A DNA stretch of 64,000 nucleotides, taken from the IMG/VR virus record IMGVR_UViG_3300042483_000604; one strand, given 5' to 3'. Shown here piece by piece: positions 1 through 64,000 of this stretch. Numbering within the stretch: the stretch's first letter is position 1; every line of letters starts with the position of its first letter. The stretch is from a virus (Duplodnaviria; Heunggongvirae; Uroviricota; Caudoviricetes). The position numbers were made by a program, and so were the translations under genes. The notes under the pieces were generated by a model. It did no database searches, was not told the origin of the DNA, and was given only the letters and a program-made list of their open reading frames with translations.

Positions 1-210
1 AGCAAATACTGTTGTCCAATGGCTAGTTCCTTCAGCTTTAAATTGGATAGTCTGAAGAGCTCCTTTCTTCCATCTATTAAGAGAAGGTAATTCAGATCCT
101 ATTTCTGTAGCTATCATAAAGCCTGCTTGTACTTTTACTATGGCCTGGAAGATACCTTTTCTACCTCCGATGAAATCTACTACTGTTAATCCTTTGATTT
201 TGTTGATCAT
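1..210 (-). CDS. hypothetical protein (N-terminal part; ORF runs off the window start)
   Basis: ATG at 208-210 on the minus strand, open frame to position 1, promoter motif directly upstream (237-269). Confidence 0.4.
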   Translation of the reverse strand, partial: MINKIKGLTVVDFIGGRKGIFQAIVKVQAGFMIATEIGSELPSLNRWKKGALQTIQFKAEGTSHWTTVFA

Positions 211-236
211 GATATATGTCGTTTTAATTATTGATA

Positions 237-269
237 CCTAAAGATAAGAAGAAGCCTCCGAAGAGGCAA
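237..269 (-). promoter_or_regulatory. promoter motif TTG-N20-TAnnTTTAG (spacer contains GCCTC-TTCG-GAGGC hairpin)
   Basis: sequence. Confidence 0.5.
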
Positions 270-277
270 CTTTTTTT

Positions 278-412
278 TTAAAAATAAGGGAAATATTTTT
301 CTTTTAAATAAGTGATAACATCTTCTGCTGCTAATGCTTTGGCGTCTGCTAATGACATTTCTGATAAATAATCTTTTGCAATTTCTTCAACTAACTGATC
401 GATTTTTGACAT
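278..412 (-). CDS. small hypothetical protein (44 aa)
   Basis: short ORF with upstream promoter motif 437-470; below the ORF-track length cutoff. Confidence 0.3.
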   Translation of the reverse strand: MSKIDQLVEEIAKDYLSEMSLADAKALAAEDVITYLKEKYFPYF

Positions 413-436
413 ATTATATTGTTTTAATTATTGATG

Positions 437-470
437 CCTAAATATATGCATTTATATGGTAGGATCCAAC
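437..470 (-). promoter_or_regulatory. promoter motif TTG-N20-TATATTTAG
   Basis: sequence. Confidence 0.5.
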
Positions 471-522
471 CCTTATATGTTATTTATATTCATTATAAAT
501 TAAAAAAAAGTTAATAAAAAAG

Positions 523-555
523 TTGCTAGTTACAAAGATCGTTCGTATCTTTAGG
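523..555 (+). promoter_or_regulatory. Bacteroidetes-type promoter on the PLUS strand (TTG-N20-TATCTTTAGG)
   Basis: exact match to the recurring motif; only plus-strand copy; no ORF downstream. Confidence 0.55.
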
Positions 556-630
556 TATGTTAGAAGGGAATAAGGGGCCTGGCTTTGAAAGAGAGTCGGA
601 AGAGTAGAAGGGCCGGTACGCCATGTTCGT

Positions 631-700
631 TACTTAAAGCAAAGCTTTAACTTAAAGTGATGCTTTAACTGAATATTTTACTTAAAGGAAAGCTTTAGAT
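631..700. repeat. three tandem palindromic units (TTAAAGC-n3-GCTTTAA and variants)
   Basis: direct reading of the sequence. Confidence 0.55.
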
Positions 701-868
701 AAAAAGGAAAGGGCCCTTGTGAGGCCCCTGCTTGGAAGAGGAGTGCTTCTCCTTCCTGGTGTAGGTCTTCTTAGACTTCTGAATGGTATGCCGTGAGGCT
801 GCCCATCTCTCTTGCATTGTAATCTGAATCTGTTTCATAGGTGCTGAGTATTATTTTTAATATATAGG

Positions 869-1066
869 CTACATTAAAGTAGTACCCCAAGTATAGAACA
901 GGAAGAACATTACTAATACTGCTAGGAAGATTATCTTTTCCCCTATAGAAGAAGTAAATATCCATTTAATAGCCTCATAGATAAGTACAAGGAATATCAG
1001 TATACTAAATAAATGTACTATTCCAGAAAGAAATCCACCTTTGTTCTTATTTGTTTCCATACCCAT
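869..1066 (-). CDS. small membrane protein
   Basis: hydrophobic TM segments; promoter motif 1082-1114 immediately upstream. Confidence 0.5.
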   Translation of the reverse strand: MGMETNKNKGGFLSGIVHLFSILIFLVLIYEAIKWIFTSSIGEKIIFLAVLVMFFLFYTWGTTLM

Positions 1067-1081
1067 ACCTGTTTTTATATA

Positions 1082-1114
1082 CCTAAAGATAAGAAGAATA
1101 GATCATATAGGCAA
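1082..1114 (-). promoter_or_regulatory. promoter motif TTG-N20-TATCTTTAG
   Basis: sequence. Confidence 0.5.
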
Positions 1115-1159
1115 CTTTTTTATAGGCTTTTTTTACCCCCGAAGGGGGATAAGGACAGG

Positions 1160-1290
1160 GTCTCTAACGGGTAAAGAGAACGGGTCTCAATTGGGTCACT
1201 AGACGGGTAACAAAACGGGTAGCTAGAACGGGTTTGTAAAGGGTAACGAATCGGGTTACTAGAGAGTGAAACGGGTCTATAGAACGGGTA
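1160..1290. repeat. iteron array A: about 10 copies of AACGGGT (variants GACGGGT, TGGGT) at 11-13 bp spacing
   Basis: direct reading of the sequence. Confidence 0.7.
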
Positions 1291-1560
1291 TCTACTATAG
1301 ATTTTCCTTATTATAGAAAAAAACTATTAAGGAGACACACAAGCCACATTTTTCCTATCCTTATTTTACCATCCCTACTTCCTTTTTTTACACATCATAT
1401 ATACTATACAATACCTTTTCATACCAAGTACTATATGTCTTTATACTCTTCCATTCCTTTTACTACTCTTTATGTTTAATCAGAGTCGTACCCTTTTACT
1501 ATGTATTTCCAGTAGTTCTCCCTATGTCTCTCCCTTTATCTCTCCAGGTCCATACGTATG

Positions 1561-1632
1561 TATAAACGGGTATCGATTGGGTAGAGAAACGGGTAATTGG
1601 ACGGGTATCAAAGTGGGTATTTTAACGGGTAT
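1561..1632. repeat. iteron array B: about 6 copies of AACGGGT at ~12 bp spacing
   Basis: direct reading of the sequence. Confidence 0.7.
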
Positions 1633-1887
1633 CTAGGCTTGTTCTTCAAAGAAATAAGACCATAATCCTAATGAGAATTTACCTACATACTTTCCACTGT
1701 AATGACTTATATCATATGGTAGGTAAGTAGTTTCTCCTATAGGGGTAAATAAACATCTTCTTACATTACCCTCTTCTAGTATACCTTCATATACTCCTTC
1801 CTCTTCTCCAAGTCTATCTAAGTAATATGTCTTTCCTATTATTAGATTATTACCATCTACTTGTATTAACTTCTTATTTGTCTTCAT
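1633..1887 (-). CDS. hypothetical protein
   Basis: ORF track; follows the iteron region. Confidence 0.45.
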   Translation of the reverse strand: MKTNKKLIQVDGNNLIIGKTYYLDRLGEEEGVYEGILEEGNVRRCLFTPIGETTYLPYDISHYSGKYVGKFSLGLWSYFFEEQA

Positions 1888-1943
1888 TGTACTATTGCTG
1901 GATATATTATTTCTTTCTATAGTATTTACCCCTCTACGGATAC

Positions 1944-2150
1944 TTATATCTTTCTAATTTGTATTTGCCAAACTTCTTTTACCTTTATGTAACCATTCTC
2001 ATCTGGCTTTCCTACATATTTTAGTAAGGCCATATGACTATTCTTTTTTATTAGATTGAATGTCTTTGAATCATAATAGTCCATAAGGACTATTCTATAC
2101 CCTATCCTTCTACATATTCTCCAATATAGATTTGCTATTAGCTTTTTCAT
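1944..2150 (-). CDS. hypothetical protein
   Basis: ORF track. Confidence 0.4.
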   Translation of the reverse strand: MKKLIANLYWRICRRIGYRIVLMDYYDSKTFNLIKKNSHMALLKYVGKPDENGYIKVKEVWQIQIRKI

Positions 2151-2151
2151 A

Positions 2152-2367
2152 CTATTCGTCCATTGACATAAAGAATGATACTATAAGAGCTATTACCATA
2201 TACAATCTAACAATTGGCCATTCAATGTTTACTTGAATACTCCATGTCATAAAACATCCTATTGCATACAGTACTATACAAAGTGCTAATGGTAATGCTA
2301 TAAAAAATCCTAAATAAATTTCTAAAAACTTTTTCATATTTCTTCTAATGTTAATATTGATATACAA
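2152..2367 (-). CDS. small membrane protein
   Basis: two hydrophobic segments. Confidence 0.45.
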   Translation of the reverse strand: MYININIRRNMKKFLEIYLGFFIALPLALCIVLYAIGCFMTWSIQVNIEWPIVRLYMVIALIVSFFMSMDE

Positions 2368-2531
2368 TGTGGAAAGTTATCATAGTCTCTGAGTATTATC
2401 AATCCTCCTTGTTCCTTTACTACCTGGACAGCTATTCCTTCTATAACCTTTCCTGCTCCTTTTCTAGAGTTAAAGGTTACTTTATTACCTCTATACTTTT
2501 TATGATATAATACTACGTCTTCAATTTTCAT
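2334..2531 (-). CDS. hypothetical protein
   Basis: ORF track. Confidence 0.4.
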   Translation of the reverse strand: MKIEDVVLYHKKYRGNKVTFNSRKGAGKVIEGIAVQVVKEQGGLIILRDYDNFPHCISILTLEEI

Positions 2532-2689
2532 CTTCTATAACTAAATAAGGTTTATCATTCTCTGTCTTCTTTATTGTACCCCTTTGTATCAATTCCTGAG
2601 TACCTTGAGGATCTTTTTGAGACATTATTAGGATTGTCTCCTCCATATAGATTACTTTCATATAACTTTTGTTTAGATTTTACCTCCTA

Positions 2690-2760
2690 CAACTCGGAGG
2701 GTTGGGAGAATTTGCGCGTGACACCTTCGGTGAGGAGAGAGAAGCGCCCCCTCCTCCCCT
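2690..2760. repeat. GC-rich structured element copy 1 (core AATTTGCGCGTGACACCTTCGGTGAGGAG)
   Basis: 29-nt identity with 25501-25529; G-run/C-run outer stem; CACC-UUCG-GGUG tetraloop hairpin. Confidence 0.6.
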
Positions 2761-2889
2761 AAGTCTCTATATTGAATCTATTTGTTCTTGTGTTAAACTA
2801 TCTCTCCATTCATTGATGTAAGCCTCTTCCTCATCAAGTAATGCCTGTAATTCCTCTTCTGTCATAACCTTTATTTGTTTGTTTCTATA

Positions 2890-2922
2890 CCTAAATATAC
2901 GAAAAAAGAGCTGCGCTAGCAA
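2890..2922 (-). promoter_or_regulatory. promoter motif with palindromic spacer (terminator-like hairpin)
   Basis: sequence. Confidence 0.5.
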
Positions 2923-2950
2923 CTCTTTTATCAATTATTTTTAAAATATT

Positions 2951-3790
2951 TTACTTTAATCCGTACAATACACTAGTACCTGATCCTAATTGTGTTGTCG
3001 GTACATTACCTTTCCACTTCTCAATCCATTGCTGTTGTATTAACATTGGAGTTAATGTTTGTTGTCTCAATCTATTTGATTCAGCTTCAGCTCTTGCATT
3101 CGCTAGTAATGCTTCAGCGTTACCATTTGCTGTTGCTACTTTGATTTTAGCTTCTGCTTCTGCTTGCTTAACTTTATTCTCTGCCATTAAAGCTGACTGT
3201 ACTGCATTGTTCTTAGCATTAATAGCTTTCTTAAATGAATCTGGATAGATTAGATTTGATGTGAATTGATTTAGTATGAATCCTTCTTTCTGTAATTGTG
3301 TTACCAATATTCTTCTTACTTCAGTTTCAAATACTTCTCTATTTGAAATCAATCCATCTGCTGTATACTTATTTGCTGCTAATCTAAAAGCATCGTACAC
3401 GGCCGTTTTTAAGAATCCTTCTTCAATTTCTGGTAAGCTTCTTCTATATTTTGCAAAGATAGCTGGTACTTTATCTCTCTGTACTGAGTAATTCATAATA
3501 GGTGATACACTGAATTCAGATCCATCTTTACTATTTACAATGAATGAATTGTCTCCTTCTTCTGATTTCTTATACTCTTTATGTTGAATATAAGTTGGAA
3601 ATTCATAGATCTTTGTTGACATAGGATTGTAAAATACTAATCCAGTACATTCTGTAACATCGCTTACTCCTTTACCTGACCCATATAGATTTACTTTTAC
3701 ACCTACATGCCCGGCATCAATACGTTCACATGAGAATACTCCCACTACTAATAACACTACTAATCCTAATACTACTAAAATTCTGTTCAT
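2951..3790 (-). CDS. SPFH/band-7 (HflK/C-prohibitin-like) membrane protein
   Basis: N-terminal TM, GHVGV motif, C-terminal Ala/Glu-rich coiled coil typical of the SPFH family; promoter 3837-3869. Confidence 0.65.
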   Translation of the reverse strand: MNRILVVLGLVVLLVVGVFSCERIDAGHVGVKVNLYGSGKGVSDVTECTGLVFYNPMSTKIYEFPTYIQHKEYKKSEEGDNSFIVNSKDGSEFSVSPIMNYSVQRDKVPAIFAKYRRSLPEIEEGFLKTAVYDAFRLAANKYTADGLISNREVFETEVRRILVTQLQKEGFILNQFTSNLIYPDSFKKAINAKNNAVQSALMAENKVKQAEAEAKIKVATANGNAEALLANARAEAESNRLRQQTLTPMLIQQQWIEKWKGNVPTTQLGSGTSVLYGLK

Positions 3791-3836
3791 AACTTGTTGT
3801 TTAAATTTGATTTATAATTAATTATTTATTACTATA

Positions 3837-3869
3837 CCTAAATATACGAAATATATTCTTAGGAGGCAA
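3837..3869 (-). promoter_or_regulatory. promoter motif TTG-N20-TATATTTAG
   Basis: sequence. Confidence 0.55.
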
Positions 3870-4259
3870 CTAATCCAGCCCTAATTTTTTTCTTTTATCT
3901 GTTTTATAAGTAGAATTTTCAATGTTATCTTTAAATAACTTTTTAACTCTACTGTAAGCTTTGCTCCATATTGGAATTACTCCTACATCTGTAATGTGAT
4001 ATGGAAATATCAATGAGTACTGTGTTTGAAAAATGGAAGGATTATTTCCATGTCTGACTGTATATCCTTTTACATTTAAAACAAACTTATCATTCCATCT
4101 TTTAGTTACTCCGTTTATAAGATTTTCATTTTCAATTCTATCTAAATAATCTGAAATGTCTTTATCTGAGATTGGAGATCCTAGCTCACATGTTGTAACA
4201 GTTTCTATAATTCCTAAAACTACTAAACCTGCAATTAATAATATTAATAACACTACCAT
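3870..4259 (-). CDS. membrane-anchored hypothetical protein
   Basis: N-terminal TM helix. Confidence 0.5.
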   Translation of the reverse strand: MVVLLILLIAGLVVLGIIETVTTCELGSPISDKDISDYLDRIENENLINGVTKRWNDKFVLNVKGYTVRHGNNPSIFQTQYSLIFPYHITDVGVIPIWSKAYSRVKKLFKDNIENSTYKTDKRKKLGLD

Positions 4260-4261
4260 AA

Positions 4262-4486
4262 CTATTCTTCTTTTTCTTGTTTAACTTCTTCTTTCTCTGG
4301 CTTAATTATCTTCATCAGATATAGTCCTAAGTATCCAAATGCTACAAACACTACTCCAAATAATACTATTCCAATATTAAATAAGTAAGTATCTTCTTGA
4401 TTCATCAAATAAAATACTAAGTCTACTAACTGAACTAATCCTAATCCTAAGAATAGTCCTACTAAAACTTTAATAACTGTCTTCAT
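4262..4486 (-). CDS. small membrane protein
   Basis: two TM helices. Confidence 0.45.
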   Translation of the reverse strand: MKTVIKVLVGLFLGLGLVQLVDLVFYLMNQEDTYLFNIGIVLFGVVFVAFGYLGLYLMKIIKPEKEEVKQEKEE

Positions 4487-4689
4487 TACTTTGAACTTGA
4501 GCTTGTATTTCTAAATAAAATTCCACATAGGATATTAATTCCTAATGCTTGCCAAAAGCCAATTGGATTGAATCCATCTGCTGCTCCTACTAAAGCGTTG
4601 TTCCAAAGCCATTGTGTTGGCCATGCTAATAAAATCGCTATTACAACTAGCGCTCCTAATCCTGCTAATACTAATCCTACTTTTTCCAT
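4486..4689 (-). CDS. small membrane protein
   Basis: hydrophobic ORF. Confidence 0.45.
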   Translation of the reverse strand: MEKVGLVLAGLGALVVIAILLAWPTQWLWNNALVGAADGFNPIGFWQALGINILCGILFRNTSSSSK

Positions 4690-4691
4690 AA

Positions 4692-4928
4692 TTATAATTC
4701 GTTTTCTGGTGTTCCTGTTACTGCATCAATTTCTGTATACCTTGAGTTAACTTGCTCTTTAAGAACCTCTCTAAGGTATTTTATATTCTCTACTCCTACC
4801 GATCGTACTGCTCTCTGAGGATCTTTAAACAATTTGTCGTGAGTCTTTCCATTCTTTTTTATAACTTGAATGTAATTTCCTTTTAAGTCTGCCATCAATT
4901 CCTTTGGTGTTTTTACTTTGCCTTCCAT
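4692..4928 (-). CDS. hypothetical protein
   Basis: ORF track. Confidence 0.45.
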   Translation of the reverse strand: MEGKVKTPKELMADLKGNYIQVIKKNGKTHDKLFKDPQRAVRSVGVENIKYLREVLKEQVNSRYTEIDAVTGTPENEL

Positions 4929-4931
4929 GTT

Positions 4932-5171
4932 TTAATTTATGTATAATAAGTTTCCTTGTTGATCTTCTATCTTTGTTACTTCCATTTTCTTATCCATATG
5001 GTCTAAAATAAATCCTCCATGCATTTGGAAGTACATATTAAAGGCTTGATGGAAAGCTTCATAGGGAGGAGTCATTCTATTCTCATCCTTATGCTTTAAG
5101 AAGTATTCGTAAAACCAAGCCAGATCATACTGGCCTGATTTTCTCATCTGTATATACTTTTCTCTATCCAT
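4932..5171 (-). CDS. hypothetical protein
   Basis: ORF track. Confidence 0.45.
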   Translation of the reverse strand: MDREKYIQMRKSGQYDLAWFYEYFLKHKDENRMTPPYEAFHQAFNMYFQMHGGFILDHMDKKMEVTKIEDQQGNLLYIN

Positions 5172-5989
5172 TAGTTAACCAATGCTGTAGCTAATTTAAA
5201 AAGCTTTTGATTAACTTCTAGATCTTTCTCGAATGATTTAATCTTTCTAACCTTTCTTACTTTAGCACCATTCAATGCTGCTGAATATCCTCCTTGAGTA
5301 ATCTTCTCTTGGATTACATTAAATACTTTCCAGAGATCATTTCCTTTATCAGCATCTCTTACAGGAGTTAGAACGTCTTGAATAGTCTCTTCATCCCACT
5401 CAGCATCGATTCTATTAGTTCTCAATTGCATTGCATCAATTGCTAACTGTCTTTGCTCTGCAGGAGTCAATTCTCTTAACTGCATTTTGTTAAGAATGTC
5501 TACTTTATTAGGAAGATCAGCTACTGCTTGAGATACTACTCCTCTTAATTCTTCGAAGGTATATCCTGTATGTCTGATTCTGAATGCTGAGAATTCTTCA
5601 TCAGCTACTACTAATCCATTTGAGCATACTAATCTGTAGATACCAATTCTGAATTGAAAAGAATTAAATCCATCATGAGAGTTCGTTAAAATGATTCTTG
5701 GGAAAGCATCATCACCATTCTTACCTTTGATCATAAGATCTGGATTTTGAAATGATACCATATGTTTTGAGAAGATTGTATCTTTACCTCTAGATTTTCT
5801 TTGAGAGGCAGTTACTGGCTTCCATCCTAACTTCTCTAAGTCATCGATGATAGTCTCAGTATTAACATGTAAATATTTACCACTTACTTTAGTACTTGTC
5901 GGTGCTGTAGCGAATGCTACTGGTGCTAAAGCTTTTACTTGATCTTTTGAAAGGTAAGAATCTAAACCTGTAGTGAATTTTGATAACAT
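5171..5989 (-). CDS. DUF932-family phage/plasmid protein
   Basis: conserved ILTNSHDGxxxFQ block typical of DUF932. Confidence 0.55.
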   Translation of the reverse strand: MLSKFTTGLDSYLSKDQVKALAPVAFATAPTSTKVSGKYLHVNTETIIDDLEKLGWKPVTASQRKSRGKDTIFSKHMVSFQNPDLMIKGKNGDDAFPRIILTNSHDGFNSFQFRIGIYRLVCSNGLVVADEEFSAFRIRHTGYTFEELRGVVSQAVADLPNKVDILNKMQLRELTPAEQRQLAIDAMQLRTNRIDAEWDEETIQDVLTPVRDADKGNDLWKVFNVIQEKITQGGYSAALNGAKVRKVRKIKSFEKDLEVNQKLFKLATALVN

Positions 5990-6018
5990 AACTTATTGTT
6001 TTTAATTGATTAACATAC

Positions 6019-6051
6019 CTAAATATATGAACTATATCTTTGGTAGGCAAC
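6019..6051 (-). promoter_or_regulatory. promoter motif
   Basis: sequence. Confidence 0.55.
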
Positions 6052-6073
6052 TTTTTTAGTAACTTTTTTTAAA

Positions 6074-6328
6074 TTATTTTACTAATCCTAATGCTTTAGC
6101 TCTATAGTAACTTACTTCCTTACCTGTCTTAGGATTTAAGAACATTTGTTTTGTTTTCGGAAGATTCTTTTGATATTTTTCCTTTTTATTGAATTCATCC
6201 AAGTATTCTTTAGGATATTCGAACTCTGCTTTTACTATGCCGCTTACAATACTTTCACTGTTGTATGTATAGGTTGTCTTGATTCCAGTCAACTCACATA
6301 CAAATACTTTTACATAGGGCTTTGTCAT
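6074..6328 (-). CDS. hypothetical protein
   Basis: ORF track; promoter 6019-6051 lies downstream of it and serves the next gene. Confidence 0.45.
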   Translation of the reverse strand: MTKPYVKVFVCELTGIKTTYTYNSESIVSGIVKAEFEYPKEYLDEFNKKEKYQKNLPKTKQMFLNPKTGKEVSYYRAKALGLVK

Positions 6329-6618
6329 GCTTTCAATTCTTTGATTAGTAAATAAGTGTCAATGGCTTCATCTCCCATCTCCCATTCGCTGTAATGCTTC
6401 AAGCAATTCTCTAAAGCAATAATCCATTCTTTTTTTGAGAGTGATATCTCAAAAGAAGTATCCATTCCTTCCATAAAGATCTCAAATAGTATAGCTGTCT
6501 TCTTCTTAGCCTTCATAGCTTCCTCAATACCTTCTCGAATGTTATTTGTCATATCGACTGATCTTTCTCTAAAGATTGCTTCTAATTCTTCTAAAGATTC
6601 TATTTCTAATTTTCTCAT
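6325..6618 (-). CDS. hypothetical protein
   Basis: ORF track, start/stop coupled with neighbours. Confidence 0.45.
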   Translation of the reverse strand: MRKLEIESLEELEAIFRERSVDMTNNIREGIEEAMKAKKKTAILFEIFMEGMDTSFEISLSKKEWIIALENCLKHYSEWEMGDEAIDTYLLIKELKA

Positions 6619-6944
6619 ATACGATTACTATTTGCTTCTGATTTTTGATTAACCGGCATCTCTGGATTAGTTACAATTGTCTCTGTATCCATTCTGATTA
6701 CCTCTACGTTTGATTGTACAATATAGACTGGACCATTATAATCATATGTATGCATAGGAACATTGAACATACTATCTCCTAAGCCTGGCTGTTTGATAGG
6801 CTCAGTTATTCTTCTCTTTCCATCAAATGATCTGAATTCTCTAGCTGTAGTACGGTACCAATTACCTTTTATACAAACCTCACATACTCCTGAAGTATTA
6901 AAATCGTATACTAATTTTGCGGTATTACCAGTCTTTTCTCCCAT
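6615..6944 (-). CDS. hypothetical protein
   Basis: ORF track; promoter 6967-6999. Confidence 0.45.
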   Translation of the reverse strand: MGEKTGNTAKLVYDFNTSGVCEVCIKGNWYRTTAREFRSFDGKRRITEPIKQPGLGDSMFNVPMHTYDYNGPVYIVQSNVEVIRMDTETIVTNPEMPVNQKSEANSNRI

Positions 6945-6966
6945 AACCTTTATCTTTTTATTTATA

Positions 6967-6999
6967 CCTAAATATATGAATAAAGATTCGTACTAGCAA
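6967..6999 (-). promoter_or_regulatory. promoter motif
   Basis: sequence. Confidence 0.55.
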
Positions 7000-7111
7000 C
7001 TATTTTCCAAACAATTTCCAAAAAGAATTATTAATTGTTTTCTCTCTCAGCTTTTCATTCTGCTCTGATTGTTTTACTAATTGATTGGCTACAATTCTTT
7101 CTCTAGTAGGC

Positions 7112-7765
7112 TTAGTCTTCTTTTTCATTCCTCTTAAAGTTTTCTGAGATGTATTGTGAACCATCTGTAGGTTCTTCTTTCCAAAGTCCTAATGATTCTA
7201 AATGCTCTTTCATAGCATCATCTACCTCCCAATCAAAATCTCTTACTTGTCTGTCTACAGAATCCTCTGCTGCTGCTACTTGCTTGTCGGTAATAGGTGA
7301 TACCGAGTACAGAAAAGAACAATTGTAACACATAAGTTCTATATTGGTAAGCTCATAGTTGACTTTATTCTTATCCTTGAATTGAAGTATCAAAGGTATT
7401 TTATGATCTGTTACCCTCTCTTCATGAAAGCCACATCGACTACATTCCTCTTTCAAGTACCCTTCAAAGATTAATCTCTGTTTGATCTTGGCTGGCTCAA
7501 AAGAAGCAACTGATATCTTCCCTTCTATTAATTCTTTAAGAGGTGCTTGCTTTCCTTTGTTAGGAAGATATTTAGGAATACCTATACCGGCTGGATTCTT
7601 ATGAACCTCCCATAGAGATATTCCTTCTTCATTCACATAAGTCTTAGCATACTTTTTGTAATGGACAAAGCTACAACGAAGAAATCGAGCTGCTCCTCTA
7701 TTACTTCTAGTATTGGCCATTGCTCTTAAGCAATCATCTTTGGATATAAATTTAGCTGGAGGCAT
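7112..7765 (-). CDS. HNH-like endonuclease
   Basis: CxxC...DHKIP...N...CYNC arrangement resembling an HNH motif. Confidence 0.45.
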   Translation of the reverse strand: MPPAKFISKDDCLRAMANTRSNRGAARFLRCSFVHYKKYAKTYVNEEGISLWEVHKNPAGIGIPKYLPNKGKQAPLKELIEGKISVASFEPAKIKQRLIFEGYLKEECSRCGFHEERVTDHKIPLILQFKDKNKVNYELTNIELMCYNCSFLYSVSPITDKQVAAAEDSVDRQVRDFDWEVDDAMKEHLESLGLWKEEPTDGSQYISENFKRNEKED

Positions 7766-8172
7766 TAATCGTCGTCTTCGTCTTCTAGGTCTACATCTTC
7801 TACATCCTCTAGATCTTCTAAGTCTTCTTCTACCTCTTCGACTTCTAATTCATCGTCTAAGGCCTTTTCAATAACAGCATCTAATGCTTTAGCATCATCT
7901 GTTACTTCATCTTCGTCATAGTTTAAGATCTCTAATGGAACATTTCTAACTCCTCTTGCAGTGTTCTCCATCTCTTGAAGTCTTCTAGCAGTATCCTGAT
8001 CTAAGATATCAAGCTCTGTTACTGTATAGTCTCCTTCTCCTACTACTCTAATACGTCCTACCTTAGGCTTTACATCTGAGCAGTTAACACAGAAATCGTA
8101 TCCGTATTTTTCTAATCGGAGCTTTGGCATATCATTGCCACATCTTGTACAAGGAATCATTTCTAAATTCAT
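7765..8172 (-). CDS. zinc-ribbon protein with poly-acidic C-terminal tail
   Basis: CxxC...CxxC at N-terminus; last 35 residues almost exclusively D/E. Confidence 0.5.
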   Translation of the reverse strand: MNLEMIPCTRCGNDMPKLRLEKYGYDFCVNCSDVKPKVGRIRVVGEGDYTVTELDILDQDTARRLQEMENTARGVRNVPLEILNYDEDEVTDDAKALDAVIEKALDDELEVEEVEEDLEDLEDVEDVDLEDEDDD

Positions 8173-8196
8173 AACCGTTTTTGTTTATTAATTATA

Positions 8197-8229
8197 CCTA
8201 AATATAAGAACAATAGTCTTCTTAGGCAA
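8197..8229 (-). promoter_or_regulatory. promoter motif
   Basis: sequence. Confidence 0.55.
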
Positions 8230-8640
8230 CTATTTTTTAACTTCTTTTAAGCTAGTTATTACATTCCAAACCTGCTCAGGTGTTTCAAAGTCAACTGTAA
8301 TCATTTTCTTTCCGTCTGAGAGATCTATCTTTCCATCCCAATTGTCTATGGTAGGTACTTGATATAAATAATACTGTATTAATGCAAATTGTTCTTTGCT
8401 GAAGTGTATCTTAAATAGATTTTCTATTATTTGTAGGAACTTCTCTTCGTAGATAGACATATCTACTCCGATCTCTTCTTCCATGAAGTCTCTCCTATCC
8501 TCTATCTCTCTTAAAAGGATAATGTTTTCTATGAAGAGTTTCTTTTCGATTACCTCTCTAGCCATATCCTTTTCCTTTATACTAATACTAGCCTTTAAGA
8601 AGCTGTTTAGTGTTTTCCTTAAGTCCTTCTTGTGTACCAT
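8230..8640 (-). CDS. hypothetical protein
   Basis: ORF track; promoter 8197-8229. Confidence 0.45.
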   Translation of the reverse strand: MVHKKDLRKTLNSFLKASISIKEKDMAREVIEKKLFIENIILLREIEDRRDFMEEEIGVDMSIYEEKFLQIIENLFKIHFSKEQFALIQYYLYQVPTIDNWDGKIDLSDGKKMITVDFETPEQVWNVITSLKEVKK

Positions 8641-8800
8641 ACGTGTAGTTCTTTACTTCAAAAATTGTTAGAAAATCGTTAACTGGTAACTGTTTTGATA
8701 ATGAGAAGAATTTTACTGCTTCTTCTCTACTTGCTGCATGCAATACTCCTATTGGTTCTTGTGAAGGATTATTTTTTGAATAAAAACAAAACTGTGGCAT
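8588..8800 (-). CDS. hypothetical protein
   Basis: ORF track; small overlap with downstream gene. Confidence 0.35.
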   Translation of the reverse strand: MPQFCFYSKNNPSQEPIGVLHAASREEAVKFFSLSKQLPVNDFLTIFEVKNYTYGTQEGLKENTKQLLKG

Positions 8801-8811
8801 AATTAATTTAT

Positions 8812-9162
8812 TTAGTCGTTACTTGATTGTGCTGCTTGATTTAAAGCATTGATAATAATCTTATCTAGATATTCGATATAGATAAAGAAACCTATAATCG
8901 TCTTATCCTTTAGTTCTCTGTCTCTCTCAACTGCTAAGCCTAGTTGTGATAGTCCTTGATTCAGTTTAGCTCCTAACTCCATAGCGATGTCGTCTTGTTG
9001 TTGCTTAGACATCCCTGCAAAGGTAGTTGGAAGGAATTGTACTTTGATTCCTTTCTTATTTGGATCTTCGTTTACATCTATCTTAAGTACAAATTTATTT
9101 CCTTTGAAATTTACTTTTGTTACTTCAGATAACATCTCTTTTATTTCGTTGATTAAGCTCAT
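8812..9162 (-). CDS. hypothetical protein
   Basis: ORF track. Confidence 0.45.
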   Translation of the reverse strand: MSLINEIKEMLSEVTKVNFKGNKFVLKIDVNEDPNKKGIKVQFLPTTFAGMSKQQQDDIAMELGAKLNQGLSQLGLAVERDRELKDKTIIGFFIYIEYLDKIIINALNQAAQSSND

Positions 9163-9187
9163 ATGTTTTTATTATAAATAGTTATTA

Positions 9188-10495
9188 CTATGCAAATATA
9201 AACTTCTGTGAAGCTATTAGTGCATCTGTGGTTAACTGTTTTTTATATGTCTGCATTATATTCTCTTTCTTCTTTATATCAAATGTAAAAGGTCCGTAAC
9301 TAAAAACACCTTCTTCGTTTTGATCTACAACAGTATGTATATTTTCTATTAAATTCCTTAACTCTGCATTAAAACTCTCTTTTAGTTCTGAATACTTAAA
9401 AGAAATTACAATATCTTCTTCTATTTCTGAGTCTATATCTGTAGTTACTATCCTTGTGTTAAAGTCTGTAGGATTAAAAAACTCCTTTACAGATTCCCAA
9501 TACTCTTTAGTATACTTCCATCGAAGATTACTGTAGTAGTGTGCTTCAAACTCTATCCTATTTTTAAGTTCCTCTGCAACTTGACTATCTGTTAGGTACA
9601 TTTTCTTACAATAAGGCTCTAACCATTGAAGTAATTCAAAATTAACCATTCTATCTATCTCTACCTTAAATGCTATATTATAGACAGGTTGTGGATGATG
9701 TCCAAAGAATCCCCACTTACGGATAAATCTCTTTAACTCTTGCATGTCTGCTTGCTGCTGTAATTCATTCTTATACGCTGCATCTGCATTAGTTTTATAC
9801 CAATCTGTACCTCTACTTGATACGCAAGTAAAATGGTATACACAAGCATTCCAAGTCTGTACCATTTCTAAATCACAAAGCTCCATTCTAATAATAGTAT
9901 CAGAGTCTTCTCTAGAGCATCTGAATTGTGTGTCAAAGCCTCCTAGTATATCAAACCATGTCTTTTTATATACAGCAAATGGAGCAAAGTGTCCAACCAT
10001 GGTAGGTCTATTCTCTTTTTGTAACTCATCTACAAATAAATTAAAAGCTTCATAGTCAAATTCTTCAGGAGTAATTCCAAAGTCTTTTACAATCTTTTCT
10101 GGAGAGCCTGGATGAAGTGGAGGTTCTATTCTAGCCATCGACAATACTCTCTTCTCCGATGTTAGATTTTCTAATATATGTTTATCAAAGTCCTTACCTA
10201 CTACCATGTCTGATTGTAAGTAACATACTAGATCATTCTTAGCTGCATCAAACATTACTGATATGTTCCTTTGCCCCCCTACAGGGTAGGGGTTAGGATT
10301 TTTACATATACGTAAGTTACTTATAGAGCTTTTGTACTCATTAAGTGCTTCGTATGTATTTTGATTGTCTGAATCTATAAAGATTAATACTTCATGTTTG
10401 TCTATAGTAGTATGATCTATTAAAGAATTCAGTAATAGTTTTGTATACTCTCTTTCGTTGTTAGCTGAAGCTATGCAAAACGTAATTGATTTCAT
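9188..10495 (-). CDS. family-2 glycosyltransferase (GT-A) with C-terminal extension
   Basis: N-terminal ITFCI..NNE..L pattern and DxD-type GT2 architecture. Confidence 0.6.
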   Translation of the reverse strand: MKSITFCIASANNEREYTKLLLNSLIDHTTIDKHEVLIFIDSDNQNTYEALNEYKSSISNLRICKNPNPYPVGGQRNISVMFDAAKNDLVCYLQSDMVVGKDFDKHILENLTSEKRVLSMARIEPPLHPGSPEKIVKDFGITPEEFDYEAFNLFVDELQKENRPTMVGHFAPFAVYKKTWFDILGGFDTQFRCSREDSDTIIRMELCDLEMVQTWNACVYHFTCVSSRGTDWYKTNADAAYKNELQQQADMQELKRFIRKWGFFGHHPQPVYNIAFKVEIDRMVNFELLQWLEPYCKKMYLTDSQVAEELKNRIEFEAHYYSNLRWKYTKEYWESVKEFFNPTDFNTRIVTTDIDSEIEEDIVISFKYSELKESFNAELRNLIENIHTVVDQNEEGVFSYGPFTFDIKKKENIMQTYKKQLTTDALIASQKFIFA

Positions 10496-10496
10496 A

Positions 10497-11255
10497 TTAC
10501 TTTTTTCTTAAAACCGCTAAGTAATTTATTTGTGAAGGATCTAATACTATCTCTACTAATTCAAAGTTATCTTGAATATCTTTGTTCTGTTGGTCATTTA
10601 AGAAGCTTGAGTATAATTCTCCTGTAGATAAAGTCTGTAGAAATTCTTCTGCGATTAATGCATTATCGTATTTAAACCATCCTCTTGACTTAAGTGGATT
10701 TTGTATATCTTCCATAAAGTAGTACCCTCCTGATTTTAACACTCCTATAGCTTTCCAAAGACTCACCATCATATGATTAGGCCAGTGGCTTCCGTCTTCA
10801 ACTACAAAATCAAATCTATTAGGAAATAATTCATTTAACTCATTCCAATCATCAAAGCTTCCTTGATCAGCATAAATAAAATTAACACCTTCACTGTTTA
10901 GTTTAGTAATATCCTCTAACTTATCTCCTATTTTATGCCCCCAGAAGTTATCTACAGCATATAGATCTAAGTCTTTAAAATAACTTTTCCACATCTTAAT
11001 AGATGCATAAGGAAATCTCTTATCACAAACACCTATTTCAAGCATACTGATAGAATCGTTTTTACTACTGTTCATATATTTTTCATAAGTAGTTGAATAA
11101 TGCCAACTTCTATGTGTGGCGTATTCTGTTCCCCATGATAAATTTACTGAATCGGATGTTCCTTTATCTGTTTCAAATTGATTTGCTAATTCTGATAAAG
11201 ATTTCTCCGGGCTGTGGTAAGGGTTATTGCTGTTTGTTTTTAAAAATAATTCCAT
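10497..11255 (-). CDS. class I SAM-dependent methyltransferase (TylF/MycF-like, sugar O-methyltransferase type)
   Basis: FETDKGT...H.Y..Y and MLEIGV Rossmann motif, VVEDGSH block. Confidence 0.55.
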   Translation of the reverse strand: MELFLKTNSNNPYHSPEKSLSELANQFETDKGTSDSVNLSWGTEYATHRSWHYSTTYEKYMNSSKNDSISMLEIGVCDKRFPYASIKMWKSYFKDLDLYAVDNFWGHKIGDKLEDITKLNSEGVNFIYADQGSFDDWNELNELFPNRFDFVVEDGSHWPNHMMVSLWKAIGVLKSGGYYFMEDIQNPLKSRGWFKYDNALIAEEFLQTLSTGELYSSFLNDQQNKDIQDNFELVEIVLDPSQINYLAVLRKK

Positions 11256-12024
11256 TTTTTTCTAATTGTATATAAGTGTTAATAATTCCTTGTTTTAATC
11301 CTACGAAAGCTATTGGAAGCTCGTTATAAATTCCTATGTAATTCTGTCCTGGTAAAGGATCTTGTATATTGATTGGTACTTTATTTATTGATAAGTTATT
11401 TATTTGCTGAGCTATATTACTTAACGAGACAGTATCATCATATATACAATCTACTTCTTTCAGAAGATCTTTTCCTACGATATAATACTCAATTATAGAG
11501 ATTAGATCAGGCATATAAATAAAGTCCATTAACTTATCTTGATGTATAACTATTGGATCATTATTTAGATAGCGTTGTATGTTAGATTTAATAAAGCGTG
11601 TATCTTTTTCTTTTTCATCAAACACAGCATATATTCTTAAGTTGTAAAAACTATCATACTTGTGTATAAGCTTATTTATTATCTTCTTACTAAAGCCATA
11701 TGGAGTATATTCTGTTCTATATTCAGCTCCTGAACCAAATGATATTAATTTGTTAAACTGTTCTTTTTTTCTGATTAAATTATAGAACATAATCAAGTTA
11801 TAGAAGCTAACAGTCTCATCTTCTTCTTTCAATCTATTTCCTCCTAGTGTTGCAGTATGTATTACAACATCAAAATATTTTCCTTCAAAAAAAGTATCTA
11901 CAGATTTAGAATCAAATAAATCCAGTTCTTCTCTTCCAGGAGCTATTATATGATACTTCTCCCAAAGCCTATTAGCAATACTCTTTGCTATGTATCCGTT
12001 TCCTCCTGTGATTAATATTTTCAT
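11224..12024 (-). CDS. NAD(P)-dependent epimerase/reductase (SDR superfamily)
   Basis: N-terminal ILITGGNGYIA Rossmann motif. Confidence 0.55.
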   Translation of the reverse strand: MKILITGGNGYIAKSIANRLWEKYHIIAPGREELDLFDSKSVDTFFEGKYFDVVIHTATLGGNRLKEEDETVSFYNLIMFYNLIRKKEQFNKLISFGSGAEYRTEYTPYGFSKKIINKLIHKYDSFYNLRIYAVFDEKEKDTRFIKSNIQRYLNNDPIVIHQDKLMDFIYMPDLISIIEYYIVGKDLLKEVDCIYDDTVSLSNIAQQINNLSINKVPINIQDPLPGQNYIGIYNELPIAFVGLKQGIINTYIQLEKNGIIFKNKQQ

Positions 12025-13773
12025 CTATAAATTAAATACATCTGAGATATGCATGTCAGTTAATTCTCCTGGTATTATTCTACCTTCAGAGTCTATTCCT
12101 TTATGCACAACCTTTGGTTCGTGAATTTCATATGGATATGTAAATAGTTCGCATACAACTGGACCTTCTGTAGAGTAAACTTGTGGTATCTTACTATCAT
12201 ACTCGCTATTAGATCTTATACCTATGTAGGGTAGTCCGTAAGCTTTACATATCTTTTCTAAGTCTGGGAAGCTTATTCCACTCTCTTTACCTGATGCAAC
12301 TTGTGTACCGTTGAAGAAAGCTTGCTGAGTTATCTTAATAGATAGGTACCCATCGTTGTTTATTACAAATAACTTAACTGGCACTTTGTGATGCACTAAG
12401 GTCTGTAACTCTTGAATGTTCATCTGTAAGCTTCCATCTCCTTCTATGCATGTGATGTCTTGTCCAGGGCTTGCAAATGCTGCTCCTATTGCAGCAGGAA
12501 GCCCATACCCCATACTCGCACAGCCTACATTTGTAAATAACCTCTGACCTTGCTTTAGTTGGTAGGTCTGTAGTGTTACTACATGTGCAGATCCATTACT
12601 GGTTATAATTGGTGCTCCGTTATCAAACTCTTTTAACCTATCCGTAAAGTAATATGCACTGGCATAGTCCTTCATATTAATATGCTTATCATAGAAATAC
12701 TTCTGTGTAGATCTTGTACCCTTAATATAGTTTTGCCATACTGAGATATCTGGATTGGTAAGTACTTTTCCTTCTATTTGTTTTAAGAACGTATTAATGT
12801 CTCCTAGTATCTTTTGCTCTATATTAAAAGTATGCTTATTAGATTCATACTTATCAATATCAATAAAGATCTTTTTAGCATTTGGAGCAAATTGAGGTGT
12901 ATTATACCCTGTCATCTTTACACTCAACCTACTTCCTAGTACTATAATAAGGTCTGCTTGTTGTACAATCGTATTAGAAGTTATTTGTCCTAAGATTCCA
13001 ATACGTCCTGCATAGTATTCGTAAGTATTATCTATACAATCCACTCCTGAATGTACTCCGGAGATTACCGGTATGTTAGTTTCTTTTAATATCTTATCGA
13101 AGAGATCAAAACTATTTGAAAGTCTTATTCCATTTCCAACTAAGAATAATGGCTTTTTTGCTTGCTTAATATGCTCTAGGAATGTATTAATTTCTTCCTC
13201 CGGTATTAAACTCTCTGTCTGAGATGCTTCTGTAGGCTTTAAGTCTTCCTCTGCTACTTCAGCTCCTTGTATATCCAAAGGAATATCTATCCATACTGGA
13301 CCTGGCCTACCTCCTACTGCTATACTGTATGCTTTTTCTAATTCAAATAAGATATCTCTCTTATCTGTAATCATTGTAGCATACTTAGTCATAGGAGTAA
13401 CTGCTGATACTATATCAAATTCTTGATCTCCTATTTGTCTACAACCGCTCTTACCTACTGTCTGGGATAGAGATACTTGCCCTGATATGAATAGGGTAGG
13501 TATGCTATCTAACCAACATCCTAATACGCCTGTCAGTGTATTAGTTCCTCCTGGTCCTGTTGTAACAATACAAGCTCCTACATCTTGTTTCAACCTTGCA
13601 TAACCTTCAGCAGCCATTGCAGCAGATTGCTCATGATGAACACATACGTAGTCTAGATTTTCTGCCTTACCTAAAGAGTCTATTAGATGTATACAACCTC
13701 CTCCTGAAACTGTAAATACATGTTTGATCTTTTTAGATTCTAAAAATTGTATTACTATATCAGATACTTTCAT
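12025..13773 (-). CDS. thiamine-diphosphate-dependent enzyme, acetolactate-synthase/YerE-like
   Basis: three-domain ALS architecture, GDGSLQMN ThDP-binding motif, TGPGGTN block. Confidence 0.7.
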   Translation of the reverse strand: MKVSDIVIQFLESKKIKHVFTVSGGGCIHLIDSLGKAENLDYVCVHHEQSAAMAAEGYARLKQDVGACIVTTGPGGTNTLTGVLGCWLDSIPTLFISGQVSLSQTVGKSGCRQIGDQEFDIVSAVTPMTKYATMITDKRDILFELEKAYSIAVGGRPGPVWIDIPLDIQGAEVAEEDLKPTEASQTESLIPEEEINTFLEHIKQAKKPLFLVGNGIRLSNSFDLFDKILKETNIPVISGVHSGVDCIDNTYEYYAGRIGILGQITSNTIVQQADLIIVLGSRLSVKMTGYNTPQFAPNAKKIFIDIDKYESNKHTFNIEQKILGDINTFLKQIEGKVLTNPDISVWQNYIKGTRSTQKYFYDKHINMKDYASAYYFTDRLKEFDNGAPIITSNGSAHVVTLQTYQLKQGQRLFTNVGCASMGYGLPAAIGAAFASPGQDITCIEGDGSLQMNIQELQTLVHHKVPVKLFVINNDGYLSIKITQQAFFNGTQVASGKESGISFPDLEKICKAYGLPYIGIRSNSEYDSKIPQVYSTEGPVVCELFTYPYEIHEPKVVHKGIDSEGRIIPGELTDMHISDVFNL

Positions 13774-14155
13774 TTGCGAAAAGTGCTATATCTTTTAGGG
13801 ATTGTTCCCAATTTAAAAATCTAATTGCTTTATCATCTACATAGCAGATTGCTCTAGGCTTCTCTGCTGTAACCTCAGCAATATAACTATCCATATTATA
13901 CTTTGCAAGCCAAAGCCAAACTAATTCTATACCTGTCTTACCATTTATTAAAGGCCTATCTGCTTTTGCTTTAGCAGTATAGAGTACAATCTTATACTTG
14001 CTTGCTAGAGTTTTTAAAGCTTCTAAAGAACCTTCTATAGGAGTTCCGTAAATAGTTCCATCGTGAAATCCTAATTCATGGCTATGTATAACTCCGTCAA
14101 AATCTACTGCTACAGTATTTGACTCTTCTGATAAAACTTTATTACTGTAATTCAT
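13760..14155 (-). CDS. small HAD-superfamily phosphatase
   Basis: VDFDGVI motif I of HAD hydrolases. Confidence 0.5.
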   Translation of the reverse strand: MNYSNKVLSEESNTVAVDFDGVIHSHELGFHDGTIYGTPIEGSLEALKTLASKYKIVLYTAKAKADRPLINGKTGIELVWLWLAKYNMDSYIAEVTAEKPRAICYVDDKAIRFLNWEQSLKDIALFANESI

Positions 14156-14955
14156 TATTTAGAGGTTATAGATTGATTAATACGGTCTTGAATCATTTTG
14201 ATTCGTTTGATATCTTGATTTGCTAAAGCTGTATAGTATTCATGCTTACTTGTCATCCATTCATATTCAAACATCTGAGCTTTTGATAAAGCTCTTGATA
14301 AGTTCTTTAACGCTATTGAAGGATCAAAGATACAGTATCTAGTTTCAAATTTGTCTAGTAACCCTTCTGAGTGTAATTTTTTAAGGAAGTCTAATGACTC
14401 AATAGATACAGCTCCTCCTAAACAAGCTTTTAGTCCATTAGCTTTTGCTTTAGTAAATACTTGTTTTGCAAGTTTATAAACCTCTTCACTGTTTACATAA
14501 GACCTATCCTTACCCATTGACGATACTAAGTCAACTCTACCTACAGTTACTCCGTATAAGTCTTGAATCTCAGGAATAGATAATATCTTATCTGAATTAT
14601 TCATAGCAGTAATTGTCTCTAGGTTTACGTTTAATTGTAAGGTACTTAGAACATCTTCTGAGATATGAGCTTTGGTGGCTTGTAAGAACTTCACTAATCC
14701 AAATTCAGACTCAACCATAGGGGCTACAATTCCTTTTACTCCAATAACAGTAGAGTCTTTTAAATCTCTAATTGCTTCTGGACCTCCGATCTTTAATGTA
14801 ACTTTAGTATTAGCTTCATTACATACTTGCTTAAGCCTAACTGTTTCGTTAAAGGTAGCACCTTCATCTTCGAAACTAGTTTTAATACCTACTAACCCTT
14901 CGTTATCGATAAGGTCAGCTAGGATTTTTACGCATTTTGATTCTCTTGTGTTCAT
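14155..14955 (-). CDS. HpcH/HpaI-family aldolase / citrate-lyase-beta-like TIM barrel
   Basis: APMVES and GRVDL..MG blocks characteristic of HpcH/HpaI aldolases. Confidence 0.5.
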   Translation of the reverse strand: MNTRESKCVKILADLIDNEGLVGIKTSFEDEGATFNETVRLKQVCNEANTKVTLKIGGPEAIRDLKDSTVIGVKGIVAPMVESEFGLVKFLQATKAHISEDVLSTLQLNVNLETITAMNNSDKILSIPEIQDLYGVTVGRVDLVSSMGKDRSYVNSEEVYKLAKQVFTKAKANGLKACLGGAVSIESLDFLKKLHSEGLLDKFETRYCIFDPSIALKNLSRALSKAQMFEYEWMTSKHEYYTALANQDIKRIKMIQDRINQSITSK

Positions 14956-14957
14956 AT

Positions 14958-15911
14958 TTACCAGATAAATTTTTCTCTACTATTTTCTACAATATACTTT
15001 AATTCAGTATCAAAGTTAATTTGAGGCTTCCATCCTAATGCTCTTAGCTTATCATCATTCAAAGCATACCTAACATCCTGTCCTTGTCTATTACATGAGA
15101 AGTCTATAAAGTCTTCTAGTATGTAAACCTGATCCTTATTATACAATGTAAGAACTTTTTTGATAGTATCCAAATTACTTTGTTCAAATCCTCCACAAAT
15201 ATTAAAGATTTCATTCTGTACTCCTGATTCAATAATTGTTATAACTGCCTTGGCAGTATCCTGAGCATGAAGCCAAGTCCTTATTGGAGTACCTCCATTA
15301 TGTAGAGGAATCTTTTTTCCTAGTTTTAAGTACTTCAAAGCTTTAGGAATTAACTTCTCAACATATTGCCCTATTCCGTAATTGTTTGTTGGTCGAACTA
15401 TTACATATGGAAGATTATAAGTCCTACCCCATGCCGTTACTAACATATCTGCTGCTGCTTTAGTAGCTGAATATGGATTAGAAGGTTTAAGTAGATCTGT
15501 TTCGATATGCTCTCCCTCTTCAATATCTCCATATACTTCGTCTGTACTGAAGTGAAGGAGTATAGGTTTAGATACGTTCTCTCCTCTGTGGTTCTTAATT
15601 AACTCTAATAGGTTATGAACTCCGTTTATATTTGAAGATACAAAATCATCTGAATTAGCAATTGAATTACCTACATGAGTTTCAGCTGCTGTATTGATAA
15701 TATAATCGCAATCGTATAAGAACTTTAAATCATTTATATCACAATCTACAAAAGAAAAGTTACTGTACTCTTTGAAATCTTTTAGTAGAGTTTTATTAGC
15801 TGCATAGGTTCCTTTATCAACTCCCTTAACATACCATCCTTTATTAAGACATGCTCTTGTTATATAGGATCCTATAAACCCTAAGCACCCTGTTACATAA
15901 ACTACTTTCAT
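14958..15911 (-). CDS. NDP-sugar 4,6-dehydratase (extended SDR)
   Basis: VTGCLGFIGS Rossmann motif, ETHVGNSI resembles RmlB ESHVDRSI. Confidence 0.6.
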   Translation of the reverse strand: MKVVYVTGCLGFIGSYITRACLNKGWYVKGVDKGTYAANKTLLKDFKEYSNFSFVDCDINDLKFLYDCDYIINTAAETHVGNSIANSDDFVSSNINGVHNLLELIKNHRGENVSKPILLHFSTDEVYGDIEEGEHIETDLLKPSNPYSATKAAADMLVTAWGRTYNLPYVIVRPTNNYGIGQYVEKLIPKALKYLKLGKKIPLHNGGTPIRTWLHAQDTAKAVITIIESGVQNEIFNICGGFEQSNLDTIKKVLTLYNKDQVYILEDFIDFSCNRQGQDVRYALNDDKLRALGWKPQINFDTELKYIVENSREKFIW

Positions 15912-17270
15912 TTAATCAAAAAATTTATCTACAATTGTTCCAATGTATTCTATTTGCTCTAGTGTAATGATTGGAGAACATCCTAAGAAGAAAGTATCTG
16001 TTGTTACTTTTCTTGATACTGGATATTTTTCAATTACTTCTTTTGAATCAATCAAATGAGAGTATCCTGGTTGAAGCATTATGTTACCTGCAAAGTAAGG
16101 TCTTGTTTGAATCTTATGCTTCTCTAAGAATTGACAGAACTCTGATCTTGTAAACCCTACTCCGTCTCTTAATGTCAATGCAACTGCAAACCAATCTGGA
16201 TCTGATTTAGCTGTAGCTTTAGGAAGGATAAATTTATCTTCATACTTCTTAAAGATATCGACAATTGCTTTATGATTTCTTCTTCTTAGTACTCCAATCT
16301 CTTCTAACTTACCTAACTGAACATTACCCATTGCTGCTTGTAACTCAGTTGGTTTTAGATTGTACCCAATCTCTTCGTAAGTATATTTGTGATCAAATAT
16401 CTCATTAGGTAGACTTGGTAACCAATTGCTAAATCTAATACCGCATGAACCACATTCTAAAGCATTTGCTTTACCTTGACAGTAACATCCTCTACCCCAG
16501 TCTCTAAAACTTCTTAAGATCTTTTCTGTTTGAGCATCTTGACAAGCTACAAATCCTCCTTCACCCATTGTAATGTGATGTGCTGGGTAGAATGAACATG
16601 AAGCCATTTTACCAAATGATCCTAACATCTTACCGTCATAGGTTGTTCCTAAAGCATCACAGCAGTCTTCTAATAAGATCAAATTGTATTTATTTACAAT
16701 TTCCATTAATCGATCCATGTTAGGTGGATTACCTAATACGTGAGCAAATGTAATTACCTTTGCATCTGGATGATCAATACATGCTTGCTCTACTTGATCT
16801 AAATCTAGGTTAAGAGATTCTAATTCAATATCAACAAAGATTGGTGTAAAGCCTACCTGAATGGCAGGACTAAGTGTTGCAGGGAACCCTGCTATTGGAG
16901 TAATAACTTTAGTACCTTTTGGTAAGTTCATTCCTCTTTTTGATGTTAAAGCTAACATCATTAGTAGATTAGCACTTGAACCGCTATTAACAATAACTCC
17001 GGTCTTTTGTCCTAGCTTCTTAGGAAACTTTCTTTCGAACATTGCTCCTTCTTTTCCTAGAACCAGCCATCCTTCTAGCATAGTTCTAACAACTGCTTGT
17101 GCTTCTTGTCCATCAAAATAAGGTCCAGCATATTGGACTAAGTCCTCTCCTGCTACCCATTTCTTCTCGCTATCCTTTTTTGTAATGTACTCTTGTACTA
17201 AATTTAAAATACTATCCATAACTGGTTTATAAAGTGTTGTAATAATTATTCTGCCTTTCTTGTCTGTCAA
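15912..17270 (-). CDS. DegT/DnrJ/EryC1/StrS-family PLP/PMP enzyme, E1 (CDP-6-deoxy-4-hexulose-3-dehydrase)-like
   Basis: fold-type I sugar aminotransferase architecture plus Cys cluster CYCQG...C.SCG reminiscent of the E1 [2Fe-2S] site. Confidence 0.55.
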   Translation of the reverse strand: MTDKKGRIIITTLYKPVMDSILNLVQEYITKKDSEKKWVAGEDLVQYAGPYFDGQEAQAVVRTMLEGWLVLGKEGAMFERKFPKKLGQKTGVIVNSGSSANLLMMLALTSKRGMNLPKGTKVITPIAGFPATLSPAIQVGFTPIFVDIELESLNLDLDQVEQACIDHPDAKVITFAHVLGNPPNMDRLMEIVNKYNLILLEDCCDALGTTYDGKMLGSFGKMASCSFYPAHHITMGEGGFVACQDAQTEKILRSFRDWGRGCYCQGKANALECGSCGIRFSNWLPSLPNEIFDHKYTYEEIGYNLKPTELQAAMGNVQLGKLEEIGVLRRRNHKAIVDIFKKYEDKFILPKATAKSDPDWFAVALTLRDGVGFTRSEFCQFLEKHKIQTRPYFAGNIMLQPGYSHLIDSKEVIEKYPVSRKVTTDTFFLGCSPIITLEQIEYIGTIVDKFFD

Positions 17271-17847
17271 TTGTCTTTGGATGGTACAAAGCCCATTCCT
17301 CTTCTACTGGAAGCATACCATGTATTTTAAATCCTTCTAATACTTCGTGTACTTTATTTTTCCATCTAATGTGAGGAGCATTTTTATAGATTCTCATTTG
17401 CCAATCAGCCCAGTTCACCCATCCTTTTTCATTTACATGCCATCCCCATTTCTGAATATGCTCTTGAGTTAAACCCTCTACGGTATTTACTCTAGGAACT
17501 CTAACCATATCAACATCGTTAGTGCTCAACATTGTAGGAAGGTTTTGTATTAAATTGATATGAGGAATCTCATCAGCATCTATCTGAAAGATATAATCTC
17601 CTGAGCATACTTTAAAGAATTTATTCTTCCAATCGGCAAAGTGTCCTTCAAATTGACTTTCGATTAACTTAATCCAATTTGCAGAAGAAAATCTATATAA
17701 CTGATCTTGTAACTCTTGAGACATTTTAGGACTATCTGCTAGTACTACTATCTCGTCTTGTTCTCGTTTGTTTGAATGAAGGAAGTTGACTAGTCTTTTC
17801 ACTTCCTCCAATTCGTTACAAACTGTTATTGCATAACTTATTTTCAT
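17227..17847 (-). CDS. family-2 glycosyltransferase
   Basis: N-terminal SYAITVCNE GT2 signature; promoter 17849-17880. Confidence 0.55.
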   Translation of the reverse strand: MKISYAITVCNELEEVKRLVNFLHSNKREQDEIVVLADSPKMSQELQDQLYRFSSANWIKLIESQFEGHFADWKNKFFKVCSGDYIFQIDADEIPHINLIQNLPTMLSTNDVDMVRVPRVNTVEGLTQEHIQKWGWHVNEKGWVNWADWQMRIYKNAPHIRWKNKVHEVLEGFKIHGMLPVEEEWALYHPKTIDRQERQNNYYNTL

Positions 17848-17848
17848 A

Positions 17849-17880
17849 CTTAAATATATGAAATTTATTCTTTATCTGCA
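17849..17880 (-). promoter_or_regulatory. promoter motif (19-nt spacer)
   Basis: sequence. Confidence 0.4.
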
Positions 17881-18323
17881 ACTTCTACATCAAAGAAGTT
17901 GATAGCATCTAATGCTTCCATAAAGTCTTCTTTCTCAAAATGTTTGATATTTTTCATATCCATTTTAGTTGTTTGACCTTTTGGGAACTTAGCTTTTTCT
18001 TCTTCTAAGATCTCTATAGAGTTTACTGCAGCCCATCTCCAATTATCTTTTGAATTTCCATCTAGGAATACCATTCCTTTCTCAGGAAGAGTAACTGTGG
18101 AAGGGAACCATACTTTCTTATTCTCATCAACGAACATAAGGTCTTTATACAGTTCTGGTGATGCTTCTAAAGTCTTATTAACTAATTCTCCTCCTTCAAC
18201 CATTAGAGTCGAAGTTGAATATCCACAACCAAAGCAAAAGCTTGTTGTTACTTCTTCTGTTACTGCTTGTTCATAGCAAGCATTTCCTCCACAATGTGGA
18301 CAGATTGACATTTTTTCTTCCAT
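17865..18323 (-). CDS. zinc-ribbon hypothetical protein
   Basis: CPHCGG...CFGCG. Confidence 0.45.
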   Translation of the reverse strand: MEEKMSICPHCGGNACYEQAVTEEVTTSFCFGCGYSTSTLMVEGGELVNKTLEASPELYKDLMFVDENKKVWFPSTVTLPEKGMVFLDGNSKDNWRWAAVNSIEILEEEKAKFPKGQTTKMDMKNIKHFEKEDFMEALDAINFFDVEVADKE

Positions 18324-19609
18324 TATAATTTTTTCAATTTAGGTAATTCTATTTTCTTAAGCGTAGGTAGCTTTAATTCAACTTGTTTAGGGAATTCAGG
18401 AATAGACTGTGTTAGAAGATTATCCAACGTCTCTCTCATCTTATCGTAGGAGAACTCAGTTCTACTTCTATGCCCTTGTCTTTTAGCTAATTCTTTATAG
18501 GCTTTATAGTCATCAAAGACATCTTTTAATGCCTTACCTACTAGTATATCGTCTGGTGTAAACCATTGACTCTCTCTTAAGATCATCTTATCAATTGCAG
18601 CTGATGGATGTACGTTTGTAAGTTGTCCTCCTATCTGTTTTGTGAACTTATTATCTAGGAAGTCTGTATGCCCTGACCATCCTGATACTATAATTGGTTT
18701 ATTTACTAAACTAAATTCAAGTAATGGTCTTCCAAATCCTTCTCCTTTTGTTAGAGAGATCATTGCTTTTACCTTACCGTGGTTGTATAGTTCATTCATC
18801 TCACCATCAGATAGTTCTCCATGTAGAAGGTATATGTTCGGTAACTTACCCTTCACAGTCTTTCTTATTTCATCAATTTTATCCAATACAGCTTCTCTAT
18901 CCATAATAGATGTTCCTGAACCTGCCTGTACTTTTAATAAAAGGGCTGGTGGTGTTTGTTTATTTTTAAATGTTTCTAAGAATGCTTTGATAGTATATCC
19001 AATATTTTTTCTATCCTCTCCTAATACTCCTGGTAGCCAATGTCCTACTACTAAGAAACAAAACATCTCTGGAATTTCATTTAAGTCTAGTTTAACTGGT
19101 AATGCCAATGGCATATACTTCTCCACATCTGCTCCTTCAAATACTACTTCAACTCTAGTAGTTAATTCCACTACTCCGGTTACTTGTCCAGTTCTTTCGT
19201 CCTGTATATTATACTTACTTTTCTCGAAAGTCTCCTTAGCATGTTGTGCAGATACTATTACTAGGTCCATATTGTTACATCCTTGAATCCAAGAAGGATC
19301 ACAAAGTGTTGTTTCAATTCCTGCTGTTACTCCTATATTGTACTTACCGACCTTTTGGAATTCATTTGGTACAGTAATTTGTATCCAGATGTCTGGTTGT
19401 TGTGTTAGTTGTGTAATAACTCTAGAATGTAATGATTCATTCTTATGATCTTTTAAATATCCAAATCTAGTATTACCCCATCTTTGTGATAATATTTTTA
19501 CATCATACTTGTCTGTATCAATGATTGACTGTACAAAGTCTCTTGCTCTTGCTCCGTATCCTGAATATGTATCGATAGGGCAACTTACTACTAATGTAGG
19601 TTTACTCAT
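18323..19609 (-). CDS. GT-B glycosyltransferase (GT4-like)
   Basis: EGFGRPLLEFSLVNKPIIVS E-x7-E motif. Confidence 0.6.
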   Translation of the reverse strand: MSKPTLVVSCPIDTYSGYGARARDFVQSIIDTDKYDVKILSQRWGNTRFGYLKDHKNESLHSRVITQLTQQPDIWIQITVPNEFQKVGKYNIGVTAGIETTLCDPSWIQGCNNMDLVIVSAQHAKETFEKSKYNIQDERTGQVTGVVELTTRVEVVFEGADVEKYMPLALPVKLDLNEIPEMFCFLVVGHWLPGVLGEDRKNIGYTIKAFLETFKNKQTPPALLLKVQAGSGTSIMDREAVLDKIDEIRKTVKGKLPNIYLLHGELSDGEMNELYNHGKVKAMISLTKGEGFGRPLLEFSLVNKPIIVSGWSGHTDFLDNKFTKQIGGQLTNVHPSAAIDKMILRESQWFTPDDILVGKALKDVFDDYKAYKELAKRQGHRSRTEFSYDKMRETLDNLLTQSIPEFPKQVELKLPTLKKIELPKLKKL

Positions 19610-19611
19610 AA

Positions 19612-21054
19612 CTAATATATTAATTTATGTGTGATGTATTTTTTTGGTCTGTCTGTAATTTTATGTAGTTCAAATCTAGGTCTAGGGACAAACTTCTCAA
19701 ATGATTCATCCATTGCATCAATTACATTCTCACACATCTGACGTGCTGACATTCCTGATTCATCTGATGTTACCCATTCTCTTGCTAAAGCTCCTCTTCT
19801 ATCTCTTTCCTCTTTACCCATGTTATAAACTTCTTCTAAAGCTTTTGCTACGTCTTCTGGTTTACATCTATCATCGAAGATATAAGGAGTCGGAACTGAG
19901 CCAACCATTGAAATGTTTGAAGGGAATACAGGGACTGCCCATTCTCCACACTCCTTATATGTTCCTCTATGATTAGAAGGGAAGTCAGGAGTAAAGTCAA
20001 TCCACTTACCATTCTCGTCTGTAAATCTCATCTGATCTTGCATACCGCCTGTTACGTTAGCAATAATCATTTTTCCTGCCATCATAGTTTCTGTTAGAGA
20101 TAATCCCCATCCTTCGTTAGAAGTGATAAGCATTCCAACATCTGCTATATTATAAAGTAAGTTCATATGCGGAGTGTCTAATCTCTCTTGTGAGAAGAAT
20201 ACATTTACATAACTGTCATCACAGATAGCTTCTCTTACTGCATAAAGATCTGTACCATTTTCATCCACAGCTTGTGTATGCATTACAAGAGCACATTTCT
20301 TAGCTTTCTCTTCTCCGATTAAATCACAGAACATTCTATAAGAAAGAATTACATCTCCTGGAGATTTTCTTCTGATGTTCCTAGAATTAAAGAATGCTAC
20401 GAATTCGATATCTTTTCCTTGAAATAGATTCTTTTTAAACTCATCTAAGTTTTTAATATCCTCTACTGAGGTCATTGGAAAGAAGTGTTCGTGGTTTATT
20501 CCATGAGGTACGTATCTAGTTATTTTACCCTTAACAGCATCTCCTAAAACTATTTCATTAATATTTTTAGTTTGTTTTGAGATTGCCATTAATAAATCAC
20601 ATGACTCGTAGTAAGGTCTGTTGTACAAAGGTGCTGGATAGTCATCCCAAATGTTTAAGTACATCAAAGGAATTTCATTTCTAATCTCTCTTTCTATTTC
20701 AAACAACCAAGTCCAGTATCTTGGATCAGTAAAGATGAAAATAGCGTCTGGTTTTTCTTGAGCGATTAAACCTCTTATTTGCATTGCTTCACCATAGCCG
20801 TTGTTAGGGAGTACCTTTACATCAGCATCTTCTATACCGTTTAACTTATTTATCTCAGCTGATATATCAAATGCTTTACCTACTTCTGGATGATTGATGG
20901 CTGCTGCTAGATTAACCCAGTTGAAATGATGAGCTGTTCCTACAACAATCTCTCTGGCCATAGTTGCGATACCGGAATGCATCCTAATATCATCGCATAA
21001 CAAAAGAATCTTTTTACGATCCTCTTTCTTAACATAACGAAATTTTTCTTTCAT
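19612..21054 (-). CDS. GT-B glycosyltransferase (GT4-like)
   Basis: NEGWGLSLTETMMAGKMIIANVTGG motif. Confidence 0.6.
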   Translation of the reverse strand: MKEKFRYVKKEDRKKILLLCDDIRMHSGIATMAREIVVGTAHHFNWVNLAAAINHPEVGKAFDISAEINKLNGIEDADVKVLPNNGYGEAMQIRGLIAQEKPDAIFIFTDPRYWTWLFEIEREIRNEIPLMYLNIWDDYPAPLYNRPYYESCDLLMAISKQTKNINEIVLGDAVKGKITRYVPHGINHEHFFPMTSVEDIKNLDEFKKNLFQGKDIEFVAFFNSRNIRRKSPGDVILSYRMFCDLIGEEKAKKCALVMHTQAVDENGTDLYAVREAICDDSYVNVFFSQERLDTPHMNLLYNIADVGMLITSNEGWGLSLTETMMAGKMIIANVTGGMQDQMRFTDENGKWIDFTPDFPSNHRGTYKECGEWAVPVFPSNISMVGSVPTPYIFDDRCKPEDVAKALEEVYNMGKEERDRRGALAREWVTSDESGMSARQMCENVIDAMDESFEKFVPRPRFELHKITDRPKKYITHKLIY

Positions 21055-21058
21055 GTAA

Positions 21059-21241
21059 CTATTTTAATTTAATATTTGTCTGTGTGTGAAGCTTTTGTTT
21101 AAACCCCTCTTCTGTAAGATAGAGAAAAATTGCTCTGTCTACAAGCTTCTGTAGAGAAAATTTATGCCTTACGCATTGCTCTTTAAATTCCTGTAGAAGA
21201 TCTTCTTCTACTTTAACCGATGTTAATTTTTTAGTGTTCAT
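21059..21241 (-). CDS. small hypothetical protein
   Basis: ORF track. Confidence 0.35.
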   Translation of the reverse strand: MNTKKLTSVKVEEDLLQEFKEQCVRHKFSLQKLVDRAIFLYLTEEGFKQKLHTQTNIKLK

Positions 21242-21276
21242 TGTTTATATAATTATATGTATATATAAATATACCC

Positions 21277-22218
21277 TTATCCTAAAACACCTGCATGGCA
21301 ATGCTCTGTTCCTTTAAATTCACAAAACATACAGTTTGACTTAGAAGGAGTCTTGTCATACTCTTTATCAATATACTGTCCATGACTATCAAAGGCATCG
21401 TTAATAAACTTAGAAAGTGCTGTAGTAGCTTGACCTCTCTTAATCTTTCCTGAAGGAGGAATAAATTCTTGAACTCTTCTTCCCATTACTGCAAATTCTG
21501 GATTGGCAGGAACCTTTCTCTTAACAATAAAGTACTTTACATCTACCTTATCAACATCTATACCGAATTGTCTTGCTAAAAATTCTTTGTAGAGTAGTAA
21601 CTGTGCTAACTTCTTATCATCCTTCTTTGCATAGTCATTCCATCCTGAGGTTGATGTTTTGATATCTAAAATAATATACTTATCATCTTGCTCATCATAA
21701 AGTACAATATCGATATACCCTTTGAAGAAAACATTCTCAGCTATCTTATGTACTAGTGGAATTTCTACTCCAACCAGCTTATAGTACTTGGTACCGAAGT
21801 AAACAGAGCGTTTCTTACGAACGTATTGTAGTATTTCAACTCCATCATTATGAAACTCAGAAAGCTCTTGAGAGGTAGAGAAATGTTTTCCATACTTCTC
21901 TTTCTCTTCAGCATAGATACTAAAGATTTTTTCCTGTAACATCTGTTTGAAGTCCATTTCATTTGACTTCTTTACTGTACCTTCATAGAGTTCTGTTAAC
22001 CATTCCTGCATTACTTCGTGTACTGCTGTACCAAAGACTGTATGAATGGAAGGTTTATACTCTTGTAATCCTTTAACATACTTTAATGCCCATTGGTGCG
22101 GGCAAGTATTGTATGATAGAGTTTGACTATATGAAATTGATTTTTGAAAGGAATAATCTATATCAGGCTTACAGAAGTCTTTTATCAGGCTTACCTGCTT
22201 AAGAACTTTTTTTGCCAT
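21277..22218 (-). CDS. PD-(D/E)xK nuclease, Cas4/RecB-like with Fe-S cysteines
   Basis: DIVLYDEQDDKYIILDIK core; Cys near N-term (CPHQW) and CMFCEF...C at C-term. Confidence 0.6.
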   Translation of the reverse strand: MAKKVLKQVSLIKDFCKPDIDYSFQKSISYSQTLSYNTCPHQWALKYVKGLQEYKPSIHTVFGTAVHEVMQEWLTELYEGTVKKSNEMDFKQMLQEKIFSIYAEEKEKYGKHFSTSQELSEFHNDGVEILQYVRKKRSVYFGTKYYKLVGVEIPLVHKIAENVFFKGYIDIVLYDEQDDKYIILDIKTSTSGWNDYAKKDDKKLAQLLLYKEFLARQFGIDVDKVDVKYFIVKRKVPANPEFAVMGRRVQEFIPPSGKIKRGQATTALSKFINDAFDSHGQYIDKEYDKTPSKSNCMFCEFKGTEHCHAGVLG

Positions 22219-22468
22219 CTTTTAAGTTTTTGATTTCTCTTTCCAAATACCATAAAGCTTTTTCAAGCTCTTGGACTGTAGCATCTTTCTTTCCAGCTCT
22301 GGCAATATACTTAACGGTATTACCTAAACAGAATCCTAAGTTCCAGGCTTCGATAACTTTTATGGCTTCGTATGGATTATCCTTTCCTCCGTAATGTTTA
22401 GGATGGTTGACTAATTCTTTTTTGAATTCTTCTTTATCAATAGTAAAGGTTGCTTCTCTATCGTTCAT
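22199..22468 (-). CDS. DUF3310-family phage protein
   Basis: HPKHY...GNTVKYIARAGKK pattern. Confidence 0.5.
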   Translation of the reverse strand: MNDREATFTIDKEEFKKELVNHPKHYGGKDNPYEAIKVIEAWNLGFCLGNTVKYIARAGKKDATVQELEKALWYLEREIKNLKDGKKSS

Positions 22469-22496
22469 AATAACATTTTTATATAACTATAATATA

Positions 22497-22523
22497 TGAA
22501 AAAAGGCCTGTAAAAACAAGCCT
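22497..22523 (-). terminator. intrinsic terminator-like hairpin plus U-run
   Basis: AAGGCTTG-TTTTTA-CAGGCCTT followed by UUUUUU on the minus strand, after the stop of 22532-22930. Confidence 0.45.
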
Positions 22524-22531
22524 TAATTTAT

Positions 22532-22930
22532 TTATTTTACAAAAAATACTGTTGTGGATAAACTCACAAAAGCTAGTACCTTATACCAGAAGGTTTTATT
22601 CCTTTGACTTTTTAATTCTTTCTTTAAATCATCAGTCATGCCTTTATATTCTCCAATTTGAACATCTTTCTGACCAATAATGAATTGATTGTTTTTGTCT
22701 TTAACAGTTAGAAAATTAATGATAGTATCTTTCTGTACTTCTCTTTCTTGTAATTTAATTACTTTATCTTGAGTAAGTTTTAATTCTAACTTACATCCAT
22801 CATATTTAATTAAATCTTTTGCTGCTAGTCTTACTACCTTAGTTGGTAGTGTTACCTTGGTTGTATCTGTTTGTGAAAAAGAATTCAAGCTCAGCGTTAG
22901 AAAACTTATCAACAGTATTAATTTTTTCAT
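22532..22930 (-). CDS. secreted protein (possible o-spanin-like partner)
   Basis: signal peptide; overlaps 22839-23192 out of frame, beside the lysis genes. Confidence 0.4.
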   Translation of the reverse strand: MKKLILLISFLTLSLNSFSQTDTTKVTLPTKVVRLAAKDLIKYDGCKLELKLTQDKVIKLQEREVQKDTIINFLTVKDKNNQFIIGQKDVQIGEYKGMTDDLKKELKSQRNKTFWYKVLAFVSLSTTVFFVK

Positions 22931-23192
22931 CTGTTTGTTTTTTTACAATTGTTATGGTATTATCTATGTGATGTATTTCTTTTGTAATAGAAACTACATT
23001 TTCTTTTACTGAATCGATTTTAACATCGATTTGTTTATTAATTACTTGTGCTGAATCTATTTTGGTCTGTACTGAGTCGATTCTCATTTCGTAACCTTTT
23101 ACATCAGTTCTAATACTGTTTGTAGTAAAAATGTTATAACCTAATAGTGCAATAACAATTAATATAAGAATGTTTTGTTTATTTAGCAACAT
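22839..23192 (-). CDS. type-II membrane coiled-coil protein (i-spanin-like)
   Basis: N-terminal TM then repetitive coiled-coil; overlapping gene pair. Confidence 0.4.
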   Translation of the reverse strand: MLLNKQNILILIVIALLGYNIFTTNSIRTDVKGYEMRIDSVQTKIDSAQVINKQIDVKIDSVKENVVSITKEIHHIDNTITIVKKQTDEKINTVDKFSNAELEFFFTNRYNQGNTTN

Positions 23193-23604
23193 CTCTATCT
23201 CCTTTGTGTTTATCTAACTTATCCAATATCTGAGTAAGTAATTCGTTTTTTACCACACCTACCATTGAGGCATTTTTTAGAATAGAAATTAACTGGAACA
23301 CTAGGAAGGGAGCCATAATTGTCTCGCTTAACCAACCTGTTCCAGTGAATCCTTTTTCTATTGTTAATATAGCTGAAAGCATTACTACCCAAAATACAAA
23401 TGTTCTTAGTACACTTAATGCTTTATAAGTTCTGAATCCTTCTCTTTTAACTCCAGCCCATACACCAAAGAACCCGTCAGCAAATATTACAAATGCTACT
23501 GAAAGGTATTGTTCGATGTTTTCTGCTGTTAGATTCATAAAGTATGAACCTATAAATGCGCATGCTGTTGTCAATGATAATGTAATTAAAAGTGAAGTCT
23601 TCAT
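23179..23604 (-). CDS. multi-pass membrane protein (holin candidate)
   Basis: 3-4 TM helices directly downstream of the endolysin. Confidence 0.45.
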   Translation of the reverse strand: MKTSLLITLSLTTACAFIGSYFMNLTAENIEQYLSVAFVIFADGFFGVWAGVKREGFRTYKALSVLRTFVFWVVMLSAILTIEKGFTGTGWLSETIMAPFLVFQLISILKNASMVGVVKNELLTQILDKLDKHKGDRDVAK

Positions 23605-23615
23605 CTTATAGTTTA

Positions 23616-24227
23616 CTATTTAACGTATTCGTAGTACTTTTTAGTTTTTTGATTTCTGTCTTCTAACCCGTGAGTACCACCGTTAATTCTTTTCGTAAGA
23701 GCTAATATGGCTGCATCGTTAATTCCTTTGTCGCATATCTCCCACAATTTGTTTTTGTCAAAGAAGAACATTGCTGATTCAAAAGAATAAGTCGTTGCTA
23801 CTAGATCTGGATTAGTCATAATTTCTGGTTTGTTTAAATACTTAGCAAATGCTGCGTAGTTATCTTTACCAGTTAATTGAAGAGCACCTCTTCCTCTAAA
23901 TTTAAAACCATCTCCTGATTTTTCATCTCCGTTACCCATTCTTGATGCGTAAACTCTATTGGCAATCTTTTCAGGATTTCTAGCGTAAGACTCTTCTAAG
24001 TTACCAGGAAAGTATTTTCCAAAGATACCTTGAAGTCCTTGTGCTGAATAGTTTAAGTTTTCTGAGAATGCTTTAAATCCTCCTGTTTCGTGTGACGTTT
24101 GTGCAAAGAAGTGAGCCGCTCTAACTGGTGTTAGTTTGTAAAACTCCATTGCTTTTTTCATTGTTCCAGGACCGAAAGCTCCATCTGCAGCTACTCCGAT
24201 CTTTTCTTGTAAACTTTTTAAGCTCAT
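23616..24227 (-). CDS. endolysin, GH19 chitinase-like catalytic domain with N-terminal peptidoglycan-binding domain
   Basis: HETGGF and RGRGALQLTGKDNY GH19 motifs. Confidence 0.75.
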   Translation of the reverse strand: MSLKSLQEKIGVAADGAFGPGTMKKAMEFYKLTPVRAAHFFAQTSHETGGFKAFSENLNYSAQGLQGIFGKYFPGNLEESYARNPEKIANRVYASRMGNGDEKSGDGFKFRGRGALQLTGKDNYAAFAKYLNKPEIMTNPDLVATTYSFESAMFFFDKNKLWEICDKGINDAAILALTKRINGGTHGLEDRNQKTKKYYEYVK

Positions 24228-24237
24228 AATCTAATTT

Positions 24238-24489
24238 TTATTCTTCGTTATTTGATTTGTTTCCGTTTTTCATTGCTGCAAACTTCTCTAATACATCTGG
24301 AAGGAATGAACCTAATGTGATGTACATGAATGCATCAAAGATGTATTCGTTTAATTCTAATGCTTTACCCATGTAACCTGTTACAAGGTCTACTACAATA
24401 GCTCCTACCATTACTGTGAATGATAAAAACCCAATTATAACTTTTTCGTTATAATCATTTGATTTTTTAAAGATACTGAAAAATCCCAT
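24238..24489 (-). CDS. small membrane protein (holin candidate)
   Basis: two TM helices, charged C-terminus, upstream of the endolysin. Confidence 0.45.
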   Translation of the reverse strand: MGFFSIFKKSNDYNEKVIIGFLSFTVMVGAIVVDLVTGYMGKALELNEYIFDAFMYITLGSFLPDVLEKFAAMKNGNKSNNEE

Positions 24490-24569
24490 AAAATATTTTT
24501 TAAGTTAGTTAGTGTGTAACCAATTAGTAATAACAAAATTTTATAGTAACTCTTTGATATAAATAGCAC

Positions 24570-24593
24570 AAAAAAAAGAGGCCGAATGGCCTC
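24570..24593 (-). terminator. intrinsic terminator (GAGGCC-GAAT-GGCCTC hairpin then U-run on minus strand)
   Basis: perfect 6-bp GC-rich stem, A8 on plus strand equals U8 on the transcript; 25 nt past the stop of 24619-24855. Confidence 0.65.
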
Positions 24594-24618
24594 TTGAGAA
24601 GTTTAAGTAGAGTCTTTC

Positions 24619-24855
24619 TTACTCTCCTATATTCATATGCTTTAATTCCTTTGGAAGGAACTCAGTGTTGACATGGCCGCAGGCCTTGCACGCAAATACC
24701 GGAATAGGCATGTAGGTTGTTTGCCCTGTTCCTGTAAGGATTCCACTTGCCTTTCTAATGTGAAGGGCTTCTTCAAAAAATGTATGATTACATTTCTCGC
24801 ATTCTACCGGCAGGGTTTGATCAATCGATAGATTCATTCTTGGTTGTTGTTCCAT
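24619..24855 (-). CDS. zinc-ribbon hypothetical protein
   Basis: CEKC...CKAC. Confidence 0.45.
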   Translation of the reverse strand: MEQQPRMNLSIDQTLPVECEKCNHTFFEEALHIRKASGILTGTGQTTYMPIPVFACKACGHVNTEFLPKELKHMNIGE

Positions 24856-25112
24856 TGTTCTTGTTTTTCTTTACCACATAACTCGTCTACCTTTGCCTCC
24901 TCGCCTGCAATTTGAAATACAGTGGCCGGGGTAAGGTTCGGACCTTTTTTGCATATGTCTGTTGCTCTTTCTAAAAGAGTTTTCATATTACCGGCACAAT
25001 CTGAAGCACGAAGTATCTCTATGATGGTCATAGTACTTTTCTGGTGTGATGTAACGGTAAACGTTCTACCTTCTTCTAGTAACTCTTGATATTTTTTTAT
25101 TGAGTCTGACAT
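24834..25112 (-). CDS. hypothetical protein
   Basis: ORF track. Confidence 0.45.
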   Translation of the reverse strand: MSDSIKKYQELLEEGRTFTVTSHQKSTMTIIEILRASDCAGNMKTLLERATDICKKGPNLTPATVFQIAGEEAKVDELCGKEKQEQWNNNQE

Positions 25113-25124
25113 ATACTTTACGTA

Positions 25125-25457
25125 TTATTTTTTCTTAGGGTAGTACTTTCTTTTTTTCTTTGGCTTGTCAATAGGAAACTCTGGCTTTGGTTCTTTCTTA
25201 ACTGGCTCTTCTACAATCCCTTCTGGTATTACTTCTTCTACCTTTTCTTTCTTAGGTGCTTTCTTAGTTACAATTGGACGTAAGTCCTTGTTGTATAGTT
25301 CCTGTGCTAGTTCTACTACTTCTTGTGCCTCTTCGTTGTTGTAGTAGTCTTTAGTCATTTCTGCTAATGACTTCTGTTCTCTTGTTAGGAACGCTCCAAT
25401 TGCTCCTGCTACGATAACTACTACTACAATTAGAATAATAATCTCAATTCCTGTCAT
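25125..25457 (-). CDS. membrane-anchored Lys/Glu/Pro-rich protein
   Basis: N-terminal TM, KKxPKKEK repeats. Confidence 0.45.
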   Translation of the reverse strand: MTGIEIIILIVVVVIVAGAIGAFLTREQKSLAEMTKDYYNNEEAQEVVELAQELYNKDLRPIVTKKAPKKEKVEEVIPEGIVEEPVKKEPKPEFPIDKPKKKRKYYPKKK

Positions 25458-25467
25458 AATGTTTTGT

Positions 25468-25560
25468 TTTGTCCCCCCTCCTTGGGCGGGTGATTAATAA
25501 AATTTGCGCGTGACACCTTCGGTGAGGAGGTTTTGACGCCCCCTCCCCTCTCGGTCCCTT
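25468..25560. repeat. GC-rich structured element copy 2
   Basis: same 29-nt core; flanked by CCCCTCC / GGAGG... complementary runs. Confidence 0.6.
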
Positions 25561-25563
25561 CTT

Positions 25564-25731
25564 ATTTACTCTCTGCTGTTGAAGCTTTTCTGTAATCTGT
25601 GATTAATTTCTTAACCTCTCCGATTTGCTTTCTAGCTTGTGCTTGCGATTTTTTAGTTGTACCGTTGTGTGCGGCTACGAAACTTTGATACAATCCATCG
25701 ATTTGTTCGAATAATTCTTGCTTGTTCATTT
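25564..25731 (-). CDS. small hypothetical protein (55 aa)
   Basis: ORF directly downstream of GroEL, below the track cutoff. Confidence 0.3.
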
Positions 25732-25751
25732 TTGTTTATTTTAAATTAATA

Positions 25752-27694
<1,943 letters not shown>

Positions 27695-27757
27695 AAACTT
27701 GATTTGGTTAATAACTTATTTTACTAATATATGAATAAATATCTAAGGAAACAACTT

Positions 27758-30091
27758 CTAATGACCTTCTGCAAAGTTATTTGCTATTTGTGGTGGTGCT
27801 TTTAGAGTTACTCCTGGAAGCTGTGTTGTTAGTTCCATCAACTCTTGAACGTAAGGCATGAACATTTCTGCTTGATCTTCTCTTACATTTATGATCAACT
27901 GGTCATGAATCTGAGCTTGTACTCTAGCATCTATTCCTAACTCTTTTGCTTTTCTATTGATCTGAATTGCTGCTCTGTTTACAACCGCCGCTGCTAGTGA
28001 CTGTAGCTGGTAGTTCAAGCAGTTGTTTAATCCATTTCGGTAATCTCTATACATCTGCATTACAGGATCTTTTCCATACTGCTCTTCAAGACTCTTTCTG
28101 AATCTCCAATCCAATACTTGATCTCCAAACTTTTCAAAGATAAGTTTTACTTTAGGTAAGTGTCTGATTCGTCCTACTTTATTTTGAATAAAGCCATGCT
28201 TCTTTACTTGCTCTCTAGAATTAATTCTCCATTCTTTTAATTGAGGAAATCCATCTAAGTAACCTGCTACTAAAGTATCAGCTTCTTTTTGAGATATGTC
28301 TAGAGTTTTTGCTAGAGCATATGCTTCCATTCCGTATGCAATTCCTAATGAATAAGCCTTAGCTTGATTTCTTTTTACTGGATCTAGTTTCTTTAAGAAG
28401 ATAGGAGATTTAGTATCAGGTGAAACACCGTCTGGATATTTTACTCTATCCTGATCAAGCTTCTCAGTTCTAATAGCAACTGTAGAATAAAAGTCCCATC
28501 CGTTGTTAAAGATCTCTTGAAGATTAATATCACCTGCTACAGAAGCAAAGCAGTGAGGTTCTAGAGAAGTATAGTCATTATCGATTAACTTTCTTCCTTC
28601 TCCTGCAATTAAGAACTCTCTTACTACATTTGTATATTTTACAAGTAGTGGAGTATCTTCTCCTTCTTCTTTAGGCTTTGGTAATTGCTGAGCATCTGAA
28701 CCATATCGTCCTGATACTGTACCGTTTTGTTTATAGTAGAAGTAGTATCTTCCATCCTCTTGACCATCCAGGAATCTATCGATGTAAGTTGATTTAATCT
28801 TCAATAACTTATTATACGTTCTAAGATTATTTGCCCATTCGTATGTCTTAGATAACTCCTCTAACATATCCATATCGAATTGATCTTGACCTTTCTTAGT
28901 CTGAGTAAGAGGTTTGATTCCCATATACTTGAATGCAATCTCACCTAAGTGTTTCTTAGACTGAATATTCAAATACTCTCCTTCATTCTCTTCCTTCCAC
29001 ATCGACATAGAGATTCTAACAACTTCCATTTCATCTAGTAGATCTAACTCTCCTGTCAGTAAGAATTGTTTTACGTTACTCTCTTCTAACTCTTCAATAG
29101 CTTTTTTAGTTAATGAATACTTTCCAGTCTTCTCACTTCTTTCTAATGGTAGGGAATGAAGCATGATTAAATTCTGTGCCCAGTTACCTTTATGTGAAGG
29201 AGGGTAAGTATATAGTGCTGTATCAACTACCCATTCTTTTGCTTCTGGAATAGCTAAGATGCTATTGATTACAATTCTCTTATTCGATTCTAAATCGTTT
29301 GTAATATCTTCTTTAGTCTTTTCTAGTAACGGAAGATCTAAAGCTACTCCTAACTCTTCCATTGGAACAGTTACTTCTTTGTAAAGAGGCATTACTTCTT
29401 CTTCAAAGAAGAATTTCTCTAGTCCTTCTTCTTTTAAAACTTTTAGGAAGTGATTACAAACCCTTAAAGTTAAATCCGTATCGGCAGCAGCATACTTAGA
29501 GAGGATTGCCATATCTGCTTTAAAGATTTCGTAAAGATCTTTTGTAGTTGATCCTCCATTTGCTTTGATAGATTCTTTTAGCTCTACCTGCTCTTTGTTG
29601 GCTGCTTCTTCTACATTCAGACCTATCTCTTTCTGAATTGAGATTGCTAATGCTTTTAGTCCAAATACTCCCATGCCGGCTCCTTCTTCCTGTACTGTAT
29701 GAACAAGGAGAGCTGTATCTACCCATAGATCTTCCAATAAAGATACTCCGTAATAGTTCTTAGTAATACGGCAGTCAAAAGAAGCATTGTGCATTACCAG
29801 TTTCTTACCCTTAAGCAGCGGGAGTAACTTTTTAGTAATGTCATGTGCTCCTTTTCCGCCGATAGTACATTCCTCTAATTGATTTGTTTCTGTATTCCAC
29901 TTCTGAGTAGGAAGGTAGAATCCTATTCCTTCTTCTCCTGATACAGACCATCCTACAACTTGATCCCTTCTTACATTTAGTCCAGTTGTCTCAGTATCGT
30001 AGGAAATAACCTCCGACTGATTAATATGTTCGATAAGTAAATTGACAGTTTCAATACTGTCGACGTGGTAATATTTTTTTTCTATTTGCAT
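27758..30091 (-). CDS. family A DNA polymerase with 3'-5' exonuclease domain
   Basis: DTETTGL exo I motif; Pol A palm/fingers region (RxxxKxxxxGxxYG-like). Confidence 0.85.
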   Translation of the reverse strand: MQIEKKYYHVDSIETVNLLIEHINQSEVISYDTETTGLNVRRDQVVGWSVSGEEGIGFYLPTQKWNTETNQLEECTIGGKGAHDITKKLLPLLKGKKLVMHNASFDCRITKNYYGVSLLEDLWVDTALLVHTVQEEGAGMGVFGLKALAISIQKEIGLNVEEAANKEQVELKESIKANGGSTTKDLYEIFKADMAILSKYAAADTDLTLRVCNHFLKVLKEEGLEKFFFEEEVMPLYKEVTVPMEELGVALDLPLLEKTKEDITNDLESNKRIVINSILAIPEAKEWVVDTALYTYPPSHKGNWAQNLIMLHSLPLERSEKTGKYSLTKKAIEELEESNVKQFLLTGELDLLDEMEVVRISMSMWKEENEGEYLNIQSKKHLGEIAFKYMGIKPLTQTKKGQDQFDMDMLEELSKTYEWANNLRTYNKLLKIKSTYIDRFLDGQEDGRYYFYYKQNGTVSGRYGSDAQQLPKPKEEGEDTPLLVKYTNVVREFLIAGEGRKLIDNDYTSLEPHCFASVAGDINLQEIFNNGWDFYSTVAIRTEKLDQDRVKYPDGVSPDTKSPIFLKKLDPVKRNQAKAYSLGIAYGMEAYALAKTLDISQKEADTLVAGYLDGFPQLKEWRINSREQVKKHGFIQNKVGRIRHLPKVKLIFEKFGDQVLDWRFRKSLEEQYGKDPVMQMYRDYRNGLNNCLNYQLQSLAAAVVNRAAIQINRKAKELGIDARVQAQIHDQLIINVREDQAEMFMPYVQELMELTTQLPGVTLKAPPQIANNFAEGH

Positions 30092-30099
30092 AACTGATT

Positions 30100-30504
30100 T
30101 TACTTAAACATTATTGTAGAACTATAATACTCTTTCCATTTTTTCTCGGCTGCGAAAACACAATCTGTTTGTAGTACTTCTTCCCCCCATTCGTCTACTC
30201 TGGTAAGAGCTTGGTCATAAAACCTTACATAAAGTTCTATATCAGAACCATTATCTACTATCATTTTATTTAAGACAGGAGTAAGTACTGCACAAGCATA
30301 CCCTTGTCTGTACTTGTAATTATCCATTCTTCTATAGAAATCTATAGACTGCCCTACTTTAATAACCTTTCCTTTCTGTACAAGTAAGTATACAGCTTTT
30401 CTAGTCTGTCTTGACTTATAAGGCCAGTTATCTAATCTTAACTTGTTTGGATCTTCATGTGCAGAAAAAGTATTAACCTTTTCAAAACTTTGATGGACTT
30501 TCAT
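30100..30504 (-). CDS. hypothetical protein (weak GIY-YIG-like N-terminus)
   Basis: VYLL..GKVIKVGQS pattern only. Confidence 0.35.
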   Translation of the reverse strand: MKVHQSFEKVNTFSAHEDPNKLRLDNWPYKSRQTRKAVYLLVQKGKVIKVGQSIDFYRRMDNYKYRQGYACAVLTPVLNKMIVDNGSDIELYVRFYDQALTRVDEWGEEVLQTDCVFAAEKKWKEYYSSTIMFK

Positions 30505-30530
30505 ACATAACCTTTTTTAATTTATATAAT

Positions 30531-30562
30531 ATAAAGATACGAAAAGAGCTGCGGTTAAGCAA
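30531..30562 (-). promoter_or_regulatory. promoter motif (TATCTTTAT -7) with hairpin in spacer
   Basis: sequence. Confidence 0.45.
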
Positions 30563-30572
30563 CTCTTTTTTA

Positions 30573-30872
30573 TTAATATTCCCCGTAAAGGTCAAACTTT
30601 TCTGGCTCTGGAGGTGTCCAAGTAACTGTCTGTGTTTTAATAGCGTAGAGCTCTCCTTTTAAAGGTTCTAATCTATAAGCTCCTTTAAATTCTGTCGCTC
30701 TCATATAAGCCGATAGAGTTGGTACTAGTCCTTCAATTACTCCAGGAGGAAATCCATACCACTCTCCTTTCCAATTATCACCTGGCGGTACTCTCCTTGC
30801 AATCAACTCAAGTACTTCTTCTTGTCTTGAATTAGCTTCCATTATTGGCGTAATGTTTTTTCCATTCTGCAT
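30573..30872 (-). CDS. hypothetical protein
   Basis: ORF track; 3' overlap with the QueF-like gene. Confidence 0.4.
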   Translation of the reverse strand: MQNGKNITPIMEANSRQEEVLELIARRVPPGDNWKGEWYGFPPGVIEGLVPTLSAYMRATEFKGAYRLEPLKGELYAIKTQTVTWTPPEPEKFDLYGEY

Positions 30873-31765
30873 TTTACATCTGCAAAGAAGCTTGGGATTA
30901 ATTCCTTATGTGAAGCTCTTACTGGATTAATATCTAATCCTCCTCTACGAGTGTAAAGACAAGCTACCATTAATTCTTCTGGATTGTAAGCTTCTCTTAA
31001 GTGCATGTAAACCATTTCACAAATCTCTTCGTGGAAGTGACTTACTTGTCTGTGACTTACAATATATTTTGCTAATGATTCTAAATTAGGAACAACTCCT
31101 GCTTTAGGTTTAATGTGAATAAATACATCACCCCAGTCTGGTTGATTTGTTACTCTACAATTTGATCTTAAAAGATTTGATTGTATTTTGATTACTCCAA
31201 TTTCGAAATCATCATCTACTTCTTCTGTTTCCAATTGTGTAGCATCTGAATGATAAGAAGTAAATTCAATATTATCTAGATTAGCTATTTGATCCAATTG
31301 TGCATATCCTTTAAATGCATATGCTGGTCCAAAGTCTGAAGTAAACATCTCTACTTCTACATTTGTTTGTAACTTCTCAGATAAATCTCTCTTTACTCTA
31401 TCTTTTAAAATTGCAATACACTCTGCTGCTGTATCTCCCATTTGAGTCATATTGAATGAATTCAAATACAATTTGATAGATTTAGACTCTACGTGAAGTT
31501 TTGAATCTGCTGGATAGTAAATTTTCAACATCCCTACTACTGGAAGTCCTTTTGTAGTGATTGCTGATACTTCGTATGCATTCCAAACATCTCCTCCAAC
31601 AAATGGTAAGTTGTTATCGTCTATTCCGTATGCTTCTCTGTTTAAGTAACGAGGAATCTCTACTAATAATTCTGGATCATAAGTATCCTTATAACCTTCT
31701 CCTCCTACTTTACCAAGATGCTTTCCGGCAATCTTTACTACTTCTGCTTGATTTAATTCTGCCAT
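30842..31765 (-). CDS. queF: QueF-like protein (type II 7-cyano-7-deazaguanine reductase family)
   Basis: ESKSIKLYLNSF motif and two-domain T-fold size (~300 aa). Confidence 0.6.
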   Translation of the reverse strand: MAELNQAEVVKIAGKHLGKVGGEGYKDTYDPELLVEIPRYLNREAYGIDDNNLPFVGGDVWNAYEVSAITTKGLPVVGMLKIYYPADSKLHVESKSIKLYLNSFNMTQMGDTAAECIAILKDRVKRDLSEKLQTNVEVEMFTSDFGPAYAFKGYAQLDQIANLDNIEFTSYHSDATQLETEEVDDDFEIGVIKIQSNLLRSNCRVTNQPDWGDVFIHIKPKAGVVPNLESLAKYIVSHRQVSHFHEEICEMVYMHLREAYNPEELMVACLYTRRGGLDINPVRASHKELIPSFFADVKCRMEKTLRQ

Positions 31766-31766
31766 G

Positions 31767-32318
31767 TTATTTTATATAGTTTAATATTTGTTCAACTCTT
31801 TGTTTAGGACTTCCTGATACTGTTAAGTAATCTCCTCCTAATGCTTTAATTGCTTTTAAGTTATTCTCAAATTGCTTATCGATTGCATCTCTCCATCCTT
31901 CGTTAACACTTCTTACTCCATCATCTACAGAAGCAAATTCAATAGGGAAATAAATAAAATGTGTATATTGATCCTTAACTCTCATCCAAGTATCTAAGAT
32001 ATAATTGTATGTACTATCAGAAATGTTTTCCATATAAGTAGAATATACTACTAGGTCTAAATAACATCTGTCAAGTATTACATCTCCTGGCTGTAGTAAA
32101 GCCTCTAAATGAAAAGAAGAAATAGCAAGCTGTGTTTCAGAAGTTCCATCTTCGTTAATAGGAAATCCATATTTACCAACCGTTCTTGTTGATTCGTTTA
32201 TAAAATTAAACTCTGGAAGTCTATCTTTTAATAATTCGTATACAGTAGTCTTTCCTACTGATGATGCTCCTACTAATGCTATTCTTTTCATAACTAATTT
32301 TTTAAGAAGTCTACCCAA
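31767..32318 (-). CDS. P-loop NTPase/kinase
   Basis: Walker A GASSVGKTT. Confidence 0.5.
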   Translation of the reverse strand: MGRLLKKLVMKRIALVGASSVGKTTVYELLKDRLPEFNFINESTRTVGKYGFPINEDGTSETQLAISSFHLEALLQPGDVILDRCYLDLVVYSTYMENISDSTYNYILDTWMRVKDQYTHFIYFPIEFASVDDGVRSVNEGWRDAIDKQFENNLKAIKALGGDYLTVSGSPKQRVEQILNYIK

Positions 32319-32821
32319 AGACTTACTGATATACTATGTAATATATGAAATAATTCTCCAATCTCCAACCCTTTTATAGAAACTTTTCTACTACGGAGTA
32401 TCTCTCCTTCATCAACTCCTTCTGTTACTCTATGAATAACACATCCTGAGGATTCTAATCCTAGGTCGAAAGCTTTTTGCTGAGGATCTTTTCCTTTTAG
32501 TTCTGGATATTCAGTTATAAGTCCTGGATGTCCGTTATAGATTTCAAATCGATTACAGATATATGGAGGCATAATTCTCAACCATCCATGAAGAGTTACT
32601 AAAGGATTTCCATATTGGCCAAGTATCATTGACAATTCTTCTTCTGTAGGTTTATTCTCTACAAAGACTAAATGCTTTGATTCTAAAGCCGGATGAATCT
32701 TTCTAAGATGTTCTGGTCTTTCGTTTGTTACTATCATATCAGGCCATCTTCCTAAAAGCTTTGACACTTCTACGATCTCTGATCCTGTTTGACTAAAGAA
32801 TGCTATCCAAGGCCTACTCAT
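32294..32821 (-). CDS. formyltransferase (PurN/Fmt N-domain family)
   Basis: YNGHPGLI...SGCVIHRVTEGVDEGEIL matches the formyl_trans_N catalytic block. Confidence 0.6.
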   Translation of the reverse strand: MSRPWIAFFSQTGSEIVEVSKLLGRWPDMIVTNERPEHLRKIHPALESKHLVFVENKPTEEELSMILGQYGNPLVTLHGWLRIMPPYICNRFEIYNGHPGLITEYPELKGKDPQQKAFDLGLESSGCVIHRVTEGVDEGEILRSRKVSIKGLEIGELFHILHSISVSLWVDFLKN

Positions 32822-32999
32822 GTGATATACTTATTATTCTACTTTCATCTACAAAGATAAAATTACCTTTTACTCTTAAACTGTACGAAGGTTTTCCTGA
32901 AGTGTTATTTACTATTCCAAATACTTCAGCATCTATAATCTCATTATCGAGATTAATAATAACCATCTCTCCTACTTTATACTTTGCGTCCATTTGCAA
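32814..32999 (-). CDS. small hypothetical protein
   Basis: ORF track. Confidence 0.3.
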   Translation of the reverse strand: MQMDAKYKVGEMVIINLDNEIIDAEVFGIVNNTSGKPSYSLRVKGNFIFVDESRIISISHE

Positions 33000-33771
33000 A
33001 CCATCTGAATTTGTGAATGTTCTGAAGAATCATATTCGTATCTTCTGGTACGTAATTGATTAGTTCAAATAACTTTTGAGACTCTTTTGACCATAATCCG
33101 TCTGCTCTATACTCAATTCCTTTTATACCATGTACAACTGGATTAGAAGTATCTAAAGAATAGATCCATTTATAATCTGAGTAAAAAGAAAACTCTTGAG
33201 GTAATCCACATCCTAATAAGTGATGCTTCTTCTCTTCGTTTATTACACCGTCTCTCAACAGATCTCCTAGTAGCTTAACCCTTCCTAACATCCAGCTAAC
33301 ATACTTGTTAGGATGAGAAATAGTATTAGTATAGTACGAATAGTCGAATGAAATTGCAATCATATCTACATTTGCAATCTTATCCATATACTCATAACAA
33401 GTCTTAATTTGACTATAAGTCTTTCCTTGAACAACTCCTATTTTCTTTCCTGGAAGATTTTTATATTTGTTATTCCATTCAGTCATCTGCTTAACAGTCT
33501 TCTTTGCATCTTCTAAAGCATCTGGAACTATATACCAATCTGGCTTTAATTCTAATACCCATCCTGCAAACTTCTCTGCATCAAAAGCTTCTTCTAATTC
33601 AAATATAGAATTATCTAAAATAATTTCTCTACCTGCTTCTTTAGCTTCTTGAAACTGTTTTAAGTATTCTGGATCTTCTTCAAATAAGTGAACAAGTGCA
33701 TAGTCGTAATCAGTATGCTTTTGTACTTCTTTAAATATACTCTTCGGTGATTCGTGTGCTATCTTAATCAT
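32977..33771 (-). CDS. dpdA: DpdA-like DNA/tRNA-guanine transglycosylase homologue (TGT fold, no zinc subdomain)
   Basis: GVVQGKT (TGT GIVQGG-like), HHLLGCGLPQEF (YLMGVGxP-like), SLDTSNPVVHG (DCVLPTRxGRxG-like). Confidence 0.55.
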   Translation of the reverse strand: MIKIAHESPKSIFKEVQKHTDYDYALVHLFEEDPEYLKQFQEAKEAGREIILDNSIFELEEAFDAEKFAGWVLELKPDWYIVPDALEDAKKTVKQMTEWNNKYKNLPGKKIGVVQGKTYSQIKTCYEYMDKIANVDMIAISFDYSYYTNTISHPNKYVSWMLGRVKLLGDLLRDGVINEEKKHHLLGCGLPQEFSFYSDYKWIYSLDTSNPVVHGIKGIEYRADGLWSKESQKLFELINYVPEDTNMILQNIHKFRWFANGRKV

Positions 33772-33967
33772 TATTTTCTGGTGTTATATCTTCTAAATCT
33801 TCTACTAACCCTCCTAGCTGTGTCTGTAATGTTTCCATAACTTCTGCCAGCTGACTATCAATAGATTTCTCAACTGCTTTATAAGCCTCTGATAAAGGAA
33901 TCATATCTATACCTAAAGTATCAATAAACACTTTATGCTTTTCTAAATGGTCTAGTGCTGCTTGCAT
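33764..33967 (-). CDS. small hypothetical protein
   Basis: ORF track. Confidence 0.35.
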   Translation of the reverse strand: MQAALDHLEKHKVFIDTLGIDMIPLSEAYKAVEKSIDSQLAEVMETLQTQLGGLVEDLEDITPENND

Positions 33968-34479
33968 TATTTACTTCTATTAAATTTACTTAACTGCTCT
34001 TGAGTAAAAAACTGAGAAAGATCTGGTCGGAAGTAGTTTACATTCTTCATTACTTTTCTATCTCTTGTTCTATAAACAACGTAATACTCTCCAACTTTTT
34101 CGTAATGACACTCCTCACCTTGCTCACTCGATCTCTGAATGACAGTTGCTTTAGCGTCTTCTTCTGTTTGGCAAGCTTTTGATAGATTTGATGCTTGAAC
34201 TTCTCTATATGCTGGCCATATCTTATCCTTAAGGCCATGTAACATAGTACCGTTCCCAGTGGCAACATAAGTAATATCGCACAAAGCATCCAGAACCTCA
34301 ACGATGTCTCCTGCTTCGCAAGCTGCTCTATATTCTTCCAATTCCTCAAGGATGAAATTGTATACAAACTCCCATTCTTTTCTTTCGGGGATAGTTGGTT
34401 CATAGTTATTAGGTTTGCCCATTACGGCGTTAAATTCTTCTACTTCGTCAATAAAAGGTACTTTTGGATCTGTAATCAT
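33967..34479 (-). CDS. MazG-like nucleoside-triphosphate pyrophosphohydrolase
   Basis: EELEEYRAA...DIVEVLDALCDI all-alpha NTP-PPase pattern. Confidence 0.45.
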   Translation of the reverse strand: MITDPKVPFIDEVEEFNAVMGKPNNYEPTIPERKEWEFVYNFILEELEEYRAACEAGDIVEVLDALCDITYVATGNGTMLHGLKDKIWPAYREVQASNLSKACQTEEDAKATVIQRSSEQGEECHYEKVGEYYVVYRTRDRKVMKNVNYFRPDLSQFFTQEQLSKFNRSK

Positions 34480-34531
34480 ATCTTTTTACTTTTTTATTAA
34501 TATAAGAAATTGGCTCCGAAGAGCCAACTTA

Positions 34532-34729
34532 TTATTCAATTACTTTTAGGATTTTAGATTGGTTAACTCCTACTACTGTAAAGTTAGACTCTCCTTCAAA
34601 CTCTTTATAGATTTTTGCTTCAGCATCTGTTGCTGAAATTGCATCTACTAAATAAAGTTCTTTTACTCTTTGGATACGACCTCGGTCATTTTCGTGCTCC
34701 AATTGCACAGTTACTTGCCAATAATTCAT
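34532..34729 (-). CDS. small hypothetical protein
   Basis: ORF track. Confidence 0.4.
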   Translation of the reverse strand: MNYWQVTVQLEHENDRGRIQRVKELYLVDAISATDAEAKIYKEFEGESNFTVVGVNQSKILKVIE

Positions 34730-34741
34730 AATGTTTGGTTT

Positions 34742-35452
34742 TTATTTACAACTATATCCTTTTACAAATTCGTAAAATTCTGCTCTTGCTGATGCTTCGT
34801 CTAAGAAACATCCTGTTAATTTTGCTGTCTTCATTGAAGCACCTTGATGCTTAATACCTCTACAGCTTACACAATTATGTCCTGCTTCAATCATAACTGC
34901 TACTCCTAGATTACCTTCACAGATCTTATCTACTGCATTATGAATTGCAACTGTTAATTGTTCTTGGATAGCTCCTCTACGAGCAAATTGCTCTACAATT
35001 CTATTCAATTTAGAAAGTCCAACTACTTTTCCATCTGCTGAAGGAACATATCCGATATGAACTCTTCCTGTGATTGTTTGGTGATGATGAGAGCACATTG
35101 AAGTAATTGGAATGTTTCCTTCGAATACTATTCCGTCATACCCATCAGAAGGGAATGCTGTGATCTTAGTCATTGGTTCAAATCGACCTGCCCATAAATC
35201 ATTTACATATGCTTTTGCAACTCTCTTAGGAGTATCAGATGAATTTGGATCATTACTCCAATCACACCCTAAAGCTGAAAGGAATTGCCCAAAAGCTACT
35301 GCAGCATTCTCGATAATAGCTTGCTTTTCTTCTTCAGTTAGTCTTGCTTCTGGACCATCTATTAATTGTTTTTTTGCTAATTGTGTTGAGATTCCATTAG
35401 CGAATCCGGCTTGTACTAATTCTGTACCGTCGATAAATTTTTTATTTGACAT
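34742..35452 (-). CDS. folE: GTP cyclohydrolase I
   Basis: conserved FolE core (SMCSHHH, GYVP) and length. Confidence 0.8.
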   Translation of the reverse strand: MSNKKFIDGTELVQAGFANGISTQLAKKQLIDGPEARLTEEEKQAIIENAAVAFGQFLSALGCDWSNDPNSSDTPKRVAKAYVNDLWAGRFEPMTKITAFPSDGYDGIVFEGNIPITSMCSHHHQTITGRVHIGYVPSADGKVVGLSKLNRIVEQFARRGAIQEQLTVAIHNAVDKICEGNLGVAVMIEAGHNCVSCRGIKHQGASMKTAKLTGCFLDEASARAEFYEFVKGYSCK

Positions 35453-35492
35453 ATAAGATTGTTTTTATGGAGGTTCTACGACTCCGTTTTAT

Positions 35493-35523
35493 TTAATATA
35501 ACATTTTTTATTCTATCCTGCAA
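35493..35523 (-). promoter_or_regulatory. promoter motif (TATATTAAA -7 variant) upstream of folE
   Basis: sequence. Confidence 0.35.
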
Positions 35524-35919
35524 CTATTTTTTCAAATAATCTTGAATAGTTTCTGAATCATTTCTTTCCCAAGGGTAAACAATCCACTCTGTTCCTACTT
35601 CTTTTGAATAGAAGTCTGGGGTAAATATTGCTGTTGGTTTGTAATGAAGCGTTGCAGTATACATTCCAATAGTCTTTTTTAACGTCTCTCCTGTATCACA
35701 AATGTCATCTACAACAAGAGTATCTTTATTTATTCTACTAACGAAAGGTATATGGAGCTTGTGGGAGATCATTACTGCTGGTATTAACCCTCCTCTTTGA
35801 ATACCTGTTATCGATTTAATTTCTGCTCCTGATGAAGCTATTGTCTGACATAAATCTTCTACTAAGATATTAATATCATCCCAGCTTAAATAAACTTTGT
35901 TTCCTATTTTTAGTGCCAT
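35524..35919 (-). CDS. type I phosphoribosyltransferase (purine/xanthine-guanine PRTase-like)
   Basis: LVVDDICDTGETL PRPP-binding motif. Confidence 0.65.
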   Translation of the reverse strand: MALKIGNKVYLSWDDINILVEDLCQTIASSGAEIKSITGIQRGGLIPAVMISHKLHIPFVSRINKDTLVVDDICDTGETLKKTIGMYTATLHYKPTAIFTPDFYSKEVGTEWIVYPWERNDSETIQDYLKK

Positions 35920-35921
35920 AA

Positions 35922-36521
35922 CTAGTTAAGTTTTACTTGATAATCTACAAACGTTGCTTTCTTTGGTGCTTCATTTAAGAAATAGAAAGCAAGTGTTTTA
36001 TTTTTAGTTTTGATAATTTTATAGAAAGCTGTTGGTATAGCTGCACCTGCAGGTACTCTTTTAGGTACTTTGTCAAATACTATTTTTATTTCTACATTGA
36101 CTGGTCCTTCTGAAAAGGCTAGAAGTCTTTCATAGTCTTCTAATAATCTCCAATGAACTCTGTTCAGTCTTTCATTCTGTAGGGTACAGTTTAAGTATGA
36201 AAATGTTTTAAGTAACATTTCTCTAGTGCAGTTAAAGTCTGCCGCTGGAGCACAATGTCCTTTGTCGTAAACATTATTTACATAATCTTTTGCATCTGAA
36301 GTATGAATTGTTTTATCTGTATAAAAATCCATTCCTTTTCTAGATGCTCCAGCACCTGTACATAGTACTTGGTACTTTACCCACAATGGTTGTTCTAGTG
36401 TCTCTGAATACATCACTTCGTAGATGTCTGTCTTTACATAAACGCTATCTCTTAACTGTCCAAACCCTACTAACGGAAGTAAGAGTAATAATAAAAACTT
36501 CTTCATATTATACCTTTGCAA
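35922..36521 (-). CDS. secreted DNA/RNA non-specific endonuclease (Serratia nuclease family)
   Basis: signal peptide; DKGHCAP matches the DRGH active-site motif. Confidence 0.6.
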   Translation of the reverse strand: MQRYNMKKFLLLLLLPLVGFGQLRDSVYVKTDIYEVMYSETLEQPLWVKYQVLCTGAGASRKGMDFYTDKTIHTSDAKDYVNNVYDKGHCAPAADFNCTREMLLKTFSYLNCTLQNERLNRVHWRLLEDYERLLAFSEGPVNVEIKIVFDKVPKRVPAGAAIPTAFYKIIKTKNKTLAFYFLNEAPKKATFVDYQVKLN

Positions 36522-36807
36522 TTGTAATTCCTTCCACGTCTACTATTGGTAGTTGTGAGATAATTTCATCTCCTGATACTTCTGGATCTGTTGACTCCAG
36601 TACGTAGTTTACTAATTCTTCGATAGATACTTTATCTTTAAATCCTGTCTTACCTGAGTCGCTTGGTATTAGTACTAACTCTAATTCAAAATTTTTAGTA
36701 CCGTTAAACTGTAACTTATAGTCCCAGATGTAAAGGCCATCTGCTTTTGGATATGCTTTTGATAATTCTCTGTCTCCTGCTAAATCGATTAGATCTTTTA
36801 ATGTCAT
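36508..36807 (-). CDS. hypothetical protein
   Basis: ORF track. Confidence 0.4.
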   Translation of the reverse strand: MTLKDLIDLAGDRELSKAYPKADGLYIWDYKLQFNGTKNFELELVLIPSDSGKTGFKDKVSIEELVNYVLESTDPEVSGDEIISQLPIVDVEGITIAKV

Positions 36808-37005
36808 AACTTTATTTTTTATTTAATTGAATATTTAATTTTTCCGTCTGGTGATTGTGCTGTGATGCCTCCGTTTGTTATACTTGTTAGTTCTAGGAAG
36901 CAGCTAGTCTTAATTAAGTGCTTTACCTGTGCTGTTTGTAATTGACCCTTTCTCCATAGTGTATGAAGAGTGTACAATGTTTCTACTGTAGTTGCTGGTC
37001 TCATC

Positions 37006-37779
37006 CTACACTTCTCTTTTGTCCTCAAATGCAATGATGTGAGGTCTCCAAGTCAATCTGTAACCATTATCTCTCACCCAATCAAACATTTTTGGATATG
37101 ATTTGAATAAAGCTTCTCTTGAATCTCCAGCTGGCATGAACCATACTTTGTCTTGAGGTATGTCTAGCATTTTAATACAAGCCATAATTTCTGCTAACGC
37201 TTCTTGATCCTCTCCATCCCATACTGGCTTTAAGTGGTAATCGGAATGATACGAGATTGATTTAGAAATTGCATCGTAGTTTAATCTTAACTTGTTATGC
37301 TGTTTGATCATTCTTTCATCTGTAACGTCTCCTTGAGGTGTGAGTACGCCAACCTTAGGGACAGAATTACTGAACTTAGGGGAGATTGATAATAGATTAA
37401 TTGGGTAATCCGTTTCAAGAAAATGACTTCCTTCGGTCTCAATTGTAATGAAAATATTTCTTTCATGTGCAAAATGTGTTAATTCATTTACTAATGCTGG
37501 ATGCATTGTTGGTGATCCTCCTGTTAGCATCATCTCTGTGATGTGAGGATTCTTATCGTACATGTTGATAATGTCTTGGAAACTAATATGTCCTTTTTCA
37601 GGATGAATACTTGTGTACCAAGAATCACACCATCCACCTTCACCAAACCAACATCTGTGAGTACAGCCTGTTGTTCTGATTACTACTGTTGGATAGCCTG
37701 CTCTACTTCCTTCTGATTGTACAGCTGTATAAAGCTCTACAATTGGAAGTGTTTTGTTATAATCTTCTATTCTTTTCAT
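37006..37779 (-). CDS. queE: 7-carboxy-7-deazaguanine synthase (radical SAM)
   Basis: CTHRCWFG radical-SAM Cys motif near N-terminus, QueE length. Confidence 0.7.
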   Translation of the reverse strand: MKRIEDYNKTLPIVELYTAVQSEGSRAGYPTVVIRTTGCTHRCWFGEGGWCDSWYTSIHPEKGHISFQDIINMYDKNPHITEMMLTGGSPTMHPALVNELTHFAHERNIFITIETEGSHFLETDYPINLLSISPKFSNSVPKVGVLTPQGDVTDERMIKQHNKLRLNYDAISKSISYHSDYHLKPVWDGEDQEALAEIMACIKMLDIPQDKVWFMPAGDSREALFKSYPKMFDWVRDNGYRLTWRPHIIAFEDKREV

Positions 37780-37908
37780 CTACCTGTTATTTGTTTTATA
37801 TACATTTCTACCGCTACTACTTTCTGTCTTAGATTTAATTTAGAGTCTATTACATCCTGTAAGTATTTGTGGAACTCTTCCATTGTTAAATTAGGTTTTG
37901 CTACCATA

Positions 37909-38118
37909 CTATCCGATATCGTAATGTTCCCAAATAGCATCGATATGCTCTCTTAACTTTTCCATAGCTGCTCTAGCTTCTTTACATAGTTGAACTAATT
38001 CCGGATCTTCTTCTCCTTTATATCCATAATGCTCAACCCAATATCCAAATCCTTGATTATCAATTTCTCCGAATAATTGTTCTGCTTCTTCTTCTGATAG
38101 TTTAATTTTACTCTCCAT
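37909..38118 (-). CDS. small hypothetical protein
   Basis: ORF track. Confidence 0.35.
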   Translation of the reverse strand: MESKIKLSEEEAEQLFGEIDNQGFGYWVEHYGYKGEEDPELVQLCKEARAAMEKLREHIDAIWEHYDIG

Positions 38119-38569
38119 ATATCGCTGAGTTTTTGTTATGTTCTTTAAATTCTACACTCACTACTCTTACTCTACCTTCTGTTTCTATTTGTATAAATTC
38201 AGATACTTTATCATAGATAAATTTAGCGAATTGTTCTGCTCCTGTAGCTGGAATTATTCTTAGTTGGATTATTTCTTCGTTGTGCATCTCTAATGCTTTT
38301 GGTAAGAATGGATCATCTTTTGCAATGATGTAAGTATGGTCGAACATATGGTCCATCCATGCTTTAGGAGGCATACCATCAATAGTGTTTTTAGCTCTCT
38401 TCATTCCTCCAAAGTCCCATACCCAGTTTCTTTCGTCTAGATCTCCTTCAAAAGTAATTTTGAAAGAAATACCATAACCGTGTAGGAACCTGCAATGAGT
38501 ACCTTCTGCTCTCCATTGACGAAATACTGTTGAGTATCCATCAAAGACTTTTGTTGATTGAAATTTCAT
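38108..38569 (-). CDS. queD: 6-carboxy-5,6,7,8-tetrahydropterin synthase
   Basis: T-fold PTPS/QueD pattern (CxxxHGH..., HxxxxE). Confidence 0.7.
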   Translation of the reverse strand: MKFQSTKVFDGYSTVFRQWRAEGTHCRFLHGYGISFKITFEGDLDERNWVWDFGGMKRAKNTIDGMPPKAWMDHMFDHTYIIAKDDPFLPKALEMHNEEIIQLRIIPATGAEQFAKFIYDKVSEFIQIETEGRVRVVSVEFKEHNKNSAIYGE

Positions 38570-38731
38570 TTGTTAAAATATTAAATTGTAAATTGTTGTC
38601 CATATAGCAACTGTTATAGCTCCTAGTAGGATCCATACAAATGCTTTTGTGTAGTCTTTCTTAAATCTCTTTTTAGGCTTTATTCCTAAAGCTTCTTTTA
38701 CGTGATCGTTTACCTGTCTCATAACTCTAAT

Positions 38732-39055
38732 TTAAACTAATTCTTCGTAAATACCAACTATTTCACTTAAAATTAATACTCCGGCTCCTATTAGAAGATT
38801 AAAAGGTAGTAGGAAGTATCCGAGTATTCTTATACCGGATTTAATAAATGAAATTGTTTGATGTAATTTTGGATCTGGAATTGCTAATAGATTTCTTCTA
38901 GCTGCTTCTTCAAGTAGTTCTTGCTGAGTTGTAAAGTTTGTATAGGTTTTGAAATCCTCAGGTGAAAGTTCTTTCTTTTTTTGTTCTAGAACTCTATCCA
39001 TTATAACCGATTGTTCTGCTCTCTCTATGGAGGGCTTCTTAAAATATGTTGCCAT
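38732..39055 (-). CDS. membrane protein
   Basis: C-terminal TM helices; promoter 39102-39133. Confidence 0.4.
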   Translation of the reverse strand: MATYFKKPSIERAEQSVIMDRVLEQKKKELSPEDFKTYTNFTTQQELLEEAARRNLLAIPDPKLHQTISFIKSGIRILGYFLLPFNLLIGAGVLILSEIVGIYEELV

Positions 39056-39101
39056 AAGGTGTGTTTTTAAAGTGGTGCTACGACACTGTTGTTATATGTT
39101 A

Positions 39102-39133
39102 ATAAATATAAGAAATATCTTTTTATGATCCAA
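39102..39133 (-). promoter_or_regulatory. promoter motif (TATATTTAT -7)
   Basis: sequence. Confidence 0.45.
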
Positions 39134-39145
39134 CTTACTAAAGTT

Positions 39146-40264
39146 TTATACTTTTGGAATGTCTGTTTGATACCATCCATCTCCTTCATATACGTTCATA
39201 ACATCTTGAAAATATTTCTCATACATAGGAGCTACATTCTCTAATGAGAACTTTTCTCCATACTCTCTACAAGTCTTATAATCTATTTCTCCGTTATTGA
39301 CTTTTATAGTTGCTTTTAAATAATCGTCAAACGTTCTACATCTATAGCCAGTTACTCCGTTTATATTATTCTCTGCAAATGCTCCCCAGTCTGAAGTGAT
39401 GGTAGGTGTTCCTGATAGAAGGTTTTCTATTTGCACTCCTCCAAATGGTTCAACATATTGTGAAGGTAAGAAGCATCCTTTTGCATTCTTCATTAACTTT
39501 TTTCTCTTCTCAGTACCAGCATACCCTACAAACTCTACATGAGGAGGAAAGATTCCATCCTTATATGGTCCATCAGCGTCAATCTGTCCTGCTATCTTTA
39601 ATTTATAACCTAAGTGTTCAGTAACCTGGATTGCTATATTAACTCCTTTTCCATCAAAGACTCTTCCTAAATATAAGAAGTAGTCTTCTTTTTTATCGCT
39701 AAATTCGAAATCAGAAAGATCAAAATAGTTTGGAATTACTACTTCATAGTTTTTCATATCGCAATAATTCACTCCCATCAGTCCGTAGTATGCATGATAG
39801 ATTGCATAAGATTCAAATACCTTCCAATTGGCCCAATGACCTCCGGCGTAACCTATTCCTGGTTCAACAGTTATTAAATCTGGATGTCCATCACATACTG
39901 GACGTACTCCTGATCCCCAGAATGGAAGTATGAAGTCATTCTTCTGTTTTCTCTTTCCTATTTCCTCTATAGCATTTTTATAGAAGGTTTGATAGGCTTC
40001 ATCCTCTACATTGTACTTAAAGAATTTAGATTTATAGTCGTGAGTACCATATACCTTTTTCCATACCTTATTGGTAATAACTGTTACGTTTTCCGCATAT
40101 GGAGCGTCGCTCTCCTCATGTCCGTAATGGTATATAGTATGCCCTCTCTCTCCCATCATCTTACAGAATTTCCAAGCTTTTTGTGTATAAGCACATGCTA
40201 CAAATTCTCTATTAGTGATTGTATGAGGAAGTCCTAATACGTGGAATGTAAATTTATTATTCAT
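39146..40264 (-). CDS. GT-B fold glycosyltransferase embedded in the DNA-modification block
   Basis: EPFGGVQIENLLSGTPTITSDWGAFAE E-x7-E motif. Confidence 0.55.
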   Translation of the reverse strand: MNNKFTFHVLGLPHTITNREFVACAYTQKAWKFCKMMGERGHTIYHYGHEESDAPYAENVTVITNKVWKKVYGTHDYKSKFFKYNVEDEAYQTFYKNAIEEIGKRKQKNDFILPFWGSGVRPVCDGHPDLITVEPGIGYAGGHWANWKVFESYAIYHAYYGLMGVNYCDMKNYEVVIPNYFDLSDFEFSDKKEDYFLYLGRVFDGKGVNIAIQVTEHLGYKLKIAGQIDADGPYKDGIFPPHVEFVGYAGTEKRKKLMKNAKGCFLPSQYVEPFGGVQIENLLSGTPTITSDWGAFAENNINGVTGYRCRTFDDYLKATIKVNNGEIDYKTCREYGEKFSLENVAPMYEKYFQDVMNVYEGDGWYQTDIPKV

Positions 40265-40270
40265 AGTTTT

Positions 40271-40299
40271 TAATATACGAAATTTATTTTAAGACTCCA
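40271..40299 (-). promoter_or_regulatory. promoter-like motif (weak)
   Basis: sequence. Confidence 0.3.
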
Positions 40300-40675
40300 A
40301 ACTTTTTGGATAGTATTTTTCGTACAACTCTGCTTCTTTCTTTCCACAGTCCTCACATTGAACTCCTCTTCCAACAGTGCTTAACATCTGATCGTACATT
40401 GATAGGTTATCTAGTTCTTTCATTTCTTCTTCAGTAAGATCTTCTCTTTCTAAATTATTCCACCAATCTTTTCTTCCCCATTTATCAATCATTGCTTCCA
40501 TTTCAGGAACAGGAATGCACATTGTTATAAATCCGTGATAACAATTTTCTTTTTCTTCACCGCAGTGGTGACATGTTTCTAGTTTTTTCATTTCCAAAAT
40601 AATTGAACCATCATTATTGCAAAAGCTAATCCAAGACATATAAGTGTCTTCAAAGTAAATGGTTCTTGAAACCAT
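40289..40675 (-). CDS. cysteine-rich zinc-finger hypothetical protein
   Basis: CHHCG...C and CEDCGKK pairs. Confidence 0.4.
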   Translation of the reverse strand: MVSRTIYFEDTYMSWISFCNNDGSIILEMKKLETCHHCGEEKENCYHGFITMCIPVPEMEAMIDKWGRKDWWNNLEREDLTEEEMKELDNLSMYDQMLSTVGRGVQCEDCGKKEAELYEKYYPKSLES

Positions 40676-40926
40676 AAATGTGCCATATAACTAAATACTA
40701 TTGCTCCTATTGAAAAGCCCATCAGTCTTGAAGGCCATAACTCTCCTCCAAAATGCGATACCATATACTTTACAGACATAATATAAAGAAAGGAAATTGG
40801 TACCCCCATTAGTGAAATAATCATTGGATGTTGTTTAAACCATTCCCATCTGAATTGTCCTTGTAGTTGTACAAATGTAAGTACTTGTGCCAGTACTCCG
40901 AAGCTAAAACCTATTATAAAATTCAT
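40588..40926 (-). CDS. membrane protein
   Basis: multiple TM helices. Confidence 0.4.
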   Translation of the reverse strand: MNFIIGFSFGVLAQVLTFVQLQGQFRWEWFKQHPMIISLMGVPISFLYIMSVKYMVSHFGGELWPSRLMGFSIGAIVFSYMAHLWFQEPFTLKTLICLGLAFAIMMVQLFWK

Positions 40927-41237
40927 ATGTACTGTATTAAGTAGTAGCTCAACTTATACCCTACAAATGCTCCAAGTGCTGAAGGTATTGGAAATACTAT
41001 TAGTTTTCCTAAATCTGTAACGTATTTAGGCCTGTTTAATAGCCTACCCATAAAGGCATAGTATGCTAGATATCCCAGTAATACTGCAATGTCTGTTCTT
41101 GTTGCAATGAATACAACTAGAGTTGCTCCAATAAAGGCAAAAGTAAAATTATCTCTTACTCCTTCCCAGATTTCTTTTCTAGTGGCGTCTTTATACTCCT
41201 TAACTATTTTTTTTACTTTTGCTTTTGGTACTTTCAT
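40923..41237 (-). CDS. membrane protein
   Basis: TM helices. Confidence 0.4.
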   Translation of the reverse strand: MKVPKAKVKKIVKEYKDATRKEIWEGVRDNFTFAFIGATLVVFIATRTDIAVLLGYLAYYAFMGRLLNRPKYVTDLGKLIVFPIPSALGAFVGYKLSYYLIQYI

Positions 41238-41239
41238 TT

Positions 41240-42394
41240 CTAATTGCTTAAAGGTGCTTTAATTGCTGGATGTGATTGATAATTAAATAACAATACATCT
41301 TCTATTGATGAACAATATATTCCATCTCTAACATGAACTGTTGGTAGTGGATAAGGTTCTCTTGTTCTTGTTGGTGTTGGTTTGTAATATTCATTATCAA
41401 AGTCAGGTAATTCATTTGGGTTAAAAAATCTTTCCATACCCGTTTCATAATTGTTACTAAACCATATATTATACCTCTCTTCATTAGTTAAATCTCTCCC
41501 AATTTGTTCTTTGGCTTGTTCAATATGATTTGAATACAAATGAACATCTCCTAAATTACCAATCAATTGATCAGGAACCATATTTACTTCATCTGCTAAC
41601 ATCATCAATAATAATCCATAAGAAGCAATGTTGAATGGTAAACCTAAGAATGTATCTACTGAACGTTGATTCCACATTAAAGAGATTGCTCTGGTTGGTA
41701 TTCCTTTACTGTCAAAATCTTCTTTAGTGTAACAATCTGCGGTACATCTATCTTTAAATTTAATATTATATTCATTATACCTTTCTTCGTGACTCAACTC
41801 TCTTGTATAAACTTGAAATCCATAATGACAAGGTGGAAGTACCATTTGATCTAATTCTCCAACATTCCAAGCATTAACCATCATTCGTCTTGAGTCTGGA
41901 TTGTTGGTAAGGTCTGCGATAAGTCTACGGATTTGGTCTACTTCATATATATTCATCCTCATATCAAAATCAGAGTTATCTATTGAGTTCCAACCTCTCC
42001 ATTGTTTACCGTAGATTGGTCCTAAATTACCCCATCTTTCAGCAAACTTATCATTTGTTTTAATAGTTTCAATAAACTCTTCCATACCCATTGGAAAGTT
42101 TCCTTTGTATGTGTTCACATAATTTTTAAAGGCATCACCATCCCAAATATGGCAATTATTATCGACCAAATATTTTATATTAGTACTACCCTGTAAAAAC
42201 CATAACAGTTCAGTTACAATTGTTTTGAATGGCATTTTCTTAGTTGTAAGCAAAGGAAAACCATCCTTCATGTTATGTCTGATAGTATAACCGAAGATTG
42301 ATTTTGTTCCTGTACCTGTTCTATCTTTCTTATCAACACCATGTTCTAGTATTGTCTGGAGTAAGTCTGTGTATTGTTTATCTAGTTTATTCAT
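41240..42394 (-). CDS. thyA: thymidylate synthase (ThyA) family enzyme with two large insertions (TS or pyrimidine dNMP hydroxymethylase)
   Basis: RTGTGT, FLQG, DSRR..NAWN, LPPCH nucleophile, FLGLPFNIASYGLL, HLYSNH; 384 aa versus ~265 for canonical ThyA. Confidence 0.6.
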   Translation of the reverse strand: MNKLDKQYTDLLQTILEHGVDKKDRTGTGTKSIFGYTIRHNMKDGFPLLTTKKMPFKTIVTELLWFLQGSTNIKYLVDNNCHIWDGDAFKNYVNTYKGNFPMGMEEFIETIKTNDKFAERWGNLGPIYGKQWRGWNSIDNSDFDMRMNIYEVDQIRRLIADLTNNPDSRRMMVNAWNVGELDQMVLPPCHYGFQVYTRELSHEERYNEYNIKFKDRCTADCYTKEDFDSKGIPTRAISLMWNQRSVDTFLGLPFNIASYGLLLMMLADEVNMVPDQLIGNLGDVHLYSNHIEQAKEQIGRDLTNEERYNIWFSNNYETGMERFFNPNELPDFDNEYYKPTPTRTREPYPLPTVHVRDGIYCSSIEDVLLFNYQSHPAIKAPLSN

Positions 42395-42578
42395 TCAAAT
42401 ACTTATTAAACATTTCTTTTGCTTTTTCTATATTGTTAGTATCTTCTTCTAGAATAGCTAGAATAATAAAGTTTGCTTCTTCTTCAGTACATTTTTCAAT
42501 TATGTCAATGTATACTTCTACATCAACTCCTAATTCATCTGCGATGGCCATATCCATCATGTCAAATAGTCCTGCCAT
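42387..42578 (-). CDS. small acidic hypothetical protein
   Basis: ORF track. Confidence 0.35.
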   Translation of the reverse strand: MAGLFDMMDMAIADELGVDVEVYIDIIEKCTEEEANFIILAILEEDTNNIEKAKEMFNKYLNE

Positions 42579-42581
42579 ACT

Positions 42582-42800
42582 TTAGTTTTTTATATTTTCT
42601 TCTAAATGCCATAAGATGCCTTCAAACTTATCTCTAATGTGGGTATATTGGTAGTAAGGCATTCCTTCGTCCTGTAATCTTTTTACATAAAGTCTTACTA
42701 ATTTATAAGCATTCATACGATGTGCTAGCGTCTCACATGAATTGATTACTTTCTCAATCCAAATTTCAATATCTACTGGTGTGTTACTTTCTGCTGCCAT
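42582..42800 (-). CDS. hypothetical protein
   Basis: ORF track. Confidence 0.4.
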   Translation of the reverse strand: MAAESNTPVDIEIWIEKVINSCETLAHRMNAYKLVRLYVKRLQDEGMPYYQYTHIRDKFEGILWHLEENIKN

Positions 42801-43018
42801 TATAATCTACTAAATTTTAATACTCTAGTTGCTTCTACTGCTTCCATAAATTGTTTATGTGCTGAGTTCTGTGAAGGCTTTCTTCCAGATGGAGTTGTTA
42901 TCTTCTTTACTGCTCTAGGCTTTCCTTGCTCTCCCCAATGAATGAAATAATGTCCTGCATCTTTTATAAATGCAATTTCATTTCCATTCACCGTCACTGT
43001 CAATAATGTTTTTACCAT
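42800..43018 (-). CDS. hypothetical protein
   Basis: ORF track. Confidence 0.4.
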   Translation of the reverse strand: MVKTLLTVTVNGNEIAFIKDAGHYFIHWGEQGKPRAVKKITTPSGRKPSQNSAHKQFMEAVEATRVLKFSRL

Positions 43019-43386
43019 TTTACTTTAACGTATAAATTGTCTAATATGTTTTGTTTTTTACCTCTGATTGTATCTTCAAGGTCTGCTCTTTGTTTTGATA
43101 CTTCTTCTTTGATTCTCTGTACAGCACGCTCTGTTACTTTCTTATCAAGGTTAAGAGGGTAGATTTGTTTTGTATTTACAATTTCTGCTTTCTCTATATC
43201 GATGATCAGATCAAGGTGAAGGCAAGGTACTTGAATAAAGTATTTAGCTACCTCTGGATCTTTAAGGGGTGTTTCTGCTTTAGGATGATAAAGCAATTTA
43301 AGTATATTTCTATACCCTCTTAAGTCTTCTTGAGTTAATTGTTGTCTAAATTTCTTAGCAATCTTAATTCTAGTTCTTCTAAACAT
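43012..43386 (-). CDS. hypothetical protein
   Basis: ORF track; promoter 43410-43442. Confidence 0.45.
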   Translation of the reverse strand: MFRRTRIKIAKKFRQQLTQEDLRGYRNILKLLYHPKAETPLKDPEVAKYFIQVPCLHLDLIIDIEKAEIVNTKQIYPLNLDKKVTERAVQRIKEEVSKQRADLEDTIRGKKQNILDNLYVKVKW

Positions 43387-43409
43387 AACCTTTTTGTTTT
43401 TAATTAATA

Positions 43410-43442
43410 CTTAAAGATAAGAAAAAAGACTCACATATGCAA
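43410..43442 (-). promoter_or_regulatory. promoter motif
   Basis: sequence. Confidence 0.5.
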
Positions 43443-43454
43443 GCCTTTTTCTAT

Positions 43455-44156
43455 TTATTTTACAAATAATATATTACTTTCAGAATCCCATTCTATATTC
43501 CAAGGCTTCTGAGTATATTCGTATCTTTCGTCTAATACTGAGGCATTTATATAATGTATGCCGTCAATAGTCTCAACTCCATATCCTGAATGAATATGTC
43601 CACAGACATGGATCTTTGGTCTAAATCTCTGAATTCTTTCTGCTAATAATTCACATCCTAAATTGTCCCAAGGTCTTCCTTCTACTGTATCAACAGAACC
43701 CCAAGCCGGGCCGTGTGTGATTAAGATGTCTGTGTTGTCAGGAATTGCTTCCCACTTGCCTGATAATTCAAGACTGTTTCTTTGTAAATTAAATGCCCAT
43801 GAATAGAATTCTGGTTGCCAAGGTGATCCGTAAATCTTAATGCTCTTATCTGTTGCTAAGTCATATATCTCGTATGCCTCGTCTTGCAGATAGATTATGT
43901 TTGGAAATTTAGATAACCATTCTTTTACATCTTCAGGATGGTTTTGAAACATTCTATCATGATTACCTGCTATGAACACTTTCTTATCGTAGCCTGGAAT
44001 TGAATCATACCAGTGTAAGAAATCAAAGATATCATTCTTATTGTATCCTGAGTTCATAATATCACCAGCATGGATTAGTAAATCACCACCAGGTAAATCT
44101 GAATATGGTATTTGTCCTTGCCGTGTATGTGTATCTGATATGAATGTTATTTTCAT
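43455..44156 (-). CDS. calcineurin-like metallophosphoesterase
   Basis: GDxxN...GNHD...GHIH motif series. Confidence 0.65.
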   Translation of the reverse strand: MKITFISDTHTRQGQIPYSDLPGGDLLIHAGDIMNSGYNKNDIFDFLHWYDSIPGYDKKVFIAGNHDRMFQNHPEDVKEWLSKFPNIIYLQDEAYEIYDLATDKSIKIYGSPWQPEFYSWAFNLQRNSLELSGKWEAIPDNTDILITHGPAWGSVDTVEGRPWDNLGCELLAERIQRFRPKIHVCGHIHSGYGVETIDGIHYINASVLDERYEYTQKPWNIEWDSESNILFVK

Positions 44157-44386
44157 TATAGTTTTTTGTTTTTAAAGTTCTGCCAAGATTCATCTTCATC
44201 TAGAAATTTCTCAATAAGAAAATATATACCTACTACCACAGCAGCAATATTAAGTAAGGGAATGAGTAAATAAGGTAGTGGTTCTAAAAATTCTTTTACA
44301 GCCCCTCCATCTCTTTTAACTAAAAAATAAACACCTACTATTGATATTAGTAGAGGTAAAACGTAAAGTAATAAAATCCAAATCAT
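44156..44386 (-). CDS. small membrane protein
   Basis: two TM helices; promoter 44408-44440. Confidence 0.4.
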   Translation of the reverse strand: MIWILLLYVLPLLISIVGVYFLVKRDGGAVKEFLEPLPYLLIPLLNIAAVVVGIYFLIEKFLDEDESWQNFKNKKL

Positions 44387-44407
44387 ATCTTTTGCTTTTA
44401 AATTATA

Positions 44408-44440
44408 CCTAAATATATGAAATTATATTTGGCTTTCCAA
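44408..44440 (-). promoter_or_regulatory. promoter motif
   Basis: sequence. Confidence 0.5.
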
Positions 44441-44899
44441 ACTTTTCATTATAATTTTATAAACTTTTTTACCCTTATGTGGATCTCCTTTTCCAATTGC
44501 CGGATGTATTATTGTTCCTGGAAATTGTTTGTAGTACCTGTCTAGAGTACTTTGGTTCATTCTTCTTACTGTACCCCAACCCCATGAGCCTTGAATGATA
44601 AAAAGACGAGCATTTGGAAAAGTTCTCTTAATAGTATTTAATAAAACATCTATACCTCTGTCCTTGTATCCATCGTTTACTCCTATGCATACACATACGC
44701 TTTTAACTGCAGGAGATACAGGGTATTTAAGTGTCTTCCTATTCAATTTAACAACACCTATACCTGATTGGCATAACTGTTTTACTTGTTTAATTTCAGT
44801 TGAATGCCTGGCCAGTAGGTATGTTTGCGAATCACCTATTAGGATATGTTCCTGACTAAAACTAAATATTGTAAATAGTAAAAGTAAATATTTTATCAT
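44423..44899 (-). CDS. secreted SGNH/GDSL hydrolase
   Basis: signal peptide, IGDSQT block I and GVNDG block III. Confidence 0.55.
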   Translation of the reverse strand: MIKYLLLLFTIFSFSQEHILIGDSQTYLLARHSTEIKQVKQLCQSGIGVVKLNRKTLKYPVSPAVKSVCVCIGVNDGYKDRGIDVLLNTIKRTFPNARLFIIQGSWGWGTVRRMNQSTLDRYYKQFPGTIIHPAIGKGDPHKGKKVYKIIMKSLESQI

Positions 44900-45029
44900 T
44901 TATCTTTTTTTGGTTCATCTTCTCCAAACAAATCCTCTCCTTTATAGTCTGGATGTTTTGTATGCATTTCATCTATTCCTCTAACCCATAGTGCTACTAT
45001 TCCAATTAGCACAAATATTCCTATAGTAA

Positions 45030-45647
45030 TTAATCCCACCATCCTTCAATATTTTCTTCCATTATTCTAAACAGTAATTTTCTTGCTCTGTCGTGATTTA
45101 TATGAGCAATATTCATTGCGATAATTCTTTTTATTTCAGATTCATCTCTATCATCTAAAGTAAATGGTCCTTCACCTTTTAACACTCTCTTATAGACTAA
45201 AGGATACTTTTTAAAGAACTCATCATAATTTTCCCATATCTCTTCTGAATTATATAAAGATGATCCTTCACGATCCTCACAAGGTGTAAACCAAACTCTG
45301 TCCTTATGGTAATCCATATACTCCATTAAATAAGGCTCATCTTGACATGCTTGAATTAATTTAACACATATTCTCATATTACGAGCATCTTGCTGTGCTC
45401 GAGTATGAAAATCTCTTCTTCCAATATAATTGGCTTGAGCTTTCAACTTATGTTTCATTACTTCATAAATGTAATGCCCGTCCCAATTTCTATCTTTCCA
45501 TATAATTGGAAACCAGTAAATAAGATTTTGAATACCCCATTTAATTTCTTTATGTAAGTATTTACCATCATGTTCCCACCACAGATATATTCTTCTAAAG
45601 AAGTTTGGTCTTGGTTGGTTTTTTAAATCTTCAAAAAAATCTTCCAT
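45030..45647 (-). CDS. hypothetical protein
   Basis: ORF track. Confidence 0.45.
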   Translation of the reverse strand: MEDFFEDLKNQPRPNFFRRIYLWWEHDGKYLHKEIKWGIQNLIYWFPIIWKDRNWDGHYIYEVMKHKLKAQANYIGRRDFHTRAQQDARNMRICVKLIQACQDEPYLMEYMDYHKDRVWFTPCEDREGSSLYNSEEIWENYDEFFKKYPLVYKRVLKGEGPFTLDDRDESEIKRIIAMNIAHINHDRARKLLFRIMEENIEGWWD

Positions 45648-45652
45648 AATTT

Positions 45653-46582
45653 TTATACTGTATGTTCAATTTGTACTCTTACACAATTCTGAGGTAATCT
45701 ATGGATGTGTCTGTAGTTGTTTATGTAACCCATCATATTTGCACTACCAACTGCATTTGCAGAATGTATTACAACATCAACAACAGGAGATCCATCAAGC
45801 CACTGATTGACCAACCATTTAGTGCAATCCATTCCAGTTTTCTCTTCAATGTTATCATAATTTAATTCGTAGTTGTGATACACGTTTGAGTGCCATTCAG
45901 CCATTGCTGAAGGTCCTAAATCATGATCTAATGAAATTATATCAATGTTTTCTAACCCGTAATAAGTAATTTGATCTACAAATTGTTCATAGTTTCTAAC
46001 TACTTTCCAAGTTGGATCAACTGGTGTTCTTACGTCGTCTAGGTATATTTTTATTTTATTCATATCAACAGTATTTTCAATACAAGTACAATCTGTTAAA
46101 TTGTCATTACAGTCTTTACATTGCAGTTTAGGTTCTTCTTTAGGAATGATGATTTTGTATTTACCCTTTAAACATTCTTTAGCATTTGGACAACTATCAT
46201 AATTCCATTCACAATTAAGACAAACACCTAATTCTTGTTTAATCTCAACAAACTCACAACTCTGATTCTTAACAAACCATTCTAGGAATTTATCATCAAT
46301 AGCTTGTACACCATCTTTGATTAACTCTTGGTCTGTTGTTAGAATGATTTTTCTCCAATCTCTTCTATCAAACAATCCTTGAGCATCTACTAATTTTGGA
46401 GTTGCTTGTATAAGGTAAATTCCATCAGTACACCATTCTCTTTCTTTAATTTCTTCATCAGAAGTGATATAGATATTTTGAGTATTCTTTCTCCATTGAA
46501 GTCTGTGTAATTCTAATACACCATCTTTGTTGTAAGATAATCTACTTGAATTTTCCGTTGGTAATACGTGTATGTTTTTCAT
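45653..46582 (-). CDS. cysteine-rich hypothetical protein
   Basis: multiple CxxC pairs in the central region. Confidence 0.45.
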   Translation of the reverse strand: MKNIHVLPTENSSRLSYNKDGVLELHRLQWRKNTQNIYITSDEEIKEREWCTDGIYLIQATPKLVDAQGLFDRRDWRKIILTTDQELIKDGVQAIDDKFLEWFVKNQSCEFVEIKQELGVCLNCEWNYDSCPNAKECLKGKYKIIIPKEEPKLQCKDCNDNLTDCTCIENTVDMNKIKIYLDDVRTPVDPTWKVVRNYEQFVDQITYYGLENIDIISLDHDLGPSAMAEWHSNVYHNYELNYDNIEEKTGMDCTKWLVNQWLDGSPVVDVVIHSANAVGSANMMGYINNYRHIHRLPQNCVRVQIEHTV

Positions 46583-46619
46583 AACCTTTACTTTAAATTA
46601 ATATCTAAATATACGAAAT

Positions 46620-47066
46620 TTATTTTGATAAAACAAACAATTCGTATACAGAATTTTCTGTATTAAATTTAATATAATCTTCTCTTTGTTCTACAATTTC
46701 TGTTACTGGTGTTGTTTGCCAAGTGAATGAAGGTCCGAATGGAGACATTAATAAACTTCTTCCAACAGCAATGTCTTTAAAGTCTGCTTTGTATCTTCCT
46801 TCTTCATCAAACTCTAACCATTTTATTCCTACTGATGTTTTAGTTAGTTGATCTCTTTCTCGAACTAATTTGTATTTTGGTTCTAGTTCTTTTCCGAAGA
46901 TGGACTTAAATGCTTCATCTAGATCAAATGTACCTTGCTCATTTTGAGTTAGTAATATTTTTGGCTGTGCTCCTCCTATCATAATCCTTTTTCTTTTTTG
47001 AATCGTTCTAATACACCATCCTGCAATACCAGTCCTTTCTCTCCTGCCACTCTTTCTACTAACCAT
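46620..47066 (-). CDS. hypothetical protein
   Basis: ORF track. Confidence 0.4.
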   Translation of the reverse strand: MVSRKSGRRERTGIAGWCIRTIQKRKRIMIGGAQPKILLTQNEQGTFDLDEAFKSIFGKELEPKYKLVRERDQLTKTSVGIKWLEFDEEGRYKADFKDIAVGRSLLMSPFGPSFTWQTTPVTEIVEQREDYIKFNTENSVYELFVLSK

Positions 47067-47212
47067 ATTGCAAACTCAGCAGCAAATTCTTCTGCTATTT
47101 TTTCGCATTCCATAGCATTATCTTCTGCTACATCTTTATCGTATGTGTTGGATAACATCCCGCTACCCATAAAGCAGTACATTCTAGGTAAAAACTTTTC
47201 TTTTAGTGTCAT
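46979..47212 (-). CDS. hypothetical protein
   Basis: ORF track. Confidence 0.35.
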   Translation of the reverse strand: MTLKEKFLPRMYCFMGSGMLSNTYDKDVAEDNAMECEKIAEEFAAEFAIWLVERVAGEKGLVLQDGVLERFKKEKGL

Positions 47213-47213
47213 A

Positions 47214-47774
47214 TTAAAATTTACTTTTTAAATCTTGTTTCTTAATAATCTGTTTCAATCTTTGAACGTATGTTGGATCCTCAGCATAGTTCTGTCTTAA
47301 GTATTCAAAATACTCTCCTTCAGTTTTAATACTTCTTAAGTAAGATGAATAATACAAAGCATAATCGATAACTGATTCTTGCCACGAATCGTAATACGCA
47401 TGATTTCTGTTTGTACCTTTTGCTAAATTAGCTCTTAACTTAGCTTCTTTCATACCGAACATGTTATTGTTCTCTAGAAAGATAGTTGATTTAAAATGCC
47501 CTGATTCTAATTTAGCTTGTGCTAGAATGATGTGAGGGTATCTAAAATTTAACTCTGTAATCTTTTCAATTAGTTTTTCTTCTGAGAACTCATTATATTC
47601 TCTAATTACTATTAATTTGTCTTCTTGAGATAAATTTTGTACCTCATTTGCTGGATTAGATGTGAATCCAAATAATAGTATTAATCCTACTGCTGCTCCT
47701 AAACCTGTTAATGTTTTGTTACTTACATTAACTTTTTCCGGTAACAATGTTTCTTCATTAAATTTGTAGTACAT
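47214..47774 (-). CDS. membrane-anchored N-acetylglucosaminidase-like peptidoglycan hydrolase
   Basis: ESGHFKS...NNNMFGMK resembles the FlgJ/LytD glucosaminidase motif; N-terminal TM. Confidence 0.5.
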   Translation of the reverse strand: MYYKFNEETLLPEKVNVSNKTLTGLGAAVGLILLFGFTSNPANEVQNLSQEDKLIVIREYNEFSEEKLIEKITELNFRYPHIILAQAKLESGHFKSTIFLENNNMFGMKEAKLRANLAKGTNRNHAYYDSWQESVIDYALYYSSYLRSIKTEGEYFEYLRQNYAEDPTYVQRLKQIIKKQDLKSKF

Positions 47775-47798
47775 AACCTTTTTGTTTTAATTATTATA

Positions 47799-47831
47799 CC
47801 TAAATATATGAAAAAAGAGTTGAACTAGCAA
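47799..47831 (-). promoter_or_regulatory. promoter motif with palindromic spacer
   Basis: sequence. Confidence 0.55.
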
Positions 47832-47848
47832 CTCTTTTAGTAATTATT

Positions 47849-48979
47849 TTAATGTGAATCTCCTACATCATGCTTCTCTCCGTAGATCAAATAGTCTGGA
47901 TTGATTACCTTTGCTACTTTCTTTCTATCACCTGAGGTATGTTTGATTACAATTCCTTCATGTGGTACTTTTGTTCCTTCAATGAAGTTATTAAATACAA
48001 ACATGTCTTGAACTTCTTGATTCCAAGTTCCGGTGTAAAGTACTTCTACGTGAGGTAAGTGTAACATATTGATTATTTCATATTGAGCTGAATCTGTTGA
48101 GAGATATTCGTTATCCATTTTTAAATCAAATCCTACGAACTCAATATCTTTCAAACCATATTCATAGTTCTTTTGAATACCGGCTCCATAAATTTCTCCG
48201 TAAAGAATAATTCCATCACCTACATGATAAGTTCCAAGAATATCACATAGGTCCCAAAGTTTTTCTTTAATACTATATTTTTCAGCTATTGTTCTCCAAA
48301 CATCAGTTGAGTAAAATCCTTGTGAGTCACTTCCTTTTTCACAGTTATGTGATCCATAAATGTATTCATAATCAATCCACTCATCAGCAAGTCTAAAGAA
48401 TTTTTTTACTTTATCCCAGAATGATAACTTACCTTTCTTTACAATACCGTATCTAGCATTTGTACCATGAATCTTTCTAGTGATTTGAACCATATCTTCT
48501 TCAGTGAACATTCCTGCTACGTTTTTAAGATTCGGGAATTTGTAGTAGATGTGGAAGTTTTGATTGTCTCTCCACTTAATCTTTCTACCTGAAGCCAATT
48601 GAATTTGTTTAACTGGTGGTTCATATTTTACAATACCAAATTTTTCCATCATGTCATCTCCATCTTGGTATCTGTCTCCATATCCTGGAATGTATTTAGT
48701 TGGGATGATTAGACATTCAGAATAAACTCCTCTTAATTTTACAGTTCTTACTCTACCTCCTTTTCTTAGGTAAGAAGTAACTCCCATTTTTTCAGAAAAT
48801 GCTTCTGGAATTACTGCATCTGTAGTTGCAATAACTGTTAAGTCACCTTCTTTAAATTCACCTTTTTTAGTGATAGCATTCCATCCTCCAACAATTACTT
48901 GTTCAATGTTGTCAGCATTTGGGATTGCTTTAATTTCGTTGATTGTTGCTACAAAGCAAACACTATTTTGATTTTCCAT
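47849..48979 (-). CDS. ATP-dependent RNA ligase (Rnl-type) with N-terminal OB/tRNA-binding-like domain
   Basis: KIHGTN nucleotidyltransferase motif I; promoter 47799-47831. Confidence 0.55.
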   Translation of the reverse strand: MENQNSVCFVATINEIKAIPNADNIEQVIVGGWNAITKKGEFKEGDLTVIATTDAVIPEAFSEKMGVTSYLRKGGRVRTVKLRGVYSECLIIPTKYIPGYGDRYQDGDDMMEKFGIVKYEPPVKQIQLASGRKIKWRDNQNFHIYYKFPNLKNVAGMFTEEDMVQITRKIHGTNARYGIVKKGKLSFWDKVKKFFRLADEWIDYEYIYGSHNCEKGSDSQGFYSTDVWRTIAEKYSIKEKLWDLCDILGTYHVGDGIILYGEIYGAGIQKNYEYGLKDIEFVGFDLKMDNEYLSTDSAQYEIINMLHLPHVEVLYTGTWNQEVQDMFVFNNFIEGTKVPHEGIVIKHTSGDRKKVAKVINPDYLIYGEKHDVGDSH

Positions 48980-49087
48980 TTTCTTTAATTTTGTTACACA
49001 TAATACATTTAACTTCTTTCAATACTAACCTTGTCCCTCGATAATTTATTTTCCAAAATTCTCTGAAGTCATGTTTGCATTCTTTTT

Positions 49088-49489
49088 TCATAACTGTACC
49101 TCGAATCTATTTTTCATTTGTACTAATTTTTCTTCTGGGACTCCATGCTCATTTACTCCTCCATGTCTATTTTCTACAATTAAAGAATAAACTCTGTATC
49201 CGTATTTTTCTGCTAGATCATAGTATGGTTGCATTTCCCATTCCTGAGTGAATGTATTTGATACTATAATTTTTTCATCAGGATTTATTCCGTTCCAATT
49301 TGACATTGACTCTTCAACTACTTGTCTACACCATTCATGAGCTGCTTTTAAATTTGAAGCATTGAATTCATATTCTCCTTTCTCATTAAGAAAGAAATGA
49401 TCTGCTTCATACCAAGAACCCCCTATACAATTTGCAAATGTTGATTTACCTGCTCCAGGTAATCCTCTTAATAAAAATAACTCTTTCAT
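49088..49489 (-). CDS. polynucleotide 5'-kinase (P-loop, T4 Pnk kinase-domain-like)
   Basis: LRGLPGAGKST Walker A, small AAA_33-type fold. Confidence 0.55.
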   Translation of the reverse strand: MKELFLLRGLPGAGKSTFANCIGGSWYEADHFFLNEKGEYEFNASNLKAAHEWCRQVVEESMSNWNGINPDEKIIVSNTFTQEWEMQPYYDLAEKYGYRVYSLIVENRHGGVNEHGVPEEKLVQMKNRFEVQL

Positions 49490-49634
49490 ACTATTCTCTT
49501 TTATCAGATAAATACTTTAAATAAAATGCCCATACTAAGTAGAATGTAGCTCTATCAATTTCTCCTGTCCATGTTGCTCCTACAGCCAAACCTGTACTTA
49601 TTGCTGAGGCTATTAGTAGTGTTGTTTTCATATT

Positions 49635-49904
49635 TTATATTTTTATAATATTATTTACTACTAATGCTCCTATGGCGTAACCTAAAGCTAAAGCAAAGGC
49701 CATTTTTATACGTTCATTCCAGAATTTAGATTCTACCATATAACCTGCAAACGGTAAAGCTAGAAATGGACCAATAAAAGCAAAAAATACCATTCCTATT
49801 GTATTAGCTTCTGCTGTAAAGCGAATATAGAATGTTGAACAAATCTCTATAATTAAAGCACTTGTAAAAATTATTCCATATTTTATATTAGATTCTTTTC
49901 TCAT
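49635..49904 (-). CDS. small membrane protein
   Basis: three hydrophobic segments. Confidence 0.4.
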   Translation of the reverse strand: MRKESNIKYGIIFTSALIIEICSTFYIRFTAEANTIGMVFFAFIGPFLALPFAGYMVESKFWNERIKMAFALALGYAIGALVVNNIIKI

Positions 49905-50538
49905 GATGATCCTTTGGCAACTCTAACTTTCTTATTGGCTGTTTTTCCATCAACGATAATACTTCGTCTAATGAAATTGGCTCTAAACCGTTTCCATCTA
50001 CTCCAACATCCATTGCTTTACCCTCTGCTACTCTTATATCTGCCGGTAAATGAACGTGTCCATGTAAGTGAATTACTCCGATGTTCATATCATGCCATGA
50101 CGCAATTGGATAGTGCATACAAACAAAAGTAAACTTTTCAGTTGTTGCTTTGTTGATTGGTCTTCTTACTTCTAATCTCAAGTATTGCTGTACTGAAGAA
50201 AATAGTCTTTGAATACCTTCCTTGTTTCTTTCAATGTGGTGATCATGGTTTCCAAGTACCAAGTGAATGTTTTTACAGTTGATTTGACTTCTGAATTCTT
50301 CAATCTTATCAAATCCTCCAAAGCTAAAATCCCCTAAGTGAATTAGAATATCATCTTCACCAACCATGTTGTTGATGTTATCCACCAAAGTCTTATTCAT
50401 AGAGGCAAGTGAATCGAATTCTCTTGTCAAGTTTGAAGACTCAGTCCAGTTTGTAGTAGCACTGCAAATGTTTGAATGTGAGTAATGTGTGTCTGATGTA
50501 AAGAACAATTGTTGTCCTTTTTCTAATACTAGTTTCAT
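49888..50538 (-). CDS. metallophosphoesterase (candidate 2',3'-phosphatase partner of the kinase/ligase)
   Basis: DTHYSH, HLGDF, GNHDHH, HGHVH motifs; promoter 50554-50586. Confidence 0.55.
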   Translation of the reverse strand: MKLVLEKGQQLFFTSDTHYSHSNICSATTNWTESSNLTREFDSLASMNKTLVDNINNMVGEDDILIHLGDFSFGGFDKIEEFRSQINCKNIHLVLGNHDHHIERNKEGIQRLFSSVQQYLRLEVRRPINKATTEKFTFVCMHYPIASWHDMNIGVIHLHGHVHLPADIRVAEGKAMDVGVDGNGLEPISLDEVLSLMEKQPIRKLELPKDHHEKRI

Positions 50539-50553
50539 GTCTTATTAATTATA

Positions 50554-50586
50554 CCTAAATATACGAATAAAAGCCTGCCGAAGCAA
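50554..50586 (-). promoter_or_regulatory. promoter motif with UUCG-loop hairpin plus U-run in spacer (terminator-promoter module)
   Basis: sequence. Confidence 0.55.
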
Positions 50587-50920
50587 GCTTTTTGTTAATT
50601 ATTTTTAAAAAAATTGTTGCTGGGATGTAAAGCATATAGACGATGTCGAATGCAAAATCAAGGTCAAAGACCTTCCTTACCACAAAGGCAAGGACAAGAA
50701 CTAAGTCTCAAAGTTGTTAGCCAATTACCTCTTTCGAGCAGACCTGTCTAACGGTTGAGTTCTATCTCAGTTTTGTAAAGTTTGTAAGGAAGCGAGTGTT
50801 AAAGGGCACCTGGCCATTAAATGTAGTTGATTTGCTATCATATAGTTTTATATTTAAAACTCCACTATCCCAGCATAAAGCTTTGGAGGATCGGCTTGTG
50901 CTTACCTCCTTAGCACCAAA

Positions 50921-51832
50921 TTATTGTAACTGTTTTAAGAACATATCAACCACTGGCTGAAATCTAGAATCAATATCAATCTTCATATTAGCAGCTTCTT
51001 TGATTCTTTCTTGACGTTTTGCTTCAAATTCATTAGAAGCTTTTCTAAAATCAGCTCTCCATTTCTCCAACCCTGCATTGTAGTCAGCATCCTGTTTGCC
51101 GTTTATCTCATTCAATTCAGCTTGAATTTCTGCTCTTTCATTAGCAATACGAGCATTTTCAGTTGTTACTGAGTTCTTTACTTTAGATTTAAAGTAGTTA
51201 ACTTTTTGCTCATAGTTTCTATGAAGACTAGCTAACTCTTCGTGAATTGCAAGTAACCCTTCTGAGGTGTGGTGAATAGAAACTTTCATAGGAGTTTTCT
51301 TTCCTACTTCGATTTCCATAAACTCTAAAGTCTTAATGGTAGGTAATTCACTTCTTAATTTATCTAATTTACCTCCTTTGTGGATAAATTGTCCAATATG
51401 TGAAGCGTAAGCTTCTGCTTCTAAGTATTCGTTATACTCTGCTGTAGTCAATTGAGACCATCCCCATTCCTCATCTATTAAGGAAGGTAATTCTTTAGTT
51501 GCAGTTTTAGGTCTTTCTGGAGCTAGGATAGTATAGTCAAAGTCCTCAAATTGGATCTCTTTGATTAATTCGTCTTTTGCTTTGATGTTCTCCATCAAGA
51601 AGGCTTGTGTAGCAGATAGTCTTGCTTTTTCTGTTAACAGTTCTACTGTATTTGCAGGCATTGGATTACCCTGAGTCTCAGTATAGGTCTCTGAGCCAAT
51701 TACTAATGTTTTAGAAACATTATTAACATCTGCTAATTTATTAGAAATTTCTTTTGCTCTTTGATTGCACAAGTTTGAGATTGATTGTGCTTGAGACATT
51801 GATAACCCTTTTGTAGATAACGAATTTTTCAT
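50921..51832 (-). CDS. hypothetical coiled-coil protein
   Basis: ORF track. Confidence 0.45.
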   Translation of the reverse strand: MKNSLSTKGLSMSQAQSISNLCNQRAKEISNKLADVNNVSKTLVIGSETYTETQGNPMPANTVELLTEKARLSATQAFLMENIKAKDELIKEIQFEDFDYTILAPERPKTATKELPSLIDEEWGWSQLTTAEYNEYLEAEAYASHIGQFIHKGGKLDKLRSELPTIKTLEFMEIEVGKKTPMKVSIHHTSEGLLAIHEELASLHRNYEQKVNYFKSKVKNSVTTENARIANERAEIQAELNEINGKQDADYNAGLEKWRADFRKASNEFEAKRQERIKEAANMKIDIDSRFQPVVDMFLKQLQ

Positions 51833-51911
51833 ATGATAACTTTTTAATTTTGATTTATACTCTAATATAAGAAGAAAGGTTCAGGTTTCCAAACCTTTCT
51901 CCGAATATTTC

Positions 51912-52163
51912 TTATTGGTGATGTTTGATATACCTCCCATGTCTGTCTACTCTGACATTCATTCTTGTTAAATCAAAATACCAATTGTTAAACTTACCCA
52001 AGCGAGATTTCTGTCTTGCTTGTAGGTTTGCAGATTTTTCTGCTTCTTCTCGTCCGTTCTCTGTTGTTTCAACAAAAAACGTGGGAGCCTGAACACCAGT
52101 CATGCTGGTTGGAACTACTCTCCAAATTCTCAATTTCTGAGTCATAATACTTGAACTAGTCAA
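51912..52163 (-). CDS. hypothetical protein
   Basis: ORF track. Confidence 0.4.
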   Translation of the reverse strand: MTSSSIMTQKLRIWRVVPTSMTGVQAPTFFVETTENGREEAEKSANLQARQKSRLGKFNNWYFDLTRMNVRVDRHGRYIKHHQ

Positions 52164-52212
52164 GTACTACATTGGAGATGAGGGAATTGCTCTCATATTG
52201 GATAAACTTTAG

Positions 52213-52287
52213 TGTCCTATACAGGATTCGAACCTGTGACCTTCTCGTTATGAGCGAGCTGCTCTAACCGGCTGAGCTAAAAGGACA
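52213..52287 (-). tRNA. tRNA-Met/Ile2 (CAT)
   Basis: GGTTCGAATCC T-loop on minus strand, cloverleaf with CTCATAA anticodon loop. Confidence 0.7.
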
Positions 52288-52292
52288 ATTTG

Positions 52293-52366
52293 TAGCGTAG
52301 CGTGGACTCGAACCACCCCCCAGGCTTATGAGACCTAGATGCAACCTTTACACCTTAACGCAATTT
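52293..52366 (-). tRNA. tRNA-like, CAT anticodon loop, poorly paired acceptor/D arms
   Basis: TTCGAGT T-loop and CTCATAA loop, but acceptor has only 4 bp. Confidence 0.3.
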
Positions 52367-52372
52367 ATAAGC

Positions 52373-52444
52373 GGTCTGCACGGGGATCGAACCCGCAATC
52401 TTCGCAGTGACAGTGCGACGTGTTACCAATAACACCTCCAGACC
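52373..52444 (-). tRNA. tRNA-Asp (GTC)
   Basis: cloverleaf, loop CTGTCAC. Confidence 0.75.
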
Positions 52445-52498
52445 AAAATGCCCGTCTGTTCCGAGCTGTCAACCACCAGCTGTTATACAGCTGTATAG

Positions 52499-52570
52499 TG
52501 GAGCTACCGGGATTCGAACCCGGAATAACAGAATGCAAATCTATCGTGATGCCAATTTCACTATAGCCCC
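52499..52570 (-). tRNA. tRNA-Ala (TGC)
   Basis: cloverleaf, G3-U70 identity pair, loop TTTGCAT. Confidence 0.8.
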
Positions 52571-52645
52571 AGTTACTCGTCTTTCCGAGTCGTCAAATCT
52601 AGAAGCTGATTAAGCTATTCCTCCTAATACGAATAAAGAGCTCTG

Positions 52646-52717
52646 TACTGCGTACGGGATTCGAACCCGTGCCTTATCATAGAAAGTGATACGTGTTTAC
52701 CCCTTCACTAACGCAGC
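52646..52717 (-). tRNA. tRNA-Glu (TTC)
   Basis: cloverleaf, loop CTTTCTA. Confidence 0.75.
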
Positions 52718-52723
52718 AATTTG

Positions 52724-52795
52724 AGCGGCTAGAGAGAATCGAACTCTCATCTTTAGATTGGAAGTCTAAAGTAATGACCATTATACGATAGCCGC
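52724..52795 (-). tRNA. tRNA-Gly (TCC)
   Basis: cloverleaf, loop CTTCCAA. Confidence 0.8.
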
Positions 52796-52800
52796 AGTTG

Positions 52801-52874
52801 AGCTTCTGGACGGGATCGAACCGACTCTATTCTGGGTTACAAATCCAGTGCACCACCATTTGTGCGTCAGAAGC
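52801..52874 (-). tRNA. tRNA-Thr (TGT)
   Basis: cloverleaf, loop TTTGTAA closed by an A-C mismatch. Confidence 0.6.
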
Positions 52875-53069
52875 AAATTTAAACTATTAGAGGCTATTGG
52901 GAGTCATCAGTGGCAGCCTTTCACCGTAAACTCGGCTTCCCAATCTTATCTGCACATCTATCTAACTTTTTACGCATAATAGTTTATATTTTAATTAGAG
53001 CCGGGCTATGAATCCGTTCTGCAGGTTAGCCCCTGCTGCTTTAACCTTTATAAGCTAACTCTAATTTTG

Positions 53070-53143
53070 TACCCAAGGAGGGACTCGAACCCTCAATATC
53101 TAGATCCTAAGTCTAGCGTGTCTGCCAATTCCACCACTCGGGC
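53070..53143 (-). tRNA. tRNA with anticodon TAG (Leu-like D arm, short variable arm)
   Basis: GTGGAATTGGCAGAC D-arm like tRNA-Leu, loop CTTAGGA, A73, but only a 5-nt variable region. Confidence 0.5.
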
Positions 53144-53238
53144 ATTTGCCGCATGTGCGGCCACTTATCAATCGGTAGCTCCCTCTCGTTGTCCATCTGT
53201 GGGTGTAACACATTTGGTAGAGGGTCGAACCTTCAATG

Positions 53239-53309
53239 AGGTCGGTGTTGGAATCGAACCAACGTTACAGAGTTTGCAATCCTGCGCCTAACCATTCGGC
53301 CAACCGACC
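53239..53309 (-). tRNA. tRNA-Cys (GCA)
   Basis: cloverleaf, loop TTGCAAA, U73. Confidence 0.65.
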
Positions 53310-53394
53310 AATTTAAACATCTAGCCTGACCTGCCAGACAGTACGTGTCGTCGATCGTGCGTTACGTAGTAGATGTTTTATCTTCTTTCTTATA

Positions 53395-53427
53395 CTTAAA
53401 GATATGAACTTTATTTCTTTCTAGCAA
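53395..53427 (-). promoter_or_regulatory. promoter motif positioned to transcribe the tRNA sub-array 52213-53309
   Basis: sequence. Confidence 0.5.
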
Positions 53428-53436
53428 CTTTTTTTA

Positions 53437-53943
53437 CTAAAAAAATAAAAAAGTTTCCCATTCCTTTGGTATGTGTGTCATAGTTCTCATTAACATTAAA
53501 TAGTGAGGTCTTTTTGGTTCTGGAATTTCCTTACCGTATTCCTCTAATGTTAAATCTGCTTTCTCATGATTACATGGTCTGCAGGCTGTTACTAAATTAT
53601 CCCAAGCATCTTTTCCTCCTTTTGATTGAGGTATAACATGGTCAAGTGTTAGTGTTCTTTGATTTGAACATCCGCAGTAAACACATTCGTAATTATCTCT
53701 TCTATAAATATTCTCTCTTGTTAGAGCTACTTTTTGAATATTATGTTTTACATATGTAAATACTCTAATAATAGAAGGTTTATAAATTGTTAATTCTGGG
53801 TTATACAGATTAAATGTTTCTGGATGTTCAGCTATTACTTCAGCATTACCTTTATAAGAAATCACGAAAGCTCTTTCTGTACTTATAACTGATCTTGCGA
53901 TAAAGCTGGCATCTACTACTAGTGCTTTTTGATACTTACTCAT
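53437..53943 (-). CDS. HNH endonuclease inserted within the tRNA array
   Basis: CVYCG...LDHVIPQSKGG..WDNLVTAC..CNHEK canonical HNH motif. Confidence 0.8.
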   Translation of the reverse strand: MSKYQKALVVDASFIARSVISTERAFVISYKGNAEVIAEHPETFNLYNPELTIYKPSIIRVFTYVKHNIQKVALTRENIYRRDNYECVYCGCSNQRTLTLDHVIPQSKGGKDAWDNLVTACRPCNHEKADLTLEEYGKEIPEPKRPHYLMLMRTMTHIPKEWETFLFF

Positions 53944-53975
53944 GATTTACTTTTTTTAATGAAACAATATATTTG

Positions 53976-54052
53976 CGCGAACCCTAGGAATCGAACCCAG
54001 CCGTCGAGGTTTTGGAGACCTGACCGACACCTTGTCTGTGGAACGCATTTGT
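53976..54052 (-). other. degenerate tRNA-like element
   Basis: TTCGATT T-arm but no acceptable acceptor/anticodon arms. Confidence 0.25.
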
Positions 54053-54118
54053 AGGGTATCGCTTAACCTACCTAGATTAGCCTCATCTACTTAACCCTTA
54101 TGAGGGACGATTTTTTTG

Positions 54119-54189
54119 AACCCATACCTGGACTTGAACCAGGACTGAAACGTTAGAAGCGTTTAGTTCTTCCGATTAAACTATACGGG
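54119..54189 (-). tRNA. tRNA-Arg (TCT)
   Basis: cloverleaf, loop CTTCTAA, TTCAAGT T-loop. Confidence 0.7.
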
Positions 54190-54195
54190 CAGTTG

Positions 54196-54267
54196 AGGTC
54201 TTAGTAGGAGTCGAACCTACGTTCTATCGTTCGTAGCGATAAGTTTTTCCAATTAAACTATAAGACC
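54196..54267 (-). tRNA. tRNA-Arg (ACG)
   Basis: cloverleaf, loop CTACGAA. Confidence 0.75.
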
Positions 54268-54343
54268 AAATAAGAGAGGCTTTATTTAAGCTACTTTCTG
54301 CTATGCAACAGGGTAGGCAATTAGTCCTACATCTCTCTCTTTG

Positions 54344-54423
54344 TACCCCTGACTGGAGTCGAACCAGCAAGCCTGAGCGCCAAGTTTTAAGCCTGGTGTG
54401 TTTACCATTTTCACCACAGGGAT
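54344..54423 (-). tRNA. tRNA-Leu (TAA), class II
   Basis: loop CTTAAAA, 11-nt variable arm, A73. Confidence 0.65.
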
Positions 54424-54430
54424 ATGTTTG

Positions 54431-54504
54431 TGTGAAAGATGGGACTCGAACCCACAATCTCCTGAACCACAATCAGACGCTTTACCAATTCAGCTACAAT
54501 CACC
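54431..54504 (-). tRNA. tRNA-His (GTG)
   Basis: loop TTGTGGT, extra 5' G(-1); acceptor has two U-U mismatches. Confidence 0.55.
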
Positions 54505-54710
54505 ATATTGTACCGACTACAAGTTACGCTCTTGTCTGAGAATACTTATGAGATATTCTCGATCCTAGATCAAGTCGGTAGTTGATAGGGAACCTCTTAC
54601 CCTATCGCTGTACTATCTGATTTTAAAGTGTCTTACCACGGGGCCCCGTTCGTACTTCCTTCTCCTGCATTCCTTAGATGCGTTGTGAGGACGGTGAGGA
54701 GGTTTTTTTG

Positions 54711-54793
54711 AGGAAAGCAGAGGTATCGAACCCCATGCCCGAAGGCACGATACGCTTAGCAAGCGGTCTCAACTCCTAGTTGATTTACTTTCC
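54711..54793 (-). tRNA. tRNA-Ser (GCT), class II
   Basis: loop TTGCTAA, long variable-arm hairpin with UUCG loop; T-stem imperfect. Confidence 0.45.
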
Positions 54794-54798
54794 CTTTG

Positions 54799-54872
54799 TA
54801 GGTAATATAGGAATCGAACCTATAACCTCTCACGTATCAGGCGAGTGCTCTAACCAATTGAGCTAATTACCT
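54799..54872 (-). tRNA. tRNA-Ile (GAT)
   Basis: clean cloverleaf, loop CTGATAC. Confidence 0.8.
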
Positions 54873-54879
54873 ATTTTTG

Positions 54880-54955
54880 TGCTCATAGCTGGAATCGAAC
54901 CAACCTCGATAAGTCACTTACTCCAACCAACTGCTACTTGTTACGTACCTTGAGC
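54880..54955 (-). tRNA. tRNA, anticodon unresolved
   Basis: good T-arm and acceptor; D/anticodon arms could not be folded by eye. Confidence 0.4.
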
Positions 54956-55032
54956 TTTTACGATTGACCGTCACGTTATCCCACTTCAGGTTGGGGAGCT
55001 ACCACACTACCTGTTATACGAGCATTTAATTG

Positions 55033-55104
55033 CGGGCCTGGGAGGAATCGAACCTCCATAAGATGATTAACAGTCATCCGTAATAACCTTTATACGACAA
55101 ACCC
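55033..55104 (-). tRNA. tRNA-Asn (GTT)
   Basis: cloverleaf, perfect GATGA/TCATC anticodon stem, loop CTGTTAA. Confidence 0.8.
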
Positions 55105-55109
55105 GGTTG

Positions 55110-55182
55110 TGGACCCTACAGGAATCGAACCTGTTCCTCTAGTTCTTCAGACTAGCGTACGCACCAGCTATACAAAAGGTCC
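55110..55182 (-). tRNA. tRNA-Phe (GAA)
   Basis: cloverleaf, loop CTGAAGA. Confidence 0.8.
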
Positions 55183-55187
55183 AATTG

Positions 55188-55270
55188 TGGGATACTGTGG
55201 AATCGAACCACACGCTTCTTACAGCAACGATTTTACAGACCGCTTATCACACCAGTGACTGAAGCATCCC
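55188..55270 (-). tRNA. tRNA-Tyr (GTA), class II
   Basis: loop CTGTAAA, long variable arm. Confidence 0.7.
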
Positions 55271-55276
55271 AATTTG

Positions 55277-55348
55277 ATCATTCTACAGGAATCGAACCTG
55301 CTTCTCCACCCTCCACGGGCAGCGTAGTCACCAATCTACCAAGAACGA
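55277..55348 (-). tRNA. tRNA, atypical anticodon loop CGTGGAG (TGG-like, lacks U33)
   Basis: good acceptor, D and T arms. Confidence 0.4.
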
Positions 55349-55447
55349 AACTATAACAAGCTTTCATCGGCAAATTACTAACTCATAATAGACTCCATAT
55401 AGTCTTGAAAATACTTGCCGGTATTTTACTTGCTACCCAGAATTTTG

Positions 55448-55518
55448 TACCTCGTGATAGAATCGAACTATCGCCCTTTGCATGTAAAACAAATACGCTA
55501 CCATTACGCCAACGAGGC
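55448..55518 (-). tRNA. tRNA-Val (TAC)
   Basis: cloverleaf, loop TTTACAT. Confidence 0.75.
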
Positions 55519-55575
55519 AAATCTAATTCTACGCTTCGGTCTAAAAGCCCTTCTATGAATTAGTAACAGTCTTCT
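55519..55575 (-). repeat. conserved tRNA 5'-leader, copy 1 (upstream of tRNA-Val)
   Basis: CAAATCTAATTCTACGCTTCG...CTTCTATGAATTAGTAACAGTCT shared with 55653-55712. Confidence 0.5.
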
Positions 55576-55579
55576 TTTG

Positions 55580-55652
55580 TACCCCCGGCTGGCCTCGAAC
55601 CAGCTACCCCCGAGTTAAAAGCCCGGTGCCCGTCCACATGAGCTTCGAAGGC
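55580..55652 (-). tRNA. tRNA-Lys (TTT)
   Basis: cloverleaf, loop CTTTTAA, perfect T-stem. Confidence 0.7.
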
Positions 55653-55712
55653 AAATCTAATTCTACGCTTCGAGGACTTACTCGCGTGGTCTTCTATGAA
55701 TTAGTAACAGTC
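55653..55712 (-). repeat. conserved tRNA 5'-leader, copy 2 (upstream of tRNA-Lys)
   Basis: direct repeat of 55519-55575. Confidence 0.5.
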
Positions 55713-55720
55713 TCTTCTCG

Positions 55721-55796
55721 TCTGGTAGGCAGGATTCGAACCTGCGTGCTCTAGCGTCCAAGGCCAGCGAGATAAACCGGACTCCTCTACTACCAG
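55721..55796 (-). tRNA. tRNA-Pro (TGG)
   Basis: cloverleaf, loop CTTGGAC. Confidence 0.75.
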
Positions 55797-56011
55797 TGGT
55801 GAAGGGATTATTTTTTTAAAGTAGAATTCGCCCATCTCAAAACTACTGTAATTTCCGTAAGCAAAGCCATCGGGCTGATTCCCTGTACTCATGTCTTGCA
55901 TCGTTTTCTCCATATGGATTTCTCCACTACTTACTGATAATGCTTTCTTTACTAACCGTCCTACTTACTGATCAAGTGTTGGGATAGGCTTTCATTACTT
56001 ACAATTATTTG

Positions 56012-56083
56012 TTGGCTTACTAGGATTCGAACCTAGACTAAAACAGTCAAAGTGTTTTGTGCTAACCGTTACACTATAAGCCA
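56012..56083 (-). tRNA. tRNA-Gln (TTG)
   Basis: cloverleaf, AAACA/TGTTT stem, loop CTTTGAC. Confidence 0.8.
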
Positions 56084-56089
56084 ATATTG

Positions 56090-56173
56090 AGGAAGACGTG
56101 GGACTCGAACCCACAACAGTATTACCTGCTACCACTTTTCAAGAGTGGCTCCTGATCCAGCCGGATGCCTTCC
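56090..56173 (-). tRNA. tRNA-Ser (TGA), class II
   Basis: CCACT/AGTGG stem, loop CTTGAAA, long variable arm. Confidence 0.7.
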
Positions 56174-56221
56174 CTATGCTTTATCCAATATGTCAATGAA
56201 CTCTTATTCTTTATTTCTGTA

Positions 56222-56253
56222 CCTAAAGATACGATTTTTTTTTCTTTCTAGCA
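56222..56253 (-). promoter_or_regulatory. promoter motif positioned to transcribe the tRNA sub-array ending at 56173
   Basis: sequence. Confidence 0.5.
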
Positions 56254-56270
56254 ACTTTTTTTTAATAAAA

Positions 56271-56305
56271 AACCCGAATCTTTTTTTGATCCGGGTACCT
56301 TACTT
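56271..56305 (-). terminator. hairpin plus U-run upstream of the promoter at 56222
   Basis: ACCCGGATC-A7-GATTCGGGT then U6 on the minus strand. Confidence 0.35.
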
Positions 56306-56332
56306 ATAATATGTATTTTATACTATATCATA

Positions 56333-56476
56333 TCATACCCCGGTACCTCCTTGTTTCGGTTCGTTATTATATCCAGCAAAGCCTAAAATGACATCCCCAC
56401 ATAACGAATCCGACCACGTATTCAATGCTCTTGTCGCTGTGCTAAGTTGTTGATGTATGTTTTGAATTGCTTTCAT
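56333..56476 (-). CDS. small hypothetical protein (47 aa)
   Basis: ORF preceded by tandem promoter motifs 56496-56527 and 56565-56596. Confidence 0.25.
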   Translation of the reverse strand: MKAIQNIHQQLSTATRALNTWSDSLCGDVILGFAGYNNEPKQGGTGV

Positions 56477-56495
56477 TTTATTTGCTTTCTATATA

Positions 56496-56527
56496 TAAAT
56501 ATATGAACTTTTCCATTCCAGTCCAAC
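56496..56527 (-). promoter_or_regulatory. promoter motif (tandem copy 1)
   Basis: sequence. Confidence 0.4.
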
Positions 56528-56564
56528 TATATTTTAATTTTTTTTCTTTGTGTTTTTATATATT

Positions 56565-56596
56565 ATAAATATACGAACTTTTATTTTATAAAACAA
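56565..56596 (-). promoter_or_regulatory. promoter motif (tandem copy 2)
   Basis: sequence. Confidence 0.4.
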
Positions 56597-56616
56597 CTAC
56601 TGTTCTTTGGATTAAT

Positions 56617-56928
56617 TTATCCGTTTATTAATTTTTTTTTCTTAACTGGCTCACATCCATCATTGTTAATTGACGTAAGTTTTTGTTCTAATTTGTCTAC
56701 TCTGGAGTCTGTATAGGAAATACAGTCTGAGTGTAGTTTGTTTACTCGATCAACTTCCTGATCAATTCTACGATTTACTAATTCATCGTTTCTAGAAATC
56801 CAGTTCTGTATTTCAGTTAACTCTTTTTCTTGCTTTGCTACTTTGCTTGCTGTTCTAAACGCTACCACAACCCCCCATGCAAGGAGAGCTATACCAACCC
56901 CTAAAACAAATGCTAAAATTTGTTCCAT
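56617..56928 (-). CDS. membrane-anchored coiled-coil protein
   Basis: N-terminal TM helix. Confidence 0.4.
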   Translation of the reverse strand: MEQILAFVLGVGIALLAWGVVVAFRTASKVAKQEKELTEIQNWISRNDELVNRRIDQEVDRVNKLHSDCISYTDSRVDKLEQKLTSINNDGCEPVKKKKLING

Positions 56929-56969
56929 AATTTATAATTTTTATTTCAAAGAACAGTAGTTTAATTTTG

Positions 56970-57066
56970 TAGTCAGGACAGGATTCGAACCTGCTCCAGC
57001 TTTGCCATAAATAGTATATTTCAACTAAACCTTGGGGAGGTGCCACCAACCAATGGTCTCCTGACT
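56970..57066 (-). tRNA. atypically long (97 nt) tRNA-like gene, possible insertion/intron
   Basis: canonical T-arm and 7-bp acceptor pairing, but ~25 extra nt between D and T regions. Confidence 0.35.
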
Positions 57067-57071
57067 GTTTG

Positions 57072-57157
57072 GAATCGGTGAGGGATTCGAACCCTCATCC
57101 CGCTTAGAAGCGGTGTTACCCTCTGTCGGTATTCATTCCCGATTACACCAACCGATT
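57072..57157 (-). tRNA. class II tRNA (Leu/Ser-like), anticodon unresolved
   Basis: perfect GAGGG/CCCTC T-arm, 7-bp acceptor, variable-arm hairpin CCGC-TTCTAA-GCGG. Confidence 0.5.
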
Positions 57158-57283
57158 CTTTTTTTACCAACCTTGGTCTTTCAGGGTTTCTGATTGAGTG
57201 CAATAAGTGGCGCCTTCCTACTATAAACCCTTGTTCGGAAATTAATACACTCTACCTCTCAATTAACAGCGAGCATTGGTAAA

Positions 57284-57481
57284 TTACTTTGTAGTTGCAG
57301 CGTCGATTGAATCTTGTACTGCTTCTGTTGCGATAATTGCAGCCTCTTGAGTTGTATCAACTGCTACTGAATCAACTACTACTGCTGTTGAGTCTACTGT
57401 TGAGGTTTCAGCTGTGTTTACTTTGTTACAAGAAACTAATACTGTTGCTACTAATGCTAATGCTAAAAATACTTTTTTCAT
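57284..57481 (-). CDS. small lipoprotein
   Basis: signal peptide with LVSC lipobox; promoter 57509-57541. Confidence 0.5.
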   Translation of the reverse strand: MKKVFLALALVATVLVSCNKVNTAETSTVDSTAVVVDSVAVDTTQEAAIIATEAVQDSIDAATTK

Positions 57482-57508
57482 TTTTATTTTCTTTTGTTGT
57501 TAATAATA

Positions 57509-57541
57509 CTTAAAGATAAGAACTTTAATTCAATTGAGCAA
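57509..57541 (-). promoter_or_regulatory. promoter motif
   Basis: sequence. Confidence 0.5.
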
Positions 57542-57549
57542 CTTTTTTA

Positions 57550-57939
57550 TTAAAAAGATACTGTTGATAAAACTTTAATAACTGTAGTTTCTGGATCAAA
57601 ATCTTTATCTAAATGTTTTGCAACAATTAAATCAATTGATGCTCCGTTTTTTTGCTCAACCCATAATTCTTTTACAAATTTTGTTGAATTGATTTCATTT
57701 GTATCCGCATCTCTTGTGATTGTGAATACTGCTACTTTTGCTTGAGTTGGTCTCATATTATTTGGTATTAAATTTGAATGTGAATAATTAATTGTTGAAT
57801 TTCCTGATAAGGTTAGTCCAGATGTTACTTCTAATTTTGTTGATGGATTAATATTACCCATTCCTACTGTTCCGAGGTTTGTGTTGATAGTTGTTCCTGA
57901 ATATCCGTTTATTGTTGCTGTTCCTGTTGCTTCAAACAT
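57550..57939 (-). CDS. hypothetical protein
   Basis: ORF track. Confidence 0.45.
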   Translation of the reverse strand: MFEATGTATINGYSGTTINTNLGTVGMGNINPSTKLEVTSGLTLSGNSTINYSHSNLIPNNMRPTQAKVAVFTITRDADTNEINSTKFVKELWVEQKNGASIDLIVAKHLDKDFDPETTVIKVLSTVSF

Positions 57940-57943
57940 AATC

Positions 57944-58834
57944 TTAATTGTTATGGTTATTTAATACTTTTGTTACTTCTGTTACTACATGTTCCCATGT
58001 TACTGGTCCTGTTTCGTCTGCGTAAGGAGCTGGATCAGGTCTTCCTAATTTAATAAATGCTTCTACTCTTTCAACTGATGAAGCTGATTTATAATCTGAG
58101 AACCATTCTTCAAATTTTTCAAATGTTACTGGGTCATGGTATACCATTTTAATTGGTTTGTAAGATGTATTAGTTCTTGAATAAACTTCATCAAAGTCTA
58201 ATCCTAACTCTTTACATAATACTTCTCCGTCTTGTAAGATAGTAAATTTATCTCCTTCTAAGTAAGGTGTAAAATACCCTACTCTTTCTGCTTCCCAGTT
58301 ACCCATTCTAAAAGCTGCATCATCTGCATCTCTAAATTCTTGTCTACAGTCTGGATAAATTGCATGATCACCTGCATGGATACCCATTGCAATATCACAA
58401 GTCTCTCCTGTTCTATTTGCAACTGATAAAGCTACTGCTTGAGTAATAGAAGCAAATATTTTGTTTCTGTTAGGAACAACTGTTGCTTTCATATTATCTT
58501 CTGCATAGTGACCTTCTGGTACATCTTCACCTCCTGTTACTAAAGCTGAATCTAGTAAATCAACTAATCCTTTTAATTGGATTTGGCGATACATAACTTC
58601 ATTGTAGTTTTTTCCTACTACCGTAATTGTACCTAATTGATCTTGTTCCGCTTTTTCAGAGCAACCATTAAGGTACTCTACTAATGATTGAGCTCTCTCT
58701 AACTCTACTCTGTGTTTTTGACCATAGTCAAAGCTAATAGCTGTAACTGTGTCATACTCTTTTAGACATCTAAGTAATAAGGTACTTGAGTCCATTCCTC
58801 CTGATAAGGATACTACAACATGTTTTTTAGACAT
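57944..58834 (-). CDS. queC: 7-cyano-7-deazaguanine synthase with C-terminal extension
   Basis: VVSLSGGMDSST PP-loop motif; ~70 aa longer than a typical QueC. Confidence 0.7.
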   Translation of the reverse strand: MSKKHVVVSLSGGMDSSTLLLRCLKEYDTVTAISFDYGQKHRVELERAQSLVEYLNGCSEKAEQDQLGTITVVGKNYNEVMYRQIQLKGLVDLLDSALVTGGEDVPEGHYAEDNMKATVVPNRNKIFASITQAVALSVANRTGETCDIAMGIHAGDHAIYPDCRQEFRDADDAAFRMGNWEAERVGYFTPYLEGDKFTILQDGEVLCKELGLDFDEVYSRTNTSYKPIKMVYHDPVTFEKFEEWFSDYKSASSVERVEAFIKLGRPDPAPYADETGPVTWEHVVTEVTKVLNNHNN

Positions 58835-58885
58835 AATTTATAATTTTAAATAAGCCAGGTATTTTAAGCGTATAGGCAAACGCTT

Positions 58886-59080
58886 TTAGTTTTCTCTTAA
58901 TTCAAATTCTAATTCAGGATCACCGACTTTGTCATAACTGAATTCCCAATCTAAATCGCTATCGAATGTTTCCCAGAAAAGATCTTCATTTTCTTTATAC
59001 ATTGTTAATTGTTCGTCAGTAAGATTTACTTCATAAACATTAACATCTGTTACAGTTTCGTATTTTCTTAATGTAGCCAT
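58886..59080 (-). CDS. small acidic hypothetical protein
   Basis: ORF track. Confidence 0.35.
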   Translation of the reverse strand: MATLRKYETVTDVNVYEVNLTDEQLTMYKENEDLFWETFDSDLDWEFSYDKVGDPELEFELREN

Positions 59081-59085
59081 AACTT

Positions 59086-59331
59086 TTATAATTGATAACT
59101 TTGACGATCTCCTAAGGAAGGTTCTACTTCTGATTGTTCAGTTTTAAAATACTCTTGTAAAAATTCCCTCTTATAAAGCATTACCTTTCCTTTGTATCGA
59201 GTATTTGAAATTTCTCTAGTTCCTACTTCCTGTTTTGCTTTAAGAGCTGCTTTATATACTTTGTCTCCTAACTCTTGTCCTGCAGCATAACCTAAGTAAT
59301 CGTATAAAGATATTAATCCTCTTTCTTCCAT
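59086..59331 (-). CDS. hypothetical protein
   Basis: ORF track. Confidence 0.4.
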   Translation of the reverse strand: MEERGLISLYDYLGYAAGQELGDKVYKAALKAKQEVGTREISNTRYKGKVMLYKREFLQEYFKTEQSEVEPSLGDRQSYQL

Positions 59332-59472
59332 AACGATTTAATTCTGTATTTAATATACGAAATACTTCCTCCTACTGCAACAAAAAATGCAGAAATGTTT
59401 AGTAAATTAGGATGCCAATGCTCTCCACATAGTCCCAACGCATGTTTAAATGTCTCTACCATACTCTCTTTC

Positions 59473-59781
59473 TTAATCGATAGTAGTCATTGTTCGCATC
59501 TTTTGCTCAATAGAGTTCCAAGTTTCAATATATTCCTTTATTGTCTTGAAATGTTTATTTTCATTAAAGTTTAGTAACTCTTTTGAAACTGTTTTTAATG
59601 CATGATTGAATGTGGCTGGATAGCTTACAGTTCTTAGGTATGCTTTATCGTCTTTACCTCTGTTTACTCTTTCATAAACTGTGTAACCTCCTGATGGAGA
59701 ATGTGTAATGAAGAATGGCTCCATGATTGGATCCTCGATAAGGGTATCGCCTGCCGGTATTGTATCTGGATTACGTAACAT
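59473..59781 (-). CDS. hypothetical protein
   Basis: ORF track. Confidence 0.4.
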   Translation of the reverse strand: MLRNPDTIPAGDTLIEDPIMEPFFITHSPSGGYTVYERVNRGKDDKAYLRTVSYPATFNHALKTVSKELLNFNENKHFKTIKEYIETWNSIEQKMRTMTTID

Positions 59782-59793
59782 TTGTTTTGATTT

Positions 59794-60060
59794 TTAGTTT
59801 AAAATTAATTCTTTTAATTCTTCTACCCCTAGTCTTCCAGATGCAGCTTTTACTTCTACTCCGTCTTGAAGAACTACTGTGTGAGGAATTCCTCTTACCT
59901 TATGCTGACCTGATAAGTTTTCTGTATCTTCCTCTACATTAATTTCTAAGAAAGTAATCTCATCACTTTCTAACTCTTCTCTTACTTTTGTAAATGTAGG
60001 TCCATATACTTTACACGGACCACACCAATTAGCATAAAACTTAATTACCTGCTTTGCCAT
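59794..60060 (-). CDS. thioredoxin
   Basis: WCGPC active site. Confidence 0.75.
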   Translation of the reverse strand: MAKQVIKFYANWCGPCKVYGPTFTKVREELESDEITFLEINVEEDTENLSGQHKVRGIPHTVVLQDGVEVKAASGRLGVEELKELILN

Positions 60061-60252
60061 ATGCTCCTTTTGATTTGTAGTGATCAGCTTTGCTGAATTT
60101 ACTTTGTGATTGTTCTTGTTTAGGAACTGATGTTCTTCCTAAGGTTGGAATCCATTCCATTAGTTGAGTATAAATACTCTTTGCTGAATTTTTAGACATA
60201 TCCTTTATTTTTGATTATACTATAATATAGGTATTTTAATTGAGAAATACAA

Positions 60253-60459
60253 CTATTTCTCTACCTTTTTTATACCTCCCCACTTGAGCATATTGTTTAT
60301 TCTATTTTCTAAGGTAATAAAATCTCCTACCTCTACACAGTATTTAAGTTGACTCAATTGAAACTCTCTAGTACTATTAGGCTGTTCTTCGTCCCAATAT
60401 TCTGGATCTAGTTCGTACTTCTGTTTTTTGTATGTAATAGTATATTCTTTACCTTTCAT
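60253..60459 (-). CDS. hypothetical protein
   Basis: ORF track; promoter 60463-60494 abuts the start (near-leaderless). Confidence 0.4.
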   Translation of the reverse strand: MKGKEYTITYKKQKYELDPEYWDEEQPNSTREFQLSQLKYCVEVGDFITLENRINNMLKWGGIKKVEK

Positions 60460-60462
60460 ATG

Positions 60463-60494
60463 ATAAAGATACGAAATTTATTACATTTCTCCAA
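60463..60494 (-). promoter_or_regulatory. promoter motif abutting the start codon (near-leaderless transcript)
   Basis: sequence. Confidence 0.4.
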
Positions 60495-60936
60495 CAGCTT
60501 CTACTAAAGCTTTTTTAACTGCTCCTGAGAATGATGTTTTATTAAATGGTAAATTATCGTCGTTCAAATCTAAGAAAGTCGATTGAACTGTAGTGTTTGC
60601 TTCTCCTTGACCCCAATATTCTTCTCCTTTTACTAATAGTCTTAATTTTACAATAGTAATTTTTTTAGTTTTAGAGAATGGTCCTAAAGAGGTATTTGTG
60701 GAAGGTGCTTCAACTGATAACACTTCTACTTCAACTGGAGTTCCATCTTCACATATATCGTATTTTTCAGATAGAATTTCTTCAGTCATTTGTTTAATTC
60801 CGAATACAACTCTTTCTTTTTTCATTTCTGGTGCTTCAACTTGTGAAGACACTTTTGTTACTTTATAACATTCTTTAGTAGCTGTATCAGCTGATACTAG
60901 AAATACTAATGCTAATAATAAAAATAATTTTTTCAT
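60481..60936 (-). CDS. secreted hypothetical protein
   Basis: signal peptide. Confidence 0.45.
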   Translation of the reverse strand: MKKLFLLLALVFLVSADTATKECYKVTKVSSQVEAPEMKKERVVFGIKQMTEEILSEKYDICEDGTPVEVEVLSVEAPSTNTSLGPFSKTKKITIVKLRLLVKGEEYWGQGEANTTVQSTFLDLNDDNLPFNKTSFSGAVKKALVEAVGEM

Positions 60937-61021
60937 AATACTAAACTGTTTTATCTTCCAAAAAGGAAATTTGATACCTTATCGTAAAACCTTTCAAATA
61001 ATTGATTTAATTTTTTCATAA

Positions 61022-62449
61022 TTAAAATGTTAATTTACCTCCTGTTAATATTTGGTAATTTAAAAATTCTTTACCTGCTTCGTATACTCCTGTAAAACTT
61101 ACATTAAACTTAAATGTCTTAGTTATTTTTAAATCCCATGAATTAAATGGTACTACTATTATACCTGCATCCCACCATTTACCTTCATAGAACTGAGTGA
61201 ATGGAGAGTAAACTCCTAATACTAGTACGCTAGTACTAACTCTATCACTTAGTTTAAAACTACTATGTGCTCCACCTACAGCAGATAGGTTTAGTAGAGA
61301 TCTTTCTCCCATTTTACCCGCTGTAAAATTAACACCAAACATTCCTGTTAGTTTATTATTTACTTTATAAGATTCTAATACGGTAGTTGTACTAAAGAAG
61401 TTTTTATCAAAATCCATCATAATAGATTGAGCACCTACTGTATTTAATTTTTTAGATTTATTAATCCAAGACTTATAAAAAGTAACGTTCAAATTATTAA
61501 CACCTGAAGTAAAATTAAATAATACTCCTTTAATTCTAGTTCCCCTAGTATTGGCGTGAGTTATACTTCCTACAAATCTAAAATTCTGAGTTTGATCAGT
61601 ATTTGCAATAGCTACTATATCCCCAGAAGCAATTAAACTTCCTACACTCTTAGCTGCATTGTTAGATTTTTTACCACCACCTGATGTTCCTCCGCCTGAA
61701 CTTCCTCCGTCAGCTGATCCTCCATCTACAGAGTTCGATAAAGAGTTAGCTAAGTTGTTACTACTCCCGCTTGACCCTTCTACAGACGACTCAGACGTAG
61801 GACTTCCTGTCGAAGCTGGTTGATTTGGATTTGTAGTGTCTCCTCCTTGCTGAGGTGTTCCTGTTGAAGATCCTGTAGGTGTTCCTCCAGAAGGGTTAGG
61901 ATTGGTTTGGCTTCCTTGATTTTGGTTACCTGTTGGGCTTGTTCCAGCAGTTCCTGTATTTGTTCCTGAATTGGTATTTGAATCGGATTTTTTTTCATCT
62001 TTTGAGTTTTGGTTAGTACTACCTCCTTCACTTTGTGAAGAATTTGTTACGCCTCCGGCTGTAGCTGTCATAGAGCTTCCCATAGATCCTCCTATGGTTG
62101 CTATGGATTGAGCTACGTTTGTTACTGATATTACATTTGTAACAACAGTTAATGTATTAGCGACTGTTATATTAGTTATACTATTTACAATTGCTGTAGT
62201 TACTGATTCACAAGGTGAGTTAGAATTTTGTTGAGATACTTGAGCTATCCAGTTATCAAAGACTCCTGAGGAGAAATCATTTGCGGAAAATGTACTTTGG
62301 TTATCGAAGTAGTTTACCATTACCCCTCCACCGGCTGGTACGTAAATACTCTTTGATACTAGGGTACAAGGATCTTTGTAGGTATAGGTGTACTGGCCCC
62401 AGGAGGTCAGGACTGAAAATAGTGAAAATAATAATATCCATTTTTTCAT
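61022..62449 (-). CDS. secreted protein with Ser/Gly/Thr/Asn-rich linker and OMP-like C-terminal domain
   Basis: signal peptide; 150-aa low-complexity stretch; C-terminal alternating hydrophobic beta pattern ending in Phe. Confidence 0.45.
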   Translation of the reverse strand: MKKWILLFSLFSVLTSWGQYTYTYKDPCTLVSKSIYVPAGGGVMVNYFDNQSTFSANDFSSGVFDNWIAQVSQQNSNSPCESVTTAIVNSITNITVANTLTVVTNVISVTNVAQSIATIGGSMGSSMTATAGGVTNSSQSEGGSTNQNSKDEKKSDSNTNSGTNTGTAGTSPTGNQNQGSQTNPNPSGGTPTGSSTGTPQQGGDTTNPNQPASTGSPTSESSVEGSSGSSNNLANSLSNSVDGGSADGGSSGGGTSGGGKKSNNAAKSVGSLIASGDIVAIANTDQTQNFRFVGSITHANTRGTRIKGVLFNFTSGVNNLNVTFYKSWINKSKKLNTVGAQSIMMDFDKNFFSTTTVLESYKVNNKLTGMFGVNFTAGKMGERSLLNLSAVGGAHSSFKLSDRVSTSVLVLGVYSPFTQFYEGKWWDAGIIVVPFNSWDLKITKTFKFNVSFTGVYEAGKEFLNYQILTGGKLTF

Positions 62450-63159
62450 TAACTACGAAATATCCCCTTTTTAATCATTTTACTTACTACTCTTGAAGAA
62501 GCAGTTTCTAATGACTTTTTGGTAGATACTCCGATTGTTGATTGATTGAATTTTGTATCGTCGAGTCCGTCTAGTAGATTTGCTTTCTTCACTGTAACTG
62601 CTTCACCGGAACCTGATCCAGTAATTATTTCACCAGTTTGTGCATCCACAAATCTTATCTGTAACCCTATTATTGTTTTTTGTTTTATTTCTATTCCGTT
62701 GCCTCCTATTTCTTCATCTTCTCCAACTGAGAAATCATATACTTCAATGTATACAAAATATCTAGCTAAAACAACATTTCCTTTGACAACTATTTTATTT
62801 GATGAGATTCCTTTTGCTGATGCTTTATCTTGAGCAATCATGTTTTGTTTTATCTCATTTCTTTCTTCTGTAAATACAAATCTATTTGTTGATTCTAAAT
62901 ACTCTAATACAATATTTGAAACCCCTAAACCAACTCTTTTGTCTTTTAATTCAGGATACATTTCATATAACTCTTCATTAATACCAATTTTTAATATTTG
63001 AATTGGTATTTGAATAGTATCAGTATAATCAGATACAACTTCTAGAGACTGTTTCTTTTCGAAATCAGCCTTATACTCTTCAGTTTTAGTAGATCCTACC
63101 TTTTGGGCACAACCTACTATACTGAAAGCTAGAAATAATATTGTGAATAATCTTACCAA
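62449..63159 (-). CDS. lipoprotein
   Basis: signal peptide with VGC lipobox. Confidence 0.45.
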   Translation of the reverse strand: MVRLFTILFLAFSIVGCAQKVGSTKTEEYKADFEKKQSLEVVSDYTDTIQIPIQILKIGINEELYEMYPELKDKRVGLGVSNIVLEYLESTNRFVFTEERNEIKQNMIAQDKASAKGISSNKIVVKGNVVLARYFVYIEVYDFSVGEDEEIGGNGIEIKQKTIIGLQIRFVDAQTGEIITGSGSGEAVTVKKANLLDGLDDTKFNQSTIGVSTKKSLETASSRVVSKMIKKGIFRS

Positions 63160-63476
63160 GGTTCTTCTTCTGTTTTTGGTTTAGCTGGAGCAGGTGCTGC
63201 TTGAACAGGTGCTGCTTGTTGCTTAACGTTGTTAGAGTTTGAATTGTTTGATTGTTGTTTTTGTTGGTTAGTGTTATTGTTTTGTAAGTTAATAACAACA
63301 GGTGCTGCAGCTGGAGCTGCTACTTCAGTTTTTGGTTCTTCTTTATCTTCAGAGTGACCTCCAAATAGTTGTGTTGATAACCAAATACCTCCTCCACCAA
63401 TTACTGTAGTTAATGTTCCAATAATTGTTTTTTTCAATCCTGACCAAGTACCGTCGTTGTTTGTTTCTTCTGACAT
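63153..63476 (-). CDS. membrane-anchored low-complexity (Gln/Asn/Ala/Pro-rich) protein
   Basis: TM helix then QN/AP-rich repeats. Confidence 0.4.
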   Translation of the reverse strand: MSEETNNDGTWSGLKKTIIGTLTTVIGGGGIWLSTQLFGGHSEDKEEPKTEVAAPAAAPVVINLQNNNTNQQKQQSNNSNSNNVKQQAAPVQAAPAPAKPKTEEEPW

Positions 63477-63479
63477 AGC

Positions 63480-63974
63480 TTATTTTTTTATTATTTTAAA
63501 TGTTTTTGCGAAGTTCTTACTTCTTATATTTAATAAATAGTTACCACTTGGGTAAGCAGTTAAATCTCCATAAGTAGTATTAGGTCCTTTTGCAAAACGC
63601 TCTTTCCTTATATTTAGAAGATTACCTCCCATATCGAAGATTATGATTTCATAATCCCCACTTACCGGTAAAGACATCTCCATTGTTACAATTCCGTCTG
63701 TAGGTACTGGGTATGCTCTTCCATGGATTCCATCTTCATCTAATGGTGCTGCATTTCTATTATAGTTGATATATCCATCCGTATTAGTTACAGCGATATC
63801 CCACCCCTGTACATCTCCTGCTGTCTTTCTTCCTACTGTTATAGGAGTCTGAGCCCAGTTAGTACTAAGTACTGTGAATTTTAATATGAATAGTTCTGTT
63901 GGATTTGTTATAGAATGCTGTCCATGAGTCTTATCATACCCACCCCATCTTACTTTTCCACTTCCAGTATCCAT
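63480..63974 (-). CDS. protein with T9SS C-terminal sorting-domain-like tail (possibly N-terminally truncated by the window)
   Basis: C-terminus GNYLLNIRSKNFAKTFKIIKK resembles Por-secretion CTD consensus. Confidence 0.4.
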   Translation of the reverse strand: MDTGSGKVRWGGYDKTHGQHSITNPTELFILKFTVLSTNWAQTPITVGRKTAGDVQGWDIAVTNTDGYINYNRNAAPLDEDGIHGRAYPVPTDGIVTMEMSLPVSGDYEIIIFDMGGNLLNIRKERFAKGPNTTYGDLTAYPSGNYLLNIRSKNFAKTFKIIKK

Positions 63975-64000
63975 TGTATATGTTAACCAGGTCTGTGCTT

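What the first reader, a model, noticed from the sequence alone, without database searches (positions are those of the whole stretch)
50590..50920. 330-nt ORF-free, GC-richer, highly structured segment downstream of a promoter-terminator module: candidate ncRNA
No ORF of 60 aa or more is present. The base composition is clearly less AT-rich than the flanks. There is long-range complementarity (GCTGGGAT at 50623-50630 with ATCCCAGC at ~50865-50872) plus internal hairpins such as GGAGG-ATCGGCTTGTGCTTA-CCTCC. The segment lies between the coiled-coil protein gene and the phosphoesterase gene, just upstream of the tRNA region. Large phage-associated structured RNAs and group I intron remnants often reside in such positions.
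Basis: seen in the sequence. Interest (0 to 1): 0.6.

Follow-up and report, generated by a model that had tools for sequence, protein, structure and literature searches.

The report
New phage structured RNA with partner gene
The gene-free stretch encodes a real, strongly conserved folded RNA of about 310 bases that matches no catalogued RNA family and, in over a hundred uncultured phages, always sits directly behind the same unknown 303-residue protein gene, usually near transfer-RNA and RNA-repair genes.

Summary
Window 50606-50919 is non-coding and folds, on the minus strand (the strand of all neighbouring genes), into a structure kept by compensatory changes.

- **Conservation:** homologues occur in more than 100 non-redundant uncultured-phage contigs. 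Each starts within about 1-25 nt (sometimes 80-300 nt) of the stop codon of one 303-aa gene of unknown function.
- **Distant relatives:** protein relatives found only by profile search keep the same RNA architecture, although the RNA sequence is no longer recognisable.
- **Architecture:** The core holds nine U(U/A)G triplets at an exact 6-nt register and includes GUCUUUG.
- **Known families:** Rfam (4,227 families), ARAGORN, Pfam, PDB and structure searches give nothing. A group I intron, a Y RNA, a small ORF and a DNA-level element were each tested and not supported.
- **Context:** tRNA genes lie within 5 kb in 74% of loci. RNA ligase, kinase, phosphoesterase or Ro60 genes are often adjacent.

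Best reading: a new trans-acting RNA made from the 3' end of the 303-aa gene's transcript, whose triplet array binds several copies of a single-strand RNA-binding protein. The function is inferred, not shown.

The parts
50606..50919 (-). The structured non-coding RNA. The family profile covers 50598-50919. The 5' end is taken as the first base after the stop codon and the 3' end as the U-run after the closing helix.
   Evidence: nhmmer finds it in 63 of 63 non-redundant loci chosen through the protein and in 87 loci chosen through a DNA pattern. Covariation is shown. No frame is open across homologues.
50880..50914 (-). Helix H1, the 5' hairpin, preceded by the invariant GGU at 50915-50917. 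Pairs are 50912-50914 with 50880-50882 and 50905-50909 with 50885-50889. A 2-bp mini-helix joins 50900-50901 with 50894-50895.
Evidence: All 8+2 pairs show changes on both sides.
50890..50904 (-). Conserved 15-nt loop of H1, UAAGCACAAGCCGAU. It contains GC-ANAA-GC.
   Evidence: The columns are nearly invariant in A1. The pair 21/28 covaries (GC 50, AU 6).
50860..50875 (-). 5' strand of the closing helix H2: UGCUGGGAU, a bulged A, then GUGGAG.
   Evidence: 14 of 15 pairs have changes on both sides and 88% of cells pair. MI analysis agrees.
50618..50632 (-). 3' strand of the closing helix H2 (CUUUAC-AUCCCAGCA). It is followed by the conserved AAC and a U-run at 50606-50617.
   Evidence: Pairing is shown. 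A run of five or more T within 25 nt after H2 occurs in 32 of 96 homologues against 5% background.
50793..50859 (-). Variable region with clade-specific hairpins, for example GGC-CAGGU-GCC. Other phages carry UUCG-capped stems here.
   Evidence: The length and sequence vary and are poorly alignable in A1 columns 66-228.
50784..50792 (-). 5' strand of helix H5 (CUUCCUUAC), preceded by the invariant CGC.
   Evidence: It pairs with 50672-50680. 8 of 9 pairs have changes on both sides. Perfectly compensated variants were read in A1 and in remote homologues.
50672..50680 (-). 3' strand of helix H5 (GUAAGGAAG). It lies between the two triplet arrays.
50756..50769 (-). Hairpin H6, UGAG-AUAGAA-CUCA.
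   Evidence: It is conserved in most homologues and replaced by a longer hairpin in one clade. 83-91% of cells pair.
50716..50752 (-). Helix H3 (GUUAG-A-CAG with UUG-G-CUAAC) and its variable apical hairpin at 50729-50738.
   Evidence: 7 of 8 pairs have changes on both sides and 97% of cells pair.
50683..50706 (-). Triplet array B5: ACUUAG UUCUUG UCCUUG CCUUUG, four U(U/A)G triplets spaced 6 nt apart.
   Evidence: Triplet positions carry 1.8-2.0 bits in 97 sequences while the spacers vary. The pattern occurs 3 times in the window (two of the matches overlap, in an unrelated coding ORF) against 0.26 expected.
50633..50670 (-). Triplet array B6: (G)UCUUUG ACCUUG AUUUUG CAUUCG ACAUCG, five triplets in the same 6-nt register. 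It is followed by the invariant CUAUAU and begins with GUCUUUG.
   Evidence: Conservation is shown. GTCTTTG is present in 79 of 97 RNAs. It equals the CspB consensus of PMC1904285.
50566..50593 (-). Intrinsic terminator with a UUCG tetraloop (AAAAAGCUUGC-UUCG-GCAGGCUUUUAUU). It ends the gene+RNA transcription unit and is followed by the promoter-like TATATTTAG of the phosphoesterase gene.
   Evidence: Read from the sequence and folded. The module is repeated in related loci.
50921..51832 (-). The 303-aa gene of unknown function that always precedes the RNA.
   Evidence: The linkage holds in every locus with enough upstream DNA. There are more than 2,500 homologues and no Pfam match. The AF2 model has pLDDT 87.6 and no informative fold match.
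51864..51902 (-). Terminator hairpin plus promoter-like element (TATATTAG) upstream of the 303-aa gene. This is the likely start of the transcription unit.

Best explanation
Window 50606-50919 (minus strand) encodes a member of a previously uncatalogued family of structured non-coding RNAs, 270-390 nt long.

**How it is made (inferred).** It is transcribed together with the upstream 303-aa gene, from a promoter near 51865 to the U-run or terminator at 50566-50617. It is therefore either the structured 3' part of that transcript or is cut out of it.

**Structure (shown).** Four covariation-supported helices form a scaffold: the H1 hairpin, the H2 closing helix, H3 and H5. The scaffold holds an almost invariant, apparently unpaired core of nine U(U/A)G triplets at an exact 6-nt spacing. 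Four triplets lie before and five after the 3' strand of H5.

**Mechanism (inferred).** The array is a multivalent landing platform for several copies or subunits of a single-strand RNA-binding protein, in the manner of TRAP/HutP triplet-repeat targets or CsrB/RsmX-type sponges. The first candidate partner is the co-inherited 303-aa helical protein. The alternative is cold-shock or other OB-fold proteins.

**Role (inferred).** The resulting particle acts in trans during infection, in the phage's tRNA and RNA-repair programme.
For: **Real RNA**
- Fold z = -3.5 on the minus strand.
- Homologues directly after the gene in 63 of 63 loci found through the protein and 87 found through a DNA pattern.
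- 85.7% of cells paired against 71.9% in shuffles; 508 against 167 cells with changes on both sides; slid controls 36-50%.
- G-U 8.0% against A-C 3.0%, which fixes the strand.
- No frame open across homologues, and indels are not multiples of three.

**Tied to the gene, not to what follows**
- The downstream gene falls into more than 50 unrelated clusters in 98 loci.
- Remote protein homologues (profile E 1e-30 to 1e-50) keep a 500-800-nt gene-free gap. The gap has the same closing helix, CGC+H5 helix, hexamer arrays and CUAUAU/CUACAC motif, although nhmmer no longer sees it.

**Co-transcription**
- The RNA starts 1-25 nt after the stop codon.
- Synonymous sites at the end of the gene are not unusually conserved, so there is no conserved internal promoter.
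- Terminators flank the unit, and U-runs are enriched after H2.

**Binding platform**
- Triplet positions carry 1.8-2.0 bits with variable spacers at a strict 6-nt period.
- Three triplets in register occur in 92 of 97 RNAs.
- No covarying partner exists for these segments.

**Context**
- tRNA genes lie within 5 kb in 82 of 111 loci, on the same strand in 81. The nearest upstream tRNA is most often tRNA-Met(CAT).
- RNA ligase, kinase and phosphoesterase genes are adjacent here. Ro60/TROVE or RNA ligase genes are adjacent elsewhere.
Against: - No expression data exist, so the 5' and 3' ends and any processing are inferred.
- The 303-aa protein is mildly acidic (pI 5.7; K+R 41 against D+E 47). 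It has no recognisable RNA-binding fold, so direct binding is unproven.
- The strict linkage could simply reflect shared transcription.
- The conserved core might instead form tertiary contacts or RNA-RNA multimers that covariation cannot reveal, because the core does not vary.
- Links to tRNA and RNA-repair genes are statistical neighbourhood only. Repair genes similar to those of the window are present in only 15-21% of loci.
Confidence: 0.45

Rival explanations
1. Purely cis-acting 3' UTR element. The fold protects the 303-aa gene's mRNA from 3' exonucleases, terminates transcription, or tunes translation or termination of that gene. It has no trans function.
For: It always lies 1-25 nt after the stop codon of the same gene, on the same strand, with no conserved promoter of its own. 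The closing helix is often followed by a U-run.
Against: About 310 nt with many invariant unpaired positions is far more than a stabiliser or terminator needs. In this window a separate canonical terminator follows anyway. The RNA sequence is much better conserved than the synonymous sites of the gene it would serve. The architecture survives where the protein family is detectable only with a profile.
Confidence: 0.2
2. Sponge or recruiter for host (or phage) cold-shock-domain, S1 or other OB-fold single-strand RNA-binding proteins. The 6-nt units, including GUCUUUG, each bind one OB fold. The neighbouring 303-aa protein is not the partner.
For: GUCUUUG equals the published high-affinity consensus GTCTTTG/T of B. 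subtilis CspB (PMC1904285). It is present in 79 of 97 RNAs, and the copy right after H5 is nearly invariant. The 6-nt unit length matches what I recall of the 6-7-nt footprint of a cold-shock domain (from memory, not checked here). The adjacent protein is acidic.
Against: The sequence match is to a Firmicute protein measured on DNA. No cold-shock gene or binding was tested here. This reading does not explain the absolute linkage to the 303-aa gene across deep divergence.
Confidence: 0.2
3. Y-RNA-like cofactor of Ro60 and RNA repair. A long terminal stem with a bulge tethers Ro60 or repair enzymes to damaged tRNA or rRNA.
For: In five jumbo-phage loci a genuine TROVE/Ro60 gene (Pfam E = 4e-10) starts 17-25 nt after the RNA, and Rfam finds no canonical Y RNA in the one such locus scanned, L234. 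RNA ligase, kinase and phosphoesterase genes are adjacent in the window and elsewhere. The terminal stem has a one-base bulge.
Against: There is no TROVE gene in the 64-kb window or next to most homologues. The RNA is about three times longer than the 80-130 nt of known Y RNAs (PMC4201824). It has no tRNA-like domain and no Rfam Y-RNA match at E <= 10. The stem sequence covaries freely instead of keeping a conserved Ro-binding helix.
Confidence: 0.08
4. Group I intron, intron remnant or other ribozyme interrupting or following the 303-aa gene.
For: GAGACUUAG and CUAGUCUAUAU resemble the R/S (P7) elements. The order of H5, that segment, a small hairpin and the partner mimics a P3/P7 pseudoknot (read).
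Against: No Rfam intron or ribozyme match at E <= 10. The P7-like pairing shows no compensation, with 12-17 broken cells in two of its four pairs (helix 9). The protein ends at the same place in more than 2,500 homologues, and no exon 2 follows. About 20 nt separate 'P7' from 'P3'', which is not group I geometry.
Confidence: 0.02
5. DNA-level element (iterons, origin or packaging site) or a small protein gene, rather than an RNA.
For: The TTTGAC-like hexamer repeats look like iterons. Short ORFs of 25-45 aa overlap the core on both strands.
Against: Helices are kept through G-U wobble in a strand-specific way. No frame is open in most homologues, and the four-fold-degenerate positions of the candidate frames are invariant while other codon positions vary. 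The position is fixed relative to a stop codon and a terminator.
Confidence: 0.03

Closest known systems
ROOL and GOLLD large ornate RNAs (Rfam; cryo-EM preprint 10.1101/2024.12.08.627333, seen only as a title and abstract)
   Same: Large, highly structured non-coding RNAs of unknown function. From memory, they are often found in phages or prophages next to tRNA genes. Like them, this RNA has many conserved positions that are not explained by secondary structure.
   Different: There is no sequence or structure match. This RNA is about half the size or less (about 310 nt, against about 580 and 800 as I recall). It is strictly coupled to one protein gene, which is not a feature I know for ROOL or GOLLD. 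Multimer formation was not tested.
Y RNA / YrlA with Ro60 (Rsr) in RNA-repair operons (PMC4201824)
   Same: A non-coding RNA embedded among RNA-repair genes and tRNA-related functions. The 5' and 3' regions form a long bulged stem. A Ro60 gene is immediately adjacent in one clade.
   Different: It is three times longer, has no tRNA-like module and no conserved Ro-binding helix. Ro60 is absent from most loci, including this window.
Triplet-repeat targets of TRAP and HutP, and protein-sponge RNAs such as CsrB/RsmX/RsmZ (from memory)
   Same: Many copies of a short conserved motif at regular spacing with variable spacers, presented as single strands by a structured scaffold. Two clusters are separated by a spacer, as I recall for HutP sites.
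   Different: The motif is U(U/A)G at a 6-nt period, not (G/U)AG at 5-6 nt or GGA in loops. The rsmX model matches only at E = 0.15 through the terminator. No TRAP, HutP or CsrA homologue was found next to it. Binding is untested.
TnpB/IscB guide (omega) RNAs and other RNAs encoded at the 3' end of their partner's gene (from memory)
   Same: The RNA partner is encoded directly at the 3' end of the protein gene and is inherited with it.
   Different: The protein has no RuvC or other nuclease domain. The RNA does not overlap the coding sequence and has no variable guide at its end.
Phage T4 stable RNAs of the tRNA gene cluster (species 1 and 2, rnaC/rnaD; from memory)
   Same: Phage-encoded stable RNAs of unknown function located in the tRNA gene region.
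   Different: As I recall, the T4 RNAs are about 120-140 nt and have no dedicated protein gene. No similarity was tested or seen. No phage record in GenBank carries the 303-aa protein.

Membership tests
Any Rfam 15 family (ROOL, GOLLD, HEARO, OLE, raiA, RNase P, 6S, tmRNA, introns, riboswitches and others) | Covariance-model match at or near the family's gathering score | tested here: not met
   In the window only tRNAs reach gathering scores. At E <= 10 on 50400-51100 only chance-level hits appear (best 22 bits against a gathering score of 80). Remote homologues give the same result.
tmRNA | tRNA-like acceptor/T-arm plus a tag reading frame | tested here: not met
   ARAGORN finds 23 tRNAs and no tmRNA.
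Group I intron | P7 helix (G-binding site) forming a pseudoknot with P3 | tested here: not met
   The candidate AGAC/GUCU pairing has no pair with changes on both sides, and 12 and 17 broken cells in two of its four pairs (helix 9).
Group I intron | Interrupts a gene, with the reading frame or RNA continuing in a 3' exon | tested here: not met
   The protein length is fixed at about 303 aa in more than 2,500 homologues. No frame is open after the element. The downstream genes are unrelated.
Y RNA / YrlA | Encoded next to a Ro60 (TROVE) gene | tested here: not met
   This holds for 5 loci only. No TROVE gene is in the window. 93 of the 98 loci with a scored downstream gene have a different neighbour.
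Y RNA / YrlA | Length 80-130 nt, conserved Ro-binding helix in the terminal stem, tRNA-like domain | tested here: not met
   The RNA is 270-390 nt long. The terminal stem covaries freely. There is no tRNA or Y-RNA model match. The criteria are from PMC4201824.
Type III toxin-antitoxin RNA (ToxI-like) | Tandem direct repeats of about 35-45 nt upstream of an endoribonuclease toxin gene (criteria from memory) | tested here: not met
   The repeats are 6-nt units, and the RNA lies downstream of the gene. The protein has no match in Pfam and only a weak PHROG hit of unknown function, E = 1.5e-4.
TRAP/HutP-type triplet-repeat protein-binding RNA (works like; not a homology family) | At least 6 conserved triplets at regular 5-7-nt spacing with variable spacers, unpaired | tested here: met
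   Nine U(U/A)G triplets at an exact 6-nt spacing, 1.8-2.0 bits at U and G, with variable spacers. No covarying partner was found.
TRAP/HutP-type triplet-repeat protein-binding RNA (works like; not a homology family) | An oligomeric protein that binds one triplet per subunit | not testable with these tools
   No binding assay or complex prediction is available. The AF2 monomer of the 303-aa protein is helical with no known RNA-binding fold.
TnpB/IscB omega-RNA system | RuvC-type nuclease partner, with an RNA overlapping the 3' end of its gene and ending in a guide | tested here: not met
   The protein has no Pfam domain. Synonymous sites at the gene's end show no extra constraint. The 3' end is a conserved AAC plus U-run.
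Protein-coding small gene | A reading frame kept open with codon-like substitution | tested here: not met
   The best frame across the core is open in 31 of 97 sequences. Indels are not in threes. The longest stop-free stretch changes strand and frame between homologues.

The most novel reading that the evidence does not exclude
The RNA and the 303-aa protein together form a new kind of phage ribonucleoprotein. A large folded RNA displays nine U(U/A)G units on which the protein, or captured host cold-shock/OB-fold proteins, assemble. The particle works in the phage's tRNA-supply and RNA-repair counter-defence, for example by shielding or presenting tRNAs or by soaking up a host RNA-targeting factor. 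This would be a widespread system (784 protein clusters at 50% identity, including 360-430-kb jumbo phages) with no characterised relative.
Probability: 0.3. Interest if true: 0.9.

Novelty: categorically new. Interest (0 to 1): 0.8.

Why it matters
Large, intricately folded bacterial and phage RNAs of unknown function are rare, and each has opened a new line of work. This one is well defined: clear ends, four proven helices and an unusual invariant triplet array. It is abundant in environmental phages, and a dedicated partner gene gives an immediate experimental handle. It sits where phages keep their tRNA genes and RNA-repair enzymes, so it may be a missing component of how large phages protect translation from host attack. 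Neither the RNA nor the protein is present in any sequenced cultured phage searched here, so ordinary annotation misses the whole module. Caveat: large unnamed catalogues of candidate viral RNA structures exist (PMC10690425). Their sequences could not be searched here, so the motif may already be listed there without a description.

Tried and rejected
1. **Group I intron.** The R/S-like motifs suggested a P7 helix, but it shows no covariation. There is no Rfam hit and no 3' exon.
2. **RNAalifold's local hairpin CCUU.G.CCUU/AAGG.AAGG.** It was replaced by the long-range helix H5, which has perfect compensated variants.
3. **Other candidate pairings.**
   - GGUG with UACU near the 3' end conflicts with the extension of H2 and shows only one-sided change.
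   - The H5 3' strand with CUUUAC, a possible switch, gives a mean of 68% paired and MI near 0.
4. **Small ORFs on either strand**, including the basic 25-aa and the 42-aa ORFs.
5. **Ro60 link for this phage.** No TROVE gene is in the window.
6. **Cultured relatives.** The RNA matches only the terminator/promoter module of Flavobacterium phage immuto. The protein has no tblastn match in 50,697 phage records.
7. **Bacterial genomes.**
   - The pattern scan gave one true hit. It is a 362-kb contig binned as Paceibacterota, apparently the same as an IMG/VR contig of that length, and probably a mis-binned phage.
   - The rest were chance matches, including a GACTTA microsatellite.
9. **A second TWG-array hit at 56889-56915.** It lies in a membrane-protein ORF, so it is a coincidence.
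10. **Remote protein homologues in IMG/VR.** The search for related loci found none, and the alignment was too divergent to search with. Exact look-ups worked instead.
11. **Full-length covariance model.** Not attempted, because a model of about 320 positions would exceed the calibration limit.
12. **Supplements of PMC10690425.** They are not held.
Full report
**The observation**

The segment lies between two minus-strand genes: a 303-aa ORF (50921-51832) and a Metallophos phosphoesterase (49888-50538). No ORF of 60 aa or more touches it. GCTGGGAT is at 50619-50626 and ATCCCAGC at 50867-50874, and the GGAGG/CCTCC hairpin is at 50885-50909. The minus strand folds better than shuffles (z = -3.5, 0 of 100 as good) and the plus strand less so (z = -2.3). 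The claimed GC enrichment is weak: 0.375 against 0.341 +/- 0.041 for the window, and 15.5% of equal-sized windows are as high. All neighbouring genes and the 23 tRNA genes (52212-57157) are on the minus strand. In transcript terms the element therefore follows the 303-aa gene, and the terminator/promoter module (50566-50615) follows the element.

**Known families**

- Rfam 15 reports only tRNAs at gathering thresholds for the whole window.
- At E <= 10 on 50400-51100 it gives only chance-level hits.
- ARAGORN finds no tmRNA.

**Relatives**

The only cultured-phage similarity is a 69-nt match of the terminator/promoter module to Flavobacterium phage immuto. That phage shares a 92%-identical phosphoesterase gene but has neither the element nor the 303-aa gene next to it. 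tblastn of the 303-aa protein against 50,697 phage records finds nothing.

IMG/VR contigs tell a different story.

- Contigs fetched through the 303-aa protein carry the element directly after the gene, even where the protein is only about 50% identical.
- Iterated nhmmer finds it in 63 of 63 non-redundant loci. It usually starts 1-25 nt after the stop codon and sometimes follows an 80-300-nt insert.
- A protein-independent DNA-pattern scan returned 118 stretches. 87 carry the element, and every one with enough upstream DNA has the gene directly upstream on the same strand.
- The gene downstream of the element falls into more than 50 unrelated clusters in 98 loci.

So the element belongs to the upstream gene and is not a leader for what follows.

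**Not coding**

The longest stop-free stretch changes strand and frame from phage to phage. Across the conserved core no frame is open in more than 31 of 97 sequences, and length differences are not multiples of three. In the two frames that are open in this window, positions that would be four-fold degenerate are invariant while first and second positions vary (read).

**Structure**

A 57-sequence alignment (A1) gives an RNAalifold consensus with 24 of 31 pairs compensated. My own column-pair analysis on 97 sequences non-redundant at 93%, together with reading the alignment, defined these helices.

| Helix | Window coordinates (minus strand) | Note |
|---|---|---|
| H1 | 50880-50914 | 5' hairpin after an invariant GGU; conserved loop UAAGCACAAGCCGAU |
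| H5 | 50784-50792 with 50672-50680 | CUUCCUUAC/GUAAGGAAG, preceded by invariant CGC |
| H6 | 50756-50769 | small hairpin |
| H3 | 50744-50752 with 50716-50724 | carries a variable tip |

Counting these pairs on A1 gave the following.

- 85.7% of cells pair, against 71.9% in shuffles and 36-50% when partners are slid.
- 45 pairs and 508 cells carry changes on both sides, against 34.7 and 167 expected.
- 0 of 500 shuffles reach any of the five measures.

G-U pairs (8.0%) outnumber A-C (3.0%), so the minus strand is the folded strand.

**The core**

Between H3 and the 3' strand of H5, and again between that strand and the 3' strand of H2, lie two U-rich blocks with no covarying partner. They read:

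ACUUAG UUCUUG UCCUUG CCUUUG [H5 3' strand] UCUUUG ACCUUG AUUUUG CAUUCG ACAUCG UCUAUAU

- Over 97 sequences the U and G of each U(U/A)G triplet carry 1.8-2.0 bits while the spacers vary.
- The nine triplets keep an exact 6-nt register, and the 18-nt gap across H5 is three periods.
- Three triplets in register occur in 92 of 97 RNAs, and GUCUUUG in 79 of 97.
- The four-triplet pattern occurs 3 times in the window against 0.26 expected. The other two matches overlap and lie inside a membrane-protein ORF.

**Tested and dropped**

- A group I intron-like P7 pairing (AGAC/GUCU) has no compensation and many broken cells (helix 9).
- A possible switch between the H5 3' strand and CUUUAC has no support.
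- Pairing of the 5' GGUG with the 3' region conflicts with H2.

**Transcription**

- A terminator hairpin and a promoter-like TATATTAG precede the 303-aa gene (51864-51902).
- A UUCG-tetraloop terminator and TATATTTAG follow the RNA (50566-50593).
- Third-codon-position entropy in the last 10-20 codons of the gene (1.50) is like that further upstream (1.55-1.63). No conserved promoter or RNA element overlaps the gene's end.
- A run of five or more U within 25 nt after H2 occurs in 32 of 96 homologues against 5% background.
- In a few loci a tRNA gene starts 6-27 nt after the RNA.

I infer one transcription unit of gene plus RNA. Whether the RNA is cut out is unknown.

**The protein**

- It has more than 2,500 close homologues, all about 303 aa and named 'hypothetical', with no Pfam domain.
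- It has only a weak PHROG match of unknown function.
- A profile search of 1.84 billion representatives finds 784 clusters at E <= 0.001 (142 at E <= 1e-30). The 150 listed include fragments, but the full-length ones are 280-370 aa, span the whole profile in a single stretch and show no fused extra domain. The ten remote members scanned also lack Pfam domains.
- The AlphaFold model is confident (pLDDT 87.6, pTM 0.77). It shows long helical hairpins plus two small beta-hairpin units.
- It is mildly acidic, with pI 5.7.
- Conserved H, R, E, Q, N, Y and K residues line one face of the 190-243 helix. This is my reading.

**Depth of the association**

Four remote protein homologues (profile E 1e-30 to 1e-50) were located on their contigs. 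Each is followed by a 500-800-nt gene-free gap. nhmmer no longer matches there, but the architecture is the same.

- GGUG follows the stop codon (seen in three of the four).
- There is a long closing helix, 17 bp in L356.
- A CGC motif precedes a compensated H5. In L356 it is CATCTAGTTC/GAACTAGATG and in L359 TGCTATACTC/GAGTGTAGCA.
- U-rich NNYUUG hexamer arrays lie on both sides of the H5 3' strand.
- A GACUAUAU or GACUACAC motif follows.

Rfam finds nothing in these either. RNA and protein have therefore been inherited together over a long evolutionary distance.

**Context**

- In 82 of 111 non-redundant loci a tRNA gene lies within 5 kb, on the same strand in 81.
- The nearest upstream tRNA is tRNA-Met(CAT) in 25 of 45 cases, as in this window.
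- Downstream in the window lie the phosphoesterase, an AAA_33 kinase-like protein and an RNA ligase, which together look like an RNA-repair set. Similar genes occur in 15-21% of loci.
- In five jumbo-phage loci a true TROVE/Ro60 gene (Pfam E = 4e-10) starts 17-25 nt after the RNA. Rfam finds no canonical Y RNA in L234, the one such locus scanned. The window itself has no TROVE gene.
- Among one genome per bacterial species, only one true hit was found. It is a 362-kb contig binned as Paceibacterota, probably a mis-binned phage.

**Interpretation**

Shown: a new, widespread, strongly constrained structured RNA family, on the minus strand, physically coupled to one protein family.

Inferred: co-transcription, and a trans-acting role in which the scaffold displays nine regularly spaced U(U/A)G units for multivalent binding of a single-strand RNA-binding protein. 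This is the logic I recall for TRAP/HutP targets and CsrB-type sponges.

The partner is open. The co-inherited 303-aa protein is favoured by the linkage. It is disfavoured by its acidity and its lack of a known RNA-binding fold. Alternatively, cold-shock or other OB-fold proteins could bind, because GUCUUUG is the published CspB consensus (PMC1904285).

A purely cis-acting 3' UTR role and a Y-RNA-like role with Ro60 remain possible at lower probability. Intron, coding and DNA-element readings are essentially excluded.

**Novelty**

Nothing in Rfam, Pfam, the PDB, PHROGs or the papers searched describes this RNA or its protein.

Noticed in passing
window 56972-57065 (minus strand): A tRNA-like sequence lies directly 3' of tRNA-Leu(CAG). 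It has acceptor stem GTCAGGA/TCCTGAC and a perfect T-arm (GCAGGTTCGAATCCTGT) and is about 94 nt long. ARAGORN and the Rfam tRNA model do not call it; the only match is a weak one to the tRNA-Sec model (18.7 bits, E = 0.22). It could be an odd tRNA with a long insert or a tRNA mimic.
   Followed up: partly
window 47849-50538 (minus strand): An RNA-repair gene set lies next to the 23-tRNA array: RNA ligase (47849-48979), AAA_33 kinase-like protein (49088-49489), an 89-aa ORF and a Metallophos phosphoesterase (49888-50538).
   Followed up: partly
window 49888-50610: The phosphoesterase gene and the 69-nt module upstream of it are 92% and 81% identical in DNA to Flavobacterium phage immuto, while the flanks have no DNA similarity. 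This looks like a recently exchanged mosaic block and hints at a Flavobacterium-type host.
   Followed up: partly
window 50540-50615 and 51864-51902; several copies in L031, L035, L104 and others: A repeated intergenic module is made of a terminator hairpin followed by an AT-rich stretch with a TATATT(T)AG promoter-like box about 30 nt before the next start codon. The last 70 nt of the query recur 2-3 times per related locus.
   Followed up: partly
L234 9334-10914; also L044, L050, L057, L058: Jumbo-phage contigs (about 200-435 kb) encode a 526-aa TROVE/Ro60-like protein 17-25 nt after the RNA. In L234 the module sits inside a dense tRNA array, and Rfam finds no canonical Y RNA there.
   Followed up: partly
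L073, about 180 nt after the RNA: A 492-aa TnpB-like protein (Cas12f1-like TNB and OrfB_IS605 domains) is inserted just downstream of the RNA in one phage.
   Followed up: no
L280 (JBAZIW010000001.1, 362,763 bp): A contig deposited as a 'Candidatus Paceibacterota' MAG scaffold carries the gene+RNA module. It has the same length as an IMG/VR viral contig, so it is probably a jumbo phage binned into a bacterial genome.
   Followed up: no
two related loci (not identified individually), upstream of the 303-aa gene: ARAGORN calls a suppressor-type tRNA with anticodon TTA (reads UAA) as the nearest upstream tRNA in two loci. The 303-aa gene ends in TAA (66) or TAG (40) and never in TGA.
   Followed up: no
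L309 2640-2760 and 5480-5600 (Anaerolineae MAG): A GACTTA/GACTTT hexamer microsatellite next to GGGTT-rich repeats matched the search pattern. It is unrelated to the RNA.
   Followed up: yes

What the first reader, a model, noticed from the sequence alone, without database searches (positions are those of the whole stretch)
52213..57160. Minus-strand array of about 27 tRNA genes with an inserted HNH endonuclease, atypical tRNAs and structured spacers
Hand-folded cloverleaves give Met/Ile2(CAT), Asp, Ala, Glu, Gly, Thr, Cys, Arg(TCT), Arg(ACG), Leu(TAA), His, Ser(GCT), Ile, Asn, Phe, Tyr, Val, Lys, Pro, Gln, Ser(TGA) and several unresolved ones. There are three oddities. (a) A tRNA with anticodon UAG and a Leu-type D-arm but a class-I-length variable region (53070-53143). 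(b) A 97-nt tRNA-like gene with about 25 extra nucleotides (56970-57066), which may be an intron, an insertion, or a tRNA-derived ncRNA. (c) Degenerate tRNA-like copies (52293-52366, 53976-54052, 55277-55348 lacking U33). An HNH endonuclease gene (53437-53943) splits the array, and two phage promoters (53395, 56222) are placed to drive sub-arrays. ORF-free spacers of 90-200 nt with strong local dyad symmetry (52875-53069, 53144-53238, 54505-54710, 55349-55447, 55800-56010) have no tRNA signature and may encode small RNAs.
Basis: partly seen in the sequence, partly recalled or inferred. Interest (0 to 1): 0.6.

Follow-up and report, generated by a model that had tools for sequence, protein, structure and literature searches.

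The report
Phage tRNA array carrying passenger RNAs
This stretch of a Flavobacterium-type phage genome encodes a complete minimal set of tRNAs, several of them oddly shaped, and packed between them are conserved, folded non-tRNA RNAs, one of which also occurs unannotated in the tRNA clusters of many other phages.

Summary
Window 52212-57158 (minus strand) is a phage tRNA array. ARAGORN genes. Comparison with more than 40 related contigs adds four non-canonical decoders: Trp-CCA, Ser-GCU and CAU tRNAs with tiny D-loops, and an initiator-type CAU tRNA. Together they give 25 anticodons, a minimal full decoding set matched to the phage's A-ending codons.

The short-arm tRNA-Leu(UAG) is real. The variable arm has been lost, but the bacterial LeuRS identity elements are kept.

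The 97-nt element has no intron. It is one of four or more tRNA-shaped RNAs without an anticodon loop (X1, X2, X3, a 146-nt element). All are supported by compensatory base changes.

Most "spacers" are conserved structured RNAs packed flush against tRNA ends (SP10, SP4 with a pseudoknot, SP6, cloverleaf-like SP11a). The HNH gene is a conserved resident, not a recent insertion.

Just outside the given coordinates (57163-57283) lies a pseudoknotted RNA ("sp0"). Its core occurs in 99 viral contigs, at least 120 metagenome contigs and cultured phages (RaK2, Hena1, PM2). It abuts tRNA ends, has circularly permuted forms, and has no Rfam match.

The closest precedents are the T4 tRNA cluster (segB, species 1 and 2 RNAs) and theta ribozymes. 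The functions of the passenger RNAs remain inferred.

The parts
57163..57283 (-). sp0: a pseudoknotted ~120-nt RNA. Helix P1 is TTTACCAA/TTGGTAAA. The loop of the S3-S4 hairpin (GGGTTT) pairs with AAACCC further downstream. sp0 lies 1 nt after the stop codon of the upstream ORF and about 5 nt before X1.
57071..57158 (-). X1: a non-decoding tRNA-like RNA. It has an 8-bp acceptor stem, a 5-bp T-arm and two variable hairpins, and no 7-nt anticodon loop.
   Evidence: In phage immuto the homologue is annotated 'tRNA-Cys'.
56970..57066 (-). X2: a 97-nt non-decoding tRNA-like RNA. Acceptor, D-arm and T-arm are kept. The anticodon arm is replaced by a hairpin with a 5-nt loop, and there is a long variable-arm hairpin.
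56617..56928 (-). ORF of 103 aa (N-terminal hydrophobic helix, no family match). It was used as the anchor for collecting related loci.
56333..56476 (-). ORF of 47 aa, conserved in 39 loci.
56272..56296 (-). Intrinsic-terminator-like hairpin that closes the upstream operon.
56208..56272 (-). Promoter-like cassette, copy 1: TTG, then 20 nt, then TATCTTTA. It is placed to drive the first sub-array.
   Evidence: The promoter reading is from the sequence.
56089..56173 (-). tRNA-Ser(UGA), class II.
56011..56083 (-). tRNA-Gln(UUG).
55797..56010 (-). SP1: a 214-nt accessory non-coding cassette. It is 87-97% identical in 6 loci and absent in others, where Gln and Pro lie 5-8 nt apart.
55720..55796 (-). 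tRNA-Pro(UGG).
55653..55719 (-). SP2: a leader hairpin 5' of tRNA-Lys, paralogous to SP3.
55579..55652 (-). tRNA-Lys(UUU).
55519..55578 (-). SP3: a leader hairpin 5' of tRNA-Val, paralogous to SP2.
55447..55518 (-). tRNA-Val(UAC).
55349..55446 (-). SP4: a structured RNA with nested helices. The hairpin loop CGGCAA pairs with TTGCCG downstream to form a pseudoknot. Together with X3 it forms a 176-nt insertion/deletion cassette.
55276..55348 (-). X3: a tRNA-shaped RNA. The anticodon loop is replaced by a G-N-R-R-A-type pentaloop on a 6-bp stem, with no U33. G3·U70 is conserved in the acceptor stem.
55187..55270 (-). tRNA-Tyr(GUA), class II.
55109..55182 (-). tRNA-Phe(GAA).
55032..55104 (-). tRNA-Asn(GUU).
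54879..55024 (-). SP5el: a 146-nt tRNA-like RNA. The acceptor stem is TGCTCGT/ATGAGCA and the T-arm is canonical. The D-arm and 'anticodon' arm are greatly expanded.
54798..54872 (-). tRNA-Ile(GAU).
54710..54793 (-). X4: a non-canonical tRNA-Ser(GCU). It has a 6-bp D-stem with an AGG triloop and a long variable arm closed by a UUCG loop.
54580..54709 (-). SP6: a conserved structured spacer. Three hairpins show compensatory changes. One hairpin loop, CUAAGGA, is invariant.
54510..54579 (-). Met3: a 71-nt mitochondrion-like tRNA(CAU). It has a 4-bp D-stem with a 3-4-nt loop, an 8-bp anticodon stem and the T-loop AGCGUAA.
54430..54503 (-). tRNA-His(GUG). G-1 is encoded, and the acceptor stem carries a tandem U·U mismatch.
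54343..54423 (-). tRNA-Leu(UAA) with a short 11-nt variable arm. Several relatives have 5-6 nt here.
54268..54342 (-). SP7: a 75-nt spacer that folds as a cloverleaf-like four-way junction (z = -2.8). No homologue was found in the related loci.
54195..54267 (-). tRNA-Arg(ACG).
54118..54190 (-). tRNA-Arg(UCU).
53976..54046 (-). X5: a non-canonical tRNA-Trp(CCA). The D-arm is GACA-AGG-TGTC, the discriminator is G73, and the acceptor stem has a tandem U·U mismatch. Some relatives carry a canonical Trp at this position.
53437..53943 (-). HNH endonuclease gene (168 aa).
53381..53445 (-). Promoter-like cassette, copy 2. It is placed to drive the second sub-array.
53238..53309 (-). tRNA-Cys(GCA).
53144..53237 (-). 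SP10: a 94-nt conserved structured RNA. It is single-copy and found only in phages. It usually lies directly 5' of Leu(UAG).
53069..53143 (-). tRNA-Leu(UAG) with a class-I-length variable loop (AUAUU). A73, A14, A15, G18G19, A20a and U48 are retained.
52990..53066 (-). SP11a: a 76-nt cloverleaf-like RNA without tRNA loop signatures. It lies flush after Leu(UAG).
52800..52874 (-). tRNA-Thr(UGU).
52723..52795 (-). tRNA-Gly(UCC).
52645..52717 (-). tRNA-Glu(UUC).
52498..52570 (-). tRNA-Ala(UGC), with G3·U70.
52371..52444 (-). tRNA-Asp(GUC).
52292..52364 (-). Met2: an initiator-type tRNA(CAU) homologue. It has a 1x72 mismatch and a weak acceptor stem. Its anticodon stem covaries among relatives.
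52212..52286 (-). Met1: tRNA(CAU), either elongator Met or Ile2. The assignment is unresolved.
51912..52142 (-). A highly conserved 76-aa ORF at the 3' end of the array, with a structured leader.
   Evidence: variable sites fall 30 at third codon positions against 12 and 11 at the first two
51871..51902 (-). Terminator-like hairpin of 14 pairs that closes the array transcription unit.

Best explanation
The region is the RNA-gene island of a large Flavobacteriia-type myophage related to Flavobacterium phage immuto.

Transcription (inferred). Two copies of a promoter cassette drive two polycistronic sub-arrays, separated by a resident HNH endonuclease gene.

The tRNAs. The arrays encode 25 different decoding tRNAs, and none has an encoded CCA end. 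This is a minimal complete set: U34 in every four-codon box, ACG for Arg, and three CAU tRNAs. It matches the phage's strong preference for A-ending codons. The set would let the phage translate its genes largely independently of the host tRNA pool. That fits the nearby RNA-repair genes (a DRB0094-type RNA ligase, a cyclic-phosphate-processing protein and metallophosphoesterases).

Relaxed tRNA shapes. Both Leu isoacceptors have lost or shrunk the long variable arm while keeping the bacterial LeuRS identity elements. Trp, Ser(GCU) and one CAU tRNA have mitochondrion-like mini D-arms.

Passenger RNAs. Between the tRNAs sit discrete cassettes. Four or more are tRNA-shaped RNAs with no anticodon loop. 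Five or more are structured RNAs that are not tRNAs, including two pseudoknotted ones. Each cassette is closed by a helix made from its own two ends and lies flush against the neighbouring tRNA boundaries. The tRNA-shaped ones share the tRNA trailer N73-CAA.

Inferred mechanism. The host's tRNA-processing enzymes (RNase P, RNase Z or exonucleases, and the CCA-adding enzyme) cut the precursor at every tRNA boundary. This would release the passengers as discrete, end-protected small RNAs, as happens for the species 1 and 2 RNAs of the T4 tRNA cluster.

Shown versus inferred. The sequences, the conservation, the covariation, the flush packing and the codon match are shown. Transcription, processing, aminoacylation and any trans-acting function of the passengers are inferred.
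For: Array and family:
- The array is called by ARAGORN and Rfam.
- Synteny with phage immuto, and conserved array order in more than 40 IMG/VR contigs.
- A-ending codons make up 41-62% of each four-codon box except Leu CUN and Arg CGN. AGA is 83% of Arg and ATA is 32% of Ile.

tRNA-Leu:
- Alignments show variable regions of 5-7 nt against 11-13 nt, with covarying stems and a retained A73 and D-loop.
- In E. coli the LeuRS identity elements are independent of the variable arm (PMC9976931).

Covariation with controls. For each element below, 0 of 500 shuffles reach the observed covariation score, and sliding the partner strand collapses pairing:
- X1: 14 of 21 pairs show double changes.
- X5 Trp: 13 of 22.
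- SP10: 6 of 21.
- SP4: 9 of 19.

Further pair counts are given for Met3, SP6, SP11a, X3, SP5el and X2. The SP4 pseudoknot covaries: CGGCAA/TTGCCG is replaced by CTGTAA/TTACAG and by CTACAA/TTGTAG.

Strand. G·U pairs occur in helices read on the tRNA-sense strand, for example in X1 helix 3. That points to RNA rather than DNA.

Packing and mobility:
- The trailer N73-CAA(A/T) is shared by tRNAs and tRNA-likes.
- Cassettes are present or absent exactly at tRNA boundaries.

sp0:
- All 64 distinct type-A copies have a P1 helix of at least 6 bp, in 42 different versions.
- The pseudoknot is GGGTTT/AAACCC in 36 copies and GGGTTA/TAACCC in 22.
- In 19 of 59 copies a tRNA 3' end lies within -1 to +2 nt of P1. 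In 21 of 59 a tRNA starts 3-9 nt after P1.

RNA-repair neighbours.

T4 precedent: a tRNA cluster split by segB, followed by rnaD and rnaC.
Against: - There are no expression or processing data, so promoters, precursor structure and RNA stability are all inferred.
- Some spacers (54268-54342, 54053-54117, 52571-52644, 52445-52497, 52875-52984) have no homologue in the related loci and may carry no function.
- Many alignments contain only 2-4 independent lineages. The number of independent compensatory events is therefore smaller than the cell counts suggest.
- Several non-canonical decoders have weak features: tandem U·U mismatches in the acceptor stems of Trp and His, and only four Watson-Crick acceptor pairs in Met2. 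They might be poorly functional.
- The host is not known, so the match to host synthetases cannot be checked.
Confidence: 0.75

Rival explanations
1. Some passenger cassettes, above all sp0, are cis-acting processing modules. They could be self-cleaving ribozymes that cut at or near their own boundary and so mature the ends of the neighbouring tRNAs. The HDV-like theta ribozymes do this at the 3' ends of phage tRNAs.
For: - The first base of sp0's P1 helix lies within -1 to +2 nt of an upstream tRNA 3' end in 19 of 59 copies.
- Unpaired core nucleotides are very strongly conserved across phages of different host phyla.
- Circularly permuted forms exist, as they do for hammerhead and twister ribozymes.
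- The phage has CCA-less tRNAs, a Bacteroidota-type host and a DRB0094-type RNA ligase. These are the same correlates reported for phages that carry theta ribozymes (PMC10879173).
- Cyclic-phosphate-processing genes lie nearby.
Against: - No known ribozyme family matches: Rfam gives nothing at E up to 10.
- A crude HDV-like descriptor finds nothing in the array.
- No conserved dinucleotide is visible at the P1 boundary. In RaK2 and Hena1, 4-5 nt separate the encoded CCA from P1.
- In the window, and in the permuted copies examined, the element follows an ORF rather than a tRNA.
- Flush packing is explained equally well by passive excision.
Confidence: 0.25
2. The tRNA-shaped RNAs without anticodon loops (X1, X2, X3, SP5el) are decoys or sponges. 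They would bind host tRNA-targeting defence nucleases or toxins, or tRNA-binding sensors. The non-canonical decoders would be nuclease-resistant replacements for host tRNAs.
For: - Phage tRNAs are known to counter anticodon nucleases, PARIS and retron effectors (PMC10264068, PMC11464382, PMC11555353).
- RNA-repair genes flank the array.
- The acceptor and T-arm halves of the tRNA-likes are conserved, while their anticodon regions are free to vary.
Against: - A decoy for an anticodon nuclease should keep an anticodon-loop mimic, and these RNAs lack one.
- No defence system or host is known for this phage.
- The idea does not explain the structured cassettes that are not tRNA-like.
Confidence: 0.15
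3. The odd tRNA-likes and spacers are decaying tRNA pseudogenes and filler with no function. Their similarity among contigs would reflect recent common descent or recombination.
For: - Several spacers are unique to this phage.
- Some fold like relic cloverleaves (SP7).
- The array is mosaic, with modules 75-100% identical in patterns that do not follow one phylogeny.
Against: - Helices are kept through double compensatory changes between lineages whose primary sequence has diverged strongly (SP4 clades; X1; sp0).
- Loop and junction nucleotides are invariant while stems vary.
- SP10 and sp0 persist even in relatives that have only 3-4 tRNAs.
Confidence: 0.07
4. The conserved spacers act at the DNA level, for example as recombination hot-spots, homing-endonuclease sites or replication or packaging signals.
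For: - Cassettes are gained and lost as units.
- An HNH endonuclease is present.
Against: - G·U pairs are tolerated only on the transcribed strand.
- Pseudoknots and tRNA-like folds make sense only in RNA.
- The cassettes share the strand and the boundaries of the tRNA genes.
Confidence: 0.03

Closest known systems
Bacteriophage T4 tRNA gene cluster (8 tRNAs, segB homing endonuclease, stable species 1 RNA rnaC and species 2 RNA rnaD)
   Same: - tRNAs are transcribed in sub-clusters separated by a free-standing endonuclease gene.
- Some tRNA genes lack an encoded CCA and are processed from multimeric precursors.
- Extra small stable RNAs of unknown function sit in the cluster.
- rnaC (139 nt) carries a T-arm (CCGGGTTCGAATCCCGG), like the oversized tRNA-likes here (PMC11143913).
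   Different: - This array has 25 decoders rather than 8.
- The endonuclease is HNH rather than GIY-YIG.
- There are about ten passenger RNAs rather than two, including pseudoknotted ones.
- No sequence similarity to rnaC or rnaD was seen by eye, and none was tested formally.
Theta (minimal HDV-like) ribozymes next to phage tRNA 3' ends (Kienbeck et al. 2024, PMC10879173)
   Same: - Small structured RNAs packed within about 1 nt of phage tRNA 3' ends.
- Hosts are mostly Bacteroidota.
- The tRNAs lack an encoded CCA.
- A DRB0094-family RNA ligase co-occurs.
   Different: - The topology of sp0 is not the HDV double pseudoknot. Its 5' strand pairs with its 3' end, and a hairpin loop pairs with the 3' strand.
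- A crude HDV-like descriptor finds nothing in the array.
- Self-cleavage has not been tested.
tRNA-like processing signals: plant mitochondrial t-elements, MALAT1 mascRNA, gammaherpesvirus tRNA-miRNA units
   Same: tRNA-shaped elements without a conserved anticodon are used as RNase P and RNase Z handles that define the ends of neighbouring RNAs (PMC1920247; the mascRNA and herpesvirus cases are from my own knowledge).
   Different: Those systems are eukaryotic or organellar. Here the D-arm and 'anticodon' stem of X3 also covary, which suggests more constraint than a bare RNase P handle would need.
Animal mitochondrial tRNAs
   Same: - tRNA-Leu without a long variable arm.
- Reduced D-loops and non-canonical T-loops (Met3, X5, X4).
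- A minimal anticodon set with U34 in the four-codon boxes.
   Different: - This is a phage of bacteria.
- T-loops are mostly canonical.
[quoted passage not shown]
- A 2020 review of non-canonical tRNAs does not mention phages at all (PMC7609411).
Large tRNA arrays of other phages (Cellulophaga phage phi4:1, T5, KVP40, mycobacteriophages)
   Same: More than 20 tRNAs in one cluster. Cellulophaga phage phi4:1 also has a ~76-nt Leu(UAG) and two 'tRNA-Pseudo' features.
   Different: Passenger RNAs and non-decoding tRNA-likes are not annotated or discussed for those arrays.

Membership tests
Canonical tRNA (Rfam RF00005 / ARAGORN cloverleaf) | Score above the curated threshold, and a 7-nt anticodon loop with U33 | tested here: met
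   19 genes pass the Rfam gathering score and ARAGORN. This holds for the 21 canonical decoders only.
Canonical tRNA (applied to X1, X2, X3, SP5el) | A 7-nt anticodon loop with U33 and a conserved anticodon among orthologues | tested here: not met
   X1 has loops of 3-6 nt. X2 has a 5-nt loop. X3 has a pentaloop or G33, and its 'anticodon' differs in every relative. Rfam scores are 19-26 bits, and only to the tRNA-Sec model, which needs 47.
Class II tRNA-Leu | A long variable arm of more than 10 nt that forms a stem-loop | tested here: not met
   The variable region of Leu(UAG) is 5 nt. It is 5-7 nt in most relatives and 11-13 nt in L029, L039, L079 and L119.
Bacterial tRNA-Leu identity set | A73, A14, the A15-U48 pair, G18G19, A20a, and a 3-bp D-stem with a large D-loop | tested here: met
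   All are read directly from the sequence. The identity set is taken from PMC9976931. Charging itself was not tested.
tRNA-Sec / allo-tRNA (considered for X1 and Met3) | An 8/5, 8/4 or 9/3 acceptor/T branch, a 6-bp D-stem, a long variable arm and a defined anticodon (UCA for Sec) | tested here: not met
   X1 has the 8+5 branch, but it has no anticodon loop and no 6-bp D-stem. The Rfam tRNA-Sec score is 25.9 bits against a threshold of 47.
tmRNA (considered for SP4+X3) | A tRNA-like domain with G3·U70 formed by the 5' and 3' ends, a tag reading frame, and pseudoknots | tested here: not met
   G3·U70 is present and conserved. However, X3 is a complete cloverleaf at the 3' side, there is no conserved tag ORF, and ARAGORN at default settings calls no tmRNA. 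Only low-threshold artefacts appear.
HDV-like / theta ribozyme | A 7-bp P1 that starts with G1·U, then P2, P3, P1.1 and a catalytic C in J4/2, arranged as a nested double pseudoknot with the cleavage site at a tRNA 3' end | tested here: not met
   A home-made descriptor gives one spurious hit inside tRNA-Ile. There is no Rfam HDV hit. The descriptor was crude, so the test is of moderate strength.
Any described RNA family (Rfam 15), applied to sp0, SP10, SP4, SP6 and SP11a | A covariance-model match | tested here: not met
   There is no match at E up to 10 in the window. For sp0 there is also none in 17 diverse sp0-bearing loci at E up to 5 or in four cultured-phage loci at E up to 10.
HNH endonuclease | An HNH nuclease domain | tested here: met
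   Pfam HNH_5 at 2.3e-15 and HNH at 7e-14. PHROG 16726 at 3e-33. Homing activity was not tested.
T4-type tRNA-cluster stable RNAs (species 1 and 2) | A small stable non-tRNA RNA encoded within, and processed from, a phage tRNA cluster transcript | not testable with these tools
   Location and fold fit. Stability and processing need RNA data.
DRB0094-family RNA ligase (neighbouring gene 47849-48979) | A match to TIGR02306 above its curated cut-off | tested here: inconclusive
   It is the best match, over the full length, at 99 bits and E = 2.5e-28, but the cut-off is 151 bits. Pfam RNA_ligase plus the PHA02142 OB domain are found.

The most novel reading that the evidence does not exclude
sp0 (57163-57283) would be the founding member seen here of an undescribed RNA class. 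The class is widespread in phage tRNA clusters, from Flavobacterium, Klebsiella (RaK2), Erwinia (Hena1), Pectobacterium (PM2), Rhizobium, Pseudomonas and Vibrio phages to jumbo phage contigs. On this reading it is catalytic, or otherwise active in tRNA-end maturation: a new self-cleaving or processing ribozyme class. The other cassettes and the anticodon-less tRNA mimics would then be further undescribed functional RNAs of phage 'RNA islands'.
Probability: 0.25. Interest if true: 0.9.

Novelty: new variant of a known kind. Interest (0 to 1): 0.68.

Why it matters
Phage tRNA arrays are usually annotated as lists of tRNAs and the rest is ignored.

This array shows that the "rest" is largely conserved, structured RNA: tRNA mimics without anticodons, pseudoknotted cassettes, and one motif (sp0) shared by phages of several bacterial phyla yet absent from Rfam. 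In immuto, a hypothetical-protein CDS is annotated over the sp0 match.

That revives a 50-year-old open question: what do the T4 species 1 and 2 RNAs do? It also offers many more examples, in culturable systems (RaK2, Hena1, PM2, immuto) where the question can be tested.

The array also supplies natural counter-examples to two textbook statements. One is that tRNA-Leu always has a long variable arm outside animal mitochondria. The other is that tRNAs used in bacterial cells keep the canonical D-loop.

Finally, the array sits next to an RNA-repair gene set, which is relevant to the arms race between phages and host systems that target tRNAs.

Tried and rejected
- **Intron in the 97-nt element.** Rejected. 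The extra nucleotides form a covarying variable-arm hairpin, and the anticodon arm is a 5-nt-loop hairpin.
- **X1 as tRNA-Sec, allo-tRNA or 'tRNA-Cys/Leu(CAG)'.** Rejected, because there is no anticodon loop.
- **SP4+X3 as tmRNA.** Rejected.
- **'orf83' (51912-52163) as an RNA element,** because of its 97% nucleotide conservation. Rejected. The substitution pattern shows it is protein-coding, as a 76-aa ORF from the internal ATG.
- **AGTAAGT motif.** It is enriched in the spacers, 5 copies against 0.85 expected. The enrichment is modest and I did not pursue it.
- **Antisense target of the invariant SP10 single strand GATTGATAAGTG within the window.** None found.
- **SP10 or sp0 in bacterial genomes.** SP10 gave 0 hits in 185,579 species genomes. 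sp0 was found only in 6 MAG contigs, which are probably phage contigs.
- **Conserved protein neighbours of sp0.** None is shared across phage families.
- **Resemblance of sp0 to 5S rRNA, RNase P conserved regions, or pistol or hatchet ribozymes.** These were considered from memory only. None is supported by Rfam.
- **BLAST of the long form of sp0 against cultured phages at E up to 1e-3.** No match. The short form at E up to 10 found about 44 genuine records. It also gave about 156 spurious 19-nt matches inside nrdD of Felix-O1-like phages, which I discarded.
- **MAFFT/RNAalifold on 45 sp0 sequences.** Only the pseudoknot helix was recovered, because of alignment offsets. The helices were therefore verified sequence by sequence with a script.
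- **Crude HDV-like scan.** Nothing found.

Full report
**What is there**

ARAGORN finds 23 tRNA genes, all on the minus strand, between 52212 and 57157 and nowhere else in the 64-kb window. Rfam's tRNA model passes its gathering score for 19 of them. The HNH gene at 53437-53943 is confirmed (Pfam HNH_5 at 2e-15; PHROG HNH at 3e-33).

The window belongs to a large myophage related to Flavobacterium phage vB_FspM_immuto. The gene order is the same: phosphoesterase, tRNAs, a small membrane-protein ORF, then QueC. Using the 103-aa ORF and QueC as probes, I collected more than 120 related loci from IMG/VR. More than 20 of them carry the same array in the same gene order.

**The decoding set**

Comparative alignments rescue four decoders that the standard tools miss or score poorly.

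- **X5 (53976-54046)** is a tRNA-Trp with an invariant CUCCAAA loop and discriminator G73. Its D-arm is reduced to GACA-AGG-TGTC. Of 22 pairs, 13 show double compensatory changes. No shuffle out of 500 reaches the observed covariation score. Some relatives carry a canonical Trp at this position, and a Thr(UGU) paralogue has the same mini D-arm.
- **Met3 (54510-54579)** is a 71-nt, mitochondrion-like tRNA(CAU). It has a 3-4-nt D-loop, an 8-bp anticodon stem and a T-loop (AGCGUAA) that is not the usual TΨC loop. Its T-stem covaries.
- **X4 (54710-54793)** is a Ser(GCU) tRNA with a 6-bp D-stem and an AGG triloop.
- **Met2 (52292-52364)** is the homologue of an initiator-type tRNA. In relatives this reads CGCGAGU...ACUCGCU-A, with a 1x72 mismatch. 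In this lineage the acceptor stem is weak, but the anticodon stem covaries.

With these four, the array holds 25 different anticodons. Every four-codon box has U34, Arg has ACG, and there are three CAU tRNAs. In principle that is enough to read all sense codons.

The phage's own genes strongly prefer the cognate A-ending codons. GCA is 53% of Ala codons, GGA 61% of Gly, GUA 62% of Val, AGA 83% of Arg, UUA 54% of Leu and AUA 32% of Ile. None of the genes encodes CCA. Almost all units are followed by N73-C-A-A.

**Oddity (a): the short tRNA-Leu**

Leu(UAG) at 53069-53143 has a 5-nt variable loop. In 21 distinct orthologues this region is 5-7 nt in most and 11-13 nt in a few (L029, L039, L079, L119). 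Leu(UAA) shows the same split. The acceptor, anticodon and T stems covary freely. The Leu-type D-arm (a 3-bp stem with an 11-nt loop containing A14, A15, G18G19 and A20a), U48 and A73 are all kept.

These are the elements that E. coli LeuRS needs, and the long arm is dispensable there (PMC9976931). So the tRNA is very probably still a leucine acceptor.

[quoted passage not shown] These phage genes are therefore a natural exception. A ~76-nt Leu(UAG) also exists, without comment, in the cultured Cellulophaga phage phi4:1.

**Oddities (b) and (c): tRNA-shaped RNAs that cannot decode**

- **X2 (56970-57066).** The acceptor stem, D-arm and T-arm all covary. The anticodon arm is replaced by a 3-4-bp hairpin with a 5-nt loop. 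The '25 extra nucleotides' form a covarying variable-arm hairpin. There is no intron.
- **X1 (57071-57158).** It has an 8-bp acceptor stem and a 5-bp T-stem. Two hairpins have loops of 3-6 nt that differ between relatives. Of 21 pairs, 14 show double changes, with 97% pairing and 0 of 500 shuffles reaching the observed score. ARAGORN gives the X1 position a different 'anticodon' in each relative it calls. The immuto record annotates it as tRNA-Cys.
- **X3 (55276-55348).** It keeps the acceptor stem, D-arm and T-arm. Its 'anticodon' arm is a 6-bp stem capped by GUGGA, GCGAA, GCGGA or GUGAA, with no U33. G3·U70, the AlaRS and tmRNA identity pair, stays constant while pairs 6-67 and 7-66 covary. 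This is suggestive only, because it rests on about two independent lineages.
- **SP5el (54879-55024).** This 146-nt RNA has a covarying 7-bp acceptor stem, a canonical T-arm and greatly expanded inner arms.

All of these share the N73-CAA trailer of the genuine tRNAs.

**The spacers**

BLAST of every unit against the related loci shows a mosaic. Individual tRNAs and spacers range from 75% to 100% identity, in patterns that do not follow a single phylogeny. Several spacers are better conserved than the flanking protein genes.

- **SP10 (53144-53237)** is 86-98% identical in 25 loci. Two of its hairpins show compensatory changes and long stretches are invariant. Its core occurs once per contig in 34 viral contigs and in none of 185,579 species genomes. 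It lies directly 5' of Leu(UAG), or of Ser(UGA) or Leu(UAA).
- **SP4 (55349-55446)** has three nested helices with compensatory changes. It also has a pseudoknot between a hairpin loop and a downstream strand. The pairing is CGGCAA/UUGCCG, which becomes CUGUAA/UUACAG or CUACAA/UUGUAG in distant clades. SP4 and X3 together are gained or lost as a 176-nt unit, exactly between Val and Tyr.
- **SP6** has three covarying hairpins.
- **SP11a (52990-53066)** folds as a 76-nt cloverleaf without tRNA loop signatures and has three compensated pairs.
- **SP7** is a unique cloverleaf-like fold.
- **SP2 and SP3** are paralogous leader hairpins.

Other short spacers show nothing. As a negative control, the very conserved 'orf83' region turned out to be a genuine small protein gene: variable sites fall 30 at third codon positions against 12 and 11 at the first two.

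**sp0: a widespread motif just outside the given coordinates**

The 121 nt between the upstream ORF's stop codon and X1 (57163-57283) are 93-99% identical in most relatives, with variable inner hairpins.

Its core is AAGGGUUWAYAGUA, then 8-38 nt, then CAGWAACCCYGAAAGAC. This core occurs in:
- 99 IMG/VR contigs, including contigs of 212-455 kb;
- 6 MAG contigs;

A 98-nt short-form copy, searched by BLAST, also matches about 44 cultured-phage records. These include Klebsiella RaK2-like jumbo phages, Erwinia phage Hena1, Pectobacterium phage PM2 (T4-like), Rhizobium, Pseudomonas and Vibrio phages, and immuto. In nearly all of them nothing is annotated at the site.

Among 64 distinct copies of the main form (type A):
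- P1 is always at least 6 bp (median 9) and comes in 42 different sequences;
- the two inner helices come in 28 and 34 versions;
- the pseudoknot switches between GGGUUU/AAACCC (36 copies) and GGGUUA/UAACCC (22 copies).

Fourteen further copies are circularly permuted. In these, P1 is capped by a hairpin and the ends open in the inner helix.

In 19 of 59 copies an ARAGORN tRNA ends within -1 to +2 nt of the first base of P1. In 21 of 59 a tRNA starts 3-9 nt after P1. Hena1 (Gly-sp0-Glu) and RaK2 (Gly-sp0) show the same packing.

No Rfam family matches the element anywhere. No protein neighbour is shared across phage families.

**How it most likely works**

The points below are shown by the analysis:
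- gene content;
- conservation;
- covariation specific to the RNA strand;
- flush packing;
- the shared trailer;
- the codon match.

The following is inferred. Two copies of a 65-nt cassette (TTG, then 20 nt, then TATCTTTA) act as promoters. The first copy sits just after a terminator-like hairpin. They give two polycistronic precursors. Host RNase P, RNase Z or exonucleases, and the CCA-adding enzyme cut at every tRNA or tRNA-like boundary. The passengers, each closed by a terminal helix, are released as stable small RNAs.

This is the T4 situation on a larger scale. T4's cluster is split by the segB endonuclease and ends with the stable RNAs rnaD and rnaC, whose function is unknown. rnaC carries a T-arm.

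The full tRNA set probably sustains late translation when host tRNAs are limiting or under attack (PMC10264068). The neighbouring genes fit this. They are a DRB0094-type RNA ligase, a cREC cyclic-phosphate-processing domain protein and two metallophosphoesterases.

**Rivals**

- **Ribozyme or processing module.** This is the main rival for sp0. HDV-like theta ribozymes sit within about 1 nt of phage tRNA 3' ends, mostly in Bacteroidota phages with CCA-less tRNAs, and they co-occur with DRB0094 ligases (PMC10879173). sp0 shares every one of these correlates and also has permuted forms. But its fold is not HDV-like, a crude HDV descriptor finds nothing, and no conserved cleavage dinucleotide is visible.
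- **Decoy.** The decoy idea for the tRNA mimics cannot be tested here.
- **Junk.** This explanation is disfavoured by the compensatory changes.
- **DNA-level function.** This is disfavoured by the strand-specific G·U pairs.

**Verdict**

As a phage tRNA array with an endonuclease gene it is a known kind of thing.

The new features are the completeness and structural laxity of the tRNA set, the number of conserved anticodon-less tRNA mimics and structured passengers, and above all the widespread, unannotated sp0 motif. They make it a new variant that is worth experimental follow-up.

Noticed in passing
window 57163-57283; also L261:1451-1570 (Erwinia phage Hena1), L262:~895-1010 (Klebsiella phage RaK2), L260:~1480-1600 (Pectobacterium phage PM2): The sp0 pseudoknot RNA motif lies just outside the finding's coordinates. 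It occurs in 99 IMG/VR contigs, at least 120 metagenome contigs and about 44 cultured-phage records. It abuts tRNA ends, has circularly permuted forms and has no Rfam match. In immuto, an opposite-strand hypothetical-protein CDS is annotated over the match.
   Followed up: yes
window 43455-50538 (ORFs 47849-48979, 45653-46582, 43455-44156, 49888-50538): An RNA-repair-like gene set lies next to the array. It comprises a DRB0094-type RNA ligase (Pfam RNA_ligase plus the PHA02142 OB domain), a protein with a cREC cyclic-phosphate-processing receiver domain, and two calcineurin-like phosphoesterases.
   Followed up: partly
window 51912-52211: A 76-aa ORF (MTQKLRIWRVV...) is about 97% conserved at the nucleotide level in 18 loci and matches no family. 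Its leader holds two hairpins whose sequences differ between relatives while the pairing is kept.
   Followed up: partly
window 52100-57300, minus strand: The heptamer AGTAAGT occurs 5 times in spacers of the array, against 0.85 expected. CAGTAAGTAG occurs twice in SP1. Its meaning is unknown.
   Followed up: partly
L002:14228-14414, L009, L017 (between the two terminal CAU tRNAs): Relatives carry a further inserted cassette of about 100 nt between Met2 and Met1. It is closed by GACTAAATG/CATTTAGTC and is absent from the window. L031, L034 and L089 carry still other inserted tRNA-like elements. The family evidently holds many such cassettes.
   Followed up: no
L199:3563-3670: A sub-threshold YrlA (bacterial Y RNA-like) hit of 41 bits, against a gathering score of 69, lies about 500 nt from an sp0 copy in a 247-kb viral contig. 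Weak YrlA hits also overlap tRNAs in other loci.
   Followed up: no
window 57944-58834 and 59794-60060: QueC (7-cyano-7-deazaguanine synthase) and a thioredoxin-like ORF lie upstream of the array, which suggests 7-deazaguanine metabolism. Whether this relates to tRNA modification or to DNA modification was not examined.
   Followed up: no
window 54430-54503, 53976-54046, 52212-52286: Tandem or single U·U mismatches recur in the acceptor stems of tRNA-His, the non-canonical tRNA-Trp and the first CAU tRNA. In the Trp lineage they are conserved in six distinct sequences.
   Followed up: partly
L158:1287-1360 and 1732-1813 (Cellulophaga phage phi4:1_13): The published record annotates two 'tRNA-Pseudo' features and a ~76-nt Leu(UAG) in its 23-tRNA array. 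These may be the same kinds of non-canonical units described here.
   Followed up: partly
window 53437-53943: Apart from generic HNH families, the HNH protein's best NCBIfam matches are the HNH domains of IscB and Cas9d (E = 4e-18 and 4e-12, far below the cut-offs). This is probably domain-level similarity only.
   Followed up: no
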